Source of the DNA: Dehalococcoidia bacterium
GTDB lineage: Bacteria > Chloroflexota > Dehalococcoidia > Lucifugimonadales > JAGWBF01
Length of the DNA: 64,000 nt
Reading direction: 5' to 3'
NCBI GenBank assembly: GCA_963663025.1
Contig: OY760073.1
Span: forward strand, 1,833,354 to 1,897,353
Part shown: positions 1 through 64,000 of the stretch, one piece after another
Layout of the letters: the number at the start of each line of letters is the position of its first letter
How positions within the stretch are numbered: the first letter of the stretch is position 1
Made by a program: the position numbers and the translations under genes
The notes under the pieces: model-generated
Told to the model about the DNA's origin: nothing
What the model saw: the letters and a program-made list of their open reading frames with translations, nothing else
Databases searched by the model: none

Positions 1-6
1 GCAACC

Positions 7-66
7 CTCCGTCCTGGATTGCGGCCTCCGCCGCAATGACGATTATCCTTGCAATGACGAAAGGCG
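7..66. repeat. Type-A REP hairpin (ATTGCGGC-N4-GCCGCAAT) plus tail; left member of a 60-nt direct repeat, with the partner at 723-782
   Basis: 59/60 identity with 723-782. The hairpin ATTGCGGCCTCCGCCGCAAT lies at 18-37. Confidence 0.8.
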
Positions 67-143
67 AACTGCCCTTCGGCTGGACCAGGACAGGCTTGGT
101 GTACAATGGGCTGGCAATGAGCCAGGAACGAGGAGGTAGCGAC

Positions 144-578
144 ATGGCGGAGTACATCCCTTCGACGGCGGACTGGGTGCGGGAACAGGTGGAGCTGTAC
201 GAGGGCAGCGGCGGGACCGCGGGGACGACCCTGCGGGACACCGGGCTGCCCGTGATCATCGTGACCAACCGGGGCAACCGGACGGGGGGCATACGCAAGA
301 CGCCCCTGATGCGGGTGAAGGACGGGAGCAGCTACGTGCTCGTCGGCTCCAGGGGAGGCAACCCGAAGAACCCTTCGTGGGTGTACAACCTGCGGGCCGA
401 CGGCAGCGTGGAGATACGGGACGGGCGGGAGGTGCAGGACATGCAGGTGCGGGAGGTCGTGGACGAGGGGGAGCGGACGCGCCTGTGGGAACTGGCGGTG
501 GCGGCCTTCCCGCCCTACGATGAGTACCAGACCCGCACGACGCGCCGGATACCTGTGTTCGTCGCCGAGCCTGCGTAG
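144..578 (+). CDS. Deazaflavin (F420)-dependent nitroreductase family protein (Ddn/PPOX-like split barrel)
   Basis: ATG at 144 is preceded by AGGAGG at 131-136. The longer 36..578 form starts inside the REP. Family-typical stretch: LPVIIVTNRGNRTGGIRKTPLMRV...NPSWVYNLRADGSVEI...RIPVFV. Confidence 0.75.
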   Translation: MAEYIPSTADWVREQVELYEGSGGTAGTTLRDTGLPVIIVTNRGNRTGGIRKTPLMRVKDGSSYVLVGSRGGNPKNPSWVYNLRADGSVEIRDGREVQDMQVREVVDEGERTRLWELAVAAFPPYDEYQTRTTRRIPVFVAEPA

Positions 579-599
579 GCAACACCACCCTCTCCCCCC

Positions 600-945
600 G
601 GCGGGGGATCACCCTCCCCCGTGTCCGTTCCCCCTTCGAGTCCCCTCAGGGTGAACGGACAGGCTAGGGCAGGGTGAACGGACACAAGGACTGCATTAGA
701 GCCACCCTGGAACCCGGCAATGCTCCGTCCTGGATTGCGGCCTGCGCCGCAATGACGATTATCCTTGCAATGACGAAAGGCGTGGCCTACGAGAGCAGGC
801 CTTCAGAACGGCCGGCTGTAACCAAGACCCATGCCGTCATTGCGGCGCAGGCCGCAATCCAGGAAACCCAGGCTGGGGACAGGCCGCCCTCCGTGTCCCC
901 TCCCCCTTCGAGTCCCCTCAGGGTGAACGGACAGCAGGGTGTGGC
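600..945. repeat. REP cluster with type-B hairpins (CCGTTC..CTTCGAGTCCCCTCAGG..GAACGG) and an inverted pair of type-A hairpins
   Basis: Type-A hairpins at 734-753 and 839-858 in opposite orientation. Type-B hairpins near 612-655 and 893-945. Confidence 0.8.
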
Positions 946-1022
946 GAAGGGGGAGCGGAATATGTTAATTTGCGGGGAGGGCGCACGTTGCAGGACGGGG
1001 GAGAGACAAAGTACAATGCGCC

Positions 1023-1092
1023 TCGTCCGGAGTAGTCCATACCGGAGGACGTTTGTGTCGTCCGGAGTAGTCCATATCGGAGGACGTTTGTA
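1023..1092 (+). repeat. 35-bp tandem duplication (2 copies) in the 5' leader of the lipoprotein gene; each copy is a hairpin carrying a GGAGGA
   Basis: TCGTCCGGAGTAGTCCATA(C/T)CGGAGGACGTTTGT(G/A) at 1023-1057 and 1058-1092. CGTCC/GGACG arms enclose the SD-like GGAGGA. Confidence 0.85.
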
Positions 1093-1094
1093 CC

Positions 1095-2168
1095 ATGCAG
1101 CAGCATAAGTCCGGTATTCGATTCTCGATATTCTTCGCCCTGGCGCTGGCCCTGACCCTCTCGCTGGCGCTGGCCGCCTGCGGCGCCGACCCAACGCCAA
1201 CCCCCACACCGACAGCAACCCCTGTGCCGCCTACGGCAACGCCGGCCCCAACGCCTACCCCCATGCCCACGCCGACGCCCGAGAGCGAGGCCACCATGGA
1301 GGGCTTCTTCATGACGCAGGCGACCACCGGGAAGGACCTGTTCGACAGGCTCTCCCAGGAGGAGAACGATTGCCTCAAGACCCAGTTCGGCGAACAGATT
1401 TACGGCTTTATGCTCAACACGCCTCTCTTGATGCAGGGCGGCGATCCCAGCTCCGCCGGGCCCCTGTTCGGCTGCCTGACGACGGACAACGCTGTGATGT
1501 TCGGCGTGGCTATCCTCGATGCCCAGTCGGGGGGCTGGTCCCCGGAGACCCGGGCGTGCATAGTCGAGATCGGCTTGGAGCACCCGGATGCGGTGTTCAT
1601 CAGGATGGGGATGACCGTGGGGACGGGCCCCGATGCGCCCGCCGAGACCATGGACTTCAACGTGCAGATTCACGAGTGCAAGAACGACGATGAGAAGAAG
1701 GCGTTCACGCTGGCCCTCTGGATAGGCATAGACAGCATCTCCGCAGGCACCGGGCAGGACATATACGACCTGCTGTCCGAGGAGGAGGCCCAGTGCGTGA
1801 GCGACGGCCTCTCCGATAAAGAGTTCGCAGCCATGATGGCCGCCACGCCCCTGGAGGCTGTGCAGGTCGGGACGAGCGTGTCCCAATGCATAGACCCGGA
1901 GACGAACCTGAAGATATTCGCCAACGGGATACAGTGGGGCATCGGAGGAGTGCGGGAGGAGACACTGACCTGCCTGCAGGAGTTCGGACGGCAGAACCCG
2001 GCCTTCGTGGCCCTTCTGGCATCGGGCATAGATGGGATACGGGCTATGCCTGCGGACGAGTTCCTCAGGGTGAGCGCCGCCGGCAACGAGCAGTACGCCT
2101 GCATGACGGACGAGGAGCAGCTGAGGATACAGGAGGCGGCCGCGGACGCCATGAGCGCCGGGCCGTAG
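1095..2168 (+). CDS. Secreted lipoprotein of unknown function, with a Pro/Thr-rich linker and Cys-containing internal duplication
   Basis: Signal peptide with lipobox LALAAC followed by [17 protein letters not shown] sits 10 nt upstream of the ATG. Confidence 0.7.
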   Translation: MQQHKSGIRFSIFFALALALTLSLALAACGADPTPTPTPTATPVPPTATPAPTPTPMPTPTPESEATMEGFFMTQATTGKDLFDRLSQEENDCLKTQFGEQIYGFMLNTPLLMQGGDPSSAGPLFGCLTTDNAVMFGVAILDAQSGGWSPETRACIVEIGLEHPDAVFIRMGMTVGTGPDAPAETMDFNVQIHECKNDDEKKAFTLALWIGIDSISAGTGQDIYDLLSEEEAQCVSDGLSDKEFAAMMAATPLEAVQVGTSVSQCIDPETNLKIFANGIQWGIGGVREETLTCLQEFGRQNPAFVALLASGIDGIRAMPADEFLRVSAAGNEQYACMTDEEQLRIQEAAADAMSAGP

Positions 2169-2199
2169 GCGGCGGGCTGCCCGTCCAGTCGTTCCTGTG

Positions 2200-2935
2200 G
2201 TCAGAGAGCCTGTCCGTTCGTGGACAGGCTCTCGAACTGTCTGCCTTCCGTTCGTGCATCGCGTTCGCCCTTCGAGAGCATCGCCCTCCCCGTGTCCGCT
2301 CCCTCTTCGAGGGCCTCAGGACAGGCTCAGGGCGAACGGACACGCCTTCCCCCTTCCCGTTCGTGCTGAGCCCACCCCCGTTCGTGCTGAGGGGACTCGA
2401 AGCATGAACGGAGGAAGCCGCCGGCGGGAGCCATCCAGGAACCCGGCAATGCTCCGTCCTGGGTTGCGGCCTACGCCGCAACGACGAAAAGCGCGGCCGG
2501 TGCGGGGGATCTGGGGGACGCATTGCCTGGAAGCGGCGCGCTATGTCGCACACCCTCCCCGTCATTGCGGCGCAGGCCGCAATCCAGAAAACCCAGGCCA
2601 GGGATAGGGCGGCCTCCGTGTCCGCTCCCCCTTCGAGAGCCTCAGGGTGAACGGACAGGCTAGGTCAGGGTGAACGGGCACGCCTTCTCCCCCCGTTCGT
2701 GCCGATCCCTCCCCACCCCCGTTCGTGCTGAGGGGACTCGAAGCATGAACGGAAAGGCACAGCGCTGTCACCGCCCGTTCTCCCTTCGAGAGCCTCAGGC
2801 CGAACGGGGGGTGTGACGTAGGCGAACGGCCATGCCAGCGTAGGTTCCCGTTCCCCGTCTTCACGAGGACAAGTTTCGCGGGAACGACGAGGGGTTCTTT
2901 ACCGTCATTCCCGTGCAAACGGGAATCTAGGACAG
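2200..2935. repeat. REP cluster with several type-B hairpins, a type-A inverted pair and a type-C hairpin (GTCATTCCCGTGCAAACGGGAATC)
   Basis: Repeated CGAGAGCCTCAGG..CGAACGG units. Type-A hairpins near 2466-2490 and 2565-2590. Type-C hairpin near 2905-2928. Confidence 0.75.
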
Positions 2936-2948
2936 TCCTGGGCGGGGC

Positions 2949-4370
2949 TTACTGGATGACGAGGTACTGGCGGAACTGGTCCATGGTCATGTCGGCGCGG
3001 AGGTAGGGGTGGGTGTAGAGGGCCAGCAGCTTCTCCTCCAGGGGGGAGAGGGTGTGGGTCTGGGACGGGTCCGGGGGCCTGACGCTCATCAGGTAGTCGC
3101 CCTCGGGCAGGTGGCCTATGGGGAGAAGGGCGTGGAGGAGCTCGTGCTTGAGCACCTGGCTGAAGAACTCGTCGGGGGCGGAGATGTAGATGGTTGCGAA
3201 GCTCCTGTCCTCGACCTCCTCCCAGATGCTGCAACCGTAGCGCTCTGGGCAGTTGGCGGGGGACTGGACGCCCAGGTGGAGGAGGATGTGGGCTGTCTCC
3301 GCAGATGAGGCCTCGGACACCTTGACCTTGAGCTTCTCTTCCATCCAGGGTATGTGGGATCGGAACTTCTCCAACAGGGCCTCGCCCTCTACGAGGGTGT
3401 AGGAGACCTGGCCCGGGAGCCACTTCACGTGCCTGCCAAGGAAGGTGAACCTGCCCCCGCAGGAGATGTCGCTGGCTTCCCGGAGGTCCCGGCTGTCGGT
3501 GAAGCACTCCCAGACGGAGCGTTCCACCCGCATCCGCTGGTCCAGGGGCACGATGTGGTAGGTGACGACCCGGAGGCCGCACTCCGTCCCTTCGTTGCTG
3601 ATGGACAGGCCGATGGCGTGGAGGTCCGCCCGAAGAAGCTCCTCGTACTCCTCGGCGGAGGCGTAGCACCCCACGAGGAGGTCCTGAACGGGTATGAAGG
3701 CGTCGTCGCCCTCCACAGCCTGCTTGAGGGCGTCCAGCCCGGCCTGCTGTCGCCCTTGGTTGAACCTGGAGAAGGCGGCCTTCATGATCTGGGCGGGGTC
3801 GGGTGTTGGGCTAGGTATGGCTGTGGGTTTTTCGGGACCCTCGGTGGGTTCCAGCGAGGGCGGGGTGCCGGTTGGCTGCTCCGACGCCGCCAGGCGGTAG
3901 GTGACGACCCTCAGACCGCACTCGACGCCTGCTTCGCTCAGGGACAGGGCGATGCCGCCGATGTCTTCCCGGAGCAGCTCTTCGTACTCATCCGCAGAGG
4001 CGTTGCACCCTACCACGAACTCCTCGGCCGGTGAGAAGCCGGCGTCGTCTTCCTCGACCAGGTGGAGGATGCCCAGGCCGAGGGCTTGTCTCTGCTCGTT
4101 GAGCCTGATGAGGGCCGACCCGATGATAAAGGCAAGGTCCGGGGCGGGCGTAAGGGCAGCGGTCGAGGTGGGCGGGGGCGCCGAAGCAGGAGTGGCGGTA
4201 GAAGCAGGGGTCGAGGTGGGCAGGGGCGCCGCGGCCTCGGTGGGTTGTGCCGTCACTGGAGTGGCCATCGGCGTCGAGGTGGGTGTCGGCGATGGAGCTT
4301 CAGTCGGAGCTTCTTGGCTACCGCAGGCCATCAGCAAAGCCACGAGTAATGTCAGCAAGAAGATACGCAT
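2949..4370 (-). CDS. Lipoprotein with a tandemly duplicated roughly 85-aa domain and a C-terminal HExxH (HELLH) putative zinc-peptidase module
   Basis: ATG at 4370 with GGAGG 9 nt upstream. Lipobox LLMAC followed by a PT-rich linker. Two homologous blocks (...VGCNASADEYEELLRED.../...VGCYASAEEYEELLRAD...). HELLHALLPIGH lies near the C-terminus. Confidence 0.7.
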   Translation of the reverse strand: MRIFLLTLLVALLMACGSQEAPTEAPSPTPTSTPMATPVTAQPTEAAAPLPTSTPASTATPASAPPPTSTAALTPAPDLAFIIGSALIRLNEQRQALGLGILHLVEEDDAGFSPAEEFVVGCNASADEYEELLREDIGGIALSLSEAGVECGLRVVTYRLAASEQPTGTPPSLEPTEGPEKPTAIPSPTPDPAQIMKAAFSRFNQGRQQAGLDALKQAVEGDDAFIPVQDLLVGCYASAEEYEELLRADLHAIGLSISNEGTECGLRVVTYHIVPLDQRMRVERSVWECFTDSRDLREASDISCGGRFTFLGRHVKWLPGQVSYTLVEGEALLEKFRSHIPWMEEKLKVKVSEASSAETAHILLHLGVQSPANCPERYGCSIWEEVEDRSFATIYISAPDEFFSQVLKHELLHALLPIGHLPEGDYLMSVRPPDPSQTHTLSPLEEKLLALYTHPYLRADMTMDQFRQYLVIQ

Positions 4371-4474
4371 TCGCTCCGACCTCCGGCGGGCCTTATCCGG
4401 CTTCGGTCATCATATCATCCACCTTGCTATCCTGGAGCAAGGTCCCTGTGCGGACTTCAGGGCCTTTCAATTAG

Positions 4475-6277
4475 ATGAAAAAAGGGTACACTTGGCGAGT
4501 GAGCCAGGCTTCAAATCCGACCGGATCGACCCTCCAATTCGAGGCTGAAGAGAAGCCACCGCCGCTGACCGCCCTGGTATTGGGCGTGCAGTCGGCGGCG
4601 CTGGTCGTGGCCCCCATCGCCCTGTTCCCCATCATCCTGGTGCTGGCGGTGGGCGGGACAGCGCCGGAGATCGCCTGGGCGGCCTTCGCCATGCTGGTGG
4701 TCAACGGGGCCGCGACCATCCTCCAGGCCTTCCGCATCGGCCCCGTGGGCTCGGGGCTGTTCATTATCACCTACCCGTCGCCCTCGGCCATCCCCTTCTG
4801 CATCATCGCCCTGGTGGAGGGCGGGGCGGGCACCCTGGCGTCGCTGGTGCTGGTGTCCGGCCTCTTCCAGGTGCTGGTGTCCATGAGGCTCTCGCTGCTG
4901 AGGCGGGTAGTGACGCCGGCCTTCAGCGGGGCCATCCTGATACTTCTGGTGATCACCGTCGTCCCCGTGGTGTTCCGAAGCCTGAACGATGTGCCCGAGG
5001 GCGCCCACGCAGCCGCGGGGCCAGTGTGCATCCTGGTGACCTTCGTCCTGCTTGCAGGCCTGCTTATCAGGGGCAGCGTGACGTGGCGGGTCTGGTCGTC
5101 GGTCATCGGCATAGCGGCGGGAGCCGTGGCAGGAGTAGCCTTCGGGATATTCGACTTCGGTCCCGTTAGGGAAGCCCCCGTCGTCGGGGTCCCCCTGGAC
5201 GGATGGCACGGCATCGGGCTCAGCTTTGGGGTCGCCTTCTGGTCCCTGCTGCCGGCCTTCCTCTTCCTGGCCGTCATAGCTGTCCTCCAGGGCACGTCCA
5301 TAGCCCTGTCGTCCCAGAGGCTGTCCTGGCGCGGCTCGCGGGCTATAGACTACCGAAGGGCGCAGGGCGTGTCCGTCTGCACGGGCTTGGGCAACCTGCT
5401 GGCCGGGCTTACGGCGGTGATGCCCATCGCCACCAGCCCCAGGGGCGCTGTGTTCACCCAGCAGACGGCCTGCGCCTCCAGGCACATCGGGATCATCACA
5501 GGGGCCGTGCTCATAGCGGCGGCCTTCTTCCCCAAGTCGTGGGGACTGCTGGTGGGCGTCCCCGCGCCGGTGACGGGGGTGTTCCTGGTCTTCATGCTCA
5601 GCCCGCTGGTGGTGGAGGGCATGAAAATGATCGTGCAGGACAACCCCGACTACGGGACGGCCGTTGCCATCGGCGCGGCCATACTGGTGGGGACGGGCAT
5701 GCAGACGGGGTTTCTTTCGCTTCCGGTGGGAGACCTGTGGGAGAGCATCTTCCAGAGGGCGCTGACAGCGGGGGCGGTGACGCTGGTGGCGTTGATGGTC
5801 GTCTCGGAGTTCAGGAAGCGGAAGCTGTGGCGGCTGCGGACGGAGGCCAGCATGGAGGCCCTGCCCCGGATCAACGGCTTCCTGGAGGAGTTCTCCAAGG
5901 GCAACGGCTGGGAGGCCCAGATGACGGACCGGCTGCGGGCTGTGGCTGAGGAGACGCTGGGGATCATGGCTGATCCCGACGAGGACGCAGCAGGAGGGCC
6001 GAAGAGGCTGCTGATGAGCGCCAGCGGGCACGGCAGCACGGCGGACCTGGAGTTTGTGGGCGCGGCCGGCAATACAGAGAACCTGGAAGACCAGCTAACG
6101 CTGCTGGACGCGCCTGCCCCCGAGTCGCTGGAGGTGGACATGGGAGGCGCCGGGGACTTCGTGGAGCGGGACACCTCGCTGCGCCTGCTGCGCCACTACG
6201 CGTCGACGGTCACCCACCGGCAGTACCACGACATCGAGATCGTCTCCGTGCGCGTCATGTCCCCTGCCCGGCAGTAG
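4475..6277 (+). CDS. NCS2 (xanthine/uracil permease)-like membrane transporter fused to a roughly 145-aa cytoplasmic C-terminal domain
   Basis: About 12 hydrophobic segments. N-terminal LVLGVQSAALVVAPIALFPIIL resembles the NCS2 signature. The soluble tail has an RsbW/SpoIIAB-like appearance. The start codon is uncertain because no SD is present. Confidence 0.65.
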   Translation: MKKGYTWRVSQASNPTGSTLQFEAEEKPPPLTALVLGVQSAALVVAPIALFPIILVLAVGGTAPEIAWAAFAMLVVNGAATILQAFRIGPVGSGLFIITYPSPSAIPFCIIALVEGGAGTLASLVLVSGLFQVLVSMRLSLLRRVVTPAFSGAILILLVITVVPVVFRSLNDVPEGAHAAAGPVCILVTFVLLAGLLIRGSVTWRVWSSVIGIAAGAVAGVAFGIFDFGPVREAPVVGVPLDGWHGIGLSFGVAFWSLLPAFLFLAVIAVLQGTSIALSSQRLSWRGSRAIDYRRAQGVSVCTGLGNLLAGLTAVMPIATSPRGAVFTQQTACASRHIGIITGAVLIAAAFFPKSWGLLVGVPAPVTGVFLVFMLSPLVVEGMKMIVQDNPDYGTAVAIGAAILVGTGMQTGFLSLPVGDLWESIFQRALTAGAVTLVALMVVSEFRKRKLWRLRTEASMEALPRINGFLEEFSKGNGWEAQMTDRLRAVAEETLGIMADPDEDAAGGPKRLLMSASGHGSTADLEFVGAAGNTENLEDQLTLLDAPAPESLEVDMGGAGDFVERDTSLRLLRHYASTVTHRQYHDIEIVSVRVMSPARQ

Positions 6278-6299
6278 GGGGGTGCGCTTGGCCCGGCCT

Positions 6300-6615
6300 T
6301 TCGCCACGGACAGAGTGCCCGAATGCCTGAGTTTCCTGGATTGCGGCCTCCGCCGCAATGACGGCGAGGGTTTTCCTCATAGCCAGCCTTCAGAAGCCCT
6401 GACTCCTGCCGGCCACCTTTTTCGTCATTGCGGCGGAGGCCGCAATCCAGGACGGAGCATTGCCGGCTGCAGGGTGGTTCTGATACAGGGGCATCATTGA
6501 AATCCCCCTCAACCCAACCCTCTCCCACCAGGGGAGAGGGGGTATTGCCCGTTCGCCTCAATGACGAGGCTGTGTCCGTTCGTCCTTCGAGAGCCTCAGG
6601 GCGAACGGGTGGTAG
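6300..6615. repeat. REP cluster with a type-A inverted pair, a type-D hairpin (CCCTCTCCCACCAGGGGAGAGGG) and a type-B hairpin
   Basis: Type-A hairpins near 6337-6360 and 6425-6450. Type-D hairpin near 6519-6542. Type-B hairpin near 6575-6608. Confidence 0.75.
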
Positions 6616-6639
6616 GGCCCAGGCTCACAAAAGTCCGTC

Positions 6640-7551
6640 TCAGCGGATGGCGATGGAGCGGAGGAACTCCAAGGCGGCGGCGGCGCACTCCTCGGGCTTC
6701 TCGAGCTGCAGGAAGTGGGTGGCCTCGGGCAGGAAGTCGTAGTTCACGCTCAGGATGTCGGACATGTCCAGGGTGGGGAGGTAGGAGAAGGGCAGGGTGG
6801 GGTCCGCGCCGATGACCTTGACCGGGCACTCTATCTCATCGAAGTCCACGGCCACCCCATAGACGCTGGCGTAGTCGATCATCCGGGCTTCGTACTCCCG
6901 CGGACAGCGCAGCTCGTAGCCGTCCTGGTCCCCGGACTCGCGCAGGGTCGTCTCGGCCATGAGGTCGTAGGCGCCGGGCACGAAGCGCTGGAAAGGAGGC
7001 AGGAAGGCCAGGACCTCGGCGAATTCTGCACGGCTGCGGAACCAGTCGGTGCGACGTCGAGTCATGCCTGCGGCCCGTATGGCGGCCTCCTCGAACTCTC
7101 GGTGGCTGCGCCCCGGCTTGCAGAGTGGAGGGTCGAAGAGAAGCAAGGCGGAGAGGCGGCTGCCCTTGGAGGCGGACAGAAGGGACACTAGGGCAGACAC
7201 TGAGTGGAAGACGCCCGCCTGGGTCTTGTGGCCGTAGTTGCGCTCTATGGCCTCCAGGATGGAGTCATGGTCGGCCACCAGGGTGGGGACGTTGTGTGTC
7301 TCCAGGGCGCTGGGGGTGTTCCAGCCGTGGTTCCGCAGGTCGTAGATGATCAGGTCGAAGTCGTTGGTGAACCGGGACCAGAAGGGGTAGTAGAGGTCGA
7401 TGGCCAAGCCGTTGCCGTGACTCAGGATTAGCCGGGGCCCGTCGGGGTTGCCGTGTTGCCTCAGGACGATATGGGTATCGGCATCAACCTGGACTTCGCA
7501 GGTGGAGATGGGTTCGGGGATGTTCCAGACCCTTTCGGAGCTATCGGCCAA
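6640..7551 (-). CDS. Alpha/beta-fold hydrolase, candidate chain-release or thioesterase enzyme of the PKS operon
   Basis: HGNG oxyanion-type motif (ILSHGNGLA) and nucleophile-elbow-like FHSVSA. The TTG start lies 3 nt after the PPTase stop. Confidence 0.8.
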   Translation of the reverse strand: MADSSERVWNIPEPISTCEVQVDADTHIVLRQHGNPDGPRLILSHGNGLAIDLYYPFWSRFTNDFDLIIYDLRNHGWNTPSALETHNVPTLVADHDSILEAIERNYGHKTQAGVFHSVSALVSLLSASKGSRLSALLLFDPPLCKPGRSHREFEEAAIRAAGMTRRRTDWFRSRAEFAEVLAFLPPFQRFVPGAYDLMAETTLRESGDQDGYELRCPREYEARMIDYASVYGVAVDFDEIECPVKVIGADPTLPFSYLPTLDMSDILSVNYDFLPEATHFLQLEKPEECAAAALEFLRSIAIR

Positions 7552-7554
7552 GAT

Positions 7555-8325
7555 TCAGGCTTCCTCCGGTGGTGAGGTGGGGCCGGCTGGTGACATTTCG
7601 ACGGCCAATGCGGCGGCGTAGTCCGCAGTGCCAATGTCCTCCAGGCGCCATGAAGTGTCGGGAAGATGGGGAAACCTGAAGCTGCCGGACTTTGCGCCTC
7701 GACGGATGTTGGCGGGCAGCTCGAAGCCGGAGGGGTCGGTTGAGAAGCCGGTGCCCAAGGCCTTGATCAGGGCCTCCTTAAAGGTCCAGAGCCGGTAGAA
7801 TAGTGCCAGCTTCTCGTTCACTTCCAGGGCAGCGAGGTCGGCCCGCTCTTCCGCTCCCATCACGGACTCGATGAGGGCGTCCAGGCTGGGCTTAGGGATG
7901 CGCTCCTCCACGTCGATGCCAAGACGGCCCGAGGGGGCGAGGGCGATCAGGCCGTGGCTAGCCGTGTGGCTTACATTAAAGGCGACGCCGACCCGCTGAC
8001 CTGCCACGAGGGCGAAGGGCTTGCCATGATCTGACGTGGCGAAGGCGAGGCGCTCGTTGCTGCAGCCGAGATAATCACAAAGGACAGCCCGGAGAGCGGC
8101 GCGACACAGGGAGAACCGGCGTCGAGGGCCCGGTGTGTACCTCTCCCAAGCCGACCTCTCCCCCCGGTCCAGCCACTCAAAGGCTTCCCCTTCGTGGGCG
8201 GGATCAGGGTTCAGGTCAACGTGGACTATCGCAACGCCGGGCATGGTTGGGAGGGGCTTCCACCATGGGCCAGCCAACGCTTGACATGATGGGCTGGCGT
8301 CCGTCCCATCAACGACTGCCGTCAC
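7555..8325 (-). CDS. 4'-phosphopantetheinyl transferase, Sfp type
   Basis: Motifs FNVSHTASHGLIALA, GIDVEE and WTFKEALIKALG. Start is GTG at 8325, or alternatively ATG 81 nt downstream. Confidence 0.85.
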   Translation of the reverse strand: MTAVVDGTDASPSCQALAGPWWKPLPTMPGVAIVHVDLNPDPAHEGEAFEWLDRGERSAWERYTPGPRRRFSLCRAALRAVLCDYLGCSNERLAFATSDHGKPFALVAGQRVGVAFNVSHTASHGLIALAPSGRLGIDVEERIPKPSLDALIESVMGAEERADLAALEVNEKLALFYRLWTFKEALIKALGTGFSTDPSGFELPANIRRGAKSGSFRFPHLPDTSWRLEDIGTADYAAALAVEMSPAGPTSPPEEA

Positions 8326-8358
8326 GAGGTTCCTCGCTTGGTTTTGATCCTTGGGACG

Positions 8359-8604
8359 TTAACTGACCTTGGTGTCGAGGAATGCTATAAGCTCGCCCAC
8401 CGTATTGTACTTGGCACAGTCCTCGGGGACGAAATTGACGTTAAACTCCTGAGCGACCACCTTGGTGAAGGCGACGAAGTCCACCGAGCTAACGCCCGAG
8501 TCCCTCAGACTGAGGTTCGGATCCAGGGGCCTGCCACTGGTCCGGCCTTCGATCTCCAGGTTGTCGTCCACCAGTTTTCGCATGCGCTCTTCAGTCGTTG
8601 CCAC
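8359..8604 (-). CDS. Discrete acyl carrier protein
   Basis: LRDSGVSSVDFV phosphopantetheine-attachment type motif, with the Ser codon at 8497-8499. GTG at 8604 lies 6 nt after GGAGGA (8611-8616). The longest ORF form starts at 8625. Confidence 0.85.
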   Translation of the reverse strand: MATTEERMRKLVDDNLEIEGRTSGRPLDPNLSLRDSGVSSVDFVAFTKVVAQEFNVNFVPEDCAKYNTVGELIAFLDTKVS

Positions 8605-8710
8605 CAGATCTCCTCCAAGCTTCACTCTTGTGATTTATAGGTTCAAAGGACACCAATATAACAGCACCGGAAGCAATGTTCAATCAGGCAGGAACGGACA
8701 CCACTGCCTG

Positions 8711-11700
8711 TCATCCTTGGCTACGACCCTGGACCCAGAAACTCCGACGCTGGAAGGGATAGTGCGGTATCCCGATACGACGACGCTCCTCGCCGGCGTA
8801 GAGGCCCGCGAAGGATATCCCCGCCCCGGCCTCGTAGGCTGCAGAGACGGCGTCCAGGAAACGGCGTTCCAGGTTTTCTGACCCGCCGTCGGGGCTGAGA
8901 AGGCCTTCGATAAATGCGGGACTCGGACCGCCGTCAGCGCCTTGGGGCCAGTAGGAGGAGAACGCCGGCCCTGAGGACGGGCCTACCTCGACGACCAGGT
9001 CCGCTCCGGCGCCGGCCAAGGCCCTTACGCAGCCCCTGAAGGCGTGGTTTTCATCGGACAGGCCCCGCCAGTGAGCTTCGCCTACGTCGTCGGACGGCTG
9101 GATCGCTCTCAGGAGCACGTTGCTGATCCAAGTTGAGGAGATCGTACCCGTCTGCGGCAGGGCCAGCTCCGGGCCTGCCAGGGAGGCCGCGAGGCGGCAT
9201 CCATCCTCCAGGCTGAAGAGGCCCGCCGCCCTGGCGGCGGCGATCTCGCCAGCCCCTCGGCCCAGCACCCTGTCGGGCTTGACCCCTACGCTCTCCCACA
9301 AGGCGGCGATGGCAGCTTGCATCGCATAGAGGGCCGGCTTCTGCCACGCGGGGTCTTGGAGGGAATGTTCTGTGCCTGCTGCCCCGAACATGACATCCAA
9401 CAGCGACACACCCCGTACATCCCGCATAACCTGGTCACACCGGTCCAGGACCGCTTTGGGAGCTGGACCGGACCGGTATAGGGCCTCGCCCATGTCGAGG
9501 TCAAGGTCTCCTTGTCCGGTGTATACGAAAGCCACGTTCACCATAGTGGTCCGCTCGGTAGCATCTGAATCATCTTCCGCCGCCGCTACGGTGCTGAGTT
9601 TCGCCTCCAGCTCGTCCGCATCTCCAAAGACCAATCCGGACCGATATGGGAAATGGCTGCGTCCCACTCCAGCAGTCCATGACATGTCTGCGAGAAGGCA
9701 CTCCCCTTCTTCAGGCAAGAGAACGGAATCGCGGCCCTCGAACCAGGACTGGTAGGACTTCGCCAGGTCCCGGAGGGCGGCAGGGGACTTGCCGGACAGG
9801 GGGAGCAGCCTGGCCATCCTTTCGGGGACATCGCCTTGGGATTGGTGGCCATTAATGGGCCTGTCGTAGCCTTCCAATATGAGGTGAGCGTTGGTGCCCG
9901 ATAGCCCGAAGGAGTTCACTGCCGAAAGGGGACGCCGGCTGGGAAGGGAAGGCCATTCGGTGACGTCGGAGGTGACCCGGACGGGCATCCGCTCCCAGTC
10001 GAAATTGGGATTCGGCTCCCGGAAGTTGAGGTGGGCCGGAATCGCACCCCTCTTCATCGCCAGCACAGCCTTCATCAAGCTGGCCATGCCCGCCGCCCAC
10101 TCGGCGTGTCCGATATTTGGCTTCACCGAGCCTACCAGGAGAGGCCGTTCCTGATCCCGACCCTCTCCGTACACTGCGGCTACGGCACGAAGCTCGATGG
10201 AGTCGCCCAGCTCCGTGCCGGTACCATGGGCCTCCATGTAGTCCACATCCGAAGGCAATACGCCTGCCCTCTCGAGGGCCTCGCGGATCAGTCGCTCTTG
10301 GGCCGGGCCCCTGGGCACCGGAAGGGCGGCGCTGGCCCCATTCTGGTTGACAGACGAGCCTCTTATCAGGGCCCAGATCCTGTCGCCGTCGGCTTCCGCA
10401 TCGCTGAGGCGCTTGAGGACCACCATGCCGCATCCTTCGCCACGGACAAAGCCGTCGGCAGAGGCATCGAAAGCGCTGCACATGCCCGAGGGAGACAGCA
10501 TTCCCATCTCGTGGTGAAATCGCACAATCGCGGGGGAGAGTGTAGCGTTCACGCCCCCCGCCAAGGCCATCTCCACCTCTCCCCGTTGCAGGGCTGCGGC
10601 GGCCTGGTGGAGGGCTGCCAAGGAGGATGCACAGGCCATATCCATAGGCATGGCCGGGCCCTCAAGACCCAGGACAAAGGCGATGCGACCGATCGCCAAA
10701 CTCCCGGCGGTCCCAAAGTAAAGGTCCTCCTGCCCCTTGGACGAGATCACGTCACGGTATTCGCTGAAACCAATGCCTACGTACACTCCAGTCTGGCTTC
10801 CCCTCAGACTCTCTGGGGCGATTCCAGCATCTTCCAAGGCATGCCAGGTGGTCTCCAGCAGCATGCGCTGCTGGGGGTCCATCATCCGAGCTTCTATCGG
10901 AGAGATGCGGAAGAACCTGTTGTCGAAACGGTCAATGCCCTCGACGAACCCCCCCCTTCTGTAGAGGATGTCGTCGGCTGCCGGGTCACCGGTAACTCCT
11001 GCCCAGTCCCCTTCGTCCTTTCGGCCATCGGACACTGCCACTCCACCCGATTCCAGGAGGTCCCAGAAGGATGCCAAGTCCGGGGCTCCGGGGAACCGGC
11101 ATGCCATGCCCACGATTGCCACTGGCTCACCCGTTGCCTCTCTTGTCACCCTGGGGCGAGCCGTTTCGGGATCATCAAGCGTCTCTGGGCTGCCGGTCCC
11201 AAGAGCCGAGCCCAGCTCTTCGCGCAAATGGGAGGCCAGGGCGTTCACGTTGGGATAGTCGAATACCGCCGTATTAGAAACCGTGCACAGCCCGGACAAG
11301 GCGCGATTCAGGCGGTTGCGCAGCTCCACGGACATGAGCGAGTCCATGCCGAGATCGAAGAAACCCACAGTCGGAGTTGGAGGAGCAGGCATGCGCAGCA
11401 CCGCCTGAACCTCCTTTTGCAAGAAGGAAACCAAGGCCTCCAGGGTCGTTGGCGCGGTCGCACCGCGAAGCTGCGCCAGCACATCTCCTGACGAGGCTGC
11501 AGTATCATCCGTATCGCCGCCGTCCGAGGAGAGCAGCTCTTCCAACAAAGGCGGACGTTCTCTCACAGCCTCTTCAAACACCGACCAGTCCACCGACATT
11601 ACCACTGACGTGGTCGAGTCCTGGCGCACGAGTCTTTCGAGGGCCTTGATGCCTTGCTCCGGAGTGAACCACCGCCCTCCCAAGGCTGCCCGTCTGCGTT

Positions 11701-14700
11701 CTATCCTCTCGCGCTGCTCCGCAGCCTCGCCGATCTCCGACCATGCTCCCCAAGCAATGGCCTGTCCCGGCAGGCCCAATGCCCGCCGGTGCCCCGCGAG
11801 CTGGTCCAAGAAGGCGTTCGCGGCCGCATGGTTGGCCTGGCCGGGGTTGCCCATAACACCGACACGACTGGAGAAGAGTATGAAGAAGTCCAGGTCCCGG
11901 TCCATAGTCGCACGATGCAAGTGCCAAGCCCCGATAATCTTTGGGCGCAACACCTGTTCGAAACTAGCCCACGTCTGATTTTCGAGGGCGGCGTCCGAGA
12001 GCACACCTACGCTGTGGATAACCCCGCCAAGGGGAGGCAGCCCTCCGTCGATGCGTTCAAGCATAGCGTCCATAGCTTCGGCGTCAGTAACGTCTGCCAG
12101 CTCAACACGGATGTCGGCTCCACGCTGCCTGAGGGCTTCGATGGCATCTTCGGCGTCCGGGTCCGAGGGCCGCCGGCCGTTCAGTACGATGACTCCCGCT
12201 CCGTGGTCGGCAAGCCAAGCGGCTACGGCGCATCCGATGCCACCAAGACCTCCAGTGACAAGGTAGGTCCGGTCGGCACGGAGCCGCCCATCCATGATGG
12301 GCGATGGCGTCAACACTATCTTCCCCATATGTCGGGCCGATCGCATGAACCCCAGGGCTGCTCCCGCCTCTGCTAGCGGCCACCTGCTGTGGACGAGGGG
12401 CCTCAGCTGTCCCGCCGAAAGCTGCGCCATCACTTCTCGAAGGACCACTCCAACCTCGCCGGGAACGGTCTTTTTCATAACGTCCAACTCGAGGATCGCA
12501 TAAGCCACGTCGGGGCGCAGCGCCGCCATCTCCTCCTCGCTCAGGATGTCTCTCCTGGCCAATTCAACAAAGCGACCGCCGTGGGCGAGACAGGAGAGGC
12601 TGGCGTCAATAAAGCCTTCACTCGTAAGGCTGTTGAGCACTACGTGGACGCCTTCCCCGCCGGTGGCTTCGAGTATCTCTTCGGCAAACTTTGTCTGTCG
12701 GCTATCGAAGACGTGCTTTACGCCAAGGGACCTCAAGTACCCCTGCTTTGGTGCGCTGGCTGTTGCGAACACCTCGGCGCCTGCGGCCTGTGCAAGCTGT
12801 ATAGCCGCTAGTCCAACACCGCCCGCGCCGGCGTGTATCAGGACTCGATCACCGGCCTCCAGTCCCGAGAACTGGTAGGAAAGGGCGGCCGATACGAATG
12901 CGCTAGGGATTGTTGCCAGGGACGAAGCGGATATGACCGAGGGCGCTGGCGCCACCAGTTCCTCCCGTGTGACAATCTCAGGCCCGAAAGCCCCGAATCC
13001 CAGACCAACCACACGGTCGCCGACTGAGACGCTTGACACATCTTGACCTATGTCGAGGACGTATCCGCACATTTCCCGCCCCAGGTCCCCCTCTTCGATG
13101 AAGCCGAGAGAGCGGAACACATCCCAGAAGTTCAGGCCGGTAGCTTCAACCGAAACGCGAACTTCCCTTGGATCTAGGGAACGCACTGGAAGGCGCTTGA
13201 CTTCGGGACGGTCGAACACGCCCTTCTGATTTGGAGCCAGCACCCAGTCCGGGTCCTCCGGCAGGGCCAGCCGCTCGCCTGCGGCACCGCGACGGACTAG
13301 ACGAGCAGATTGGCGGCGACCCTGCCGATAGGCGATGTGGTTCTCCCGGTCGGGATGCATCAACTCATTCAAGAGGTCCGACATCGGGACCGGTGTGGCT
13401 GATTCCAAATCAATCATCCGAGGTTGGAGGTGGGGCGCTTCCAGGGACACAACCTTGCCCATGCCCCAGAGCACTGCGCCCACAAGCTCCCCATTCGGTT
13501 CCCGCTCCAGTACTTGGGACCCTCGCGTAAGGAACCACACCCCCTTTTCCGGCGTTAAACCTGCGTCGCCCATGCCCTGAACCAGGGCCAGCGCACTGGC
13601 GCCAACATGCCGCAGGTCTTCTTCTATCTCCCCAGTGGTCGCTCCTGGACCATGCCCCTCCAAACCATGGAGATGTACCATGCCACTAAAGGGAACATCC
13701 TTTGGCAGTCCCTCGAGGAGAGAGCGCCAAGATTCGCGGCTGCCCATATCTGCGGAAGACTCGGAAACGACGCTGTCTGCCCCTACGTGCCCGACACCAT
13801 CCGAAGCAGCGTCTCGCGCAAGAACTACCATCTGGTTACGTGCAGCCAAAGCCCCGGCAATCTCCTCGGCAACACCACCACGGTCCGCCGTTAGTATCCA
13901 CAGGCCAGGAGGCTCGGCGACGTGCGCAGGACCCTGGGCCACGATCACGCCTTTGTCCAGCATCTCATGGGTGTAGGAGTCATCCACACCCAGTACCTCG
14001 GCTCCCTCAAAACCCGCATCCCTGAGTGCCTGTCGCCACACTGGAGGGCCCGCCAGGGCATGATTCGGGCGGTAGGAGTCGGCATACCGCCACCAGCCAT
14101 CAAGCTGCCCAAACGTAAGGTCCATCCAGCCCAGGCCACGAAGGTTTTCTAGGGCTACCAGGTGGCCCGATGGGGCGAGTAGGTCAAGGCAGTGGCCCAG
14201 GGTCTCCTCCAGGTACCGGGTGGCGTGGAGCACGTTGGAGGCGATCAGGATATCGTAGCCATGGGAATCAAAGCCCTGGGCTATGGGGTCTCTCTCGATA
14301 TCCAGCGGACGGTACTCGATGCCGTCAGTGCCGAACCGCGCCTCCGCCTCAGCAAAGAAGCCGGCTGATATGTCCGTGTACGTATAGTCGAATTGCCCCT
14401 CAGACAGCTCCGGCAATACTGATGCTGTAGCAGACCCGGTACCTGCCCCAACCTCGATCACCCTGAGACGTCGTCCATTGGGCAGGGCGGCCACCAGCTT
14501 CTGGACGGCGTCGGCCAGCATCCGGTTCGCGGCACGTGCCACCGGGGCTTTCAGGTACAGGTCGGCGGCAGTTGGTTCTCCACTGCTGAAAAGCAGTGTC
14601 AGGGGGTCGGCCTGACCTCGGAGCACCTCGGCAAGGGCCTTTCCTGAACGGAGAAACAGGCCGATCTCCGTCTGGCCGTCGGAATACGTGCTCGCCATCT

Positions 14701-17700
14701 TCGCTGCGTACTCTTCCAGGTCGCGAGGCATCGCTTCCGGCAGCGGGGCTTCCGGCCCAACGATGACGGCGAACCCTTCACCCTTCTCTTCCAGCACCCC
14801 TGACCTGACAAGCATTTCGAGCATCCGCCGGAACAGGCGGCTGTGATCCGGGAGGACGTCCAGGCGCTGCCTCAGCTCCTCGCTGTCCACCTCTTCACCT
14901 TTAGAACGCTGCCAACCCAGTTCCTCCAGCGTTGCGAGGCTGCGAGACCATGACCATCGCTCCAGATCGGCCAGCAGATCATTCCGGCCTTTAGGGTCAA
15001 CGCCTGCCTCCGACAGGTACGTAGTGAACAACGGCGTACCTGCGGCGACTTCGTCGGTAGAAGGGAAGAAATCTGCCGACTTTATTCCCGATGGAAGGGC
15101 GCGATCTTGCCAGATGACCTCGTATAGCAGGTCATCAATCCCTTCGACTGCCGAGAGCAGAGCGGCCCTCGTAGCCCGCTTTACCGTGTACCCTTTAAGC
15201 CCACCAAGCAGCGCTCCGCTGGGGTCGTAGATGCGCAACTCGCCGCTTAGCACCTCGGCCGGCCCGACCGACGATTCCCCCTCCTGATCGGTCTCATTCA
15301 TACGTACGTGGCAGAGAATCCGGTCGGGAAGACGGTTTGTCAGCCACAGGCGCTCCCAGCCAAAGGGCAGGTAGGTAGCCTCCTCGGGGCCGATACCCAT
15401 GTTGCGTGCCACACCGACCACCTGAAAGCAGCCATCCAGCAGGAGCGGATGCACATCCAGCGGGTTTCGACCCAGGACCTCCGGCAAGGCCACTTCACCC
15501 AGTGCCTCTCCCGGGCCAGACCAGCACCTTCCCAACGTGCGGAACAGCGGTCCCAGGTCGATTCCGGTGTCAGACTTGGCGCGATAGTATGCCGGCACAT
15601 CTGCCGGAGACAGACGTCTCTTTAGCTCTTCCAGATCGATACGTTCAGCTGCATCGGGCAACCGAGGGTCGGAAACTATGTGACCCTCTATGTGCATCGT
15701 CCATTTCTCGTCAGACCCCTTGCTGAAAAGCTGGACGCGGCGCGAAGGGCCTTGATCGTCGATGTCGAGCACGATCTGAATCTTCCGAGTATCTTCGGTC
15801 GTAGCGCCCCCCGAGGCCTCCTCGGAAAAGACCAAGGGACTGTGGAGCTGCAACTCGTCCACCACGCTCCATCGGCCCCCTTCAGCAAGAGCGGCTGAAG
15901 CCGCCATAGCCCCATACAGGGCCCCCGGCGCCACAAGCCTGCCGAAGACTCTGTGGTCCTTCAGCCAGGCTGGCTCCGAAGGGGACACTTCATTCTCGTA
16001 AGTGACCTCCCCGCGAGCCGACTCATGCCGGATGCCCATCAAGGGATGCCCAGTACGGGGACGTTCTGACCTCGAAGTCTCTATCCAGTAACGTTCGCGC
16101 TGGAAGGGATAGCTCGGCAAAGAGACCCGGCGTCGGGATTCACCTGCGAATAGCCCATCAAAGGAGATCTCCAGACCGGCTTCGTATGCTTCCGCCACTG
16201 CGCAAACGAAGCTGCATTCCGGTTCCACCGTCGTGCCGTTCCGCGGCGGACGCCTCAGACTGGCCAGCACCACCGGTGCACTTGAAACGGCCTGCTGCCC
16301 GTCTCCATCGGGCCAAGCCTGGCTGGCCATAGGCCCCAGAACCGCATGGGGGCCTACCTCTACAATCATGTCAACACCGAGGTGCGCCAACGCCTTGACA
16401 CCGTCGGCGAACGCCACCGGCTCCCGAGCATGGCGCCTCCAGTAAGCCGCGTCCAGCGCCATGTCGGGGCCCACCGGCTGGCCAGTGAGGTTGCTGATGA
16501 CGGTTAGGGAGGGAGACATGGTCGCCACACCCTCCAGGTAAGTCTCAAGTGGGTCCAGGGCTGGGTCCAGAAGGGCGCTGTGGAAGGCACGAGAGGTGTT
16601 CAGCCGGCGTACCCCGATGCTCTGGGACTCGAAGTGGGACGTAGCGGCTTCTATGCCCTCCACAGGGCCGCTTACCACGATGTGGCTGCCATTGTCGGCG
16701 GCGATGCTCAACCCAACCCCGTTGGATGATGAATTCAAAGCTTGGACTTCAGACTCCACGCGCGCCCTTGGTGCAAAGACCGCGGCCATCGCACCCGGTT
16801 CCGTTGCTGATAGAAGCGTGCCCCGCGTGGCGGCGAACCGCATCCCGTCTTCCAGGCTGAATGCGCCAGCCGCCTGTGCGGCCGCTATCTCACCAACACT
16901 ATGGCCCAGCACCACGCTGGGCTGAACTCCCACACTTGACCATAGCGCCGTCACAGCGCATTCCAGCGCATAAAGGGCGGGTTGCTCCCACGCTGTGTCA
17001 GACAGGTCTCCCTTGGTGCCGGGACGACCGAACATCACGTCCAGCAGAGAGGCGCCCCTTATATCCTGGAACACCTCCTCACACCGGTCCAATACCGCCC
17101 TGGCCACGGGTTCGGTTTCGTAGAGGTCCTGACCCATGCCCAGCCACTGGCTTCCCTGCCCCGTGTAAACGAAGGCCACCTTGGAGGCCGCCCGAGGCTC
17201 CGTGCCCGTGCCAGGTTCGGCCAGCGTTTCGAGCCCCTTCCTCAACGATGCAGCATCGTGGAACACAGCGCCTGCTCGGCAATCTAGATGACTTCTCCCG
17301 ACCCCGGCCGTCCACGCCATGTCCGACAACGTCGGTTCCCAGGCCGCCCCTTCGGAACCAGCTTCTTCTTCCTGTTTGTCGAGCCAAGACAAGTAAGCTT
17401 TGGCAAGGTCCTTAAGCGCCGGCTCCGACTTCCCGGATAGGGGCAGAAACCTTGCTTTGCGCTGGCTGCTCTCTTCCTTGGGCGATGGCAATTCGACCAT
17501 AGGAGCCGGCAGCGAAACCCCCACAGCCCGGGATGGGCCGGCAGTCTGGGCGCTTGAGGCAGTTGCGCCGTTCGAGCCGAGATACTCTTCCACCACGATG
17601 TGGGAGTTTGTGCCTGTTATTCCGAAGGAGTTGACCCCTGCCAGTCGCGGCAGCTCCCGGCGGCGCGGCCAGTCCATCATGGTTGATGTCACTTGCAGGG

Positions 17701-18877
17701 GCTGATTCTCCCAGTCGAAACTCGGGTGGGGATCGTGGAAATGCAGGTGCTTGGGGATCACACCCTTCTTCACCACAAGGGCTGCCTTAATCAGCCCGGC
17801 GATTCCTGCGGCCGATTCCAGGTGGCCGATGTTTGTCTTCACGGAACCGATCAAGAGCGGGCGGTCTGCTTCACGATCCTGTCCATATACGCTGGCCACA
17901 GCATCGAGTTCGACAGGGTCGCCTACGGCCGTTCCGGTGCCGTGCGCCTCGATAAAGTCGATCTCCCGTGGATTGACTTCGGCGTCTGCGAGGGCTGTTT
18001 CCATCACCTGGATCAGCGCCGGTGTGTGAGGAACGGTCAGGCCGATGCCGGTCCCGCCATTGTTGACAGCCGAACCCCTGATGACCGCCCATATCGGATC
18101 GCCGTCAGCCTCGGCTTCCCCTAGGCGCTTCAGTACGACGACTCCGCATCCTTCACCCCGCACATACCCGTTGGCGGACGCATCGAAGGTCTTGCATTGC
18201 CCGTCGGGGGACAGCATCATGGCCTCGGCTCGTAGCTGGTACACGCGCCCGTTCATGATGGCCTGCACGCCGCCCGCGATGGCCAGGTCCGTCCTACCCT
18301 GCTGGAGGTCTGCTACCGCGTCATGCACCGCTACCATGGCCGAGGCGCAAGCTGCGTCAACGGCCTTGGCAGGTCCCATAAGACCCAAAACGAAGGAGAC
18401 CCGCCCGCTGGTGCCGTTCAGGTTGGTCCCGCTGAGGGCATAGAGGCTTCCCGCGGCCTCGGTGGGCCTCATGGTGTCCAGGACCAGCATTCGGTATTCG
18501 TCATTGCTAATCCCGGTGTAGACGCCGGTCCGGCTCCCCTTCAGCGTGTCGGGATTGATCGCAGCATCCTCGAGAGCGAGCCAGCTCATCTCCAGCATCA
18601 TGCGCTGCTGCGGGTCCAGCAGATTCGCCTCTACCGGCGAAATGCGGAAGAAAGGAGCATCGAACTGATCGATATCATCGACGAAAGCACCGTACCTGCA
18701 CGCCTCGTTCTGGACATCCGAATCGCGGATGATGTTGCCCAGACGGCCGACGCCAGAACCGGGCACCCCCTGGGTGATTGCATTGCCTCCCGACTCCAGG
18801 AGCTTCCAGAAGGACGCCAGGTCCGGGGCGCCGGGGAACTTACAGGCCATGCCAACGATGGCGATAGGATCATTCAT
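8711..18877 (-). CDS. Type I polyketide synthase: KS-AT-DH-cMT-ER-KR-ACP-KS-truncated AT
   Basis: Approximate domain map in nt: KS1 17588-18871 (DAACAS, EAHGTGT, NIGH). AT1 16268-17182 (GHSVGE, RAFHS, malonyl-type). DH 15158-16060 (HRVFGRLVAP, DGCFQ). cMT 13928-14680 (VIEVGAGTG, NVLHAT). ER 12308-13270 (HAGAGGVG). KR 11723-12280 (TGGLGGIG, but GQANHAAAN). ACP 11213-11470 (GMDSLMS). KS2 9866-11128 (MACASS, EAHGTGT, NIGH). AT remnant 8714-9544 (GRGAG instead of GHSxG). Confidence 0.95.
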   Translation of the reverse strand: MNDPIAIVGMACKFPGAPDLASFWKLLESGGNAITQGVPGSGVGRLGNIIRDSDVQNEACRYGAFVDDIDQFDAPFFRISPVEANLLDPQQRMMLEMSWLALEDAAINPDTLKGSRTGVYTGISNDEYRMLVLDTMRPTEAAGSLYALSGTNLNGTSGRVSFVLGLMGPAKAVDAACASAMVAVHDAVADLQQGRTDLAIAGGVQAIMNGRVYQLRAEAMMLSPDGQCKTFDASANGYVRGEGCGVVVLKRLGEAEADGDPIWAVIRGSAVNNGGTGIGLTVPHTPALIQVMETALADAEVNPREIDFIEAHGTGTAVGDPVELDAVASVYGQDREADRPLLIGSVKTNIGHLESAAGIAGLIKAALVVKKGVIPKHLHFHDPHPSFDWENQPLQVTSTMMDWPRRRELPRLAGVNSFGITGTNSHIVVEEYLGSNGATASSAQTAGPSRAVGVSLPAPMVELPSPKEESSQRKARFLPLSGKSEPALKDLAKAYLSWLDKQEEEAGSEGAAWEPTLSDMAWTAGVGRSHLDCRAGAVFHDAASLRKGLETLAEPGTGTEPRAASKVAFVYTGQGSQWLGMGQDLYETEPVARAVLDRCEEVFQDIRGASLLDVMFGRPGTKGDLSDTAWEQPALYALECAVTALWSSVGVQPSVVLGHSVGEIAAAQAAGAFSLEDGMRFAATRGTLLSATEPGAMAAVFAPRARVESEVQALNSSSNGVGLSIAADNGSHIVVSGPVEGIEAATSHFESQSIGVRRLNTSRAFHSALLDPALDPLETYLEGVATMSPSLTVISNLTGQPVGPDMALDAAYWRRHAREPVAFADGVKALAHLGVDMIVEVGPHAVLGPMASQAWPDGDGQQAVSSAPVVLASLRRPPRNGTTVEPECSFVCAVAEAYEAGLEISFDGLFAGESRRRVSLPSYPFQRERYWIETSRSERPRTGHPLMGIRHESARGEVTYENEVSPSEPAWLKDHRVFGRLVAPGALYGAMAASAALAEGGRWSVVDELQLHSPLVFSEEASGGATTEDTRKIQIVLDIDDQGPSRRVQLFSKGSDEKWTMHIEGHIVSDPRLPDAAERIDLEELKRRLSPADVPAYYRAKSDTGIDLGPLFRTLGRCWSGPGEALGEVALPEVLGRNPLDVHPLLLDGCFQVVGVARNMGIGPEEATYLPFGWERLWLTNRLPDRILCHVRMNETDQEGESSVGPAEVLSGELRIYDPSGALLGGLKGYTVKRATRAALLSAVEGIDDLLYEVIWQDRALPSGIKSADFFPSTDEVAAGTPLFTTYLSEAGVDPKGRNDLLADLERWSWSRSLATLEELGWQRSKGEEVDSEELRQRLDVLPDHSRLFRRMLEMLVRSGVLEEKGEGFAVIVGPEAPLPEAMPRDLEEYAAKMASTYSDGQTEIGLFLRSGKALAEVLRGQADPLTLLFSSGEPTAADLYLKAPVARAANRMLADAVQKLVAALPNGRRLRVIEVGAGTGSATASVLPELSEGQFDYTYTDISAGFFAEAEARFGTDGIEYRPLDIERDPIAQGFDSHGYDILIASNVLHATRYLEETLGHCLDLLAPSGHLVALENLRGLGWMDLTFGQLDGWWRYADSYRPNHALAGPPVWRQALRDAGFEGAEVLGVDDSYTHEMLDKGVIVAQGPAHVAEPPGLWILTADRGGVAEEIAGALAARNQMVVLARDAASDGVGHVGADSVVSESSADMGSRESWRSLLEGLPKDVPFSGMVHLHGLEGHGPGATTGEIEEDLRHVGASALALVQGMGDAGLTPEKGVWFLTRGSQVLEREPNGELVGAVLWGMGKVVSLEAPHLQPRMIDLESATPVPMSDLLNELMHPDRENHIAYRQGRRQSARLVRRGAAGERLALPEDPDWVLAPNQKGVFDRPEVKRLPVRSLDPREVRVSVEATGLNFWDVFRSLGFIEEGDLGREMCGYVLDIGQDVSSVSVGDRVVGLGFGAFGPEIVTREELVAPAPSVISASSLATIPSAFVSAALSYQFSGLEAGDRVLIHAGAGGVGLAAIQLAQAAGAEVFATASAPKQGYLRSLGVKHVFDSRQTKFAEEILEATGGEGVHVVLNSLTSEGFIDASLSCLAHGGRFVELARRDILSEEEMAALRPDVAYAILELDVMKKTVPGEVGVVLREVMAQLSAGQLRPLVHSRWPLAEAGAALGFMRSARHMGKIVLTPSPIMDGRLRADRTYLVTGGLGGIGCAVAAWLADHGAGVIVLNGRRPSDPDAEDAIEALRQRGADIRVELADVTDAEAMDAMLERIDGGLPPLGGVIHSVGVLSDAALENQTWASFEQVLRPKIIGAWHLHRATMDRDLDFFILFSSRVGVMGNPGQANHAAANAFLDQLAGHRRALGLPGQAIAWGAWSEIGEAAEQRERIERRRAALGGRWFTPEQGIKALERLVRQDSTTSVVMSVDWSVFEEAVRERPPLLEELLSSDGGDTDDTAASSGDVLAQLRGATAPTTLEALVSFLQKEVQAVLRMPAPPTPTVGFFDLGMDSLMSVELRNRLNRALSGLCTVSNTAVFDYPNVNALASHLREELGSALGTGSPETLDDPETARPRVTREATGEPVAIVGMACRFPGAPDLASFWDLLESGGVAVSDGRKDEGDWAGVTGDPAADDILYRRGGFVEGIDRFDNRFFRISPIEARMMDPQQRMLLETTWHALEDAGIAPESLRGSQTGVYVGIGFSEYRDVISSKGQEDLYFGTAGSLAIGRIAFVLGLEGPAMPMDMACASSLAALHQAAAALQRGEVEMALAGGVNATLSPAIVRFHHEMGMLSPSGMCSAFDASADGFVRGEGCGMVVLKRLSDAEADGDRIWALIRGSSVNQNGASAALPVPRGPAQERLIREALERAGVLPSDVDYMEAHGTGTELGDSIELRAVAAVYGEGRDQERPLLVGSVKPNIGHAEWAAGMASLMKAVLAMKRGAIPAHLNFREPNPNFDWERMPVRVTSDVTEWPSLPSRRPLSAVNSFGLSGTNAHLILEGYDRPINGHQSQGDVPERMARLLPLSGKSPAALRDLAKSYQSWFEGRDSVLLPEEGECLLADMSWTAGVGRSHFPYRSGLVFGDADELEAKLSTVAAAEDDSDATERTTMVNVAFVYTGQGDLDLDMGEALYRSGPAPKAVLDRCDQVMRDVRGVSLLDVMFGAAGTEHSLQDPAWQKPALYAMQAAIAALWESVGVKPDRVLGRGAGEIAAARAAGLFSLEDGCRLAASLAGPELALPQTGTISSTWISNVLLRAIQPSDDVGEAHWRGLSDENHAFRGCVRALAGAGADLVVEVGPSSGPAFSSYWPQGADGGPSPAFIEGLLSPDGGSENLERRFLDAVSAAYEAGAGISFAGLYAGEERRRIGIPHYPFQRRSFWVQGRSQG

Positions 18878-19063
18878 TGGGGAAACTCCCGTACTGCTCC
18901 CTTCCGGAGGCGTATTGGTGCTTCCGAAATTCTACCATTCCGCGAGAGCACGGGACATAGAACAGCAGCCCCAGGACGGTGGCGGATTAGGCAGTAGCTC
19001 CGCCTTTCCGCCACCTCCAGCTTCCGTATCCCCTCCAAGAAGGACGCCGAGGGAGACGCAGGC

Positions 19064-20413
19064 CTACTCGTACCAGCCCGAAGCGAATATCAGCCCATCG
19101 TGAAGGACGGCCCAGGTGTGCTTCTGTCTCTCATCGCCCGTCTCGGGATTGAGGAGCACGTAGTCAACCCAACGCCCAGACTCGGTGGCGCTCAGCAGGT
19201 CGTCGCCGTAAAAGTATCCCACGGCATCCACACGGAGGGCCGGGTCCCGGCCTCGGAACATGGCATTATGGTGGGATATCGTGTAGCCGTCCTCATCTAC
19301 GATGAAGATGTACCACTGGCCGTCAACGCTCTCCCTGGTGTTGTAGTACGCCACCGTGTCCTCGCGCCCAATGACGTTATACAGGTCTATAGCCTGCTTC
19401 ACGAACGCCCTGGTGTAGGCAACAACATCGGCCTTGCTGGGCCCCAGATCGTACCAGCCCGAGCCGAAGGTCAGGCCATCGTACTCTACAATCCAGGAGT
19501 GCTTGGACTCGACGACACCCGAATCTGGATTCAGGAAGTTGTAGCTGAACCAGGCGCCATCCTCGTCGGCGGATGCGGCCACAGCTTCTCCGACGGGGAA
19601 GTTGTTGGGCCCCATAACTTCCGAGACGTGCCTCCCCACTAGGTCCGGTTGGGCAGCAAGGGCCAAGAACATGTCGTCCTGATCGACGATGAACGTGTAC
19701 CACTGGCCGTCAATGCTCTCCTCGGTGTTGTAGTACGCCACCGTGCCTTCGCGCCCGATGGCGTCGTACAGCTCTATAGCCTGCCCCACGAACGCCCTGG
19801 TGTAAGCGGGAGGGTCGGACTTGGAAGGCCCGCTCTCATACCAGCCAGCCCCGAAGGTCAAGCCATCGAGACTGACCATCCATGAATGCTTGGACTCAAC
19901 CGCCCCCGTAGTAGGATTGGCGAAGTTGTAGCTGAACCAGGCGCCATCCTCGTCGGCGGCTGCTATGACCGCGTCACCGGCGGGAAAGTTGTTGGGGCCA
20001 GTTGTCTCCGAAGAGTGTAAGCCAACAAAGTCGGGAATGGGTGCATGGGCTAGCATGATGTCGTTCTGGTCGTAGATGACCATGTACCACTGGCCGTCGA
20101 TGCTCTCTTTGGTGTTGTAGTAGGTGACGGTGGCGTCCAGGCCTTCTGTGACGTACATGTCGATGGCTGTTCTGACAAAGTGCTTGGTGTACTCGGCAGG
20201 GTCCCACTTGGGCGGTGCAGCCGTCTCAATCCCCGCTTCTGAAACGGCATTCGCGATGGACGCAAGGGTTTCCTCATCCAAGGCGGGTACTTCGCCCTGG
20301 GGTCCTTGGGGCCCTGGAGGGCCCTGCTCCCCGGGAGGCCCAGCCTCTCCTTGACAGGCAGCTGCCGCCAGAATAAGGGCAATGGCCCAAAACATAACGA
20401 TCAGTGCACGCAC
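19064..20413 (-). CDS. Lipoprotein with a short collagen-like GXY stretch and three tandem Cache/PDC-like sensor-fold repeats
   Basis: GTG start with GAGGGGGAG SD. Lipobox LAAAAC. GEAGPPGEQGPPGPQGPQGE stretch. Three roughly 125-aa repeats (YT[KR][HA]FV..AI[DE][ML]Y...YYNT.ESIDGQWY...AWFSYNF.NP..G..ESKHSW...GL.FG.GWYE). Confidence 0.75.
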   Translation of the reverse strand: MRALIVMFWAIALILAAAACQGEAGPPGEQGPPGPQGPQGEVPALDEETLASIANAVSEAGIETAAPPKWDPAEYTKHFVRTAIDMYVTEGLDATVTYYNTKESIDGQWYMVIYDQNDIMLAHAPIPDFVGLHSSETTGPNNFPAGDAVIAAADEDGAWFSYNFANPTTGAVESKHSWMVSLDGLTFGAGWYESGPSKSDPPAYTRAFVGQAIELYDAIGREGTVAYYNTEESIDGQWYTFIVDQDDMFLALAAQPDLVGRHVSEVMGPNNFPVGEAVAASADEDGAWFSYNFLNPDSGVVESKHSWIVEYDGLTFGSGWYDLGPSKADVVAYTRAFVKQAIDLYNVIGREDTVAYYNTRESVDGQWYIFIVDEDGYTISHHNAMFRGRDPALRVDAVGYFYGDDLLSATESGRWVDYVLLNPETGDERQKHTWAVLHDGLIFASGWYE

Positions 20414-20797
20414 TCTTGCTCCCCCTCTCTTATGACGCCGGAGGTGAAAATGTTCTCAGCCCGTCCGGATTTCGGGTCTTTCTTTGGGATGCACGGGACC
20501 TGGGTGCTGGCTCCGCATAGCCCCAGGTAAGCCTGCGCCCCATCGGGTTGGAGGTTTCCTGTTCTCCCTGAGATGCCATGGCCCCATCACGGCCGCTTTA
20601 TCCTAGAGTATTATGGTCGTTGGGCCATAGCGATTACAAGGTGCTTACAGGAGCGGCAAACTCCCTGTTGTCGATTAGGGTGTAGAACAAGCCCTTGATG
20701 AAGCCCCGGCACAGGTCAACGCTTGCAAGAGTTTGGTGGTCGTTGTTTCATGTATGAGCCATCAGCCAAAAAGTTATTGTATGATTCGGAGCTGCCG

Positions 20798-21285
20798 GTG
20801 AAGTGTGGGACACACCGCCCACGGGATCTCTTCAGGCTGCCCATCCTGGTAGGGGTTTGCCTCGTCATTTCGGTAATGTCCCTTGCGTGCTCATCCTCGC
20901 CTTCCCAGGACCTGGAGGCGGGACGAGGGGTGTTCGTGGCCAACTGCGCCGTCTGTCACGGCGCCGGAGGAGAGGGCCAGCCCGACTGGCACATCAGGAA
21001 GGATGACGGTACCCTGCCGGCTCCACCTCTAAATGGGGAAGGGCACACCTGGCACCATGCCGACGGTCTTCTGTACCGGATTGTCAGCCAGGGGGGAGCT
21101 ATCTTCGAGGACCCCAGTGTTCCGGGTTTCAAGAGCGCCATGCCGTCCTTTGGCGAGACCCTCACCGGGATGAGATTGTCTCGGTGCTCACGTACATCAA
21201 GAGCCTGTGGGGGGACAAGGTCAAACGGGGGATTTCGATCCGGGAATCCCAGGCGTTGGCCAGCCGGGATGATCCGTTCCCTTGA
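20798..21285 (+). CDS. Class I c-type cytochrome lipoprotein whose reading frame is interrupted by an apparent 1-nt frameshift near 21165
   Basis: CAVCH heme motif and MPSFGETLT. The +1 frame from 21166 reads RDEIVSVLTYIKSLWGDK..., a typical cytochrome c C-terminus, with stop TGA at 21283-21285. The in-frame continuation to 21472 reads through a terminator and antisense hsp20. Candidate GTG start at 20798 follows GGAG. Confidence 0.65.
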
Positions 21286-21316
21286 GACACGCCAGAAGGC
21301 CAGGAGTATGAGGCAC

Positions 21317-21359
21317 AAGAAAGGGTACGGCGCCTTAATTCGGCGCCGCACCCTTTCTT
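21317..21359. terminator. Bidirectional stem-loop between the convergent cytochrome c and hsp20 genes
   Basis: AAGAAAGGGT-A-CGGCGCC / loop TTAATTC / GGCGCCG-C-ACCCTTTCTT, giving 17 paired positions. Confidence 0.6.
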
Positions 21360-21383
21360 ACTCTGAAACTTCGGGAACGGAGT

Positions 21384-21860
21384 TTAGTCGCTTGCGCCCC
21401 CGTCGCCCAGGGGAGTGCCAACCTGGACTTGCAGTTGGCGCGCCCTCTTGGCCTCCGCCTTCGGCACGGTGATGGTCAGGACTCCATGCTCGTAGCGGGG
21501 CTCCACCTTGTCCGGGTCAACCGAATCGGGAAGGCGCAACGCCCTGTGGAAGGAGCCGGTCCTGCGCTCGCGCATGAGGTAGGTCTCGCCTTCGTCCTGG
21601 ACCTCCTTTGCGGAGTGCCCCTTTATGGTGAGCACGTTGTCCTCGATGGAGACCTGGATGTCCTCGGGCGAAACGCCGGGCATGGAGGCGCGGATCACGG
21701 CGTTCTCGCCTTGCCGAGTCACGTCCAGGGGTACGGCCCATGCCTCCATTTCGGGGCTATCCTCGGTGTTCCGGGCTGAAGTTCCCATCCTTCGCCACAT
21801 CCGGTCCATCGTGTTCTGCATCTGCCGCAGGTCGCTGAACGGGTCCCATCTCTGCATCAT
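21384..21860 (-). CDS. hsp20: Small heat-shock protein, Hsp20/alpha-crystallin family
   Basis: Alpha-crystallin domain: PLDVTRQGENAVIRASMPGVSPEDIQVSIEDNVLTIKG...GSFHRALRLP...YEHGVLTITVPK. Confidence 0.9.
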   Translation of the reverse strand: MMQRWDPFSDLRQMQNTMDRMWRRMGTSARNTEDSPEMEAWAVPLDVTRQGENAVIRASMPGVSPEDIQVSIEDNVLTIKGHSAKEVQDEGETYLMRERRTGSFHRALRLPDSVDPDKVEPRYEHGVLTITVPKAEAKRARQLQVQVGTPLGDGGASD

Positions 21861-21922
21861 GGCTTCTCTCCTTTTCTTTCTGCCTCTGTTTGGCTATCCT
21901 CGTTCATTGAGGATACAATATG

Positions 21923-21951
21923 AGTATAATAGTTGATATAAGTCATGTCAA
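21923..21951 (-). promoter_or_regulatory. Sigma-70-like promoter for hsp20 (TTGACA-17-TATACT)
   Basis: On the minus strand, -35 is TTGACA (21951-21946) and -10 is TATACT (21928-21923), with a 17-nt spacer. Confidence 0.55.
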
Positions 21952-21989
21952 GTACTCTCTATAAAACACATCATCACCAGGATATGTGT

Positions 21990-22018
21990 TTGACAACATG
22001 CTCTCATCAGTGTATAAG
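21990..22018 (+). promoter_or_regulatory. Sigma-70-like promoter for the hspR-like gene (TTGACA-17-TATAAG)
   Basis: -35 at 21990-21995 and -10 at 22013-22018, 15 nt before the ATG at 22033. Confidence 0.5.
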
Positions 22019-22032
22019 ACTGGGGAAACGAT

Positions 22033-22554
22033 ATGAGACAGACCCGAGGCATTTACCTGATCAGCATGGTGGCGGAGACCCTGGACATGCATCCGCAGAC
22101 CCTACGCAAGTATGAGCGCGCGGGCTTTGTGGTGCCCCTGCGCATGGGCACTCTGCGCACCTACTCCGATGAGGATGTGGCCCGGCTCAGGTTGATCAAG
22201 CACTTCGTGGATGGAATGGGACTCAACTTGGCGGGCGTCGAAATGGCCCTGTCGATGACCGGCAATCTGCTGGACATGCGTGGGCGTCTCTCCAAGGAGT
22301 CGAGCACCTCCAAGGCCTCTGCCGACTCCCTCAAGCAGGTGGACCGCATGCTGGCGAGCTTGGGAGTCCACGTGGTCAGAAGAAAGGAAGTCCCAGGAAG
22401 GTGCTTCGGAGGATGGCCCCGGAAACCCATGGACTACCCCAGGCGCCGGGGAGACCATAGAGCTGCGCGTCCCCGGAGGCAGTTTTACGAGACCTTAGCA
22501 GCTTGCCGGCCAATTGCCCGCCAGCTAGATTTGCGTTACGATACCAGCAGGTGA
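22033..22554 (+). CDS. hspR: MerR-family heat-shock repressor, HspR-like
   Basis: YLISMVAETLDMHPQTLRKYERAGFVVPLR...RTYSDEDVARLRLIKHFVDGMGLNLAGV matches the HspR-type HTH. The gene is divergent from hsp20. Confidence 0.75.
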   Translation: MRQTRGIYLISMVAETLDMHPQTLRKYERAGFVVPLRMGTLRTYSDEDVARLRLIKHFVDGMGLNLAGVEMALSMTGNLLDMRGRLSKESSTSKASADSLKQVDRMLASLGVHVVRRKEVPGRCFGGWPRKPMDYPRRRGDHRAARPRRQFYETLAACRPIARQLDLRYDTSR

Positions 22555-22618
22555 AGGGCCTTTCCTGCGCGTCCAGAGCATCAGCCACACATTGACCACA
22601 TTGATTGAACGTAAATCG

Positions 22619-24127
22619 ATGGCCCGTACGGAAAAAGGCCACGACCCAACAGCCAACCCTGCGCATCGTCGAGCAGGTCCCACCCCGGTTGCAGCCTGCA
22701 GGCGCGCCCTGGCTGGCCTGGTCCCGCTGTTGGCTCTGCTTCTCCTGGCCATGGCCTGCACCGCTGGAAGCGTTCAAGAACCGGGAGAGACGCCCACGAC
22801 CCCGGAGACCCCTCCAACAAGTACGCAGGCGAGTCCTTCCCCAACGACCCAAGGCAGCGACAACACGGACCAGTCGATGGATGTGCAAGCCACCGTGCTG
22901 GCCGTGCTGACCCGGGTGGCGCCCACGCCGGTCCCCACCCCCACCGTAAGGCCGCGGACTACCGTGACACCCGAGGGGGACCTGGTTTCCCTTCCTGCGA
23001 CGGCCCAGTCCCCCGGAACGACGGCCGGCCTCTCTCTACCGGACGTCATCGAGAGCGTCGAAAACGGCCTGGTGCAGATAATTACGCCCGACGCCACCGG
23101 TTCCGGCTTTGCAGTCTCCAACGACGGCCTCATCATCACCAATGCCCACGTGGTGGAGGAGCATGAACTCATCACCGTCCGCTCCGTGAACGGGTGGTCC
23201 TACGTCGGGAGGGTTCGGGGCAAGGACGATAACCTGGACCTGGCGGTGGTCAAGATCGCGGGGCTGGGGCAGGTACGGGCCATACCCCTGGGGGACGCAT
23301 CGGAAATCCGGCCCGGCGACCCCGTTATAGCAATGGGCTTTCAACTGAGCGATCAGCTGGGAGACAGCTACACGGTTACCACCGGCGTGGTTTCTTCCCT
23401 CCGAAAAGTCGGGGCAACCGAGCGAATCCAGACCGACGCAGCGGTCAACGCCGGCAGCAGCGGAGGCCCGCTGATCAACAGCGCCGGCGAAGTCATCGGC
23501 GTGAATACCGTCACCTTCCAGGAGTACGCCGGCATCTCCTTCGCCATCTCCATCGCGGAGGTTAAGAAACACCTGGAGATACTGTCCGTCGGGCAGGACA
23601 CCGAGACCCACGCCAGCGTGGACCTGGAGGAATACGAAAACGAAGCGTGTCACTACTCATTGAGGATGCCCTCGGAATGGAAGATAACCGGGGGAGAGGG
23701 CGGATGCCGTATCTCCCTGGGGAGATACGATGAGAATGACCAGGTGGGGGTCGTCAATGTTTGGGACTACCCGCTGAATGACGGCGAAACCCTGGGTGAT
23801 TTCTCAGCCTGGTGGAGCGACTCTCTGGCCAAAAGGGCCGGCGCCTGGAGTAACTTCACCCAGATTTCTTCTGAGAAATCAGTGGTTGAGCGCGACGGCC
23901 ATCAGCAGGAGTCATTCGTAATCAAGTACCGATGGCAGCAAACCGTGGACAACTGCATCTCCTTCGCCACCGACACGATAATGATATCCAATCACCAGCC
24001 CGTCGCCCTGGTTTTCAGCGTCAGCCTGTGCGACTTCGTGCCACCGTCGGTGATCGAGGAGATCGCCTCTATGGACTTCGAGGTGTGGGCGCCGGCGCCT
24101 ATCGACCGGGATAGATCAAGCCCCTAG
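22619..24127 (+). CDS. Trypsin-like serine protease (S1C, HtrA/DegP-like) lipoprotein with an unknown C-terminal domain and no obvious PDZ
   Basis: Catalytic-triad contexts TNAHVV, DLAVVKI and GSSGGPLIN. Lipobox LAMAC with a PT-rich linker. An alternative TTG start lies at 22592. Confidence 0.8.
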   Translation: MARTEKGHDPTANPAHRRAGPTPVAACRRALAGLVPLLALLLLAMACTAGSVQEPGETPTTPETPPTSTQASPSPTTQGSDNTDQSMDVQATVLAVLTRVAPTPVPTPTVRPRTTVTPEGDLVSLPATAQSPGTTAGLSLPDVIESVENGLVQIITPDATGSGFAVSNDGLIITNAHVVEEHELITVRSVNGWSYVGRVRGKDDNLDLAVVKIAGLGQVRAIPLGDASEIRPGDPVIAMGFQLSDQLGDSYTVTTGVVSSLRKVGATERIQTDAAVNAGSSGGPLINSAGEVIGVNTVTFQEYAGISFAISIAEVKKHLEILSVGQDTETHASVDLEEYENEACHYSLRMPSEWKITGGEGGCRISLGRYDENDQVGVVNVWDYPLNDGETLGDFSAWWSDSLAKRAGAWSNFTQISSEKSVVERDGHQQESFVIKYRWQQTVDNCISFATDTIMISNHQPVALVFSVSLCDFVPPSVIEEIASMDFEVWAPAPIDRDRSSP

Positions 24128-24135
24128 CCTGCGGC

Positions 24136-25071
24136 CTACCGGCAGAGCAGCTTCTCCACCTCAGCCCCGGCTCCCCTCTCCACCGCAATCCGGCATGGCG
24201 TCAGCCCTTCGTTGTTGACCGCGGCGATGTCGGCGCCGTGTTCCACCAGCAAGGCAACCACAACCAGGGGCGCGGGATTCTGGCTCGCCGCCGAGTGCAA
24301 CGGCGTCATCCCATCGTTGTCCTTGGCGGAAATCTCGGCCCCGTGCTCCAGCAGCATCCTGTGCACATCCGGGTTGGGGTTGTGCAGTGAGGCGGTATGC
24401 AGGGCGGTACGCCCGGTGCTGTTATAGAGCTTGACATCGCCGCCGAGCTCCAGGGCCAGGGTCAACACGCCCAGCTCCTTGTTGAAAGCGGCGGTGTGCA
24501 GGATGCCTGCGCCCGAGGCGGTGAGAGCTGAGGGATCAGCGCCCCGGTCCAGCAGCAAATCTATAACTTCCAGGTTGGGGTTCAGCGCCAGGGCTACGTG
24601 CAGAGGCGTGGCGCCCGCATTGTTGAGGGCTTCGATATCAGCCCCGCGGTCCACCAGGATATCAGCTATCGCCGGTTCCTTGCTGAAGCCGGCCGCCATG
24701 TGCAAGGGCGTCGAGTTGTTGAGGTCGCTCCTGATGTTGACGTCCGCTCCGGCATCCAGGACCAGGGATACCAACGCCGGATCAGTGGCGTGGGAGGCAG
24801 CCATGTGCAGTGCACTGGCGCCAAGCTCCCCGGTCTTTTCCGACAAGTCGGGGTTTCTATCGAGCTGGGCCTTTACCTCGGCCTCGCCGGCCGAAGCCCA
24901 GAACTCGTCCCCGCACAGGACGCCGCACTCCGTCAGCTCCTGGGATCCGCCGCAGGCGCTAAGGGTAGCCGCAAGGAAAACCGCTGCAACAGCCAGCGCT
25001 CCAAGGAATGCAGCCCCTGAGGAAGCCGTCCTGGCCGGACAGCTAATCAACTTCGTCAAACTACCGCGCAT
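24136..25071 (-). CDS. Ankyrin-repeat lipoprotein (about 7 ANK repeats)
   Basis: Lipobox TLSAC. Repeated G.T(P/A)LH.AA...(V/L)LL..GAD motifs. The gene lies 104 nt downstream of giant adhesin 1 on the same strand. Confidence 0.9.
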   Translation of the reverse strand: MRGSLTKLISCPARTASSGAAFLGALAVAAVFLAATLSACGGSQELTECGVLCGDEFWASAGEAEVKAQLDRNPDLSEKTGELGASALHMAASHATDPALVSLVLDAGADVNIRSDLNNSTPLHMAAGFSKEPAIADILVDRGADIEALNNAGATPLHVALALNPNLEVIDLLLDRGADPSALTASGAGILHTAAFNKELGVLTLALELGGDVKLYNSTGRTALHTASLHNPNPDVHRMLLEHGAEISAKDNDGMTPLHSAASQNPAPLVVVALLVEHGADIAAVNNEGLTPCRIAVERGAGAEVEKLLCR

Positions 25072-25175
25072 AGCTCCAAGGGTTATGATAACAAGGCTGC
25101 CTTTCCCAGTCTATCCCAACCTGGCCTTCAACCGTGGGAGGTATCCACCCCCGCTGGACATCCGGCAGGCTGGCC

Positions 25176-28100
25176 TCATGCCCGATACAGACCTTGCCGC
25201 TTACGGCGACGCCACAGGACGACCAGGAAACTGAACAGAGGCAGCAGCCCCAGCAGCAGCACCCACCACCAGAGAGACATCTGCGACGGTGCGAAATCCC
25301 TCTCGGCTACAAGGACAGGGACCGGCGTTGGCTCGGAGATGTCAACCTCGGCCGACTCCCGGACCGGCAGGTACAGGTCGGGCTGTCCCACCTCGAACTG
25401 AGTCTCCTGCCTCTCGGGCGCGCTGGGATTGGCTATCTGCACTCCCGCCACAGGCGTCGGCGTGGGGGTGGGAGTGGGCTCCGGTGCGGGCGTGGCCGTC
25501 GGCGTCGGGGCCGGTGTTGCCGTCGGCGTGGGTGTGGGTGTGGGAGCGGCCGCAGGCATGTACACGGGCGTCGGAGCAGGCGTTGCCGTCGGCACAGGCG
25601 TAGGAGCAGGCGTAGGAGCCGGTGTCGGGGCCGGCGTGGGCGCAGGTGTCGGCGCCGGTGTCGGTACAGGCGTAGGCGCAGGCGTCGGGGCCGGTGTCGG
25701 AGCAGGCGTTGGCTCAGGTGTGGGAACGGGCGCAGCAGGTATGTTGCTGGGACCCGGCGCAGGCGTCGGCGTCGCTGTCGGCACAGGAGTGGGTGTGGGC
25801 GTAGGAGCAGGCGTCGGCGACGGTGTGGGTGTAGGCGTCGGAGGCGGCACAGGGTCGCTGAACACCGCTACCGTGTACAGCGTGGCCAGCGTTGACCATG
25901 CGCCGTACCCCTCATCGTTCTCCGCCATCACCTCCACCTTGTACGCTGTGCCCGGCTTCATGGGAGCGCTCGGGTTGCCGGCGATGGGCACCTCGTCCAG
26001 CAATGCCTCGTTGATGGTGACCGTCCAGGTGTTGGTGTAGCTGCTCCCCTGCTCCCAGAACCGCACCCAGTACCGCTTGACCGGAGGCTTGCCCGTGTCA
26101 TCCGGGGCAGTCCAGGTGGCTGTGATGGACGTAGTGGTGTTCTTCTTGGCCGTGGGTTTCCCGGGCTTGCCCAGAGGCTCCTTCACATCGGTTACGTTGA
26201 TGGTCATCGCCACCGTGTGGTCGATCTCGGTGTCGGCATTGCCTTCCGAGTCCAGCTTGTCGCTGACCGACACCTTGATGCTGTAGCTCGTCTTCGCTTC
26301 GTAGTCCGGACTGGTGTCAGTCGCCAGCGATATCTGCCCGGTCGAGCCGTCTATATCGAAGGATGCAGCGTCGGTCCCAGTTATGGTGTAGTACAAAGTT
26401 GAGCTGTCCGGGTCCGTGGCCGCCACCGCAGCGCCCACGTTGGATCCGCCTGTAGAGTTCTCAGCAATGCTGCGACTGGGGCTGGCAGGCAGCTTCGGGT
26501 CCACGTTGTCCAGGCTGCCGCTGTCCGACCAAGGGCTGTCGCCCTCATCGTTGGTGGCCTGCACCTGCACGTTGTAGTTGACGCCTCCCACCTGGCCGGT
26601 GATGGTCGTCGAGGTCCCCGTTCCTGTGAAGGATGCGTCAGTCCAGGTGGACGCGCCCTCCTTCTGGTAGCGCACATCGTAGTCGGTGATGGCCGGCTTG
26701 CCTGTCATGTCTGGGGCTGTCCAGGACACCTTCAGCGTGGTGTTGTCCGAGTCGCCCGAGGCGGTCACCTTCGGCGCATCGGGCTTGTCCGGGGCCTCGT
26801 CCACGTCGGTTACGTTGATGGTCACCGGGATCACGTAGTCGCCCGGGTTGTTGGGCACAAGGCTGAAGCTCTGGGCGTTGGCCCCGGCCTGGGCCGCCTT
26901 CACCGTCACAATGACGCTGTAGGCCTTCTTGGCCTCGTAGTCCAGGCTGTCGCCGGTCTTCACCTTGATCTGGCCCGATGAGCTCTCGATGGTGAAGGTG
27001 GAAGCGTCGGTCCCGCTCAGGCTGTGGGTCAGGGTGTAGCTGTTGGGGTTGGATGTCGCGGTCACCGGAGCGCCCACGTTGGCCCCCGCCGCCGAGTTCT
27101 CATCGACGTCCCGGCTCACGCCGCCGGCCTTCGTTATGGCTGTGCCGCTGGCGGACCAAGCCCCGTTGCCCTCGTTGTTGACTCCCCGCACCTGCACCTC
27201 GTAGCTCTTGCCCGAGGTCAGACCGGTCAGCGTCGTCGAGGTTCCCGTGCCGGTGAAGCTGTGGCTGCTCCAGTTGGATGCCCCGTGCTGGCGGTACTGC
27301 ACATCGTAGTCGCTCAGGGCAGGCTTCCCCGTCATGTCCGGTGCCGTCCAGCTCACGTCGATCTTGCTGGTGGGCGTGGTCGTGTTGAGCGAAACGCTTA
27401 TGGAAGGCGCGGGAGGAGGCTCGGCAACATCATCCACCTGGATGATTACCACGATCTCGTAGTTGAGAGTGGTGCTGCCCTGCTTGGTGGCCGCAATCTC
27501 CACTTCCACGTCGTAATGGTCCGTGGCTTCGAAGTCCAGGGTGGTCCCGCTCTTGACCGTTATCTTGCCGGTGCTGCTGGCAATCTCGAACTTGCCCTTG
27601 TCCGTTCCGTCCAGGGTGTGGGTCTTGGTGTAGCTGCTGTCGATGGTCTTGGTTACGGTGCCTACCTCGGCGTTGGCGGCGGAGTTTTCATCTATGTTCA
27701 GGGTTACAGAGTCCGCGTTGGTGGTGGCGTGGCCCGCATTGGACCAGCCGCTGTCACCCTCGTCGTTCTTGGCCTTCACCTGCACCTCGTAGTGCTCATT
27801 TTCGGTGAGGCCGCTGATGGTGGTGGAGGTGCCGGTTCCGGTGAAGGAATGGCTGGTCCAATTCGACGAGTGGGCCACCCGGTACTGCAGGTCGTAATCG
27901 CTGACGGCCGGCTTGCCGGTCATCGTCGGGGCTGTCCACGACACATCCAGCTTGGTCTTGGGTGTCGTGGAGTTGGGGGTCACCGTCGGCGTGGAAATGG
28001 TGGGCGGCTCGTTAACGTCGGTTACGTTGATGGTCACCGGGATGATGTAGTCGCCCGGCGCGTTGGGGTCCAGGGTGAAGCTCTGGGCATTCGCCCCCGC

Positions 28101-31100
28101 GGACGCCGCTGTCACCGTTACCGTTACGCTGTAGGTCGTCTTGGTTTCGTAGTCCAGGTTCGTTCCCGACTTCACGCTTATCTGCCCGGTGCTGCTGCTT
28201 ATCTCAAACTTTCCGGCATCCGTTCCGCTCAGGGCATGGGTCAAGGTGTAGTTGTTGGTGTTGGCTGTGACCGTCACCGCCGCGCCGACGTTGGTGCTGG
28301 CCGCCGAGTTCTCTGCGATGCTGCGGGTTATGGCGGTTGAGCTGGCGGCGACCGTTATCCCAGTGCCGGTGGGAGACCAGGGGCTGTCGCCCTCATCGTT
28401 GGTGGCCAACACCTGCACATCGTAGCTCTTGCCCTTGGTCAAGCCCGTCAAAGTCGTGCTGGTGGTGGCGCCGGTGAAAGAGGCATCGGTCCAATCGCCC
28501 GTCCCGGTGAGCCTGTACTGCACATCATAGTCGGTGATGGCCGGCTTGCCGGTCATGTCCGGCGCACTCCAGGACACATCCAGCTTGGTGGACGGCGCGG
28601 AGGAATTGACCGTAACCGTCGGCGCAGCCATCCTGGAAGGAGGCTCGCTCACGTCGGTGACGTTGATGGTCACCGTGGACGTGTCGTCGATGGTGTTGTC
28701 CGTTCCCTCCTGGGCATTCTTCCCGTCGGTTACGTTCACCGTCACGCTGTAGGAGGTCTTGGCTTCGTAGTTGGGGATGTTCCCCGTCTTTACCTTTATC
28801 TGGCCGTCACCGCTCCCGATGGTGAACTTGCTGGCGTCGGTCCCGGTCAGCGAGTAGGTCAGGGTGTCTTTGTCGGCGTCGGTGGCGGATACGGCGGCGC
28901 CGATGTTGGTCCCCGCCGCCGAGTTCTCGTCGATGCTCCGGGTGGCAGTGGCCGGGATCACCGGGGCAGCGTTCTCCTTGGTCTTCTTCGACCCGGAAGC
29001 CGACCAACCGCTGTTGCCCTCGTCGTTGATGGCTTTCACCTGCACATCGTAGGTGGTACCCGCCGTCAGACCGGTCAAGGTCGTGCTGGTTCCCGTTCCG
29101 GTGAAGCTGTGGGAAGTCCAGGTGGAGTCGCCGCTCTTCTTGTACTGCACATCGTAGTCGCTGACGGCCGGCTTGCCCGTCATCGTTGGCGCGGTCCACG
29201 AAATTTCCAGCTTGTACTTGGGATCGGTAGCATGGGCCTCTACCGTCGGCGCGGAGATGGTGGGCGGCTCGTTCACGTCGGTTACGTTGATGGTTACCGG
29301 GATGGTGTAGCTGCCCGGCGCGTTGGGGTCCAGGGACTGGGCGTTGGCGCCCCCTCCTGCCGCGGCCACCGTTACGGTCACCGTTACGCTGTACGAAGTC
29401 TTGCTCTCGTAGTCCGGGATGTTGCCCGTCTTTACCTTTATCTGGCCCGTGGTCGAGCCGATCTCGAACTTGCTGGCATCCGTCCCGCTCAGGCTGTGGG
29501 TGTAGGTGTAGCTGCTGTTGGCCTTTGCCGTAACCGCCGCGCCGATGTTGGTGCCGGCGGCTGAGTTCTCGGCGATGGAGCGGGTTACGCCCCCGGCCGT
29601 GGTTATGGCTGTGCCGCTGTCGGACCAAGCCCCGTTGCCCTCGGCGTTGACAGCCCGCACCTGCACCTCGTAGGTCTTGCCCGAGGTCAGACCGGTCAGA
29701 GTGGCGCTGGTCCCCGTTCCGGTGAAGGATGCGTCGGTCCAGGAGGAGTCACCGGAGAGCCGATACTGCACGTCGTAGTCGCTGACGGCCGGCTTGCCGC
29801 TCATCTGAGTGGTCGTCGGCGCGGTCCAGGAAGCGTCGATCTTGCTCGTCGGCGTCGTGGTGTTGGCCGCCACCGTCGGCGTACCCAGCTTGGGCGGAGG
29901 CTCGTTCACGTCGGTTACGTTGATGGTCACCGGGATCACGTAGTCGCCCGGCGCGTTGGGGTCCACCGACTGCGCGTTGGCGCCCTGCGTCTTTGCGGCC
30001 GCCGTGACCGTCACGGTTACGCTGTAGGAAGTTTTGGCTTCGTAGTCCGGGATGTTCCCCGTCTTCACCGTTATCTGCCCCGTCGAGGAGCCTATCTCGA
30101 ACTTGCTGGCATCCGTTCCGCTCAGGGCGTGGGTGTAGGTGTAGGCGGTGTTGGTAGCCTTGGCCGTTACCGCCGCTCCCACGTTGCTTCCCGCCGCCGA
30201 GTTCTCGGCGATGGAACGGGTAACCGAGCTGGAGGTGGTGATGGCGTTGCCCGTGTCGGACCATGCCCCGTTGCCCTCGGCGTTGGTGGCCCGCACCTGA
30301 ACGTCGTACTTCTTGCCCGAGGTCAGACCGGTCAGACTGGTGCTGGTCCCCGTTCCGGTGAAGCTGTGGCTGCTCCATGTCGATTCCCCGGTCTGGCGGT
30401 ACTGCACATCGTAGTCGCTGATGGCCGGCTTGCCCGTCATGGTCGGCGCAGTCCACGACACATCCAGCTTGGTGGTCGGCGTCGTGCTGTTGGCCGCCAC
30501 TGTCGGCGCAGCCATCTTGGGTGGCGGCTCGCTCACGTCGGTCACGATGATGAGGGCGCTGTAGGTTACGTCGAGGATGTTCCTCTGGAGGTTGTTCTCC
30601 ACGGCCCGGAGGGTGAGGCTGTAGCTGGTCTTGCTCTCGAAGTCCGGGACGTTGCCCGTCTTGACCTGTATCTGGGCGGACTGGGCTGTCTTGTAGCCGG
30701 TGTCCGTGCTGAGCTTGAACTTGGAGCCGTCGGTCCCGCCCAGGGTGAACTGCAGCGGGTAGTAGTCGGTGGCGTTGACGTTGAACTTCCCGCCCACGTT
30801 GCCGTTGACCGCCGTGTTCTCCGCCAGGTACAGGATGAGCGACGACCCGGACCAGTGGCCGGGCCCTTCGTCGGCGATCTGGGAGCGCACCTGCACCTCG
30901 TACTCCTTGCCGGCGGTCAGGCCGGTGATGGTCGTGCTGGTGGCCAGGCTGTTGGTGGTGTCGGGCATCTCCGTCCAGGAGCTGGTGCCCCACTCCCGGT
31001 ACCGCACATCGTAGTCGTTCAGCGTGGTGCCTGTCATCGGCGTCGGCGCGGTCCACGATACGTCCAGGGCCGTCGTGGGGTTGGTGGAGTTCTGGGCCAG

Positions 31101-32933
31101 CGTCGGCCTGTCCACGTTGGGCGCGCGGACGTCGTTCACGTTGATCTGGATGTTGCCCCCCACACTCGTGTTCTCGACGGTGTACCGGAAGTTCCCGCTG
31201 TACGAGGTCTTCGTCTCGTAGTCCAGCGTCGTCCCGTCCTTGACCGTGATCTGGCCCGTGCTGGAGTCGATGTCGAAGTAGGTGGCAACGTCGCCGCCGA
31301 GGGAGTAACTGCTGCCGTCACCGGTGTTCGCCCCACCCACGCTCCCCACCACGGTGTCCTTGGGCTTGTTCTCCTGGACGCTCTTGGTCTCCTTGCAGTC
31401 GAAATGCTTCACCTCCAGGGAAATCGAGTCGTGAAGTCCGTCGGGGTCCGTCGCCGTGTAGTGGAAGGAGTACCAGTTCAGGGGCGGATGCCTGAGGCTC
31501 GCCACGGCGTAGCCGTTGGAATTGATGGTGGTGCTGACGACCTTGGACGAACCCGCCGTGTAGGTCAGCGTGTCGTCTTCCGGGTCGTAGAAGTGCTTGG
31601 TGTGGCCGCTGCTGGGGACATAGGTGACGGAGCCGCTGTAGCAGTGGCCGTATTTCGACCAGAACTGCCCGAGAAGCTGGGAGCCGCTGCTCTTGATGCT
31701 GGCGTAGGGCGCGTGGTTGCCCGACGTGTCCGACGCCCGGATGTGGATGATCACGGACGGGGTGCTCTTGTTGGAGGCGTAGGCTTGGTAACAGGCTGCC
31801 TTGGTGGGGAACCACTTGGTGGGTGTGCCGCTCAGGGTGCGGGTGGAAGCGTTCCAGGAAATCCCGGGGGGCAGCTGCGCCCCCTTGCTGCCGCATCCCT
31901 GCGAGAGCTTGTAGGTGATGTTGGGGTCGCCGGTGGCCGCCGGCAGCGTTACGTTGACGGCAACGCCCTGCGTCCACTCCAGCAGGGTGGGCGGTGCGGT
32001 GACCCAGGATAGGCCCGCCTGGATCTGTCCGCCCTGCGCGCTGACCAGGCCCTCCTCCTGCCCGCCGTTCCGTTGCTGTTGCTGGGACGGCTCCGGCGTG
32101 GGCGTAGGAGTCGAGGTCGGTTCAGGGGTGGGCTCCTGCGTTGGTTCCGGCGTAGGCTCAGGAGTCGGCTCCTCAGTAGGTTCGGGAGTGGGCGTCGGCG
32201 TGGGGTCGGGCGCCGGCGTGAATGGACCCGAAGCCGATGAGTTGGTCCAGGCGCTGTCGCCGCTGCTGTTGCGGGCGCGCACGCCTACGACGTAGGTCTT
32301 GGCGTTGTCCGCGCTGATGTCAATGCTGGCGGATGGGTGGTCCAGGGCCGCCAGGTCCCAGCTTGCGCCGTCGTCGGAGCTGTAGGTTACGTGGTAGCTG
32401 GTTGCGCCGGAGACGGCATCCCACGACGCCGTGATCGAGCCGTCGGACCGGGCCACGGAGACTGAGGCGACGGGGCCGGGCGCAGGATCGGGCGTGAAAG
32501 GCCCGGCGGGCGGGGAGTTCTTCCAGGCGCCCCAGCCCTGGTCGTTGCCGGCGCGCACACCGACGATGTAGGTCTTGGCGTTATCGACGCTGAAGGTGAG
32601 GCTGTTGGTTGGAACGTTCCGGTGATCATCCACCGGAGCGTGCCAGCTTGCGCCGTCGTCGTCGCTGTAGGTTACGTGGTACTTGGTCGCGCCTTCGATG
32701 GCATCCCAGCTTGCCGTCAGGGCGCCGTCGGACCGGGCCACCGACACCGAGGACGGCGTGGCAAGGGTCGAGGCCTCTCCCTTGCCGCCCTGGGACGGGG
32801 TCAGGGTGGCGGCCATGGAGCTGAAGAGGAGGCAGAACACCAGGAAAAGGTGCATGGCCAAGCGGACGGGAGCATCGGGGAGCTTGGCCAGATTCATCAG
32901 CTTGGCGTTCAAGGGATTATCGGCTGCCTGCAA
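25176..32933 (-). CDS. Giant cell-surface protein 1 (2585 aa) with alternating cadherin-like and fibronectin type III modules, a PT-rich stalk and a C-terminal TM anchor
   Basis: TTG start with GAGGAGGAG SD (32938-32946). Signal peptide present. FN3 blocks (...[17 protein letters not shown]...Y.VQVRA.N.EG.G.WS). Cadherin-like blocks ([10 protein letters not shown](V/I)GAAV...[10 protein letters not shown]...[10 protein letters not shown]). The tail is ...[32 protein letters not shown]. Confidence 0.9.
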
Positions 32934-33030
32934 CTGTCTCCTCCTCTATCGGGGCCTCTGCCCAACCCTCACTACAGGACATGACGCTGTATTGGGAGGG
33001 GCAATGTTCAAGAGCGTAACTACGGCTGCT

Positions 33031-34888
33031 CGTTCGCCCCTCGAGTCCCCTCAGGACGAACGGGGAACCTGGAAATCGAAGGATGAACGGGGAACCTGGG
33101 ACTGGAAGGGCGTGGGTATGACGAATGGCCGCCCCGTCATTGCGGCGAAGGCCGCAATCCAGAAAAGTCTGGGACTGGGGCAGGTTTCCTACTTTGATGC
33201 TTGCTGTGATGTTGGAGCCGGACTGGAACCCGGCAACGCTCCGTCCTGGATTGCGGCCTTCGCCGCAATGACGAAAGGCGTTGCACTCCGTTCGTCCTGA
33301 GGGGACTCGAAGGATGAACGGAGAACCCGGGACTGGAACAGCCTGGGTATGACAAAGGGCCGCCCCGTCATTGCGGCGAAGGCCGCAATCCAGGAAAGTC
33401 TGGGACTGGGGCAGGGTCCCTACTGGAATGCCTACCGTGATGTTGGAGCCGGTCTGGAACCCGGCAGCGCTCCGTCCTGGATTGCGGCCTTCGCCGCAAT
33501 GACGAAAGGCGTTGCTGCCCGTTCGCCCTTCGAGTCCCCTCAGGGCGAACGGAGAGCCTGGGACTCGAGGGATGAACGGAGAACCTGGGACTGGAACAGC
33601 TTGGGTATGGCGAAGGGCCGCCCCGTCATTGCGGCGAAGGCCGCAATCCAGAAAAGTCCGGGACTGGGGCAGGCTTCTTACTGTAGTGTCTACCGTGATG
33701 CTGGAGCCGGACTGGAACCCTGCAGCGCTCCGTCCTGGATTGCGGCCTTCGCCGCAATGACGAAAGGCGTTGCTGCCCGTTCGCCCTTCGAGTCCCCTCA
33801 GGACGAACGGAGAGCCTGGGACTCGAGGGATGAACGGAGAGCCTGGGACTGGAACAGCGTGGGTGTGGCGAAGGGCCGCCCCGTCATTGCGGCGTAGGCC
33901 GCAATCCAGGAAAGTCTGGGACTGGGGCAGGCTTCTTACTGTAGTGTCTACCGTGATGTTTGAGCCGGACTGGAACTCGGCAGCGCTCCGTCCTGGATTG
34001 CGGCCTACGCCGCAATGACGAAAGGCGTTGCACTCCGTTCGTCCTGAGGGGACTCGAAGGATGAACGTACAATCGTGGACTGGAACAGCCCGCGCATGAC
34101 GAAGGGCGTTGTTCTCCGTTCGTCCTGAGGGGACTCGAAGGATGAACGGAGAACCCGGGGCTGGAACAGCCTGGGTATGACAAAGGGCCGCCCCGTCATT
34201 GCGGCGTAGGCCGCAATCCAGAAAAGTCCGGGACTGGGGCAGGTTCCCTACTGCAATGCCTACTGTGATGTTGGAGCCGGACTGGAACCCGGCAGCGCTC
34301 CGTCCTAGATTGCGGCCTTCGCCGCAATGACGAAAGGCGTTGTTCTCCGTTCGCCCTTCGAGTCCCCTCAGGACGAACGGAGAACCAGGAACTCGAAGGA
34401 TGAACGGGGAACTCGGGACTCGAAGGATGAACGGGGAACTCGGGACTCGAAGGATGAACGGGGAACCTGGGACTGGAAGGGCGTGGGTATGACGAAGGGC
34501 CGCCCCGTCATTGCGGCGTAGGCCGCAATCCAGGAAAGTCTGGGACTGGGGCAGGTCCCCTACTGTAATGCCTGCTGTGATGCTGGAGCCGGAGTGGAAC
34601 CCGGCAGCGCTCCGTCCTAGATTGCGGCGTAGGCCGCAATGACGAAAGACGTTGTTCTCCGTTCGTCCTGAGGGGACTCGAAGGATGAACGGGGAACCAG
34701 GGGCTGGAACAGCGTGGGTATGGCGAAGGGCTGCCCCGTCATTGCGGCCTTCGCCGCAATCCAGAAAAGTCCGGGACTGGGGCAGGCTTCTTACTGTAGT
34801 GTCTACCGTGATGCTGGAGCCGGACTGGAACCCGGCAGCGCTCCGTCCTAGATTGCGGCCTTCGCCGCAATGACGAAGGGCGAACGGC
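33031..34888. repeat. REP array 1: seven composite units, each a type-A 140-bp inverted-repeat element plus type-B hairpins with 27-bp subrepeats
   Basis: GTCATTGCGGCG anchors at 33136, 33367, 33625, 33883, 34195, 34507 and 34738. Unit lengths are 231/258/258/312/312/231. Confidence 0.9.
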
Positions 34889-34930
34889 ATAGGGATCAGG
34901 GGGTTGGGGTTATGCAAGGGTCTCCGTAGC

Positions 34931-34948
34931 GGGGGGGGGGGGGGGGGG
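34931..34948 (-). repeat. Homopolymer tract: G18 on the plus strand, C18 on the adhesin strand
   Basis: Counted directly in the sequence. The paralogous position in locus 2 carries 23 nt. Confidence 0.9.
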
Positions 34949-35100
34949 TAGTTGCGGCTGCGGGGGCGCAGCCCACGCGGGCCGGGGTGGTCGTTCCTTC
35001 TGCTGTCCTGTTCGTCAGGTTCAATGCGTTGGCCTCCACCAGCGATGAACTTATGACTTGTCAAACCCACAGGTCGGGATACGCCTTGATTGCGTCATAC

Positions 35101-35128
35101 TATATATGCGGTAAAAAATAATTGTCAA
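35101..35128 (-). promoter_or_regulatory. Second promoter-like element P2 (TTGACA-16-TATATA), present in locus 1 only
   Basis: On the minus strand, -35 is at 35128-35123 and -10 at 35106-35101. It is not conserved in locus 2. Confidence 0.35.
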
Positions 35129-35146
35129 GTACAATGGATGTTGAAT

Positions 35147-35176
35147 ATATTAGATGCACGATAGATTGTTTGTCAA
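35147..35176 (-). promoter_or_regulatory. Conserved sigma-70-like promoter P1 of adhesin locus 1 (TTGACA-18-TAATAT)
   Basis: On the minus strand, -35 is at 35176-35171 and -10 at 35152-35147. The same hexamers and spacing occur in locus 2. The palindrome ATTGACAAACAAT overlaps the -35. Confidence 0.5.
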
Positions 35177-35250
35177 TAGCAGAATTGGGGGACGCAAGCA
35201 AGCGTATCCCCCTTGCGGCCCGGCTTTATCGATCGGGAGACATTAGAGGG

Positions 35251-35283
35251 ATGGCGCGCCGGAGGACCAGCCGGCTGACCTGT
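35251..35283 (+). pseudogene. 5' fragment of a marR paralog, a scar of the segmental duplication
   Basis: ATGGCGCGCCGGAGGACCAGCCGGCTGACCTG matches the first codons of marR at 44676, with a 30-nt internal deletion between the GCCGGAG/GGCGGAG repeats. The upstream GATCGGGAGA...GAGGG is also conserved. Confidence 0.6.
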
Positions 35284-35373
35284 ATCCCTGGGCAGCCGGC
35301 CCGGTCAACTGACCTGTAAGAGAATGGCGGGCAAGGCGCTGCCGTAGGGCATCGCCTTACCCGCAGGCCGGTC

Positions 35374-38300
35374 TTATGCCTGGTACAGGCGTTGCCCCTT
35401 CCGGCGACGCCACAGGATGGCCAGGAAACCGAACAGCGGCAGCAGCCCCAGCAGCGCCACCCACCACCACAGAGACATCTGCGACGGCGCGGGATCCCTC
35501 TCTACCACAAGATCACGGACCGGAGCAGGCTCAGGGATGTCAACCTCCGCTCCACCCAGCCCATCACTGTCATCATCGGCCGCTTCCCGGACCGGCAGGT
35601 TAAGGTCGGGCTGCCCCACCTCGAACTGGGACTCCTGCCTCTGGGGCGCGCTTGGATTGGCTATCACCTGTCCCGCCACGGGCGTCGGCGTGGGCGTAGG
35701 TGTGGGCGTAGGTGTGGGATCAGGCGTAGGTATGGATGTCGGGGCCGGCGTTGCCGTCGGCACAGGTGTAGGGGCGGGCGTAGGCGCCGGCGTAGGTACT
35801 GCCGTCGGGGCCGGCGTGGGCGCTGCCGTCGGTACAGGCGTCGGGGCAGGCGTAGGAGCAGGTGTTGGCGCCGGTGTCGGCGCGGGCGTAGGCGCAGGTG
35901 TGGGAACGGGCGCAGCAGGTATGTAGCTGTGACCGGGGGCCGGCACAGGCGTGGGTGTCGGAGTCGGCGACGGTGTGGGGGTGGGGGTCGGAGTGGGAGC
36001 AGGCGTCGGAGACGGTGTAGGCGTAGGAGTAGGAGTGGGCGTAGGCGTCGGCACAGGGTCGCTGAACACTGCCACCGTGTACAGCGTAGCCAGCGTTGAC
36101 CATGCGCCGTACCCCTCATCGTTCTCAGCCATCACCTCCACCTGGTAGGCCGCGCCCGGCTTCATGGGCACGCTGGAGTTGCCGCCCGTGGGCACCTCGT
36201 CCAGGAGCGCCTCGTTGATGGTGACCGTCCAGGTGTTGGTGTAGCTGCTACCCTGCTCCCAGAACCGCACCCAGTAACGCTTGACCGGAGGCTTGCCCGT
36301 GTCATCCGGGGCAGTCCAGGTGGCGGTGATGCTCGTTGTGGTGTTCTTCTTGGCCGTCGGCTTCCCAGGCTTGCCCAGGGGCTCCTTCACGTCGGTTACG
36401 TTGATGGCCACCGCCACGGTGTGGTCGATCTCGGTGTCAGCGGCGCCCTCCGAGTCCAGCTTGTCGCTGACGTTCACCGTGACGCTGTAGCTGGTCTTGG
36501 CCTCGTAGTCCGGGCTGGCGTCGTCGGCCAGCGTTATCTGCCCGGTCGAGCCGTCTATATCGAAGGACGCAGCGTCAGTCCCCGTCAGGCTGTACTCCAG
36601 GGTATCCCCGTCCGGGTCGGTGGTTGTTACCGGGGTCCCCACGTCGGTTCCGCCTGTAGAGTTCTCGGCGATGCTGAAGGTGGGGCTGGACGGCAGCCTC
36701 GGGTCCACGTTGTCCAGGCTGCCGCTGTCCGACCAGGAGCTGTCGCCTTCATGGTTCCTGGCCAGCACCTGCACATCGTAGTTGACGCCTCCCACCTGGC
36801 CGGTGACGCTCGTCGAGGTCCCCGCACCCGTGAAGGAGTGGGAGGTCCAGGTGGAATCGCCGCTCTTCTTGTATTGAACATCGTAGTCGGTGATGGCCGG
36901 CTTGCCCGTCATGTCCGGGGCTGTCCAGGACACGTTCAGCGTGGTGTTGTCCGAGTCGCCCGAGGATGTCACCTTCGGCGCATCGGGCTTGTCCGGCGGC
37001 TCGTCCAGGTCGTTCACGTTGATGTTGACGAAGGCCGAGGCGTCTATCCCGGTGTCGGCGTTGCCGTCCTCGTCCTTGCCGTCGCTGACCTGCACCGTGA
37101 CCAGGTAGTTGGTCTTGGTTTCGTAGTCCAGGGTTGTGCCGCTCCCGACGGTTATCTGTCCGGTGGAGGAGTCTATGTCGAACTTGTCCGCATCCGTCCC
37201 GATCATGGAGTAAGTCAGCGTGTCGCCGTCGGGGTCGGTGGCGGTCACCGGGGCGCCCACCTTGTCGCCCGTGGAGGAGTTCTCGTCGATCTCCCGTACC
37301 ACTCCGAAGAGGCCGATGTCCTTGAACTTCGCCTTCTCATTCACGTCGGTAACGTTGATGGTCACCGGGATGACGTAGTCGCCCGGGTTGTTGGGAACAA
37401 GGCTGAAGCTCTGGGCGTTGGCCCCGGCCTGGGCCGCCTTCACCGTCACGATGACGCTGTAGGAAGTCTTGGTCTCGTAGTCCAGGTCCGTGCCGTTCTT
37501 GACCGTTATCTGGCCGGAGCTGCTGGCGATCTCGAACTTGGAAGCGTCGGTCCCGCTCAGGCTGTGGCTGAAGGTGTAATTGTTGGGGTTGGAGGTGGCG
37601 GTCACCGGAGCGCCCACGTTGGCCCCCGCCGCCGAGTTCTCGTCAACATCCCGGCTCACGCCCCCGGCCTTCGTTATGGCTGTGCCGGAGTCCGACCAAG
37701 CCCCGTTGCCCTCGTTGTTGACCCCCCGCACCTGCACCTCGTAGCTCTTGCCCGAGGTCAGACCGGTCAGAGTCGTCGAGGTCCCCGTGCCAGTGAAGCT
37801 GTGGCTGCTCCAGTTGCTTGCCCCGTGCTGGCGGTACTGCACATCGTAGTCGCTCAGGGCAGGCTTCCCCGTCATGTCCGGGGCTGTCCAGGAAACGTCT
37901 ATCACGCTGGTGGGCGTGGCCGTGTTGAGCGAGACGCTTATGGACGGCGCGGCCGGCGGCTCGTTCACATCGGTTACGTTGATGGTGACCGTGATGGTGT
38001 CGTCGATCTTGGTGTCCGCGTTGTCGTCGGTGTCCTTCCGGTCGCTGACCTCCACGACCACGCTGTAGGAGGTCTTGGCTTCGTAGTTGGGGATGTTGCC
38101 GGCCTTGACGCTTATCTGTCCGGTGTTCAGGCCGACGTTGAACTTGGCGCCGTCGGTCCCCGACAGGGTGTAGTACAGCGTGTGCCCCTCGGTGTCGCTG
38201 GCTGTCACCGCCGCGCCCACGTTGGTCCCCGCCGCCGAGTTCTCGGCGATGCTGCGGGTAGCCGTGGTGTCCGGGAACTCGGCGTGCACGTTCTTGTCCT

Positions 38301-41300
38301 GGGTGTTGGTACTGCCGGAAGTTGACCAGGCGCTGTTCCCCTCGTCGTTCTTCGCCTTCACCTGCACCTCGTAGCTGGTCCCTTCGGTCAGACCCGTCAG
38401 CGTCGTGCTGGTCCCAGTGCCTGTGAAGGTGTGGGAAGTCCAGTCGGAATCGCTGGTCTTCTTGTACTGCACATCGTAGTCGGAAATGGCAGGCTTGCCC
38501 GTCATGTCCGGGGCTGTCCAGCTTACGTCCAGCTTGGTCTTGGGCGTCGCCGCGTTCTGGGTAACCGTCGGCGCATCGGGAGCGGACGGAGGCTCGTTCA
38601 CGTCGGTAACGTTGATGGTCACCGCTATGGTGTCGTCAGCCGTCGTGTCCGCCGTGCCGCTGGTGTTCTTGCCGTCGGTTACGTTCACCGTGACGCTGTA
38701 GGATGTCTTGGCCTCGTAGTCGGGGATGTTCCCCGTCTTCACGGTGATCTGCCGGGTGGTAGCGTTGAAATCGAACTTGCTGGCGTCGGTGCCCGTCAGC
38801 GAGTAGGTGAGCGTGTTGAAATTCGTGTTATTGGTGTCCGGGTCGGTGGCGGCAGCAATCACCGCGCCAATGTTCGTCCCTGCTGCCGAGTTCTCGGCGA
38901 TGCTCCGCGTGGCGGTGTCGTCGCTGAACTCGGGACCTTCGTTCACGTCGGTTACGTTAATCGTCACCGGTATGACGTAGTTGCCCGGCGCGTTGGGGCT
39001 GAGGCTGGAGCTCTGGACCTGCGCCACCGCCGCCGTCACCGTGACCGTTACGCTGTAGGAGGTCTTGGTCTCGTAGTCCAGGCTTGTTCCCGTCTTCACG
39101 GTGATCTGGCCGGTGCTGCTGGCGATTTCGAACTTGGAAGCGTCGGTCCCGCTCAGCGCGTGGGTCAGGGTGTAGCTGTTGGGGTTAGAGGTAGCGGTGA
39201 CAGCCGCGCCCACGTTGGCCCCGGCGGCCGAGTTCTCGGCCACGCTGCGGGTTACGGCGCCGGCCTTCGTTATGGCTGTGCCGCTGTCGGACCAGGCCCC
39301 ATCGCCCTCGTCACTGCCGGCCCGCACCTGCACCTCGTAGCTCTTGCCCGAGGTCAGACCGGTCAGCGTCGTCGAGTCCCCCGTGCCGGTGAAGCTGTGC
39401 GAACTCCAGGTGGATGTCCCCGTCTGCCTGTATTGCACATCGTAGTCGTCCACGGCGGGCTTGCCCGACATCTGCGTGGTCGTCGGCGCGGTCCACGACA
39501 CATCCAGCTTGCTGGACGGCGTCGTGCTGTTGGCTGCCACCGTGGGCGCGCCCATCTTGGGCGGCTGCTCGTTAACATCGGTAACGTTTATGGTGACCGG
39601 GATGATGTAGTCGCCCGGCGCGTTGGGGTCCACTGACTGCGCGTTTGCGCCCTGCGTCTTTGCGGCCGCTGTGACGGTGACCGTTACGCTGTAGGACGTC
39701 TTGCTCTCGTAGTCCAGGCTGGTCCCGCTCTTGACCGTTATCTGCCCCGTGCTGCTGGCGATCTCGAACTTGGAAGCGTCGGTCCCGCTCAGCGCGTGGG
39801 TGTAGGTGTAGGTGGTATTGCTAGATTTGGCTGTCACCGCCGCGCCCACGTTGGTCCCGGAGGCCGAGTTCTCGGCGATGGAGCGGGTTACTGCGCTGGC
39901 GTCGGTGATGGCGCTGGACGAGTCGGACCAGGGGCCGTCGCCCTCGTGGTTCCCGGCCCGCACCTGCACCTCGTAGCTCTTGCCATTGGTCAGACCGGTC
40001 AGAGTGGTGCTGGTGCCCGTGCCGGTGAAGCTGTGCGAACTCCAGGTGGATGTCCCCGTCTGCCTGTATTGCACATCGTAGTCGTCCACGGCGGGCTTGC
40101 CCGACATCTGCGTGGTCGTCGGCGCGGTCCACGACACATCCAGCTTGCTGGCCGGCGTCGCGCTGTTGGCTGACACCGTGGGCGTACCCATCTTCGGCGG
40201 CGGCTCGTTTACGTCGGTTACATTGATGGTCACGGTGATGGTGTCGTCCACCACATCGTCGGCGGTGTCGTCGCTGGCCTTCTTGTCCTTGACGCTCAGG
40301 GTCAGGGTGTAGGAAGTCGTGGTCTCGTAGTCCAGCGCGGCGGCCACGTCGATGGTCCCGTTGTACTGGCCCAGGCTGAAGTCGCCGACCCCCGTGCCGG
40401 TCATGGAGTAGTACAGCGCGTCATTGTCATCGTCCGTGGCGGCCACCTTGCCCACGTCATCCCCGACCTCCGCGTCTTCCGCGATCGTCAGGGTAATGCT
40501 GTCCGAGGAGAACTCGGGCTCGGTCTGGTCGTGGGTCTTCACCTCGTCGGTGTCCGACCACGCCCCGTCGCCCTCGTCGTTGGCGGCCCGCATCTCCACC
40601 TGGTAATCGGTCTTGTAGGTCAGGCCCGTGATAGCGTAGTACTTCAGGTCCTTGCCCAGGTCGTCCACCTGTGTCCAGGTGCTGTCGCTCTTCTTCTTGT
40701 AACGCACGTCGAAGTGGGTGACGGCCGGCTTGCCCGTCATCGTGGGAGACTGCCAAGTCACCGCTATCTGGTACTTGGGGCTGCTCGCCTGCTGCTTCGC
40801 CGACGGGTCCATCTTGGGCGGAGGCTCGTTTACGTCGGTCACGCTGATGGTGATCGTTATGGTGTCGTCAACCACCGTGTCCGCCGTGCCGCTGCTGTCC
40901 TTCAGGTCGCTGACGCCCACGGTTACGGAGTAGGAGGTCGTGGACGATTCGTAGTCCAGCGTCGTGCCGGAGCCGACCTTTATCTGGCCGGTGGCGCTGT
41001 CTATGGTGAAGGATGATGCGTCGGTGCCGCTCAGCGAGTAGGTCAGCGTGTCGCTCTCGGTGTCGGTGGCGGTGACCGCCGCGCCCACGTTGACATCCGC
41101 CGCCGAGTTCTCGGCGATGCTGCGGGTGGCCGTGTCGGCGGAGAACTCCGGGTCAACGTTCTTGTCCTGCGTCTTGCCTTCGCCGGGGTCCGACCATGAG
41201 CTGTTGCCCTGGCTGTTTTTTGCCTGCACCCGCACCTCGTAGGTGGTGCCCTCGGTCAGGCCGGTGATGGTCGTTTCCAGGGTGCTGCTGCTGTATTCGT

Positions 41301-42570
41301 TGCCCCACTGTATCCAGTTCGTCTCGCTCTTCTTCTTGTATTCCACGAAGTAGCCGCTGACCTTGGGTGCGCCGTAGGTGGCGGTCCAGTCCACGTCCAG
41401 CTGGGTCTTGGGGGTGGTGGTGTTCTGGGTCACCGTGGGCGCGTTCGGCTTGTGCGGCACCGCCGGCGAAGCCGTCGTGGCTTCCGCCACGTCGGAGTAT
41501 TTCCAGCCGCAATGCCCGAAGTCGAGGTGGCTTGAATTGAACCTTATGGCGAACATCACTTCGTAGGTGGTGCTGGATTCAAGGCTCTCGATGGCCTCCT
41601 TTGACGTGTTGGCGTTTACGGTTTTCTCAGACCAGGTGCTGTCGCTCTTTTTTTTCCATTCGATTTTCGCTTGGTCTGCGCTGCCGTTGGCGGAGTTTAT
41701 CGACAACTGGAGAGCATAGAGGCTGTGCGATGGGTTGGTGGATGCGCTGACCGAGAGGGACGACTTCAGGCTGGAGCAGCCCACTCCGGCCGTCTCCAGC
41801 ACCTCTATCTTGAAGGACAGCATGACGGTGTCGGTGCCGTCGGTGGCGGAGTAGCGGTAGGTGGCCTGGGTACTGGTTACCGTCGGCGTTCCCGTGATGG
41901 TCCGCGCCGAAGCGTCGAAGGACAGGCCGGACGGCAGGCTCGGGGAGAGGGAGTAGGTTATCGTTCCGCTGCCTCCGGTGGCCTCCGGCAGGGTCAGGGT
42001 GGTGATGGCATCGTCCTTGTGCCAGGACTGGTCGGAGATGGTTGAGCCGTTGAAGGAGAGGTCGGCGTTCTGGGGCTGCACCGCGGCCTCGATGTCGCCT
42101 TCGGGTTCCGGCGTGGGATCGGGTTCCGGCGTGAAGGGCCCGGCAGACGGGGAGTTCTTCCAGGCGCCCCAGCCCTGGTCGTTCCCGGCGCGCACGCCAA
42201 CGATGTAGGTATTGGCGTTGTCAACGCTGAAGGTGAGGCTGTTGGTTGAAACGTTCGTGTGGTCGTCCACGGGGGCGTGCCAGCTTGCGCCGCCGTCGTC
42301 GCTGTAGGTTACGTGGTACTTGGTCGCTCCTTCGATAGCGGCCCAGCTTGCTGTCAGCGAGCCGTCGGACCGGGTCACCGACACCGAGGATGGCGTGGCG
42401 GGGATCGAGGCCTCCCCCTTGCCGCCCTCGCGCGGGGTCAGGGTGGCGGCCATGGAGCTGAGGAGGAGGCAGAACACCAGGAAGAGGTGCACAGCCAAGC
42501 GTACGGGAGCATCGGGGAGCTTGGCCGGATTCATGGGCTTGGTATCCATAGGGCTATTGGCTGACTGCAA
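35374..42570 (-). CDS. Giant cell-surface protein 2 (2398 aa), a paralog of protein 1 with cadherin-like/FN3 modules, a PT-rich stalk and a C-terminal TM anchor
   Basis: TTG start with GAGGAGGAAG SD. The N-terminal roughly 170 aa and C-terminal roughly 700 aa are near-identical to protein 1, while the central modules are diverged. Confidence 0.9.
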
Positions 42571-42665
42571 CTGCTTCCTCCTCTATCGGGGCCTCTTCCC
42601 AACCGCCAGGACAGGACATGACGCGGTGGTGGGAAGGGCAATGTTCAAGAGCATCACTATGGCTG

Positions 42666-44299
42666 CCCGTTCGCCCTTCGAGTCCCCTCAGGACGAACGG
42701 AGAGCCTGGGACTCGAGGGATGAACGGAGAACCTGGGGCTGGAACAGCCTGTGTATGACAAAGGGCCGCCCCGTCATTGCGGCGTAGGCCGCAACCCAGG
42801 AAAGTCTGGGACTGAGGCAGGTTCCCTACTGCAATGCCTACTGTGATGTTGGAGCCGGACTGGAACCCGGCAGCGCTCCGTCCTGGATTGCGGCCTTCGC
42901 CGCAATGACGAAAGGCGTTGCTGCCCGTTCCCCCTTCGAGTCCCCTCAGGGCGAACGTACAATCGTGGCTTGGAACAGCCCGGGTATGGTGAAAGGCGTT
43001 GCCTTCCGTTCGTCCTGAGCCTGTCCTGAGGCTCTCGAAGGGAGGGACTCGAAGGATGAACGGGGTACCCGGTACTGGGACAGCCTGGGTATGACCAAAG
43101 GCCGCCCCGTCATTGCGGCGTAGGCCGCAATCCAGGAAAGTCTGGGACTGGGGCAGGTTCCCTACTGCAATGCCTACTGTGATGTTGGAGCCGGTCTGGA
43201 ACCCGGCAGAGCTCCGTCCTGGATTGCGGCCTTCGCCGCAATGACGAAAGGCGTTGCTGCCCGTTCGCCCTTCGAGTCCCCTCAGGGCGAACGGAGGACT
43301 TGGGACTCGAAGGATGAACGGAGAACCTGGGACTGGAACAGCCTGGGTGTGGCGAAGGGCCGCCCCGTCATTGCGGCGAAGGCCGCAACCCAGGAAAGTC
43401 TGGGACTGGGGCAGGTTTCCTACTTTGATGCTTGCTGTGATGTTGGAGCCGGACTGGAACCCGGCAACGCTCCGTCCTGGATTGCGGCCTTCGCCGCAAT
43501 GACGAAAGGCGTTGCACTCCGTTCGTCCTGAGGGGACTCGAAGGATGAACGGAGAACCCGGGACTGGAACAGCCTGGGTGTGGCGAAGGGCCGCCCCGTC
43601 ATTGCGGCGTAGGCGGCAATCCAGGAAAGTCTGGGACTGGGGCAGGCTTCTTACTGTAGTGTCTACCGTGATGTTGGAGCCGGTCTGGAACCCGGCAACG
43701 CTCCGTCCTGGATTGCGGCCTACGCCGCAATGACGAAAGGTGTTGTTCTCCGTTCCCCCTTCGAGTCCCCTCAGGGCGAACGGAGAGCCTGGGACTCGAG
43801 GGATGAACGGAGAACCTGGGACTGGAACAGCTTGGGTATGGCGAAGGGCCGCCCCGTCATTGCGGCGAAGGCCGCAATCCAGAAAAGTCCGGGACTGGGG
43901 CAGGCTTCTTACTGTAGTGTCTACTGTGATGTTGGAGCCGGCCTGGAACCCGGCAGAGCTCCGTCCTGGATTGCGGCCTTCGCCGCAATGACGAAAGGCG
44001 TTGCTGCCCGTTCGCCCTTCGAGTCCCCTCAGGACGAACGGAGAGCCTGGGACTCGAGGGATGAACGGAGAACCTGGGACTGGAACAGCCTGGGTGTGGC
44101 GAAGGGCCGCCCCGTCATTGCGGCGAAGGCCGCAATCTAGGAAAGTCTGGGACTGGGGCAGGCTTCTTACTGTAGTGTCTACCGTGATGTTGGAGCCGGA
44201 CTGGAACCCGGCAGCGCTCCGTCCTGGATTGCGGCCTTCGCCGCAATGACGAAAGACGTTGTCCTCCGTTCGTCCTGAGGGGACTCGAAGGATGAACGG
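42666..44299. repeat. REP array 2: six composite units paralogous to array 1
   Basis: Anchors at 42773, 43109, 43367, 43598, 43856 and 44114. Unit lengths are 336/258/231/258/258. Confidence 0.9.
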
Positions 44300-44351
44300 C
44301 ATAGGGATTAGGGGGTTGAGGTTATGCAAGGGGATCCGAAGCCCCTGGAGC

Positions 44352-44374
44352 GGGGGGGGGGGGGGGGGGGGGGG
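44352..44374 (-). repeat. Homopolymer tract: G23 on the plus strand, C23 on the adhesin strand
   Basis: Counted directly in the sequence. It occupies the position homologous to 34931-34948. Confidence 0.9.
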
Positions 44375-44572
44375 TAGTTTCGGCCGTGGGGATGCAGGCC
44401 CCGCAGGCCGGGGTGGTTGCTGCCTTTGCTGTCGTATCCGTCAGGTTCAATGCGTTGGCCTCCACCAGCGATGAACTTACGACTTGCCAGTCCCACACGC
44501 TATGATGTATTTTGATTGCGCTACACGATAAATGTAATAGCAAATAGTTGTTAAATACAATGACTTCTTAAT

Positions 44573-44602
44573 ATATTAGATGCGTGTTGCATTGTTTGTC
44601 AA
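44573..44602 (-). promoter_or_regulatory. Conserved promoter P1 of adhesin locus 2 (TTGACA-18-TAATAT), divergent from marR
   Basis: On the minus strand, -35 is at 44602-44597 and -10 at 44578-44573, matching locus 1. Confidence 0.5.
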
Positions 44603-44675
44603 TAGCAGAGTTGGGAGAATACAAGCAATGAGTTCTGTAGCGGTCCAGATCTATTGATCGGGAGATGTTTGAGGG

Positions 44676-45152
44676 ATGGCGAGCCGGAGACCGCAGGACG
44701 ACCCTGACAGCGCGGCGGAGGACCAGCCGGTTGACCTGGAGCCGTACGTAACCGGCCTGGTTAACGTGGTCGATAAGGGGATGACGAGCGAGGTGCTGCC
44801 CTACGGCATCACCCTGCCCGAGTTCAGCCTCCTCAGGAACTGCATGGACAAGGAAACCACGGCCACCCAGCTTGCCCAGGTCCTGCCGGTTGACGGCGCC
44901 CGCATAAGCCGCTTGGTGAATGTGCTGGTGGACAGGGGTCTGCTGCGCAGGAGGCGCCTGCGCAGCGACAGGCGCATCGTGATGCTCAGCCTCTCCGAGC
45001 GGGGGAGGGAGCTGACTTCCCAGGTGGTCCAGGAGATGGAGAGCTACAACGCCAACCTCATGGAGGGCATCAGCCGGGAGGAGATGCGAACCTTCCTGGA
45101 CGTCGCCTCCAAGATAATCGCCAACTACACAGCCAGCCAGGGGGAGGAGTAG
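44676..45152 (+). CDS. MarR-family transcriptional regulator
   Basis: Winged-helix region TATQLAQVLPVDGARISRLVNVLVDRGLLRRRRLRSDRRIVMLSLSERG. Confidence 0.85.
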   Translation: MASRRPQDDPDSAAEDQPVDLEPYVTGLVNVVDKGMTSEVLPYGITLPEFSLLRNCMDKETTATQLAQVLPVDGARISRLVNVLVDRGLLRRRRLRSDRRIVMLSLSERGRELTSQVVQEMESYNANLMEGISREEMRTFLDVASKIIANYTASQGEE

Positions 45153-45263
45153 CCGGAGGGCCCACGACCTCTACGGGGGATGCGGAGGGCAGCCCGTCTG
45201 CCGGACGAGGCGCAGGCTGCGGAAGGGGACCGTCAGGGGTTGGTGGGCGGTCCAGGTTCCCGG

Positions 45264-46091
45264 CTAAGGCTTCCCTGCCACGACCTCACCGAACGCTATC
45301 GAGCAGATACGTCCGGGATGCTCCCTCCAGGCGGCGTAACCTTCGCGGATGGCGTCGCCCAACTCCTGGGTGGAGGCCCCGTACTTTATCGCCGCATCCA
45401 GGATCTCGGGCGCCAGGAACCACTTGTTGGCGAACTGGTAGATGAACTCGGTGTCCAGGGGTGTGCTGTACACGTCCGATGATGCTGTGATCCGGGGGTT
45501 GGTGAACCCGGCCTCCGTCATGTGGCCCTTCAACTCCTTGCCCATGTTGGGATGGCCGTCGTCGGCCGCCACAAGGTCTTCGAACATGTCCCACCCTTTA
45601 TCCAGGACGCCGAAGTCGGGGTAGTTGTAGCTGGACTGGCAGATCATCTCCCGGCAGCCGATGATGCCGCCGGGTTTCAGGACCCGCTTCACCTCGGCCA
45701 GCACGGAGGCGGTATCGGGAATATGCATGAGCACGTTGTGGCAGTGGGCCACGTCGAAGAAGCCGTCTTCGAAGGGGAGGTCCGTTACGTCGGCGACATG
45801 AAATATGGCGTTGTCCGTTCTGCTGGACATGGCGACGGCCCTGGCCACGTCAATCTCCGCCTCCGCCATATCCACCCCGTGCATCTCGCCGGGCCTGCAG
45901 GCTTCGGCCAGTCCCACCGATATGGTGCCGGGCCCGCAGCCGAAGTCGAGGACGCGAAGGCCGGGCCTCACGTGGGGGAGCAGGTATGCGGCGTTGGCCT
46001 CGGCGGTGTACCGCTTGAGAGCGTCCAACATCTCTTCGCTGAAGCCCATCGTGTAGTCGGGGGTTGCTGATGATGCCTGGTCAACGGTCAT
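45264..46091 (-). CDS. Class I SAM-dependent methyltransferase
   Basis: VLDFGCGPG motif I. ATG at 46091 lies 9 nt after GGAGGGA. The longest ORF form starts at TTG 46127. Confidence 0.85.
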   Translation of the reverse strand: MTVDQASSATPDYTMGFSEEMLDALKRYTAEANAAYLLPHVRPGLRVLDFGCGPGTISVGLAEACRPGEMHGVDMAEAEIDVARAVAMSSRTDNAIFHVADVTDLPFEDGFFDVAHCHNVLMHIPDTASVLAEVKRVLKPGGIIGCREMICQSSYNYPDFGVLDKGWDMFEDLVAADDGHPNMGKELKGHMTEAGFTNPRITASSDVYSTPLDTEFIYQFANKWFLAPEILDAAIKYGASTQELGDAIREGYAAWREHPGRICSIAFGEVVAGKP

Positions 46092-46133
46092 TGGGCAGAC
46101 TCCCTCCGAGATGTGAGCAATTGGCAATAGTGA

Positions 46134-46162
46134 TTATTATAAATGGCCGCATGGACTGTCAA
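46134..46162 (-). promoter_or_regulatory. Sigma-70-like promoter for the methyltransferase (TTGACA-17-TAATAA)
   Basis: On the minus strand, -35 is at 46162-46157 and -10 at 46139-46134. Confidence 0.5.
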
Positions 46163-46208
46163 GTTTGCCGGGAAGCGGGTCGATGAAGAGTAAGGAGGGC
46201 CTTGAGTT

Positions 46209-46498
46209 GTCCGTTCGCCCTTCGAGTTCCCCCTTCGAGAGCCTCAGGACAGGCTCAGGGCGAACGGACAACCCGGCACTGGAACAGCTTGGGTGTGGCG
46301 AACGGCCGCCCCGTTATTGCGGCGGAGGCCGCAATCCAGGAAAGTCCGGGACTGGGGCAGGTTCCCTACCGGAATGCCTACCGTGATGTTGGAGCCAGAC
46401 TGGAACCCGGCAGCGCTCCGTCCTAGATTGCGGCCTTCGCCGCAATGACGAAGGGCGTTGCTGCCCTTTCGCCCTGAGGGAACTCGAAGGGCGAACGG
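46209..46498. repeat. Solo copy of the same composite REP unit (B + A + B) that is amplified in arrays 1 and 2
   Basis: The B hairpin, then GTTATTGCGGCGGAGGCCGCAATCCAGG ... CTAGATTGCGGCCTTCGCCGCAATGAC, then another B hairpin. Confidence 0.85.
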
Positions 46499-46576
46499 GG
46501 GTTATCATCATGGCGCCCGGCTTAACGCAACCCGGGGGCAGGACGGTTATCCTTGGCAGTGCCTGCATGACTAAGG

Positions 46577-47182
46577 TCACTCCTTCCATTCGAGCACCAT
46601 TCGCCTTTGCGCGTCCGTCTCCGGGGACCTGGCCCAGGAGCTCAGGAGTCCTTTCCTCAAGCTCCGTATCTCGTCCAGGGCCTGCTGGCCCGTCATGCCC
46701 CGGCGCACCAGGTAGCAGCCGACGACCAGCCCGGTCCGCCCTATCCCACGCATGCAGTGGACGTAGGCTGTCCCTCCCGAGTCCACAACCCGGTCGATGG
46801 CGTCGAGGGCTTCCGTCATCTGTTCCGTGGTGGCCGTCGTTCGGTCCTTCACGGGCACCCTCCTGTACTCCACCGATGCGCCCAGCCTCCGGGCTTCTTC
46901 ACGGAGCAGGCTTTCGTAGGAAGGCAGGTCTCCCTCCTCCGTGAGGTCCAGGAACAGGGTGGCGCCGGCTTGGATCAACGAGCGTATCTTGCGCCGGTTG
47001 CCCTTCAGGCCCCTGGGACCGTGGACCAGGAGCGCAAGGACGGTGTCGAATATGGTCCGGGCGGTCCGCTTCGGACTCAGGGTTATGAGGGAACCGGGGT
47101 ACTCGCCGGCAATGAGCTGTTGCGGCGCTACCCAGTAGGAGAAGGGAGTGGGCCTTGGAGGTGCGATGCTGGCGTCTCTCAC
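46577..47182 (-). CDS. Dual-specificity/tyrosine protein phosphatase (HCxxGxxR(S/T) family)
   Basis: VHCMRGIGRTG P-loop. The only in-frame start downstream of the tRNA is GTG at 47182. The 239-aa ORF form overlaps the tRNA and is therefore too long. Confidence 0.7.
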   Translation of the reverse strand: MRDASIAPPRPTPFSYWVAPQQLIAGEYPGSLITLSPKRTARTIFDTVLALLVHGPRGLKGNRRKIRSLIQAGATLFLDLTEEGDLPSYESLLREEARRLGASVEYRRVPVKDRTTATTEQMTEALDAIDRVVDSGGTAYVHCMRGIGRTGLVVGCYLVRRGMTGQQALDEIRSLRKGLLSSWARSPETDAQRRMVLEWKE

Positions 47183-47187
47183 AGGAA

Positions 47188-47263
47188 TGGTGGAGCTGGG
47201 GGGACTCGAACCCCCTACCTCTTCAATGCCATTGAAGCGCTCTCCCGGTTGAGCTACAGCCCC
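47188..47263 (-). tRNA. tRNA-Ala (anticodon GGC), CCA encoded
   Basis: Hand-folded cloverleaf: GGGGCTG TA GCTC AACCGGGA GAGC G CTTCA ATGGCAT TGAAG AGGTA GGGGG TTCGAGT CCCCC CAGCTCC A CCA. The G3:U70 Ala identity pair is present. Confidence 0.9.
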
Positions 47264-47309
47264 ACGAGGAACCCCAATATAGCAGAGCTTCCCCATGGGC
47301 GCAACGAAG

Positions 47310-48712
47310 GGGCGCCCGTTCGTCCTGAGGGAACAGGCTGCCCTAGCAATCCGTTCGTCCTGAGGCTCTCGAAGGGCGAACGGGCGGGTGGGCTTTACAG
47401 CACAGCCTATCGTCGTTCCCGTGCAAACTTATCCTCGTGAAAACGGGGTGCCGGAGCCTGCCTTGATTTGCAGCACGGCTGTCCGTTCGTCCTGAGGGAA
47501 CAGGCTGCCCTAACAATCCGTTCGTCCTGAGGCTCTCGAAGGGCGAACGGGCGGGTGGGCTTTACAGCACAGCCTATCGTCATTGCGGCGAAGGCCGCAA
47601 TCCAGGACGGAACGGCAGGGGCCCAGGATGGCTCACACCAATACCCCAAGGCATTGCAGTAGGGAACCTGCCCCAATGACGTACTTTCCTGGATTGCGGC
47701 CTTCGCCGCAATGACGGAGCAGCCTTTCGGAATAAACGGGGCTTTCCAAGCATTGCGCCCCTTACCCCTCCTCCCACTGGTCGCGCCTTTCGACGCACCC
47801 AGCCTCCCCGAAGCCCTGCCCCCTATCGTCGTTCCCGTGCAAACGGGAACCTACCCTGGCTCGCAGCACGACTGTCCGTTCGTAATTCGAGAGCCCCTTC
47901 GAGAGCCTCAGGACAGGCTCAGGGCGAACGGGCGGGTGGGCTTTACAGCACAGCCTATCGTCATTGCGGCGAAGGCCGCAATCCAGGACGGAACGCTGCC
48001 GGGTTCCAGGCTAGCTCCAGCACCACAGTCGTTATTACAGTAGGGAACCTGCCCCAATGACGGACTTTCCTGGATTGCGGCCTTCGCCGCAACGACGGAG
48101 CAGCCTTTCGGAATAAACCGGGCTTTCCAAGCATTGCGCCCCTTACCCCTCCTCCCACTGGTCGCGCCTTTCGACACACCCAGCCTCCCCGAAGCCCTGC
48201 CCCCTATCGTCGTTCCCGTGCAAACGGGAACCTACCCTGGCTCGCAGCACGGCTGTCCGTTCGTCCTGAGGGAACAGGCTGCCCCAGCAATCCGTTCGTC
48301 CTGAGGCTCTCGAAGGGCGAACGGGCGGGTGGGCTTTACAGCACAGCCTATCGTCATTGCGGCGAAGGCCGCAATCCAGCACGGAACGTTGCAGGGGCCC
48401 AGGATGGCTCACACCAATCCCCCAAGGCATTACAGTAAGGAACCTGCCCCAATGACGGACTTTCCTGGATTGCGGCCTTCGCCGCAACGACGGAGCAGCC
48501 TTTCGGAATAAACGGGGCTTTCCAAGCATTGCGCCCCTTACCCCTCCTCCCACTGGTCGCGCCTTTCGACGCACCCAGCCTCCCCGAAGCCCTGCCCCCT
48601 ATCGTCGTTCCCGTGCAAACGGGAACCTACCCTGGCTCGCAGCACGACTGTCCGTTCGTCATTCGAGAGCCCCTTCGAGAGCCTCAGGACAGGCTCAGGG
48701 CGAACGGGCGGG
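47310..48712. repeat. REP array 3: about 3.5 units of a 381-395-bp composite (types A, B and C), with A elements inverted relative to arrays 1 and 2
   Basis: GTCATTGCGGCG anchors at 47579, 47960 and 48353. Type-C anchors at 47827, 48208 and 48603. Confidence 0.9.
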
Positions 48713-48759
48713 TGGGCACAAAAATCCCCCTCCCTTGATGGGAGGGGATTAAGGGGAGG

Positions 48760-48900
48760 GTGATACGCTCTCCTGAGGCAGCCTCCCCATGTTGTCCCCC
48801 CTCACCCCAACCCTCTCCACCAGGGGAGAGGGGGGTAAAATGTCCGCTCAATGACGCGGAAGCCGGTTCGTCCTGAGGGAAATCGAAGGACGATCCGGGG
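48760..48900. repeat. Type-D hairpin (CCCTCTCCACCAGGGGAGAGGG) plus a type-B-like hairpin
   Basis: The same element occurs near 6519-6542. Confidence 0.7.
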
Positions 48901-48917
48901 ATGGAGGAGGTCAGGGT

Positions 48918-50189
48918 TTAGCTGCTCGCTGGGGCTATCACGTCGAAGCCGGTGTAGCTACGGAGCGCCTTGGGGACGACCACCGTGCCATCGGCCTGCT
49001 GGTAGTTCTCCAGGATGGATATGACCACCCTGGGCAGGGCGAGGCCCGATCCGTTCAGCGAGTGGACGAAGGCCGGCCTTCCGCCTCCTTCGGGGCGATA
49101 GCGTATCCCTGAGCGGCGGGCCTGGAAGTCGGTGCAGTTGGAACAGGAGCTGACCTCCAGCCACTCCCTGCACCCGGGCGCCCACATCTCCAGGTCGTAG
49201 GACTTGGCCGACGCGAAGCCCAGCTCCCCTGCGCAGAGCTGCACCACCCGATAGGGCAGCTCCAGCTTCCGGCAAACAGCCTCGGCATCCTGCACCAGCT
49301 TCTGGAGCTCCTGCTCCGACTGTTCCGGCTCGACGAACTTGTACATCTCCACCTTGTCGAACTGGTGCACCCGCTTGATGCCCCGGGTGTCCCTGCCGGC
49401 GGCGGCCTTCTCCCGCCTGAAGCAGGGTGTGTAGGCGGTGTAGTACAGGGGCAGGTCGCCGGCGGCGAGTATCTCCTGGCGGTGCATGCTGGTGAGGGGC
49501 ACCTCGGCGGTGGGCACCAGCCACAGGTCGTCCTCTTCGTCATGGTAAAGGTTGTCGCCAAACTTGGGCAGGTTCCCCGACCCCTCCATGATCTCCCGCT
49601 TGACGATGGCCGGCAGGTACACCTCCCGGTAGTTGTGCTCGGTGGTGTGGAGGTCCAGCATCCAGCTTATGAGGGCCCGCTCCAGCTTGGCCCCCATGCC
49701 GGTTAGGATGAAGAACCGGGAGCCGGCCATGCGTGTGCCCCGCTGGAAATCGATGATGCCCAGGGACTCGCCCAGATCCCAGTGGGGCTGGGGGGTGAAG
49801 TCGAAGGTCCTGGGTTCTCCCCACTCCCGGACCAGGACGTTGTCCTCCTCGCCCAAGCCGGTTGGAACATCATCCTCAGGCAGGTTGGGGAGCTCGAGAA
49901 GGACGGAGTTGACCTCTTCCTCCAGTGTGCGAAGATCGCCCTCCATAGCCTTGATACGGTCCCCCACCTCCCGCATCTCGTTCACCAGCTCCTGGGGACG
50001 TTCCTTCATGCGGGACATCGCTTGGCTGGCCTCGTTGCGCCGGGCCCTCAGCGCCTCGATCTCCTGGATGAGGCTGCGCCTCTTTTCGTCCAGCTCCAGA
50101 ACCTGGTCGATGGGGAACTCCTCCCCTCGCTTTGCAAGGGCATCCCGCACCTTGTCCGTCTGTCTACGTATTGTGTCGATAGAAAGCAT
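48918..50189 (-). CDS. serS: Serine--tRNA ligase
   Basis: N-terminal coiled-coil arm (MLSIDTIRRQTDKVRDALAKRG...) and class II core motifs. Confidence 0.95.
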   Translation of the reverse strand: MLSIDTIRRQTDKVRDALAKRGEEFPIDQVLELDEKRRSLIQEIEALRARRNEASQAMSRMKERPQELVNEMREVGDRIKAMEGDLRTLEEEVNSVLLELPNLPEDDVPTGLGEEDNVLVREWGEPRTFDFTPQPHWDLGESLGIIDFQRGTRMAGSRFFILTGMGAKLERALISWMLDLHTTEHNYREVYLPAIVKREIMEGSGNLPKFGDNLYHDEEDDLWLVPTAEVPLTSMHRQEILAAGDLPLYYTAYTPCFRREKAAAGRDTRGIKRVHQFDKVEMYKFVEPEQSEQELQKLVQDAEAVCRKLELPYRVVQLCAGELGFASAKSYDLEMWAPGCREWLEVSSCSNCTDFQARRSGIRYRPEGGGRPAFVHSLNGSGLALPRVVISILENYQQADGTVVVPKALRSYTGFDVIAPASS

Positions 50190-50196
50190 ATTGGGG

Positions 50197-51684
50197 CTAC
50201 TTCAGAGAGCGCATCTGGGGAAACAACAGCACATCTCTAATGGATGTCTGCCCTGTCAGGAGCATTACCAGCCGGTCGATGCCCACTCCCAGGCCTCCGG
50301 TGGGCGGCATCCCCAGCTCCAGGGATGCCAGGAAGTCCTCGTCCAGCCTTTCCACCTCGTCATCCTGGTACAACCTGCGCATCTCTTCCTGGCCCAGCAG
50401 GCGCTCACGCTGCAGGTCCGGATCGTTCAGCTCGGTGTAGGCGTTGGCGAACTCCATGCCCACAGCATAGGCTTCGAACCTTTCGGCATAGCCGGGCATA
50501 TCCGCCTTCGGCTTGGCCAGGGGGGACATCTCGTCGGGGTAGTCCACGATGAACGTGGGCTGAATGAGGTGAGGCTCCACCAGCAGGGACAGCAGCTTGT
50601 CCACCAGGCGACCCCAGCTTCCCTCGGCACGGACCTCCAGGCCCAGCTGCCGGGCCCGGGCTTCCAGGGAGGGTGCGGTGTTGTACTCCTCGATGTCTAT
50701 GTTCCCCCTCTTCAGGATCTCATCCTTGAGGGAGACCCGCTTCCAAGGAGGGGTCAGGTCTATTGTTTCTTCGCCGTACTGCACCTGGCAGCTACCCAGG
50801 GTTTCGGTGGCTGCCGTGGAGACCATCTCCTCGACCATCTGCATCACATCGTTGTAGTCGGCGTAGGCCTCGTAGCTTTCCAGGGTGGTGAACTCGGGGT
50901 TGTGGTCTTGGTCCATGCCCTCGTTCCTGAACACCTTGCCCAGCTCGTACACCTTGTCGAACCCGCCCACGATGAGCCTCTTGAGGTAAAGCTCTGTGGC
51001 TATACGCAGATAGAGCTGCTCATCCAGGGTGTGGTGGTGGGTAACGAAAGGTTTGGCAAAGGCGCCGGCCGCAATGGGTACCAGGACGGGGGTGTCCACC
51101 TCGACGAACCCCCGGCGGTTCAGGAAGCTGCGTATGCTGTTGATTATCCGGCTGCGCTGGACGAAGACCTGGGCCACCTCAGGGTTGGAGATAAGGTCGG
51201 CGTAGCGCTGGCGGTACCTCTGTTCGACATCGCGCAGGCCGTGCCACTTTTCGGGGAGGGGGTGCATCGACTTGGAAAGGATGGTCAGCTGGTCCACCTC
51301 GATGGTGGCCTCTCCTGTGCGGGTGCGGAAGACGGGACCGTGCACACCCAGGAAGTCCCCCAGGTCCAGGTCCCTCACCAGTTCGTAGTCGTCCCCCAAG
51401 ACATCGCGTCGCAGGTGAAGCTGGATCTTTCCCGTCCCGTCTCGCAGGTCGAGGAAGGCGGCCTTCCCCATGATACGGGATGTGATCACGCGTCCGGCGA
51501 CGGACACGGCAGAGGTGCGGGCGCCTTCCCCGGCCGAACCCTCCAGGTCGAGCAGAAGCTCCGACGCCAAGCGGGTGGTGTGGGTGCGGGGGAACCGGGT
51601 TGGGTAGGGGTCTAAGCCTTTTTCGCGGATGCGTTGCAGCTTATCGCGCCGGCTACGAATAAGCTCATCTTCTCTATCAGGCAT
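50197..51684 (-). CDS. lysS: Lysine--tRNA ligase, class II
   Basis: OB-fold anticodon-binding region (GRVITSRIMGKAAFLDLRDGTGKIQL) and class II catalytic core. The stop lies 8 nt upstream of serS. Confidence 0.95.
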   Translation of the reverse strand: MPDREDELIRSRRDKLQRIREKGLDPYPTRFPRTHTTRLASELLLDLEGSAGEGARTSAVSVAGRVITSRIMGKAAFLDLRDGTGKIQLHLRRDVLGDDYELVRDLDLGDFLGVHGPVFRTRTGEATIEVDQLTILSKSMHPLPEKWHGLRDVEQRYRQRYADLISNPEVAQVFVQRSRIINSIRSFLNRRGFVEVDTPVLVPIAAGAFAKPFVTHHHTLDEQLYLRIATELYLKRLIVGGFDKVYELGKVFRNEGMDQDHNPEFTTLESYEAYADYNDVMQMVEEMVSTAATETLGSCQVQYGEETIDLTPPWKRVSLKDEILKRGNIDIEEYNTAPSLEARARQLGLEVRAEGSWGRLVDKLLSLLVEPHLIQPTFIVDYPDEMSPLAKPKADMPGYAERFEAYAVGMEFANAYTELNDPDLQRERLLGQEEMRRLYQDDEVERLDEDFLASLELGMPPTGGLGVGIDRLVMLLTGQTSIRDVLLFPQMRSLK

Positions 51685-51702
51685 AGGTCGGATTCTGGCC
51701 GG

Positions 51703-52170
51703 CTAGGCTATCTCAACTACCTCGAGCTTGATCTTCCCAGCCGGGATGTTCACCTCGGCTATATCCCCCACCTTCTTGCCAAGAAGGGCCTTCCCGATGG
51801 GGGAGACGTTGGATATCTTCCCTTTGGAAGGATCAGCCTCGGTGCTCCCGATGATGCTGTACTGATCCTTCTTGCCTTTCTGGTTGAGGACGGTAACCCT
51901 GGAGCCAATCTGCACCACATCCTTGGGCCCGCCATCCTCGGAGATAAGTACGGCGTTGTTGATCAGGTTCTCCAGGGTGCGTACCCGGCCCTCAATGAAG
52001 GCCTGCTCGTTCTTGGCTTCATCGTACTCCGCGTTATCAACCGTCCCGCCGATCTCCTTGGCCTTCTGAATGCGCAGCGCAACCCCCGGGCGTCGCTGGG
52101 TCAACAAGCTGTCCAGTTCATTCTTAAGCTTGGAAAGGCCTTCGGCTGTGAGATAAGTTGGTTGGGCCAT
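51703..52170 (-). CDS. greA: Transcription elongation factor GreA
   Basis: LTAEGLSKLKNELDSL...NAEYDEAKNEQAFIEGRVRTLE and a C-terminal FKBP-like domain. GAGGTG SD. Confidence 0.95.
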   Translation of the reverse strand: MAQPTYLTAEGLSKLKNELDSLLTQRRPGVALRIQKAKEIGGTVDNAEYDEAKNEQAFIEGRVRTLENLINNAVLISEDGGPKDVVQIGSRVTVLNQKGKKDQYSIIGSTEADPSKGKISNVSPIGKALLGKKVGDIAEVNIPAGKIKLEVVEIA

Positions 52171-52250
52171 GGCACACCTCTATAGGACAAGAACCGCATT
52201 GAAGGCAAAGGGACCGGCCCCCTGGGAGGGGCCGAAGCTCGATTGCCTAG

Positions 52251-52279
52251 ATTCTAATTCAAAGGATTCCGCTTGTAAA
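52251..52279 (-). promoter_or_regulatory. Candidate greA promoter (TTTACA-17-TAGAAT)
   Basis: On the minus strand, -35 is at 52279-52274 and -10 at 52256-52251. Confidence 0.4.
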
Positions 52280-52400
52280 GCAAAGAGCATGGGGCGGACA
52301 CCTTGCCGCATTCTTTATGAAAAGTCTTGAAAATTAGTCAAAAGAAGCAACCAATTTGCTATTATGCTTGACGAAACGTTATGTATAATTCCGCGTACCA

Positions 52401-52958
52401 ATGATACGTGTGGTAGGTGGTGTTGCGAAGGGGAGGAAGTTAAAGGGCGCCAGGGTCGAAGGGGTCCGGTTGACGTCTGAGCGGGTGCGGGGAGCCATCT
52501 TCAATATCCTTGGTTCTCTTGATCTCGAGCCGGTGCGAGTACTCGATCTGTATGCCGGCTCCGGGTCCCTGGGCATCGAAGCGCTGAGTCGGGGGGCAGT
52601 TTGGGCAGACTTCGTAGAGCGCCATCCCAAGCAGTGCGCGACCATCAGGGCAAACCTGGCTGAAACCAACCTTGCCGACCATGCCCAAGTGCACTGCAAC
52701 GATGTGGAAAGGGCCATTGTCCAGCTACCCGGGAAGTACGACTTGGTGATGATGGACCCGCCTTACAAGCTGGATGGACTGGATGTGATTGTCGAAAATG
52801 TGTCCAATTCGGGAATATTCAACGAGGGCGCCACACTGGTGGTGGGTCATTCCAAGCACCGCCCCTTGGGGTCTGAGTACAGCAAACTGGTCAGCCAGGG
52901 AAGCTACCGCTACGGCGACAGCTTGGTGGAATGCTACAGGTGGACGGCGGAGCCGTGA
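52401..52958 (+). CDS. rsmD: 16S rRNA (guanine966-N2)-methyltransferase RsmD
   Basis: RPTSERVR-like LTSERVRGAIFNIL, LDLYAGSGSLGIEALSRGA and MDPPY motifs. TATAAT at 52384-52389 lies only 11 nt before the ATG and no SD is present, so the mRNA is possibly near-leaderless. Confidence 0.9.
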   Translation: MIRVVGGVAKGRKLKGARVEGVRLTSERVRGAIFNILGSLDLEPVRVLDLYAGSGSLGIEALSRGAVWADFVERHPKQCATIRANLAETNLADHAQVHCNDVERAIVQLPGKYDLVMMDPPYKLDGLDVIVENVSNSGIFNEGATLVVGHSKHRPLGSEYSKLVSQGSYRYGDSLVECYRWTAEP

Positions 52959-53446
52959 CGATAGCTCTCTATCCCGGGACATTCGATCCCGTAACCTGGG
53001 GCCACGTGGACATCGCAACCCGGTCCTCTCGCATCTTCGAGCGACTGGTGGTTGCCGTGTACGACACTCCCTCCAAGAACCTTCTCTTCTCCACCCAGGA
53101 GCGGGTGGCCCTGTTCCGGGACTCTGTGAGGGACCTGCCCAACGTAGAAGTAACGGAATTCAGCGGGCTGGTGGTAGCCCGGGCCAAAAGTTTGGGTGCT
53201 CAAGTGATTGTAAGGGGGTTGCGCAGCGGGTCGGACTTCGATTACGAGTTTGAGATGGCCTTCATGAACAAGAACCTGGCTCCCGATGTTGAGCTGGTCT
53301 GCCTGATGGCTAGTCTGCCATATCAATACGTTAGTTCCAGCCTGCTTAAAGAAGTTATCGCCCTGGGTGGCGATGTGGATTCCCTGGTGCCCCACCATGC
53401 GGTGGAAGCTATCAAGGAAAAGATGGCCCTGGAAGTTCAAAGCTAG
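52955..53446 (+). CDS. coaD: Phosphopantetheine adenylyltransferase
   Basis: YPGTFDPVTWGHVDI (T/HxGH) motif. The GTG start overlaps the rsmD stop (GTGA). The longest ORF form starts at 52931. Confidence 0.9.
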   Translation: MTIALYPGTFDPVTWGHVDIATRSSRIFERLVVAVYDTPSKNLLFSTQERVALFRDSVRDLPNVEVTEFSGLVVARAKSLGAQVIVRGLRSGSDFDYEFEMAFMNKNLAPDVELVCLMASLPYQYVSSSLLKEVIALGGDVDSLVPHHAVEAIKEKMALEVQS

Positions 53447-53466
53447 AGAGAGGGGAGCAGTATTCG

Positions 53467-53952
53467 ATGGATATCATCAACGTTATAGACAAGTTGGAAG
53501 CCCTGGTTGACACCAGCCGGCGGGTGCCCACCACCCGGGCAAGGTTGGTAGATGCCGACAAGGTCATGGAACTCGTGGAACAGCTGCGCTTGGTAGTCCC
53601 CCAGGACATTCGGTCAGCCCAAGAGGTTATCGAAAAGAAGGACAACATCCTCAACCAAGCCCAGATCGACGCCCGCCGCACCCGCAATGAGGCCGAAGAA
53701 GAGTACAGCGCCCGGGTGGACCAGAACGAGATCGTCCTGGCAGCCCGCAAGATCTCCGAGCAGACCGTGTCCGAAGCAGAGCGCAAGGCCAGCCGCATGA
53801 CCGAGCAGGCAGAGCTGGAAGCCAGGACCTCCCGGTCCGACGCCGATGCCTACGTGGCTCAGACCCTGCGGAACCTGGAAAACGAACTGACACGGGTACT
53901 CTCGAGCGTCCGCAAGGGGCTGGAGAGCCTGGGAGCCACCGTCCACGTTTAG
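53467..53952 (+). CDS. Coiled-coil protein of unknown function, resembling ATPase subunit H/b or DivIVA
   Basis: Long charged heptad-like sequence with no catalytic motif. It is packed tightly after coaD. Confidence 0.55.
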   Translation: MDIINVIDKLEALVDTSRRVPTTRARLVDADKVMELVEQLRLVVPQDIRSAQEVIEKKDNILNQAQIDARRTRNEAEEEYSARVDQNEIVLAARKISEQTVSEAERKASRMTEQAELEARTSRSDADAYVAQTLRNLENELTRVLSSVRKGLESLGATVHV

Positions 53953-54066
53953 GGGTCCCGGCTATCGGCCGGTAGTCCAACGGGCACGGGGTTAGTGCGC
54001 TGGGTGCTTCCACCCACCCTGCCTGGAAGAGGCGAGGCAGGGTGGAGACTAGGAGCTTGGAGGCGC

Positions 54067-55134
54067 TTAGGTAAAGGCCGGGATGACTTCCCTGCCGAAG
54101 AGTTCGAGGGACTTGTGCGAGGTTGCGGTCGGCATAGGCCCGAACCTGTGGTTGGCACAGAAGATATCGTAGCCGATATTCTCGTACTGGGCTTTCAGCT
54201 GTCGAATGACCGTCTCGGGGCTTCCCACCAGCGCTAGGCCGTTCTCGATCCAAAAATCATAGGAACTGTTCATCCCCTGGAACACTCGATCGATCTCCCT
54301 GTTGGACGGCGAGTCCTCGTGGCCCTTGAAACCTACGTTCGTCTTAGAAAGGCCCTCCCTGGTCATACGCCGTCCCTGCATCAGAGGCTCTTCCGCCTCT
54401 GCCCTTGCAATCTCGTCGGTCTCGGCCACATGCACGTTCCGCATTAGGAACGTCCTGGGCATCGGCCCATCGTGCTCACACTCCCGCCACTTCTCCCGGT
54501 AGTAGTCGAACTTCTCCGCAATCACCGAGTCCACGTCGATGTTCTGGGAAATGTGGTAGTTGTTCTTGGCGGCGTACTCCAGCGAAGTGGCGCTGTGGGC
54601 GCCCACCCAGATGGGCGGAAAGGGCTTCTGGAAGGGCTTGGGAACCGGTAGGGCCTCTTCGTACTTGAAGTACTTGCCCTCGTAGGACACGTACTCCTCG
54701 GTCCACGCCTTCTTGATTATCTCCAAGGCCTCTCCGGACATCTCCCGGCGTTCGTAAAAGGGCAGGTTCCACCGGATAAACTCATGCTCATGGACTCCGA
54801 GCCCGGTACCGAACTCCAGCCTGCCCCGGGAGAGGTGGTCCAGCATAGCCGCTTCCTCGGCCAGCCTCATCGGGTTGTGGAAGGGCAGCTGGTAGATCAT
54901 TACCCCCAACCGCATCTTGGTGGTGGCCCGGGCTACGGCACACAGGAACACGCTGGGCGAGCTGATCTGGCCCACGTGGGAGTTCTGGTGCTCGATGGTG
55001 AAGTAATAGTTGTAGCCGAGCTCTTCACCCAACTGCACTTCTTGGATGTGCTCATCGTAGATGTCGGCCGCTTCACCTTTGGCCATCTCGAATGCCTGGA
55101 AGCTGTCCCATATACCGAACTCTAGCTGCGACAT
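54067..55134 (-). CDS. LLM-class (luciferase-like) flavin/F420-dependent oxidoreductase
   Basis: LGYNYYFTIEHQNS...RLGVMIYQLPFHNPMRLAEEAAMLDHLSRGRLEFGTGLG. Confidence 0.85.
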   Translation of the reverse strand: MSQLEFGIWDSFQAFEMAKGEAADIYDEHIQEVQLGEELGYNYYFTIEHQNSHVGQISSPSVFLCAVARATTKMRLGVMIYQLPFHNPMRLAEEAAMLDHLSRGRLEFGTGLGVHEHEFIRWNLPFYERREMSGEALEIIKKAWTEEYVSYEGKYFKYEEALPVPKPFQKPFPPIWVGAHSATSLEYAAKNNYHISQNIDVDSVIAEKFDYYREKWRECEHDGPMPRTFLMRNVHVAETDEIARAEAEEPLMQGRRMTREGLSKTNVGFKGHEDSPSNREIDRVFQGMNSSYDFWIENGLALVGSPETVIRQLKAQYENIGYDIFCANHRFGPMPTATSHKSLELFGREVIPAFT

Positions 55135-55218
55135 GGTTATCCTTTCGGTGGGTGTGAAATGCCCTCTCCGGGAAGGTAGGACGTGAATCCGAGGCTCTCG
55201 TTTGGGAGCCTTCCGGGC

Positions 55219-55680
55219 TTATACTGCGGCTTCCTCCAGCACAAGGGGCTTGTTCGTGCGCTCCGGGGAGCGCATGATGGCAAGCCCTTCTTCCGCCGTT
55301 TCGGTGGTGTTGCAGAAATACTCGATGCGGATCCCATCGGGGTCCGTAAAGTAGATGCTGGAGGTCATACCATGGTCAGTCAGACCCTCGATGGGAACGT
55401 TGCACTCGTTGAGCCTGCGGTATGTCTCCTTGAGGACATCAAAGTCGGGCACCTGGACCGCCACATGGTTCAGGCCGATCTGGCCCCTGCTTACGGGCGC
55501 TGCGTCTTCGGGGGCTTGGAACAGGGCGAGGTCGTGGTGTATCTTCCCGCAGGTAAGGAAGGTACCGATGTCCCGCTTGGACGAGACCTCGAACCCCAGC
55601 ACTTCGGTATAGAACTTGGTGGACTCCTCCACGTTGCTGACATTCAGGACGACATGCCCTACACGCTTCGGTTTGACCAT
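55219..55680 (-). CDS. VOC-family protein (glyoxalase/extradiol dioxygenase fold)
   Basis: VGHVVLNVSNVEESTKFYTEVLGF...LNHVAVQV...YFTDPDGIRIEY. GGGAGGA SD. Confidence 0.85.
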   Translation of the reverse strand: MVKPKRVGHVVLNVSNVEESTKFYTEVLGFEVSSKRDIGTFLTCGKIHHDLALFQAPEDAAPVSRGQIGLNHVAVQVPDFDVLKETYRRLNECNVPIEGLTDHGMTSSIYFTDPDGIRIEYFCNTTETAEEGLAIMRSPERTNKPLVLEEAAV

Positions 55681-55823
55681 GTTTTCCTCCCTTTAAAGGC
55701 AGGCTTGAACAAGGCAATTGACCCTGCCTGATTGCCTAAGAATATAGCCAGCGCCTGGGAAAAAGCAATCCCCGCCCTGGGTCAGGAGAGGAGTCGAGAG
55801 GGGCTGGGCGTCGAGAGAGCGGG

Positions 55824-56948
55824 TCAGCTCAAGGCGTCTTTGATCTTGCTGAAAATGCCCCTGTCCCTGATGGCCGGATCGTTGGGTTTTTCCAGGGTCT
55901 CGGATAGCTCCTCGAGGAGCTTTTTCTGCCGGGAGTCCAGGGAAGATGGGACCTGTATCTGCACGGGAACGACGATATCGCCGCGACGGTGCTCGTTCAC
56001 CTGGTGAACGCCCTGGCCCTTGATCTGGAAGACGGCGCCAGGCTGGGTGCCGGGGGGAATCTTCAGAGTCTCGGTGCCGTTGAGGGTGGGAATCTGGACC
56101 TCATCCCCCAGGGTCGCCTGGACGATGTTCAGCGGGAGCTCATAGATGAGGTTCCTGCCATCCCTGGTGAATATCTCGTGGTCATTCACCGCCAGGTGGA
56201 TATACAGATTACCCGCCGACCCTCCGTTGAATCCCGCATTGCCTTCGCCGCTCAGGCGAATCTGGTTTCCGTCATCCACCCCAGGGGGTATCTTCACCGA
56301 TATCTTGCGGTTCCGTCTCTCGGTCCCTCCGCCGTTGCACTGGGTGCACGGGGAATCTATGGTGGAGCCCCTGCCCCTGCAGGAAGGGCACGTGGTCACC
56401 TGGGAGAACTGGCCGAACATGCTGCGCTGGGAGCGTCGCACCTGTCCCGCGCCTCGGCAGGTGGTGCAAGACGAGGTGCCGGTGCCGGGCTCGCTGCAGG
56501 CGCCCTGGCAGCGCTGGCAACGCTCCACCCTGGCCACCTCCACCTCCCGCTCGGTCCCGAAGACAGCATCTTCGAAGTCCACCGTGAGGCGTACCTGGAG
56601 ATCGTCCCCACGCTGGGCGGTTCGCTGGCGACCCCGGCCTGTGATATCCCCGAAGAAGGAGTCGAAGATATCGCCGAAGCCGCCGAAGATATCGTAGCCG
56701 GCGAAGTCTTGGGACTGGCCTCCGCTCACGCCGGCGTGCCCGAATCGGTCATACTGGGCCCGCTTCTGGGGGTCGATCAGTACCTGGTAGGCTTCGTTGA
56801 CTTCTTTGAACTTACCCTCGGCATCGGGACTCTTATTCCTGTCGGGGTGATACTCCAGGGCTTTCTTGCGGAAGGCTTTTCGCACCACCTCTTCGGTGGC
56901 TCCCTTTGGCACACCCAGCACCTCGTAGTAGTCCCGCTTCGTCGTCAT
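55824..56948 (-). CDS. dnaJ: Molecular chaperone DnaJ
   Basis: J domain with HPD (YHPDRNK), a G/F region and four CxxCxGxG zinc-finger repeats. Confidence 0.95.
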
Positions 56949-56983
56949 CAGTCAGTGTTTCAGAACCTTGCATTCAACTAGCT

Positions 56984-57013
56984 ATTATATCACCAAAGAT
57001 AACCCAACCGTAA
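56984..57013 (-). promoter_or_regulatory. Candidate dnaJ promoter with an extended -10 (TTACGG-18-TGATATAAT)
   Basis: On the minus strand, TATAAT is at 56989-56984 preceded by TGA, and -35 is at 57013-57008. Confidence 0.4.
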
Positions 57014-57218
57014 TTCCGCCTACCTGGATCGGCAGGGTTGAGGACATTTTCGTCTCCCGACTAAATCCCTGGGACTGGGCCTCAACAAGTTGCCTGGAGG
57101 CGGGGCTGGTCTTGTCGTATCAGACCCTGTGGTGTAAATAACAGGGTGCAGCATAGCCCTTGCCCAACGACAGGCCTGGGCTGAAACATAAACGTTTGGA
57201 CACACAAAGGAGAATGAC

Positions 57219-57965
57219 ATGAAGATTCTGGTTACAGGCATGAGCGGCCGGATCGGCTCGGCGGTGCGCCGAAGAATGGAGGGGAACCACGAGATGTATG
57301 CCCTTAACCGCCGGGATGTTCCAGGGGTACCCACCACCAGGGCGGACATCGCCGACCTGGATGCAATCAGGCCCGCCTTCACGGGGATGGATGCCGTCGT
57401 GCACATGGCTGCGGGGTTCGATCGGGAAGGCAACGACCGGATGTTCCTCTCCAACCTGACCGGCTCCTACAACATCTTCGAAGCCTCCCGGGAAGCGGGC
57501 GTAAAGCGAGTCATATACGCCAGTTCGGGCAGGGTCATCTCCAACTACGAAAGGGACGAGCCGTATAAGGCCATCGTCGAAGGCAGGTACGACGAGGTGC
57601 CTGCCAACTTCCCCATCATAGACAACCGCGCTCCAGTGCGCCCGGAGAGCCTGTATGGGTGCACGAAGCTGTGGGGGGAGGCGCTGGCCCGCTACTACTC
57701 GGAGACCTTCGACATGTCATGCATCGTGATCAGGGTGGGGTACGTCAACGATGAGGACATGGCCAATTCCACCCGCCGCTTCTCCCACTGGTCCAGCCAG
57801 AGGGACATCGCCCAGCTTGTGGAGCGGTGCGTGGAAGCTCCCGACGACCTGCGCTTCGACATATTCTTCGGCACATCAGGGAACAAGTGGAACTACCGTG
57901 ACATAGAACACGCAAAGAGGGTCGTGGGGTACGCGCCGGAGGACAACGCGGAGGCCTTCCGGTAA
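57219..57965 (+). CDS. NAD(P)-dependent epimerase/dehydratase-family (extended SDR) oxidoreductase
   Basis: MKILVTGMSGRIGS Rossmann motif and YGCTK (YxxxK) motif. GGAGA SD. Confidence 0.85.
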   Translation: MKILVTGMSGRIGSAVRRRMEGNHEMYALNRRDVPGVPTTRADIADLDAIRPAFTGMDAVVHMAAGFDREGNDRMFLSNLTGSYNIFEASREAGVKRVIYASSGRVISNYERDEPYKAIVEGRYDEVPANFPIIDNRAPVRPESLYGCTKLWGEALARYYSETFDMSCIVIRVGYVNDEDMANSTRRFSHWSSQRDIAQLVERCVEAPDDLRFDIFFGTSGNKWNYRDIEHAKRVVGYAPEDNAEAFR

Positions 57966-57971
57966 ACGACA

Positions 57972-57997
57972 ATGGGTCCCCCGATTGGGGGACCCAT
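57972..57997. terminator. Perfect 11-bp stem-loop between convergent genes
   Basis: ATGGGTCCCCC-GATT-GGGGGACCCAT. It is followed by TGTCGTTT on the minus strand. Confidence 0.55.
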
Positions 57998-58031
57998 TGC
58001 TACACCGTTACGCAGTCGGGAGTGGTGGCTG

Positions 58032-59549
58032 CTACTCCTCTTCGGTAGTGGCAGGCGGGGTGGGTTCGTAGGAGGCAACAGCTCCGTAAGACCCCACCGG
58101 TCCATAGTTCTCGACAGGATCAACGACCCTGTAGTATCCCGCTACCTCCGTGGTGTCATAGGAAGACTCGGTGGACCCATAGGACTGGACCACTTCGTAG
58201 GAGTCAGCGGGGGCTGAGGATTCCTGTGTCTCTGCCAACTCGTAAGAGTTAACCGGCTCCATGATTTCGTAAGAGCTTGCGGGAGCCGCGGGTTCATAAG
58301 ACTCGACAGCCTCAAATGAGCTTACCGTCCCTGTGGTCTCGTAGGCGATTGCAGGCTCGGTGGGTTCGTAGGACTCGGCGGCCTCAAAGGAGCTAACCGG
58401 CGCCACGGACTCATAATCGACTACGGGCTCCGGTATATCGTAGGACTCGACTGAGTCATAAGACCTCACAGCGCCGAAGGCCCAGGAGAAGTCGGTTGGA
58501 GGCTCCGGTTCATCGTCCTCGAAAATGCCTTCGTAACTGCCTTCCGGAACTTCCGCGGCCTCTTCATGGGAAAGCTGGTGCCGCACCTTCAGCAGGTGCC
58601 GGGGAAAGACCTCGTTGAACCTCACAACGTTCTCGAACATCCAGTCCCGTATCTCGTCGAGGCGATGGGGTGGTTCATCGATGGAGCCTCCAGCGCTGAC
58701 GCTTACGCTCCAGTCGCCGTGATCGTCGGTCCCATCCCACGCCAGGTCCATTCCCATCTCTGCTTCGATCTCCAACTGTGACTCCATGAGGATCTCGAGG
58801 TGGGAGTCATCCCAGTTCCCATTTTCGTGCAGCTTCAGGTCCACCGCGACCTCATTGGAGTCGGTGAAGCGCATGTCGCACCACACGTCGGACACCCCGA
58901 GGTCAACAATGCAGTGATAGACCTGCCCGTTCCCGGTCCCCAGGCTCAGACCTGCATCCTCCAGCTTCTGTTTCAGAGGCTCCCAGAACCAGTGATATCT
59001 CTCTTCTTCCTCCCAGGCGCCGGGCTGGTCATCAGCCTCCTCATCTGAGCGAGCGCTGATTTCGATCAGCTCCCCCTCCCACTCCCTGGGAGATGTGACC
59101 ACATGAAAGTAGGGGGCGGGCCGGGAGCCGTCGATTCGCCACAACTCAACGGCGACTCCATAGAACTCGGTGTCCTCGTCCGTGCGCCGGTTGAGCATCT
59201 CCAGGGCCTCTTTGTGCTCGCTCTTGAAGTCCTTTGCGACCCAGATGACCACATCTGCATCGTGGATGGCGGCGCAGGTCAGTATTTCGCCGAAGTGGGA
59301 GTGTTTCGACGGCTCCAGGTGGCTTTGGATAACTACCGGACGGTCATTCCCCACATCCCATGCCGGGATATGCCCTTCGTAGCCGTCTTCCGAGGTCTCG
59401 TCGGACATGGCCTCCAGGTCCAACCCCAGGGCCTCCCCGAGCAATGAGATATGCTCTCCAAGCCATGCTGTGAAATGGTCTCCCTCATGTTCCCAGACTT
59501 CCTTTAGCTCCACCCTCTCCAGTAAACCCAATCCTTGCGAAGTTTCCAC
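58032..59549 (-). CDS. NucS/PD-(D/E)xK-nuclease-like N-domain, DUF4268-like domain and an acidic Tyr/Ser-rich repeat tail
   Basis: N-terminal LKEVWEHEGDHFTAWLGEHISLLGEALG...VIWVAKDFKSEHKEALEMLNRRTDEDTEFYGVAVELWRI. Middle WFWEPLKQKL...DEIRDWMFENVVRFNEVFPRHL. The last roughly 175 aa are (S/A)Y(E/D)-type repeats. Family names are recalled, not searched. Confidence 0.7.
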   Translation of the reverse strand: METSQGLGLLERVELKEVWEHEGDHFTAWLGEHISLLGEALGLDLEAMSDETSEDGYEGHIPAWDVGNDRPVVIQSHLEPSKHSHFGEILTCAAIHDADVVIWVAKDFKSEHKEALEMLNRRTDEDTEFYGVAVELWRIDGSRPAPYFHVVTSPREWEGELIEISARSDEEADDQPGAWEEEERYHWFWEPLKQKLEDAGLSLGTGNGQVYHCIVDLGVSDVWCDMRFTDSNEVAVDLKLHENGNWDDSHLEILMESQLEIEAEMGMDLAWDGTDDHGDWSVSVSAGGSIDEPPHRLDEIRDWMFENVVRFNEVFPRHLLKVRHQLSHEEAAEVPEGSYEGIFEDDEPEPPTDFSWAFGAVRSYDSVESYDIPEPVVDYESVAPVSSFEAAESYEPTEPAIAYETTGTVSSFEAVESYEPAAPASSYEIMEPVNSYELAETQESSAPADSYEVVQSYGSTESSYDTTEVAGYYRVVDPVENYGPVGSYGAVASYEPTPPATTEEE

Positions 59550-59725
59550 AGGCTAACTCCTTTCGATTCCCGGCAAGTCAGTAAATAAACAAGTACGGGT
59601 TAATGGTACATGGAAGCTTGGGAGGGTTCCATGTGAACTCCCGCCGAGATTCGGGCAATTATCGAACTCGACGACAAGCCCGAAGGGGGTTTTGAGAAGG
59701 CATATTAACGGAGGAGGCGCAACAG

Positions 59726-60766
59726 CTATGTTCCGGGGGAGTCAGCCAAGTCTTTCAGAATCGGGCCGAACACCCGCTTGAAGTCCAGGAGATTCTTGAT
59801 CATCCAGTCCCGAGTTTTGTTCAGAGTCTCTGCATCGTCAATGGAACCTGGAGTGTATTTGGCGATTCGGCAAGCTTTCCTCCCGTCCAATTTTTCCCAC
59901 TGCAATGCACCCAGTTTCGATTCTATTTCATCTTTCCTTACCGACAGATTTTCAAATTGACTATTATTCCAGTCTAAGTCATGATTATCTATGTACAACT
60001 CCATCCTCGCCTTTCCCTCTCTTGCGAAGCTGGCGCTATACACAAATCCAGTGCGCCCCGCTGGGAAGATGCAGTGGTTTTTACTCGAAGGCTTATAGGC
60101 CTTAGGTGCTTCGTGTCTCTCGCTTAAGTCGTCAACAAGGGATTTAAAGAATTCTCGGTATCTTTCACCCCGGGATAGTACAGTCGTCACAGAAGCAGTC
60201 CCGCCCTCTGGATCATTAGGAGTAAGTGCGGATTCTGTGCCTTGATCTGTAGGGGCGTTCCAAACTATCGGTTGATTAGCTTGCGTAGGTACTCCAGATG
60301 CAAGGTTTGTTTGCCAGAGCAGAAGCAATTGCAACGCACTCTCGTGGGTAGAGGTATCGGTAATGGACAGACTAAGGATGCTTCGCTGGTCAATCGGGAC
60401 TAGTTTAAGATTGTCGTACACTTCCCATTGGTCGCCATTGCTCAAAGCGGGATACCTGATGCCAAGCTCGCTCGCATAGGCAACAACTTGGGACCGATGA
60501 GCAGATAGATTCTCGTCCAATGACTTTGCTTCGAGAAACACGATGGGAGAACCCTGTTTATTCAGCAGGGCGTAGTCGGCGCGTTTGCCGCTCAGATTGT
60601 ATTCAGGCACAACTAGCGAAGGATCAGTGGTGTCCCATCCCAAGGCTTGCAGCAGTGGATCAATGAGAGCCATGCGCGTACGGGTCTCATTCGCCTTCAA
60701 ATTAGTTCGGTGAGCTTCTATTCGAGTCTTCAGTTGTTCAATCACTTGCATTAGTTCGTTCAGCAA
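59726..60766 (-). CDS. HsdR-N-like PD-(D/E)xK nuclease domain fused to a DUF4268-like domain
   Basis: NETRTRMALIDPLLQALGWD...RADYALL...VFLEAK...SNGDQWEVY is the type I restriction R-subunit N-terminal fold pattern. The C-terminal ...LQWEKLDGRKACRI...DWMIKNLLDFKRVFGPIL parallels the neighbouring gene. GC is visibly lower than in the flanks. Confidence 0.7.
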   Translation of the reverse strand: MLNELMQVIEQLKTRIEAHRTNLKANETRTRMALIDPLLQALGWDTTDPSLVVPEYNLSGKRADYALLNKQGSPIVFLEAKSLDENLSAHRSQVVAYASELGIRYPALSNGDQWEVYDNLKLVPIDQRSILSLSITDTSTHESALQLLLLWQTNLASGVPTQANQPIVWNAPTDQGTESALTPNDPEGGTASVTTVLSRGERYREFFKSLVDDLSERHEAPKAYKPSSKNHCIFPAGRTGFVYSASFAREGKARMELYIDNHDLDWNNSQFENLSVRKDEIESKLGALQWEKLDGRKACRIAKYTPGSIDDAETLNKTRDWMIKNLLDFKRVFGPILKDLADSPGT

Positions 60767-60827
60767 TTTCGCAACCCCCAGGTTGATGCTTTCGATTCTA
60801 ACATAACATTATTGAGCACCCTTTCTC

Positions 60828-61451
60828 TTACTCGCAGGCGGTGAGCAGCGTGTCCATGTAGGGGGCGTCGCACAGGGGCCAGTAGGTGAACCACACCTCG
60901 CCGGCGATGTCGTCTTCCCGTATCGACCCCCAGCTGCGGGAGTCCTGGCTGTCGGTGCGGTTGTCCCCCAGCACAAAGTACTCGTTCTCTCCCACTCTGC
61001 AGTTGGATGAGTGGGGAATGCAGAGCATGTTGCCCACACGTTCGGAAGCACCCACGTAAGGCTCTTCCAGCGCTTCTCCATCAATGAATACTTGCCCATT
61101 ACGAATCTCGACCCGCTCCCCGGGCAGCCCTATGACCCTCTTGACGAAGTTCATCTCCGACCCGCCGGCCCTCTGGAAGACGATGATGTCTCCCCGTTCC
61201 GGCGAGCCTGCAAAGGGCGTGTATCTCAACGCTTCCCGCTGCGAGTCCCAGAAAGGCACCAGGTTGGACAATCTTTCGAGGTCCATTCGCAGGTAGGAGA
61301 GCTTGTTGACCATCAGGTACTGGGCATCTTCCAGTGTCGGCTCCATGCTCTGCCCGTGCACCCGGTAATTCTGGGCGCTGATCTGGATCATGAACAGGAC
61401 GATCAGGGCCAGGACAAGGGCTTCCAGCATTTCTCGAACGACATATTTCAT
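60828..61451 (-). CDS. lepB: Signal peptidase I
   Basis: GQSMEPTL (catalytic Ser), FVKRVIGLPGE (Lys box) and VLGDNRTDSQDSR motifs. ATG at 61451 is preferred over TTG at 61562, because a TATAAT lies within the extension. Confidence 0.85.
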   Translation of the reverse strand: MKYVVREMLEALVLALIVLFMIQISAQNYRVHGQSMEPTLEDAQYLMVNKLSYLRMDLERLSNLVPFWDSQREALRYTPFAGSPERGDIIVFQRAGGSEMNFVKRVIGLPGERVEIRNGQVFIDGEALEEPYVGASERVGNMLCIPHSSNCRVGENEYFVLGDNRTDSQDSRSWGSIREDDIAGEVWFTYWPLCDAPYMDTLLTACE

Positions 61452-61644
61452 CTTTGGGAAGGTCGGGTTCCAAGCTGTGACCAGCAGGATTATAGACCTG
61501 CACGTATCCCTATGCCATTCCGAGGGGGAGAGCTTCACTCTTCCTTGTCCCCCAATCCCCAAGCTGGTACAATCCCATGCACCTGCATAGAACCTCTCGT
61601 TCCCAGCCCAACCTGGTCAGAAAACCTGGGCCATTGAGCCACCC

Positions 61645-62790
61645 ATGAAGATAGCGCTGGTCTCACCTTACGATTTCACATGGCCCGGGGGTGTCACAGC
61701 GCACATCTCCCAACTTGCTCACCAGTTCTCCCACATGGGTCATGAAGTGGAGATACTGGCGCCCCACTCCCCGGCCAGGGACTCCGAGCCCAGCCTCAAC
61801 TTCGTGCCCCTGGGAAGATCGGTCCCCATACCCACCGGCGGGTCCATAGCCCGTCTCTCTCTTTCCCTCTGGCTACACCGCAAGACGAAACGAATCCTTG
61901 AGGAAAAACGTTTCGACCTCGTTCATCTGCACGAACCCCTCATGCCGGTCCTCCCGCTCACGGTCCTCCAGTGCTCCAACACCTTGAACGTGGGCACCTT
62001 CCACGCCTTCTATGGTCGTTTCCGCAACTACGGGTGGTCCCATCGGCTGCTCAAGCGATGGTTCAACAAGCTGGATGGCCTTATCGCTGTGTCCCCTGCA
62101 GCCCACCAGTACGTCAGCCGGTTCTTTCCCGGAAACTACAGGATCATTCCCAACGGCATCGACGTTGACTATTTCGCTACGGCGGGCAGGCCCATCCCAG
62201 AGCTGCAGGATGGCAAGACCAACATCCTGTTCGTGGGACGGCTGGAGAAGCGCAAGGGCCTCAAGTACCTGCTGGAAGCATTCGGGATGCTGAAGTGGGA
62301 GCACCCCAACGTGCGCCTGCTGGTCGTCGGCCCGGGAAACCTGGACAAAGACTGCCATCGAGTGCTGGGGGAGAGGAACCTCCAGGATGTTGTGTTCCTT
62401 GGAGGGGTGCCCTACCAGGACCTTCCCTCCTACTACGCCAGCGCCGACATATGCTGCTCCCCCGCCACCGGCAGGGAGAGCTTTGGCATCGTGCTGCTGG
62501 AGGCCATGGCTGCGGGCCGCCCCATCGTGGCGACCTCCATCGAGGGGTACTCCGGAGTGGTGTCCCAGGGGGAGCAAGGGCTGTTGACGCCCCCCAAGGA
62601 CAGCGCTTCCCTGGCTGCTGCGCTGGGCAGGCTGGTGGCTGACAGCGACCTGCGCGAGCAGATGGGTTCCCGGGGGCGGCAGTCGGTTGAGCAGTACCGC
62701 TGGGAAAAGGTTGCCCGGATGGTCATGGACCACTACGAGAATCTCATGGGAGCCCCTAATGGTTCGGTTGCCGGGCAGAGACCGCTTTAG
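61645..62790 (+). CDS. GT4-family glycosyltransferase (PimA-like mannosyltransferase)
   Basis: MKIALVSPYDF.WPGGV...FVGRLEKRKG...E.FGIVLLEAMAAG (EX7E region). Confidence 0.9.
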   Translation: MKIALVSPYDFTWPGGVTAHISQLAHQFSHMGHEVEILAPHSPARDSEPSLNFVPLGRSVPIPTGGSIARLSLSLWLHRKTKRILEEKRFDLVHLHEPLMPVLPLTVLQCSNTLNVGTFHAFYGRFRNYGWSHRLLKRWFNKLDGLIAVSPAAHQYVSRFFPGNYRIIPNGIDVDYFATAGRPIPELQDGKTNILFVGRLEKRKGLKYLLEAFGMLKWEHPNVRLLVVGPGNLDKDCHRVLGERNLQDVVFLGGVPYQDLPSYYASADICCSPATGRESFGIVLLEAMAAGRPIVATSIEGYSGVVSQGEQGLLTPPKDSASLAAALGRLVADSDLREQMGSRGRQSVEQYRWEKVARMVMDHYENLMGAPNGSVAGQRPL

Positions 62791-63397
62791 GTCGGCCGTA
62801 CTAAGGTACTTCGAGCTGCCGGGGGCCCGCCTGATCCACCGCCTGGGCCTGACTCCCAACATGATCACCCTGGTGGGATTCGGCATCTGCGCGGGGGCGG
62901 CCGCCCTGGTGGCGATGGGGCATGTATGGGTCGGAGGGATAGTGTTCTTGGCAGGGGGTGTCCTGGACCTCTTCGACGGAGGCCTCGCAAGGCTTACTGG
63001 GCAGGCTACCCCCTTCGGCGCGCTTCTGGACTCGGTGATGGACCGCCTGGGCGAAGCCGTCCTGTTCCTGGGCATCGCCGTCTATATCCTGCGGGAGGAG
63101 TTCTCCGAGGAGCGCACCCTCCTGGCCATCGTTGCGGTGATGCTGGCCCTCATTACCTCCCAGATGGTCAGCTATCTGAGGGCCAGGGGAGAATCCCTGG
63201 GTATCGACACCCGGGCGGGACTGATGACAAGGCCGGAACGGGTGGTGCTGCTGTCGGCGGGCCTGATGGCAGGCATTGCCAGCCTGCGCCCCCTGGAGGT
63301 CATCCTGGTCGTCATAGCCGCGGTCTCCTTCATAACCCTTCTCCAGCGCCTGTTTCTCGTTCGGGGTCGAGTGGATAACATCGCTGATCCGTTGTAA
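62759..63397 (+). CDS. CDP-alcohol phosphatidyltransferase (phosphatidylinositol-phosphate synthase-like)
   Basis: DLFDGGLARLTGQATPFGALLDSVMDRLGE matches D(x)2DG(x)2AR...G(x)3D(x)3D. The start is uncertain (62687 or 62759), and the gene overlaps the GT4 gene end. Confidence 0.85.
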   Translation: MVRLPGRDRFRSAVLRYFELPGARLIHRLGLTPNMITLVGFGICAGAAALVAMGHVWVGGIVFLAGGVLDLFDGGLARLTGQATPFGALLDSVMDRLGEAVLFLGIAVYILREEFSEERTLLAIVAVMLALITSQMVSYLRARGESLGIDTRAGLMTRPERVVLLSAGLMAGIASLRPLEVILVVIAAVSFITLLQRLFLVRGRVDNIADPL

Positions 63398-63429
63398 ACT
63401 AGGTCAATCTGTCGCGTAGCGGAGGCCGG

Positions 63430-64000
63430 ATGGCAATCATCCCGGACCGGGACCGGAACGACCTCAAAAGGGACCTCCGGAAGAACCTGAAGAACGAAGT
63501 GACGATCAAGTTCTTCGGCCAGGGGTCCTCCCTTCTTGCCGTGCCCGGCAGGGAGTGCCGCTACTGCCCCCAGACCCAGGATCTCATGGAAGAGATGACC
63601 GGCCTCTCGCCCAAGCTGCACCTGGAGGTGTACAACTTCTACACCGACACCGAAGCGCGGGACAAGCTGGGCGTAGAGCGCATCCCGGCCATCGTTCTGG
63701 GAGACAACGGAAGCTCCCGGCTGAAGTTCTACGGCATCCCCCTCGGCCCAGAGTTGTATGCCCTGGCCGACAGCGTGAAGACCATCTCCCGGGGAGTCAG
63801 CCCTCTGAGCATGGAGTCGCGCAAGAAACTGCGCAAGGTCAAGAAGCCGGTGCATATTCAGGTGTTCGTCACACCAAATTGAGGGTACTGCCCCAGTGTG
63901 GCCAGGCTGGCCCACGCAATCGCCCTGGAAAACCCGAACATCACAGCCGACGTTATCGAGGTGGAGGAGTTCCCTAACCTGGCGCAACGATACATGGTGC
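63430..64000 (+). CDS. Two-domain thioredoxin-fold protein disulfide oxidoreductase (archaeal PDO/glutaredoxin-like), candidate selenoprotein with in-frame UGA at 63880-63882; 3' end is partial
   Basis: The first domain has CRYC. The second reads VFVTPN-TGA-GYCPSVARLAHAIALENPNITADVIEVEEFPNLAQRYMV in the same frame, so the TGA replaces the first Cys of the VFVTPTCPYCP-type motif. A hairpin lies 13 nt downstream. Confidence 0.6.

Follow-up and report, generated by a model that had tools for sequence, protein, structure and literature searches.

We analysed a stretch of DNA of 64,000 nucleotides (the window) from an uncultured, sponge-associated member of the Dehalococcoidia and found that the leader of a giant adhesin gene carries a pure run of 18 cytosines (C18; 34931–34948, minus strand), which is probably a mutable expression dial rather than an in-frame gene fusion. 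Our main reading, to which we give a probability of roughly 0.4, is that the tract is a slippage-prone repeat derived from a proline-coding run of a second MarR-family gene (marR2), and that it modulates the frame of a short upstream open reading frame (uORF), the ribosome cover of the leader RNA, and the Rho-dependent attenuation of the adhesin gene. The pattern of such tracts across related genomes appears to be new, and a neutral explanation of the tract stays substantial.

The window contains 2 adhesin loci. Adhesin 1 (25176–32933, minus strand; 2585 aa) consists of fn3 and cadherin repeats and starts at a TTG codon behind its own ribosome-binding site (RBS), GAGGAGGAG. Its paralogue, adhesin 2 (35374–42570, minus strand; 2398 aa), is 47–75% identical to adhesin 1 in the aligned segments. 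Each adhesin gene is preceded by (i) 2 sigma-70-like promoters; (ii) a leader of ~130 nt; (iii) a poly-C tract; (iv) ~2 kb of tandem repeats; and (v) the adhesin RBS and TTG start. The order of promoter, conserved leader, tract, repeat array, and adhesin that the first-pass annotation had described for locus 1 is correct. The leader is ~77% identical between the 2 loci, and the longest block identical between them spans 41 nt (35013–35053, minus strand). This block, the sole perfectly conserved block of the leader, holds a Shine–Dalgarno (SD) sequence GGAGG (35033–35037), an 8-nt spacer, and a TTG codon (35022–35024), that is to say, the RBS and start of the uORF. A gene for a MarR-family regulator (marR1; 44676–45152, plus strand) is divergently transcribed from locus 2 and anchors a neighbourhood that is conserved among relatives. 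Locus 1 retains a remnant of this gene, marR1' (35251–35316, plus strand), which comprises 22 codons beginning MARRRTSRLTCIPG... and ending at a stop codon. The remnant indicates that locus 1 is an old segmental duplicate of locus 2, divergent promoter region included.

The 2 promoter-like sites of locus 1 are P1 (35147–35176, minus strand; TTGACA-18-TAATAT), which is kept in locus 2 and in relatives, and P2 (35099–35128, minus strand; TTGACA-18-TATAGT), which has 11 of 12 matches. Sigma-70-like promoters were found solely upstream of the tract, and the stretch between the array and the adhesin start has no promoter-like site. Transcription from P2 is predicted to start near 35092, which places the tract at about +145 to +162 of the transcript. 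Because of this position at about +145, models of promoter spacing are inapplicable, and a role as promoter spacer was rejected: the tract lies about 145–150 nt downstream of the predicted P2 -10 element, neither in nor beside the promoter. An intrinsic terminator was also rejected, as a U-tract is missing after the C-run/G-run hairpin in every relative and no terminator was predicted on the adhesin strand. An Rfam scan at the gathering score gave a tRNA-Ala as its sole match in the 64-kb window, with nothing in the leader or the arrays. No rho gene was found within the 64-kb window, and the exact 24-nt core of the leader had no match in the genome contigs or the metagenome contigs.

On the minus strand, the tract of locus 1 reads ...GCAGCCGCAACTA-C18-GCTACGGAG (in fuller context, ...CGCAGCCGCAACTA-C18-GCTACGGAGACCC...). 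The run occupies exactly the coordinates given by the first-pass annotation, and the template strand for transcription of the adhesin carries G18. In locus 2, Tandem Repeats Finder identified G23 at 44352–44374, corresponding to C23 on the minus strand; this run is followed by GCTCCA-GGGG, which yields a C-run/loop/G-run hairpin as in relatives. C18 and C23 occupy homologous positions in the leaders of the 2 loci. No homopolymer of at least 9 bases was found within the 64-kb window beyond these 2, and the C10 pattern is confined to them (23 overlapping matches versus a mean of 1.29 in 100 dinucleotide-preserving shuffles). Both tracts are pure homopolymers of the length at which contingency loci become hypermutable (about 8 bases or more). 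The exact length of homopolymers of 18–23 bases is error-prone on all platforms, which lends some weight to the possibility that the tracts are artefacts, either poly-G from two-colour chemistry or homopolymer miscalls. However, both tracts are internal with unique sequence on either side, they stand at homologous positions of 2 diverged paralogues, and orthologous tracts occur in independently assembled genomes. Moreover, the length differences between close relatives (described below) fit slippage-prone repeats, so that an assembly artefact is strongly disfavoured; we regard it as extremely unlikely.

Comparison with relatives locates the start of the uORF. In the alignment column that corresponds to TTG 35024 of the window, 6 relatives have TTG, 1 has GTG, and 1 has ATG, each after GGAG(G/A), and a BLAST match to relative L024 supports the alignment of the window with the marR2 start. 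Such interchange of start codons marks a true site of initiation. On this alignment, the conserved start is TTG 35024 after GGAGG, which would be the start of a decayed marR2. The uORF that begins there has 42 codons in locus 1 (34896–35024, minus strand; LNLTNRTAEGTTTPARVGCAPAAATTPPPPPRYGDPCITPTP followed by a stop codon), with the tract forming codons 26–32. The uORF of locus 2 also has a TTG start and 42 codons (44322–44450, minus strand; ...TTPPPPPPPAPGASDPLA followed by a stop codon), and its post-tract frame differs from that of locus 1. In both loci, the TTG-frame ORF crosses the tract as 5–7 prolines and ends 30–50 nt beyond it; the stop is at 44324 in locus 2 and at 34898 in locus 1, and neither uORF shares the frame of the array. 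Read from the TTG, both loci as assembled are thus in a short-uORF state, in different post-tract frames.

A change in tract length switches the post-tract frame among 2 short tails and 1 open frame of 2 kb. Every statement about frame depends on the assembled tract lengths, and these lengths (18 and 23) could be wrong by at least 1 base. The TTG frame would fuse to the array frame at C19 or C16 in locus 1 and at C22 or C25 in locus 2, a fusion that is trivially one slip away for any frame. The tail read from the TTG in locus 1 is ...RYGDPCITPTP followed by a stop codon; the homologous tail of locus 2, ...PCITSTP followed by a stop codon, is reached only at C21 or C24. Of 26 residues of the uORF peptide, 11 differ between the 2 loci, a lack of conservation that a dead gene would be expected to show.

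The first-pass annotation had placed the conserved start further upstream, at GTG 35070, and proposed that about 40 conserved codons lead from there through C18, in frame, into a 717-codon ORF that carries ribosomes to the adhesin start. This ORF (32917–35070, minus strand) exists as described, crosses the tract, and ends 12 nt past the adhesin start codon. However, (i) no SD sequence precedes GTG 35070, the bases just upstream of it differ between the 2 loci, and the start column of the relatives is TTG 35024; (ii) the conservation over the ~40 codons is nucleotide conservation between 2 paralogues, not codon conservation; (iii) the frame is broken in relatives by an indel of 1 nt located after the GTG region and before the conserved start; (iv) the GTG frame of locus 2 stops at 44310, 40 nt after the tract, so that the join, which is made only from GTG 35070, is absent in the paralogue; and (v) the array has no match to a protein family and no significant avoidance of stop codons. 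A fusion of this kind is very unlikely in our judgement.

The last of these points follows from the arrays themselves. Array 1 (33040–34900, minus strand), which comprises 7 units of 231, 258, or 312 nt, takes up the leader from the tract to the start of the adhesin. The adhesin 2 leader has a counterpart in array 2 (42680–44300, minus strand), made of 6 units that belong to the same family of repeats. Over both loci, the unit lengths are 231, 258, 312, and 336 nt. Each unit combines two ATTGCGGC-N4-GCCGCAAT hairpins, spaced by 111 nt, with a CCGTTC...GAACGG hairpin module. This palindromic repeat family is dispersed over the window in both orientations (40 hairpin matches), at sites that include 1–930, 2378–2753, 6316–6608, 46262–46498, and a third array at 47350–48890. 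A Pfam search with the 2 array ORFs gave no meaningful match. Over the 13 units of arrays 1 and 2, the array frame contains 0 stop codons versus 1.9–4.2 expected (P about 0.15 to 0.015), an estimate based on 95 unique substitution variants and on ~2% of possible substitutions creating a stop; this avoidance is not significant, and selection for an open frame is not demonstrable from 13 units. All 13 units differ by multiples of 3 only, and copies in array 3 carry indels of 1–4 nt. A 27-nt sub-repeat, together with modules of 78 and 81 nt, largely accounts for the 3n unit lengths, which we take as a hint and not as evidence. We rejected the 717-codon ORF as a protein gene on the basis of its missing SD sequence, the lack of a Pfam match, the occurrence of its palindromic repeats in both orientations, the missing join in locus 2, and the non-significant avoidance of stop codons.

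Related loci were identified through MarR homologues; all of them are from metagenome-assembled genomes (MAGs) of sponge-associated Dehalococcoidia/Chloroflexota, with MarR identity of at most 66%. In these relatives, the promoter pair is followed by marR2, which lies on the adhesin strand between the divergent promoter and the adhesin gene. The marR2 ORF passes through a C-run to a conserved tail and a conserved stop codon. In relative L014, the run is C15 and the product reads ...ILANLEDTAST-PPPP-RFWGREIGPA...GVMDERIGNG up to the stop codon (STPPPPRFWGRE...DERIGNG). The marR2 run is C16 in L011, C9 in L054, C7 in L024 (tail QCPPRWGRR...), and C6 in L028 (tail SRPPWRGRE...); L032 has no C-run at this site (tail AFLLSRGTK...). 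Usually, CTA stands before the run, and a loop of 4–6 nt and G4–5 come after it. Locus 2 of the window has the corresponding context CTA-C23-GCTCCA-GGGG, and locus 1 has lost the G-run by a 9-nt deletion. In addition, the window uORF enters the tract in the codon phase of L014 (ACC CCC), and at C18 it reads R-Y-G-D where L014 has R-F-W-G.

The orthology of the tract to the one at the 3' end of marR2 is based on the CTA-Cn context, the codon phase, the loop and GGGG that locus 2 retains, and the R-(F/Y)-(W)-G codons that follow the C-run. These features lead us to infer an internal deletion of marR2 as the origin of the window uORF, and descent of the tract from the Pro-Pro coding run in the marR2 tail. 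A conceivable alternative alignment would match the tract region of the window to marR2 codon ~45 of L024, in the N-terminal region. In the main reading, marR2 would have decayed to a uORF of 42 codons that keeps the SD sequence, the TTG start, ~25 N-terminal codons, the tract, and a short tail, and a 2-kb pile of palindromic repeats would now separate this uORF from the adhesin start.

Long C-runs recur in this neighbourhood. In 1.04 Mb of related loci, 14 C/G runs of at least 9 bases were found, 12 of which lie within 2.6 kb of marR1, a region that makes up 30% of the sequence (P = 2.5e-5, or 2e-4 with orthologues collapsed). Runs of at least 14 bases number 8, versus 0.16 expected from base composition. 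In about 13 of the 14 tracts, C is on the sense strand of the gene that the tract precedes or occupies, and 12 of the 14 are preceded by A. In addition to the marR2 tracts, a C16 tract is located at the 3' end of marR1 in L042, and a C14 tract is located just past a TATAAT box upstream of a marR homologue in L057. On the other side of marR1, 5 lineages have a C11–C15 tract 60–180 nt upstream of a methyltransferase gene; over the relatives, tracts on this side span C11–17. The tract of L029, L064, and L065 (C12/C17) lies directly against the -35 hexamer of this neighbouring gene. When metagenome contigs were scanned with a MarR profile, 15 loci emerged, 0 of which have a tract of at least 8 bases.

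The lengths of these tracts differ between close relatives. The tracts of L011 and L014 measure 16 versus 15 and 11 versus 14, although homopolymer calls of such length in these genomes, which are from long-read MAG projects, may be off by at least 1 base. In a single sample, two haplotypes that share 95.8% identity over 8.5 kb carry C17 and C12 with 80 identical bases on each side, and their tract directly abuts a TTGACA -35 box. Within the window, the paralogous tracts measure 18 versus 23. The C18 tract thus appears to belong to a class whose length varies among paralogues, orthologues, and co-occurring haplotypes. The first-pass annotation had described the tract as a slippage switch; with the differing lengths in the tract family (18/23, 16/15, 11/14, and 17/12), the idea of a slippage-prone tract stays viable.

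The main rival to our reading is that the tract is a microsatellite in the dead marR2, lengthened by slippage after the frame constraint was lost, with no regulatory effect on the adhesin. The decay of marR2 to a 42-codon remnant with an unconstrained peptide fits this explanation well. So does the length of the window tracts, 18 and 23, which exceeds that of any tract in an intact marR2 (15–16); that is to say, the tracts are longest exactly where marR2 is dead. In L001 and L005, the 2 closest relatives, the 3' half of marR2 was deleted together with the tract, and the adhesin was retained. The loss of the G-run partner from locus 1 by the 9-nt deletion, and the adhesin RBS, which makes translational coupling unnecessary, also agree with a neutral relic. 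Against it, both paralogues have kept a pure tract, although the adhesins are 47–75% identical in the aligned segments and the leaders only ~77%, and the sole perfectly conserved 41-nt block of the leader coincides with the RBS and start of the uORF. The independent intergenic tracts of matching kind and strand upstream of the methyltransferase gene in 5 lineages, one of which abuts a -35 box, and the strong local enrichment and strand bias of the tracts also count against neutrality. We consider the neutral relic somewhat unlikely. The other alternatives (a length-independent attenuator or sensor, a G-quadruplex, the GTG fusion, and an artefact) are each less likely than the neutral relic. 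Several observations are at the same time counterpoints to our main reading: the greatest tract length is found where marR2 is dead, the uORF peptide differs between the 2 loci, L001 and L005 keep the adhesin in spite of having no tract, the adhesin has a strong RBS of its own, and selection for an open array frame is not demonstrable.

The RNA of the tract region has a distinctive composition. In 78-nt windows over the tract, C is 44–46 and G is 10–11 (C/G 4.4–4.6), the strongest bias of C over G in the 2.2-kb leader. The predicted fold of the leader is less stable than those of shuffled controls (z = +1.6) and leaves the tract unpaired; within the leader, the tract RNA is the least structured part. 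Rho utilization (rut) sites are C>G-biased, weakly structured stretches of 60–90 nt (PMC12360218). The tract RNA has this composition, with a C>G-biased stretch of 60–90 nt and little secondary structure, and in these predictions it looks like a Rho loading site. Ribosomes on a uORF can mask rut sites, as in tnaC, speF, and cruR, and Rho-mediated polarity is enhanced by ribosome stalling (PMC12360218). The first-pass annotation had suggested that the length of the tract decides whether ribosomes traverse the leader, and that this could govern Rho polarity or translational coupling. The RNA context, which is like that of a Rho loading site, keeps this idea viable, but the route proposed for the ribosomes does not hold as assembled, since the conserved TTG frame is not joined to the array frame.

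In the mechanism that we favour, the tract and its C-rich, G-poor, and weakly structured flanks would provide a Rho loading site while the leader RNA is being transcribed. Ribosomes on the uORF, slowed at the proline run, would cover this site and compete with Rho for the poly-C RNA. The length of the tract, altered by replication slippage and probably blurred by slippage of RNA polymerase, would set the post-tract frame. In 2 of the frames, ribosomes would be released 20–50 nt downstream and ~2 kb of naked leader would be exposed to Rho; in the third frame, ribosomes would follow the polymerase to the stop codon that overlaps the adhesin start, 2 kb downstream. The outcome would be a modulation of premature termination in the long untranslated leader, and the net effect may be a heritable and reversible variation in the expression of each giant fn3/cadherin surface protein. 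As a counterpoint, long C-runs should cause slippage in the transcript, which would blur a sharp ON/OFF effect of the frame.

The same RNA features would also suit an attenuator in which tract length plays no part. Here, a constitutive Rho loading site, or a polyproline-stalling uORF that senses EF-P or proline supply as in tnaC, cruR, and mgtP, would gate the leader, and length variation would be incidental. The rut-like composition and low structure, the SD-led uORF with 5–7 consecutive prolines that ends 30–50 nt past the tract in both loci, and the precedent of known uORF/Rho attenuators (PMC12360218) favour this possibility. However, relatives have only C6–C7, or no run in the case of L032, at the marR2 site, and the length differences of near-identical haplotypes suggest that mutability is the salient property. 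We consider an attenuator of fixed behaviour unlikely.

A structure in the DNA itself is a further candidate. In principle, 15 or more consecutive G are enough for an intramolecular quadruplex, and the template-strand G18/G23, or an i-motif on the C strand, could block or pause RNA polymerase or replication. This agrees with the strand bias, which puts G on the template strand; however, related tracts of 9–12 bases are too short for a three-tetrad quadruplex and yet occur at equivalent sites, which makes a DNA-structure role highly improbable. The mechanism based on uORF frame and Rho can also be stated in a bolder form, to which we give a slim chance. The tract would be a poly-C Rho-loading pad within a polyproline uORF, and its length modulo 3 would decide whether ribosomes escort RNA polymerase across an array kept free of stops and non-3n indels to the adhesin; the tracts at marR, adhesin, and methyltransferase genes would then be clade-wide contingency loci. 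If true, this escort switch would make the surface proteins of sponge symbionts independently phase-variable.

Structurally, the tract has parallels among the homopolymeric G/C contingency loci of Campylobacter, Neisseria, Haemophilus, and Helicobacter (PMC8355987, PMC5084427, PMC2823697), which likewise place a long pure G/C run at surface-protein genes of a host-associated bacterium and differ in length between close relatives. The "C-terminal sequence switching" of H. canadensis (PMC2823697) resembles the situation in the relatives, where the run lies near the 3' end of the coding region and a change of +/-1 swaps the C-terminal tail. Unlike the classical loci, the window run is located outside the adhesin ORF and promoter, in a relic uORF ~2 kb upstream, so any effect on the adhesin must be indirect, through polarity or attenuation. 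By analogy, the tract seems most like a homopolymeric contingency locus in its working, but it departs from the classical placement.

Tracts can also be associated with promoters, as in H. pylori sabA, where a T-tract reportedly acts as a "rheostat." The C-stretch of Bordetella fim (PMC1891110) is, like the window tract, a poly-C tract that controls adhesin or fimbrial genes or is positioned to do so. Unlike the tracts of the Bordetella fim and Neisseria porA/opc promoter type, the window tract is neither between nor beside -35 and -10 elements, a position that tracts occupy only in relatives and there for the methyltransferase gene.

The uORF-dependent Rho attenuators (tnaC-tnaAB, speFL, cruR-bfrG, and mgtL/mgtP; PMC12360218) share with the window a short SD-led uORF in a long leader at a C-rich unstructured stretch, and a motif that stalls ribosomes (polyproline in the window and RAPP in cruR). 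They differ in that the window has no evident ligand or sensor logic and in that its candidate rut core is itself a hypermutable repeat. In the flgB leader of C. difficile, a heritable and reversible DNA change alters Rho-dependent premature termination and phase-varies a surface structure (PMC7446863); the element there is an invertible one flipped by a recombinase, whereas the candidate element in the window is a simple-sequence repeat. Our literature search uncovered no account of phase variation in either sponge symbionts or Chloroflexota.

The Chloroflexota that live with sponges are abundant, uncultured bacteria, and their "eukaryotic-like" fn3, cadherin, and ankyrin proteins are thought to mediate host recognition. 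Should the tract turn out to be a neutral relic, the analysis would still correct the annotation, by removing the 717-codon ORF from the genes, and document how a regulator gene decayed into a uORF. In the main reading, the locus may be a natural case of a simple repeat that acts through a leader uORF and Rho, and not through an ORF or a promoter. The recurrence of length-variable poly-C tracts at a single neighbourhood that holds a MarR regulator, giant surface proteins, and a methyltransferase suggests that mutualists share the contingency-locus strategy of mucosal pathogens.

The intergenic DNA of the window carries a dispersed family of palindromic repeats in both orientations (33040–34900, 42680–44300, 47350–48890, 46262–46498, 1–930, 2378–2753, and 6316–6608). 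The family is composed of ATTGCGGC-N4-GCCGCAAT hairpins, which are paired at a spacing of 111 nt, and of a CCGTTC...GAACGG hairpin module; in its tandem arrays, the copies are piled up over 1.2–1.9 kb. The family looks like a MITE/REP-like element. The first 2 of these regions, 33040–34900 and 42680–44300, are the repeat-filled leaders (arrays 1 and 2) that lie between the poly-C tract and the adhesin start at the paralogous adhesin loci 1 and 2. The lengths of all 13 units in these 2 arrays differed exclusively by multiples of 3, and no 1–2-nt indels were found among them. The single open frame of each array ended 12 nt past the adhesin start at both loci. The multiple-of-3 unit lengths and the shared frame end could reflect either chance or constraint. 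The third array, with a period of 381, fills the spacer (47264–48917) between the genes of seryl-tRNA synthetase (48918–50189, minus strand) and tRNA-Ala(GGC) (47188–47263, minus strand); its copies are more diverged and include small indels.

Adjoining the locus 1 promoters is a 22-codon remnant of marR1 (MARRRTSRLTCIPG...*; 35251–35316, plus strand), the MarR-family regulator gene that is divergent from locus 2. This remnant marks the border of a tandem duplication, an old one, in which promoter, leader, tract, array, and adhesin were copied together as one unit. Directly downstream of adhesin 1 lies the gene of an ankyrin-repeat protein of 311 aa (24136–25071, minus strand), which is a further eukaryotic-like protein of the kind typical for sponge symbionts. 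The window also encodes a single-module type I polyketide synthase of 3388 aa (8711–18877, minus strand) with the domains KS, AT, DH, MT, ER, KR, and ACP, followed by a second KS; this synthase may resemble the "Sup" polyketide synthase of sponge symbionts. A tandem repeat of 387 nt (19288–20122; 2.2 copies, 77% matches) within a Cache-domain protein gene (19064–20413, minus strand) indicates an internal domain duplication.

Comparison of the region of about 2000–9130 between 2 related loci of the same species from different samples (L001 and L002) revealed that, in one assembly, the adhesin downstream of marR was split into 4 called ORFs (427, 710, 816, and 396 aa), compared with 2 ORFs (1148 and 1153 aa) in the other, reflecting either strain frameshift differences or assembly errors. 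In another relative, marR2, the second marR, located on the adhesin strand (L011, 9074–9748, minus strand), had a 1-nt insertion that scrambled the last helix (...DDVAGCLHGYRSQDTGEPGRYGIY); the frame was regained across a region of C16, GAA, and C6, and the conserved tail ...GVINERIGNG* was still read. Either the frameshift is genuine and has been compensated, or the sequence is in error at this point.

In a further relative (L042), a C16 tract (10416–10431) is located at the extreme 3′ end of marR1 itself (...ANYMRIAS-PPPPP). Stops follow within 3–25 codons in all 3 frames; thus, a change in tract length would swap the C-terminal tail of the regulator. Two haplotypes of one metagenome sample, with identical tract flanks, differ in the poly-C tract that abuts, on the upstream side, the −35 hexamer (TTGACA) of the methyltransferase gene that neighbors marR1 on its other side: C17 (L064, 6276–6292) versus C12 (L065, 6287–6298). 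This promoter-proximal tract may be phase-variable or act as a "rheostat."

Follow-up and report, generated by a model that had tools for sequence, protein, structure and literature searches.

The window, i.e., the whole stretch of 64,000 nucleotides analysed here, carries two tandem adhesin loci, each of which presents in the same order two promoter-like sites, a leader, a poly-C tract, 1.8 to 2.0 kb of repeats and the gene of a giant fn3 and cadherin protein. This organization raises the question of whether the length of the tract, C23 in locus 2, governs the expression of the adhesin and, if so, through which reading frame. A previous sequence-only reading of this DNA had proposed that the length of the tract decides whether the leader ORF joins the array frame, and that the assembled pattern is the one expected of independently phase-variable paralogous adhesins. 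To our knowledge, nearly all cases of phase variation by simple repeats come from culturable host-adapted pathogens, and the literature searched yielded no description of phase variation in this Dehalococcoidia lineage, nor of a repeat array kept open inside an upstream ORF (uORF).

Two long poly-C tracts in the window

Counting on the sequence confirmed the C23 tract announced at 44352-44374 and the paralogous tract of locus 1, which is C18 (Table 1). They are the only homopolymers longer than 8 nt in the 64-kb window, and words of twelve C were observed 19 times for 0.13 expected from shuffled sequences. The two tracts differ in length by 5 nt, the 122 nt from the GTG codon to the tract aligning without any indel between the loci, and both fall in the hypermutable range of contingency loci (G/C runs of about 8 nt or more). 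The RNA surrounding the tract is predicted to be unpaired, and these surroundings rank among the most C-rich and G-poor 78-nt segments of the minus strand. A function as promoter spacer was rejected, no promoter-like site flanking the tract and the predicted -10 elements lying 150-200 nt upstream.

Long G/C homopolymers are difficult on every sequencing platform, and assembled counts of 18 to 23 nt are error-prone, which makes the tract lengths unreliable. That the tracts or their lengths would be assembly or sequencing artefacts deprived of biological meaning is nevertheless hardly credible, since they occupy homologous positions with conserved flanks in the two loci, since homologous tracts were found at the 5' ends of related adhesin genes on six independent contigs from two samples, and since the runs present in about 850 kb of other related loci do not exceed 13 nt. 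The C23 tract is real; its existence is no artefact and its exact length alone is doubtful. It is probably part of a slippage-type on/off switch.

Table 1. Features of the two adhesin loci of the window, with the homopolymer tracts of the related contigs.
Feature	Position	Strand	Description
Adhesin 2	35374..42570	-	2398 aa, fn3 + cadherin; SD GGAGGA + TTG 42570
Adhesin 1	25176..32933	-	2585 aa, fn3 + cadherin; SD GGAGGAG + TTG 32933
MarR-family regulator	44676..45152	+	divergent
Promoter-like P1, locus 2	44573..44602	-	TTGACA-18-TAATAT
Promoter-like P1, locus 1	35147-35176	-	conserved counterpart
Promoter-like P2, locus 2	44525..44554	-	TTAACA-18-TATCGT
Promoter-like P2, locus 1	35099-35128	-	counterpart, TTGACA-18-TATAGT
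GTG start of the sequence-only reading, locus 2	44494..44496	-	
GTG start of the sequence-only reading, locus 1	35068-35070	-	
41-nt block, locus 2	44439..44479	-	identical in both loci
41-nt block, locus 1	35013-35053	-	identical in both loci
SD, locus 2	44459-44463	-	GGAGG, inside the 41-nt block
TTG start candidate, locus 2	44448-44450	-	after GGAGG-N8
TTG start candidate, locus 1	35022-35024	-	after GGAGG-N8
Leader ORF from SD + TTG, locus 2	44322..44450	-	42 aa as assembled; stop 9 codons past the tract
Leader ORF from SD + TTG, locus 1	34896-35024	-	equivalent, 42 aa
Leader ORF from GTG, locus 2	44308..44496	-	62 aa
Poly-C tract, locus 2	44352..44374	-	C23 (G23 on the + strand), sequence count
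Poly-C tract, locus 1	34931..34948	-	C18, paralogous, sequence count
Stop-free frame past the tract, locus 2	42554..44351	-	598 codons; 6 REP/REPIN-like units of 231/258/336 nt + unique ends
Listed ORF of this frame, locus 2	42554-44329	-	591 codons
TAG ending the array frame, locus 2	42554-42556	-	14 nt beyond the first base of the adhesin TTG
Stop-free frame past the tract, locus 1	32917..34930	-	670 codons; 7 units of 231/258/312 nt
TAA ending the array frame, locus 1	32917-32919	-	
Third REP-type array	47470-48660		period 381, 3.1 copies; flanked by the genes of seryl-tRNA synthetase (48918-50189) and of a tRNA
Tract of contig L104			C18; follows ATG..AAGATGTA, then signal peptide
Tract of contig L105			C20; GGAGG-N9-ATG, 7 codons, tract; in frame with the adhesin, which has another ATG past the tract
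Tract of contig L106			C22; GGAGG-N8-ATG, 6 codons, tract; no start past the tract
Tract of contig L107			G20; GGAGG-N6-ATG, 4 codons, tract; poly-Gly ahead of signal peptide
Tract of contig L108			C20; short uORF distinct from the adhesin gene; ATGA overlap with the adhesin ATG at the end of one frame
Tract of contig L109 (P0138)			C15; adhesin 5' end; second sample

Tracts in homologous adhesin genes

The homologues of Table 1 were found by a search with the adhesin N-terminal domain, at about 60-66% identity, L104 to L108 originating from sample ERZ21830300. In these five contigs the tract lies 14-23 nt past a start codon preceded by an SD or SD-like motif, which is GGAGG in L105-L108 and, read by eye, AAGGA in L104. 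Since the sole start codon of L104, L106 and L107 is upstream of the tract, translation of these genes must cross it. Judged from these contigs, a module made of an SD, a start codon, a few codons and a G/C tract is recurrent in the adhesin family. Four of the six loci were picked for their in-frame poly-Pro or poly-Gly, and their 'ON' state says nothing on the frequency of that state. L109 was checked as a possible natural OFF variant; its C15 is present, and no recognisable signal peptide was seen in any frame upstream. A generic scan of JGI metagenomes for SD-ATG-N10-30-C15 returned at least 120 contigs, none of them encoding the adhesin family of the window, so that the scan does not bear on this system; these contigs (L110-L229, generic module GGAGG-N5-10-ATG-N10-30-C15+) come from very diverse metagenomes, and the motif is often at contig ends.

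In the assemblies of L104, L106 and L108 the gene calls break the adhesin homologues up into series of short ORFs. This fragmentation suggests either frameshift errors or a real pseudogenisation, and it is a warning on homopolymer accuracy in those assemblies.

The nearest relatives were reached through the MarR-family regulator (60-66% identity; L001 and L006-L009), an exact look-up of the window MarR giving no match. The divergent MarR-adhesin arrangement is kept in them, together with the promoters and the long leader, and neither tract nor array was found in L001-L009, so that neither conservation within the lineage nor variation in tract length can be demonstrated from them. The array-less L007 has, as in the window, a uORF whose stop overlaps the adhesin start: this 88-aa uORF (5495-5761), devoid of tract and REP array, contains an internal 19-aa duplication and ends 17 nt inside the adhesin ORF. 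Beside the same locus, the MarR homologue of L007 has a G13 run just ahead of its stop codon (6480-6492), which could be a second simple-repeat site, in the regulator itself. In the window, a remnant of the MarR start stands upstream of the locus 1 promoters (35250-35268, reverse complement ATGGCGCGCCGGAGGACC), homologous to the first MarR codons (44676); the tandem duplication thus carried the whole divergent intergenic region, any MarR operator included.

The leader and its start codon

The leaders of the two loci are 84% identical, and their 20 differences over 122 nt are distributed 6/7/7 by codon position, with no bias in any frame; no leader peptide is conserved between the paralogues, and a protein search for it yielded no candidate. 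The 41-nt invariant block corresponds to positions 17-57 of the 122 nt from GTG to tract. Its 22-nt core has no exact match in the genome_contigs and metagenome_contigs sets. At gathering thresholds, Rfam recognised only a tRNA, the sub-threshold miRNA and CRISPR-DR matches of leader and array reflecting hairpins, and on this result a riboswitch or other known RNA leader was rejected.

The sequence-only reading had placed the leader start at the GTG (44496 in locus 2, 35070 in locus 1) and had concluded that locus 1 (C18) is ON and locus 2 (C23) OFF, in opposite phase. The two ORFs on which it relied, of 62 aa and 591 codons, are both in the ORF list, and our recount agrees with its arithmetic: after TAC, (n-1) C plus 22 nt have to form a multiple of 3 to reach TTG CAT AAC, so that the frames join when n is a multiple of 3. 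This is the case in locus 1, where C18 joins GTG 35070 to the array frame in a 717-codon ORF (32917-35070), and not in locus 2. Both loci have the GTG, the first two codons that differ past it do so synonymously, and an ATT codon in the same frame, 7 nt past the GGAGG, would lead to the same outcome (locus 1 ON, locus 2 OFF). However, no SD was found upstream of the GTG in either locus, this codon sits about 20 nt from the predicted transcription start, and the leader differences show no codon-position bias in its frame. The conserved SD and start belong instead to the TTG, in the +1 frame, and their GGAGG-N8-TTG geometry matches the modules of L105, L106 and L108; the relatives L001 and L006 also carry a GGAGA-N8-TTGAACCTG resembling the SD and start of the window. 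The TTG at 44450 is better supported than the GTG at 44496 and is most likely the start codon.

From the TTG, which is one base out of the GTG frame, the long frame needs n = 1 mod 3, and both assembled loci would be OFF, C18 being one short of the 19 needed and C23 having one more than 22. The call would change if the 23-mer had been miscounted by a single C in either direction, and the array that the GTG would open is not part of the adhesin protein. An ON locus 1 facing an OFF locus 2 is not established, and we consider this version improbable; its opposite phase is unsafe since it depends on an unverified start codon and on assembled lengths of exactly 18 and 23. Neither locus can be called ON or OFF from the assembly, and more generally it is unsafe to base such a call on a single assembled homopolymer length together with a start codon that is assumed. 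C runs are also prone to ribosomal +1 slippage and to poly-Pro stalling, which could blur a strict phase.

The adhesin genes

Both adhesin genes begin with a TTG preceded at 4-5 nt by GGAGGA(G), 1.8-2.0 kb downstream of the tract. Their first 146 residues are 85% identical, and the differences over this N-terminus (14/9/27 by codon position) have a clear coding signature. Giant size, fn3 and cadherin domains and a signal-peptide-like N-terminus indicate surface products; adhesin 2 has in addition a C-terminal hydrophobic segment. No sequestration of the adhesin SD is predicted (z about 0), and adhesin translation may consequently not need the uORF. A hairpin sequestering this SD and forcing translational coupling was considered and is unsupported by the same value.

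A long open frame downstream of the tract

The poly-C encodes poly-proline in every frame. Past it, two of the three outgoing frames meet a stop within 9-13 codons, and the third stays open across the whole array, including its unique head and tail segments, until a stop that falls 14-17 nt past the adhesin TTG, in a different frame, in both loci. This terminal stop is the only one of the long frame, vs 10-22 in each of the other two sense frames. These positions contradict an identification of the array frame with the adhesin product: the adhesin starts at a separate GGAGGA-N5-TTG, shortly after which the array ORF terminates in another frame; a fusion of the two was rejected for the same reasons, the frames being different and a stop lying between them. 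The array frame not being part of the adhesin protein, it would be, if read, an upstream ORF. A conserved protein was also rejected: the array ORF has no Pfam family, and against 1.84 billion representatives it found itself and 11 short and weak matches.

The open frame goes along with a regularity in length. All unit lengths (231, 258, 312, 312 and 336 nt) are multiples of 3, the variants differing from the 231-nt base by +27, +54, +81 and +105 nt, and so are the inter-locus indels of 9 and 36 nt just past the tract and the total length difference of 216 nt. The chance that six length changes would all be multiples of 3 is roughly (1/3)^6, i.e., about 0.001, if they are treated as independent. 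The arrays of the two loci are paralogous (95.6% identical over an aligned 744 nt) and represent one evolutionary case, not independent witnesses. The long frame lacks a coding signature and seems spurious as a protein: GC3 is 0.61 in the array frame vs 0.70-0.90 in ten real genes, the differences between the array tails of the two loci are distributed 6/4/6 by codon position, and the changes between units comprise 21 synonymous and 36 non-synonymous ones where 27% synonymous are expected, a weak excess (about p = 0.06 by our own estimate). Of all single changes that could arise in the unit core, only about 1.6% would introduce a stop into the long frame. The preserved frame argues for its being read, and the lack of codon bias argues against translation. 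Selection for an open frame is likely; it would act on the passage of ribosomes and not on a product.

The identity of the array blocks (33302-34045 vs 43533-44276) exceeds that of the leaders and that of the adhesin N-terminal coding sequence (88.6%), which suggests gene conversion or concerted evolution of the arrays.

REP-like nature of the array

Within every unit the hairpin ATTGCGGC-N4-GCCGCAAT is present as two inverted copies about 112 nt apart, accompanied by a second palindrome, and one unit is predicted to fold at -117.7 kcal/mol (z = -5.2). The hairpin has 34 matches in the window, inside and outside the arrays, those outside being near 18, 734, 838, 2563, 6340, 6426 and 46427 and in the third array (47470-48660). 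Together with its flank it was retrieved, in either orientation, from more than 94 stretches of Dehalococcoidia/Chloroflexota MAGs, and a Dehalococcoidia-type Chloroflexota is the most likely source of the DNA. By its sequence, the array is a member of a REP/REPIN/BIME-like repeat family, its short palindrome being repeated in both orientations and its inverted doublets and tandem clusters forming long hairpins. On the minus strand, no intrinsic-terminator-like site was found between tract and adhesin, the strong hairpins present there having no U-tract.

Other arrays of the family served as controls. In six of them, from related genomes, the periods range from 199 to 398 nt, none being a multiple of 3, and the longest stop-free stretch covers 17-68% of the array; the third array of the window, an internal control, has stops in all six frames. 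We know of no REP array reported to preserve a reading frame.

In the two loci (33138-34872 and 42887-44248), the 4-nt loops of the REP hairpins alternate between GAAG/CTTC and GTAG/CTAC with otherwise identical stems, and in the unit at 34641 it is the 'wrong' arm that bears the flipped loop, as though an inversion of hairpins had taken place at the DNA level.

A proposed leader-ORF phase switch or a possible relic leader

Taken together, these data are in agreement with a leader-ORF phase switch, to which we give an even chance, and in which the C23 tract would select the frame of an upstream ORF and not that of the adhesin ORF. Transcription would start from the conserved tandem promoters (44602-44525), and ribosomes would load most likely at GGAGG-N8-TTG (44450), the GTG at 44496 being less likely, and would traverse the tract as poly-proline whichever their frame. 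In two of the three outgoing frames they would terminate after 9-13 codons; in the third they would translate 598 codons, or 670 in locus 1, across REP-like palindromes that fold strongly, and terminate 14-17 nt beyond the adhesin SD and TTG. The length of the tract would in this manner decide whether ribosomes cover the C-rich and structured leader of 1.8-2.0 kb. Rho-dependent polarity acts readily on a C-rich leader that is left untranslated, and reinitiation is favoured where the stop of a uORF overlaps the start that follows. Covering ribosomes could allow the adhesin to be reached by transcription and/or translation, through the averting of premature termination or polarity and through termination-reinitiation coupling, and adhesin expression would be lower or absent when this cover is lacking. 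We infer here three things: a variation of tract length in the population, the translation of the uORF and its control of the adhesin. Indirect evidence for the first is given by the 5-nt difference between the paralogues, whose flanks align without indels, and by the 15, 18, 20, 20 and 22 C of the homologous modules. If the array is translated, the transit of ribosomes would matter and not the product.

The proposal of independently phase-variable adhesins is retained in part: it agrees with the paralogous tracts of divergent length, with their place in the transcribed 5' part of each locus, with the six homologous contigs and with frame preservation, and it has to accommodate a tract that lies outside the adhesin ORF. 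A more specific form, which we advance only tentatively, is that the REP-like array would persist as a spacer which is translated and kept in frame inside a phase-variable uORF, a ribosome traverse of about 2 kb gating the adhesin and the two loci switching independently.

The same elements could also be the relic of an older arrangement, in which REP elements, by invading and expanding between tract and gene, separated the adhesin from a poly-C switch formerly at its N-terminus, tract and array now forming a long 5' UTR. The length of the tract would then be without effect, or would act without translation (rut-like Rho loading, a G-run in the template, RNA stability), and the long open frame would be a by-product of the unit structure. 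The strong and unsequestered SD of the adhesin itself is in agreement with such a relic, as are the dispersal of the REP-like hairpins in the window and in the MAGs in both orientations, the lack in the long frame of codon bias, of homologues and of a synonymous excess beyond the weak one mentioned above, and the relatives L007, L001 and L006, which manage without a tract. The C-rich, G-poor and unpaired surroundings of the tract fit the general properties of rut sites, and the low proportion of stop-creating changes in the unit core makes the absence of stops, as far as substitutions alone are concerned, unsurprising. Against this explanation, all of the six or more independent length changes are multiples of 3, the frame open in the array is also open in the unique head and tail, and frame preservation is not seen in other REP arrays of the family; the 41-nt invariant block, moreover, has kept an SD and a start that would be needless in an untranslated leader. 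We consider it rather unlikely.

Comparison with known systems

G/C homopolymers in the 5' coding or signal-peptide region switch surface proteins such as Neisseria pilC and the products of lgt genes, and act likewise in contingency genes of Helicobacter and Campylobacter. The relatives L104, L106 and L107, with a G/C run a few codons past the adhesin start, resemble this classical translational switch, and the paralogues of the window resemble it by their difference in tract length. In the window, however, the tract is 1.8-2.0 kb upstream of the adhesin and in a separate ORF, and its 18-23 nt are at or beyond the usual long end of the classical range. Other homopolymers grade the expression of adhesins, i.e., the poly-G of the 5' UTR of Moraxella catarrhalis uspA1 and the poly-C of the Bordetella fim promoter. 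As in these cases, a G/C run upstream of the adhesin start could alter expression and leave the protein unchanged; unlike them, the tract of the window is about 150-200 nt past the predicted -10, is no promoter spacer and is preceded by a conserved SD and start.

With the REP, BIME and REPIN elements of proteobacteria, the repeats of the window share GC-rich palindromes, inverted pairs, tandem clusters, an intergenic dispersal in both orientations and their presence in related genomes. They differ in that two arrays of the window lie in a 5' leader with a preserved reading frame, and in their lineage, Dehalococcoidia.

The closest published system is pil1 of S. gallolyticus, where the GCAGA repeat count of a leader-peptide gene determines how long the peptide is and where a longer leader translation destabilises a premature terminator and increases pilus transcription (Danne et al. 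2014, PMC3894217). Both systems have a simple repeat in a leader ORF, putatively translated in the window, ahead of adhesin or pilus genes, the downstream gene keeping its own start, and in both the repeat number would set the frame and thereby how far ribosomes travel, which is a proposal by analogy in the case of the window. They differ by the repeat itself (a C homopolymer of 18-23 nt vs GCAGA units) and by what lies beyond it, the long frame of the window running over 598-670 codons of REP-like palindromes whereas the pil1 peptide is short and reaches one terminator stem-loop. The terminator on which pil1 relies has no counterpart among the intrinsic terminators sought between tract and adhesin. 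The organism of the window, finally, is an uncultured bacterium of Chloroflexota type.

Long G/C tracts recur, in the window and on the six contigs, at the 5' ends of giant fn3/cadherin adhesin genes of uncultured Dehalococcoidia-type bacteria. If the tracts switch, they would provide a stochastic diversification of the surface, with a bearing on symbiont persistence and on gene annotation, tract-dependent frames being one more route by which these adhesin genes can be mis-annotated. If the array is indeed a translated spacer, it would represent a contingency locus of novel design, and REP arrays would for the first time be seen under selection for translatability. The window is a test case of whether a palindromic array can be kept open only for the passage of ribosomes and whether a leader-ORF switch can act over 2 kb.

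Other features of the window

Besides the adhesin loci, the window encodes a 3388-aa modular PKS (8711-18877; KS-AT-DH-MT-ER-KR-ACP-KS) and an ankyrin-repeat protein (24136-25071). The PKS, the ankyrin protein and the eukaryote-like domains of the adhesins suggest, in our own reading, a host-associated lifestyle. A Cache-domain gene carries a 387-nt in-frame tandem repeat (19288-20122).

Follow-up and report, generated by a model that had tools for sequence, protein, structure and literature searches.

A very probable selenocysteine codon in the gene of a two-domain PDO-type oxidoreductase from Dehalococcoidia

Gene content and reading frame of the locus

The window analysed here is a stretch of 64,000 nucleotides from a Dehalococcoidia bacterium. 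Close to its 3′ edge, an ORF of 150 codons starts at an ATG, ends in ...HIQVFVTPN and runs into a TGA (Table 1). Past this triplet the same frame stays free of stops up to 63999, with the translation GYCPSVARLAHAIALENPNITADVIEVEEFPNLAQRYMV. An earlier note on this DNA had described the in-frame TGA with the frame left open to the window edge, a CRYC motif retained in the first domain, and a hairpin 13 nt after the TGA. On recheck all coordinates were correct, the CRYC motif was located in the first domain, and both the position and the pairing of the hairpin were reproduced.

The gene order around the PDO gene was conserved in the flanks of relatives and comprises inositol-1-phosphate synthase, a GT4 glycosyltransferase, a CDP-alcohol phosphatidyltransferase, the PDO gene and DMRL (lumazine) synthase (window 61645–63397). 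The first three genes, upstream of the PDO gene, suggest synthesis of an inositol phospholipid or inositol glycolipid. No gene for a redox partner was seen adjacent to the PDO gene, neither in the window nor in the flanks of relatives.

Elsewhere the window holds the gene of a large type I polyketide synthase, adjoined by a 4′-phosphopantetheinyl transferase gene, and two genes for giant proteins, presumably located at the cell surface, with short repeats of 12, 24 or 36 nt near their 3′ ends. Three tandem arrays adjoin these two giant genes; each repeat unit holds a hairpin, ATTGCGGC-GAAG-GCCGCAAT. The ORFs called mechanically across the arrays (717 and 591 aa) have a low GC3 (~0.61) and are probably spurious.

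Table 1. Features of the window, with positions on the analysed stretch
Feature	Position	Strand	Basis or remarks
4′-Phosphopantetheinyl transferase (PPTase) gene	7555..8325	-	
Type I polyketide synthase (PKS) gene	8711..18877	-	3388 aa; 2 KS + 2 AT + DH, methyltransferase, ER, KR and ACP domains
Giant protein gene	25176..32933	-	2585 aa; many fibronectin-III and cadherin domains
Tandem array	33076..34877		units of ~231–258 bp; 85–93% identity
Giant protein gene	35374..42570	-	2398 aa; many fibronectin-III and cadherin domains
Tandem array	43044..44299		units of ~231–258 bp; 85–93% identity
Tandem array	47470..48660		units of 381 bp; 85–93% identity
Shine-Dalgarno-like GGAGG	63421..63425	+	4 nt upstream of the ATG; read from sequence
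Coding sequence, predicted two-domain PDO-type protein	63430..64000	+	window ends at residue 190 of ~239; translation, TIGR02187.2, relatives of 238–240 aa, PDB 1J08/1A8L
ORF up to the in-frame TGA	63430..63882	+	150 aa; start ATG 63430
C43-R-Y-C46, redox motif of the N-terminal domain	63556..63567	+	TGC CGC TAC TGC; C43/C46 invariant in 25 aligned homologs; opposite CQYC of PfPDO
UGA predicted to be read as selenocysteine, residue 151	63880..63882	+	Cys in this column in ~240-aa homologs; TGA and open frame in the window and 16 loci
U-G-Y-C, predicted redox motif of the C-terminal domain	63880..63891	+	TGA GGG TAC TGC; opposite CGYC/CPYC of homologs; all four Gly codons occur at codon 152 among Sec-type species
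Zone of suppressed synonymous variation, codons 153–165	63886..63924	+	diversity 0.07–0.10 in Sec-type genes; reflects the RNA element and its lower stem
Candidate SECIS apical hairpin, GUG-bulged U-GGCC-AGGCU-GGCC-CAC	63896..63915	+	GTG 63896–63898, bulged T 63899, GGCC 63900–63903, loop AGGCT 63904–63908, GGCC 63909–63912, CAC 63913–63915; -10.0 kcal/mol; comparative conservation; published bSECIS constraints

Family assignment of the read-through protein

When the TGA was translated as Cys, the 190-residue portion encoded in the window scored 192.4 bits against the NCBIfam profile TIGR02187.2 ('PDO_seleno_TRX'), matching profile positions 2–179 of 209 and passing the curated equivalog cut-off of 185 despite truncation of the protein by the window edge. 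The Pfam domains DUF7088 and Thioredoxin_3 were recognised in the read-through protein. A full-length relative aligned over residues 20–228 with the PDOs of P. horikoshii (1J08, E 8e-34) and P. furiosus (1A8L, 2e-30), and Aquifex 2AYT and Aeropyrum 2HLS also aligned across both domains. In the motif alignment to these solved structures, CRYC lay over CQYC and TGA-GYC over CPYC. Since the alignment with 1J08 and 1A8L covers both motifs, each chain is predicted to contain two thioredoxin-fold units, with the C-terminal redox motif at the N-terminal end of the first helix of its unit. The family score and the structural alignments thus bear out an assignment to the Pyrococcus PDO type that had been proposed from the sequence of the window.

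Like the hyperthermophile PDOs (PfPDO 1A8L, P. horikoshii 1J08, Aquifex 2AYT/2YWM, Aeropyrum 2HLS), the window protein would combine two thioredoxin folds in one chain, of ~230 aa in those proteins, with one CxxC-type motif per unit (CQYC/CPYC there, CRYC/UGYC here). It differs from them in carrying a predicted selenocysteine (Sec) in place of Cys and in lacking a 5-residue insertion that follows the EN motif in the hyperthermophile proteins. Sequence identity to this group is only moderate, and the PDO activity and the reductant of the window protein are putative.

Selenocysteine and cysteine forms among relatives

A homolog search of 5.8 billion proteins yielded 604 homologs, whereas an exact look-up of the 150-aa product of the window itself gave no entry. 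DNA was retrieved for homologs as well as for 34 species-representative genomes; with two exceptions, the latter were Dehalococcoidia or Chloroflexi MAGs. Even the nearest of them (L009) shared only ~89% DNA identity with the window. Homologs of ~240 aa with 65–76% identity read VFVTPS-C-GYCP and place a Cys exactly at the TGA column. This matching of columns in an alignment with Cys-containing homologs agrees with the earlier proposal that the TGA stands for the first Cys of the C-terminal CxxC. A second group of homologs, up to 90% identical, ended exactly at residue 150. These 150-aa relatives all end in TGA, followed by ~88 in-frame codons of a conserved second domain.

A TGA in the Cys column with the frame open for ~88 more codons was found in 17 Dehalococcoidia/Chloroflexi species including that of the window, and protein identity among them ranged from about 50 to 90%. 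The U-G-[YF]-C type was represented by 13 species (window included) and the U-P-H-C type by four. Cys occupied the column in 13 further species, and the motif was lost in seven. Among 20 local homologs whose alignment spans the TGA column, 13 have a Cys there. In a neighbour-joining tree, Sec and Cys forms were interleaved, indicating that exchange between them occurred several times. We also searched for other Cys/TGA pairs by all-against-all tblastn over ~750 kb (window plus flanks). Only the PDO gene was convincing there; other matches concerned off-frame or antisense ORFs.

The species with a lost motif deserve separate mention. In these homologs of other Dehalococcoidia (L027, L028, L033, L035, L037, L038 and L041; match starts at ~10001), the C-terminal CxxC was degraded to DVDC, DTYS, DTEC, EANS, DQTS or QMPH. 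Their N-terminal domain was conserved, and one thiol or none was left in the second domain.

Synonymous constraint downstream of the TGA

Gene callers restart at a GTG five codons past the TGA. Codons 152–156, which lie between the two triplets, exhibited synonymous or conservative changes only. Across the Sec-type species, Gly152 is encoded by GGA, GGC, GGG or GGT and Pro155 by CCC, CCG or CCT, and Cys154 is invariant. These codons vary as coding sequence and are therefore translated, which argues against a gene split at the TGA.

Superimposed on this pattern was a second, local constraint. Pairwise synonymous diversity of TGA-type genes amounted to 0.07–0.10 in codons 151–165 versus ~0.38 gene-wide, and Cys-type genes reached 0.45–0.49 in the same codons. 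Codon choice in TGA-type genes is restricted to GCC for Ala158 and Ala161, to TTG or CTG for Leu160 and, without exception, to the rare AGG for Arg159. There is hence an RNA constraint beyond the needs of the protein, and it is specific to TGA-type genes.

A conserved hairpin inside the coding sequence

The hairpin lies within this zone, and in an extended fold, 63882–63886 pair with 63922–63926 and 63889–63891 with 63916–63918. All seven of its seven pairs were present in each of the 13 U-G-[YF]-C species. Of the 12 relatives with this motif, 11 have the same 20-nt hairpin, from which that of the window differs at a single loop position, with both folding at -10.0 kcal/mol. Where the window has the loop AGGCU, every other U-G-[YF]-C species has AGGUU; in the published loop pattern N1-G-[G|U]-N-N2, this position is the unconstrained 'N'. 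In the remaining relative (L012), an Ala-to-Val change keeps the pairing as a G-U wobble (-7.3 kcal/mol). The four species of the UPHC clade encode A-R-V-A, not A-R-L-A. An apical GGCC-CGUGU-GGCC persists in these species in the same register, whereas the lower GUG/CAC stem is absent.

In Cys-type genes the hairpin was eroded (mean energy -5.0 kcal/mol), and the mean of motif-less genes was -3.2 kcal/mol. One Cys-type gene (L026 10451–10510) carries TGC together with an intact hairpin and encodes a protein 94–97% identical to those of Sec-type L018, L019 and L021. Judged from this sequence comparison, its hairpin resembles the remnant of a SECIS, a fossil such as would be expected shortly after a change from Sec to Cys (TGA to TGC).

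A covariation test found the apical four pairs invariant except for one G-C to G-U change, and pairs changed on both sides (n = 3) were confined to the lower stems. With its invariant apical stem, the hairpin shows no compensatory covariation to judge by, and the RNA evidence is thus conservation, not covariation.

The bacterial SECIS model of Zhang and Gladyshev (in the version of PMC13188914) follows the pattern N1-G-[G|U]-N-N2. It specifies an apical loop of 3–9 nt (here 5 nt, AGGCU, or GGC with an A-U closing pair), an upper stem of 4–16 bp (here 4 + 3 bp with a bulged U), a G within the first two loop positions (here position 2), a spacing from UGA to loop of 16–37 nt (here 21 nt) and an MFE of -7.5 kcal/mol or lower (here -10.0 kcal/mol). 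Every published bSECIS constraint therefore agrees with the window hairpin, although this is a weak test given that a simplified version of the model accepts 39% of random TGA triplets from the window. That figure was obtained with 1500 such triplets: 39% had a hairpin downstream that satisfied the model, and in 16.5% this hairpin equalled or exceeded the stability of the one described here. Likewise, the single-sequence fold of 61 nt (63880–63940) was not significant against shuffled sequences (z = -0.61). Taken alone, the hairpin is not distinctive in a sequence of 62% GC, and the comparative data carry the case. The description of the hairpin as SECIS-like thus held up through the comparison of relatives, with conservation in TGA-type and erosion in Cys-type genes; by itself the structure is at chance level.

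The SECIS minihelix of E. coli fdhF reads GG-U-UGCA-GGUC-UGCA-CC. The window hairpin resembles it in the short GC-rich upper stem, in a bulged U on the 5′ side 4–5 bp below the loop, in the GG(U/C) of the apical loop and in its position inside the ORF just after the UGA. The elements lie about one codon further downstream, with the bulged U at +20 compared to ~+17 in fdhF and the loop G at +26/+27 compared to ~+22/+23. The stem sequence differs as well, and binding of SelB to the window hairpin is putative.

Selenocysteine machinery and TGA usage

Searches for tRNA-Sec in the window (Rfam gathering scan and ARAGORN) returned only a tRNA-Ala, and ARAGORN detected no tRNA-Sec in 34 flanking loci of up to ~20 kb each. 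Genes of the Sec machinery were likewise found in neither the window nor these loci. At the level of the class, Sec use is documented. Dehalogenimonas alkenigignens possesses selC, Sec-synthesis genes (DEALK_04960-04970), a Sec-specific elongation factor and selenophosphate synthase (PMC4918011), and 46 selenoprotein genes are listed in BSepDB for 'Dehalococcoidia bacterium 10f4566d-...' (PMC13326102). The latter organism corresponds to our locus L028, whose PDO homolog has lost the motif.

In the window, TGA serves as an ordinary stop. The PPTase gene, the PKS gene and the genes for DnaJ and an RsmD-like methyltransferase all end in TGA; for the methyltransferase, the Pfam match reaches to within a few residues of the stop. 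The PKS gene, in spite of its 3388 codons, contains no internal TGA. As TGA is a normal stop for other genes of the window, many of them Pfam-verified, global TGA recoding is excluded, in accordance with the earlier note, which had considered it unlikely.

Proposed decoding and alternative explanations

We consider it highly likely, on the strength of the sequence comparisons, that this is a genuine selenoprotein gene encoding a two-domain PDO-type oxidoreductase with Sec at UGA 63880–63882. The gene would give rise to one polypeptide of ~239 residues, a PDO-type thiol-disulfide oxidoreductase in which an N-terminal thioredoxin fold with CRYC is joined to a C-terminal one with U-G-Y-C. Decoding of the UGA as Sec would be directed by the SECIS stem-loop directly downstream within the coding sequence, the loop of which starts 21 nt past the UGA. 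SelB loaded with Sec-tRNA(Sec) may bind this hairpin and bring Sec to the ribosome, competing there with release factor 2. In the product, a selenenylsulfide U151-C154 is expected to replace the usual disulfide, so that the C-terminal site should be more reactive. The reductant of archaeal PDOs is a thioredoxin-reductase-like flavoprotein, and the same type of protein is probably the reductant here.

A related scenario assumes two outputs from the same gene, with Sec insertion yielding the two-domain enzyme when selenium is available and termination at the UGA yielding a single-domain CRYC protein when it is scarce. The 150-aa product would indeed be a complete first domain with its invariant CxxC, and Sec insertion at bacterial UGA codons is generally in competition with termination. 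We saw no sign, however, that the truncated product is used, and the Cys-type relatives make the full-length protein only. In PDO structures such as 1A8L, moreover, both folds are packed as one unit. A UGA acting as a selenium-dependent switch between the 150-aa CRYC protein and the full selenoenzyme is thus unlikely; if it existed, Sec/Cys turnover in soil and groundwater Dehalococcoidia would track the local selenium supply.

It appears very improbable that the TGA is a true stop in a split or decaying gene, leaving a 150-aa N-terminal thioredoxin-fold protein and a separate C-terminal protein of ~82 aa translated from GTG 63896. Public gene calls of relatives do read this way, as a 150-aa ORF plus an ORF of 79–83 aa (L001 3001–3717; L004, L005 and L007 likewise). 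The names given to the 150-aa ORF are 'thioredoxin family protein' (GenBank MCE2465045.1), 'AhpF' (a JGI call) and 'hypothetical protein'. Against such a split, the TGA is kept in 17 species despite their divergence and always falls in the Cys column, and the five codons between TGA and GTG evolve as coding sequence, including the invariant resolving Cys154. Initiation at this GTG would have to take place within the 5′ arm of the conserved hairpin, and the C-terminal domain would lose its CxxC. The suppression of synonymous changes after the TGA, being specific to TGA-type genes, likewise speaks against two independent genes.

Reading of the UGA without selenium, be it by near-cognate insertion of Trp or Cys or by lineage-wide reassignment of UGA, we regard as similarly far-fetched. 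The absence of Sec machinery from the window and the 34 flanking loci would fit this explanation. The use of TGA to end many Pfam-verified genes of the window, and its absence from the interior of the giant PKS gene, do not. Furthermore, the site is a redox Cys column, the classic position of Sec; a conserved SECIS-like element would be without a role in leaky read-through; and Sec use is documented for the class. A sequencing or assembly error, in which TGC or TGT at 63880–63882 was miscalled as TGA, is refuted by the recurrence of the same TGA in independent assemblies (ENA, NCBI, JGI, Logan) and in 16 other species, leaving it a practically negligible chance.

Relation to the known family and implications

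The assignment as a selenoprotein gene connects the locus to a family already on record. TIGR02187 PDO_seleno_TRX, or AhpF-N-terminal-domain-homolog family, has been listed among the selenoprotein families since 2005 and belongs to those predicted with high confidence (PMC9312934, PMC13188914). A survey of 2006 reported it in Carboxydothermus and Symbiobacterium (PMC1794560), its exemplar is ABB15282.1 of Carboxydothermus hydrogenoformans (PMC9312934, PMC13188914, PMC1794560), and it has since been reported in Asgard archaea (PMC13188914). The window gene shares with this family a profile score above the cut-off, a UxxC in which Sec would take the place of the first Cys of the C-terminal CxxC, the coexistence of Cys-containing homologs, and a candidate SECIS inside the coding region. 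It differs in its host lineage, soil and groundwater Dehalococcoidia/Chloroflexi MAGs, and the likeness to ABB15282.1 is drawn through the family HMM and published descriptions.

The window gene is therefore very probably a further, publicly mis-annotated, member of a known selenoprotein family, and knowledge of selenoproteins in general is unchanged by it. What is new is modest, namely that the copies of this lineage are truncated in public annotation and that they show with unusual clarity how SECIS elements are conserved and decay. The main value lies in the annotation, as the truncated gene calls hide a selenoprotein together with the active site of its C-terminal domain. In addition, the close Sec/Cys pairs, including a Cys-type gene with an intact hairpin, form a clean natural data set that may be used to follow SECIS decay after a Sec-to-Cys change and to refine bacterial SECIS models for Chloroflexota.
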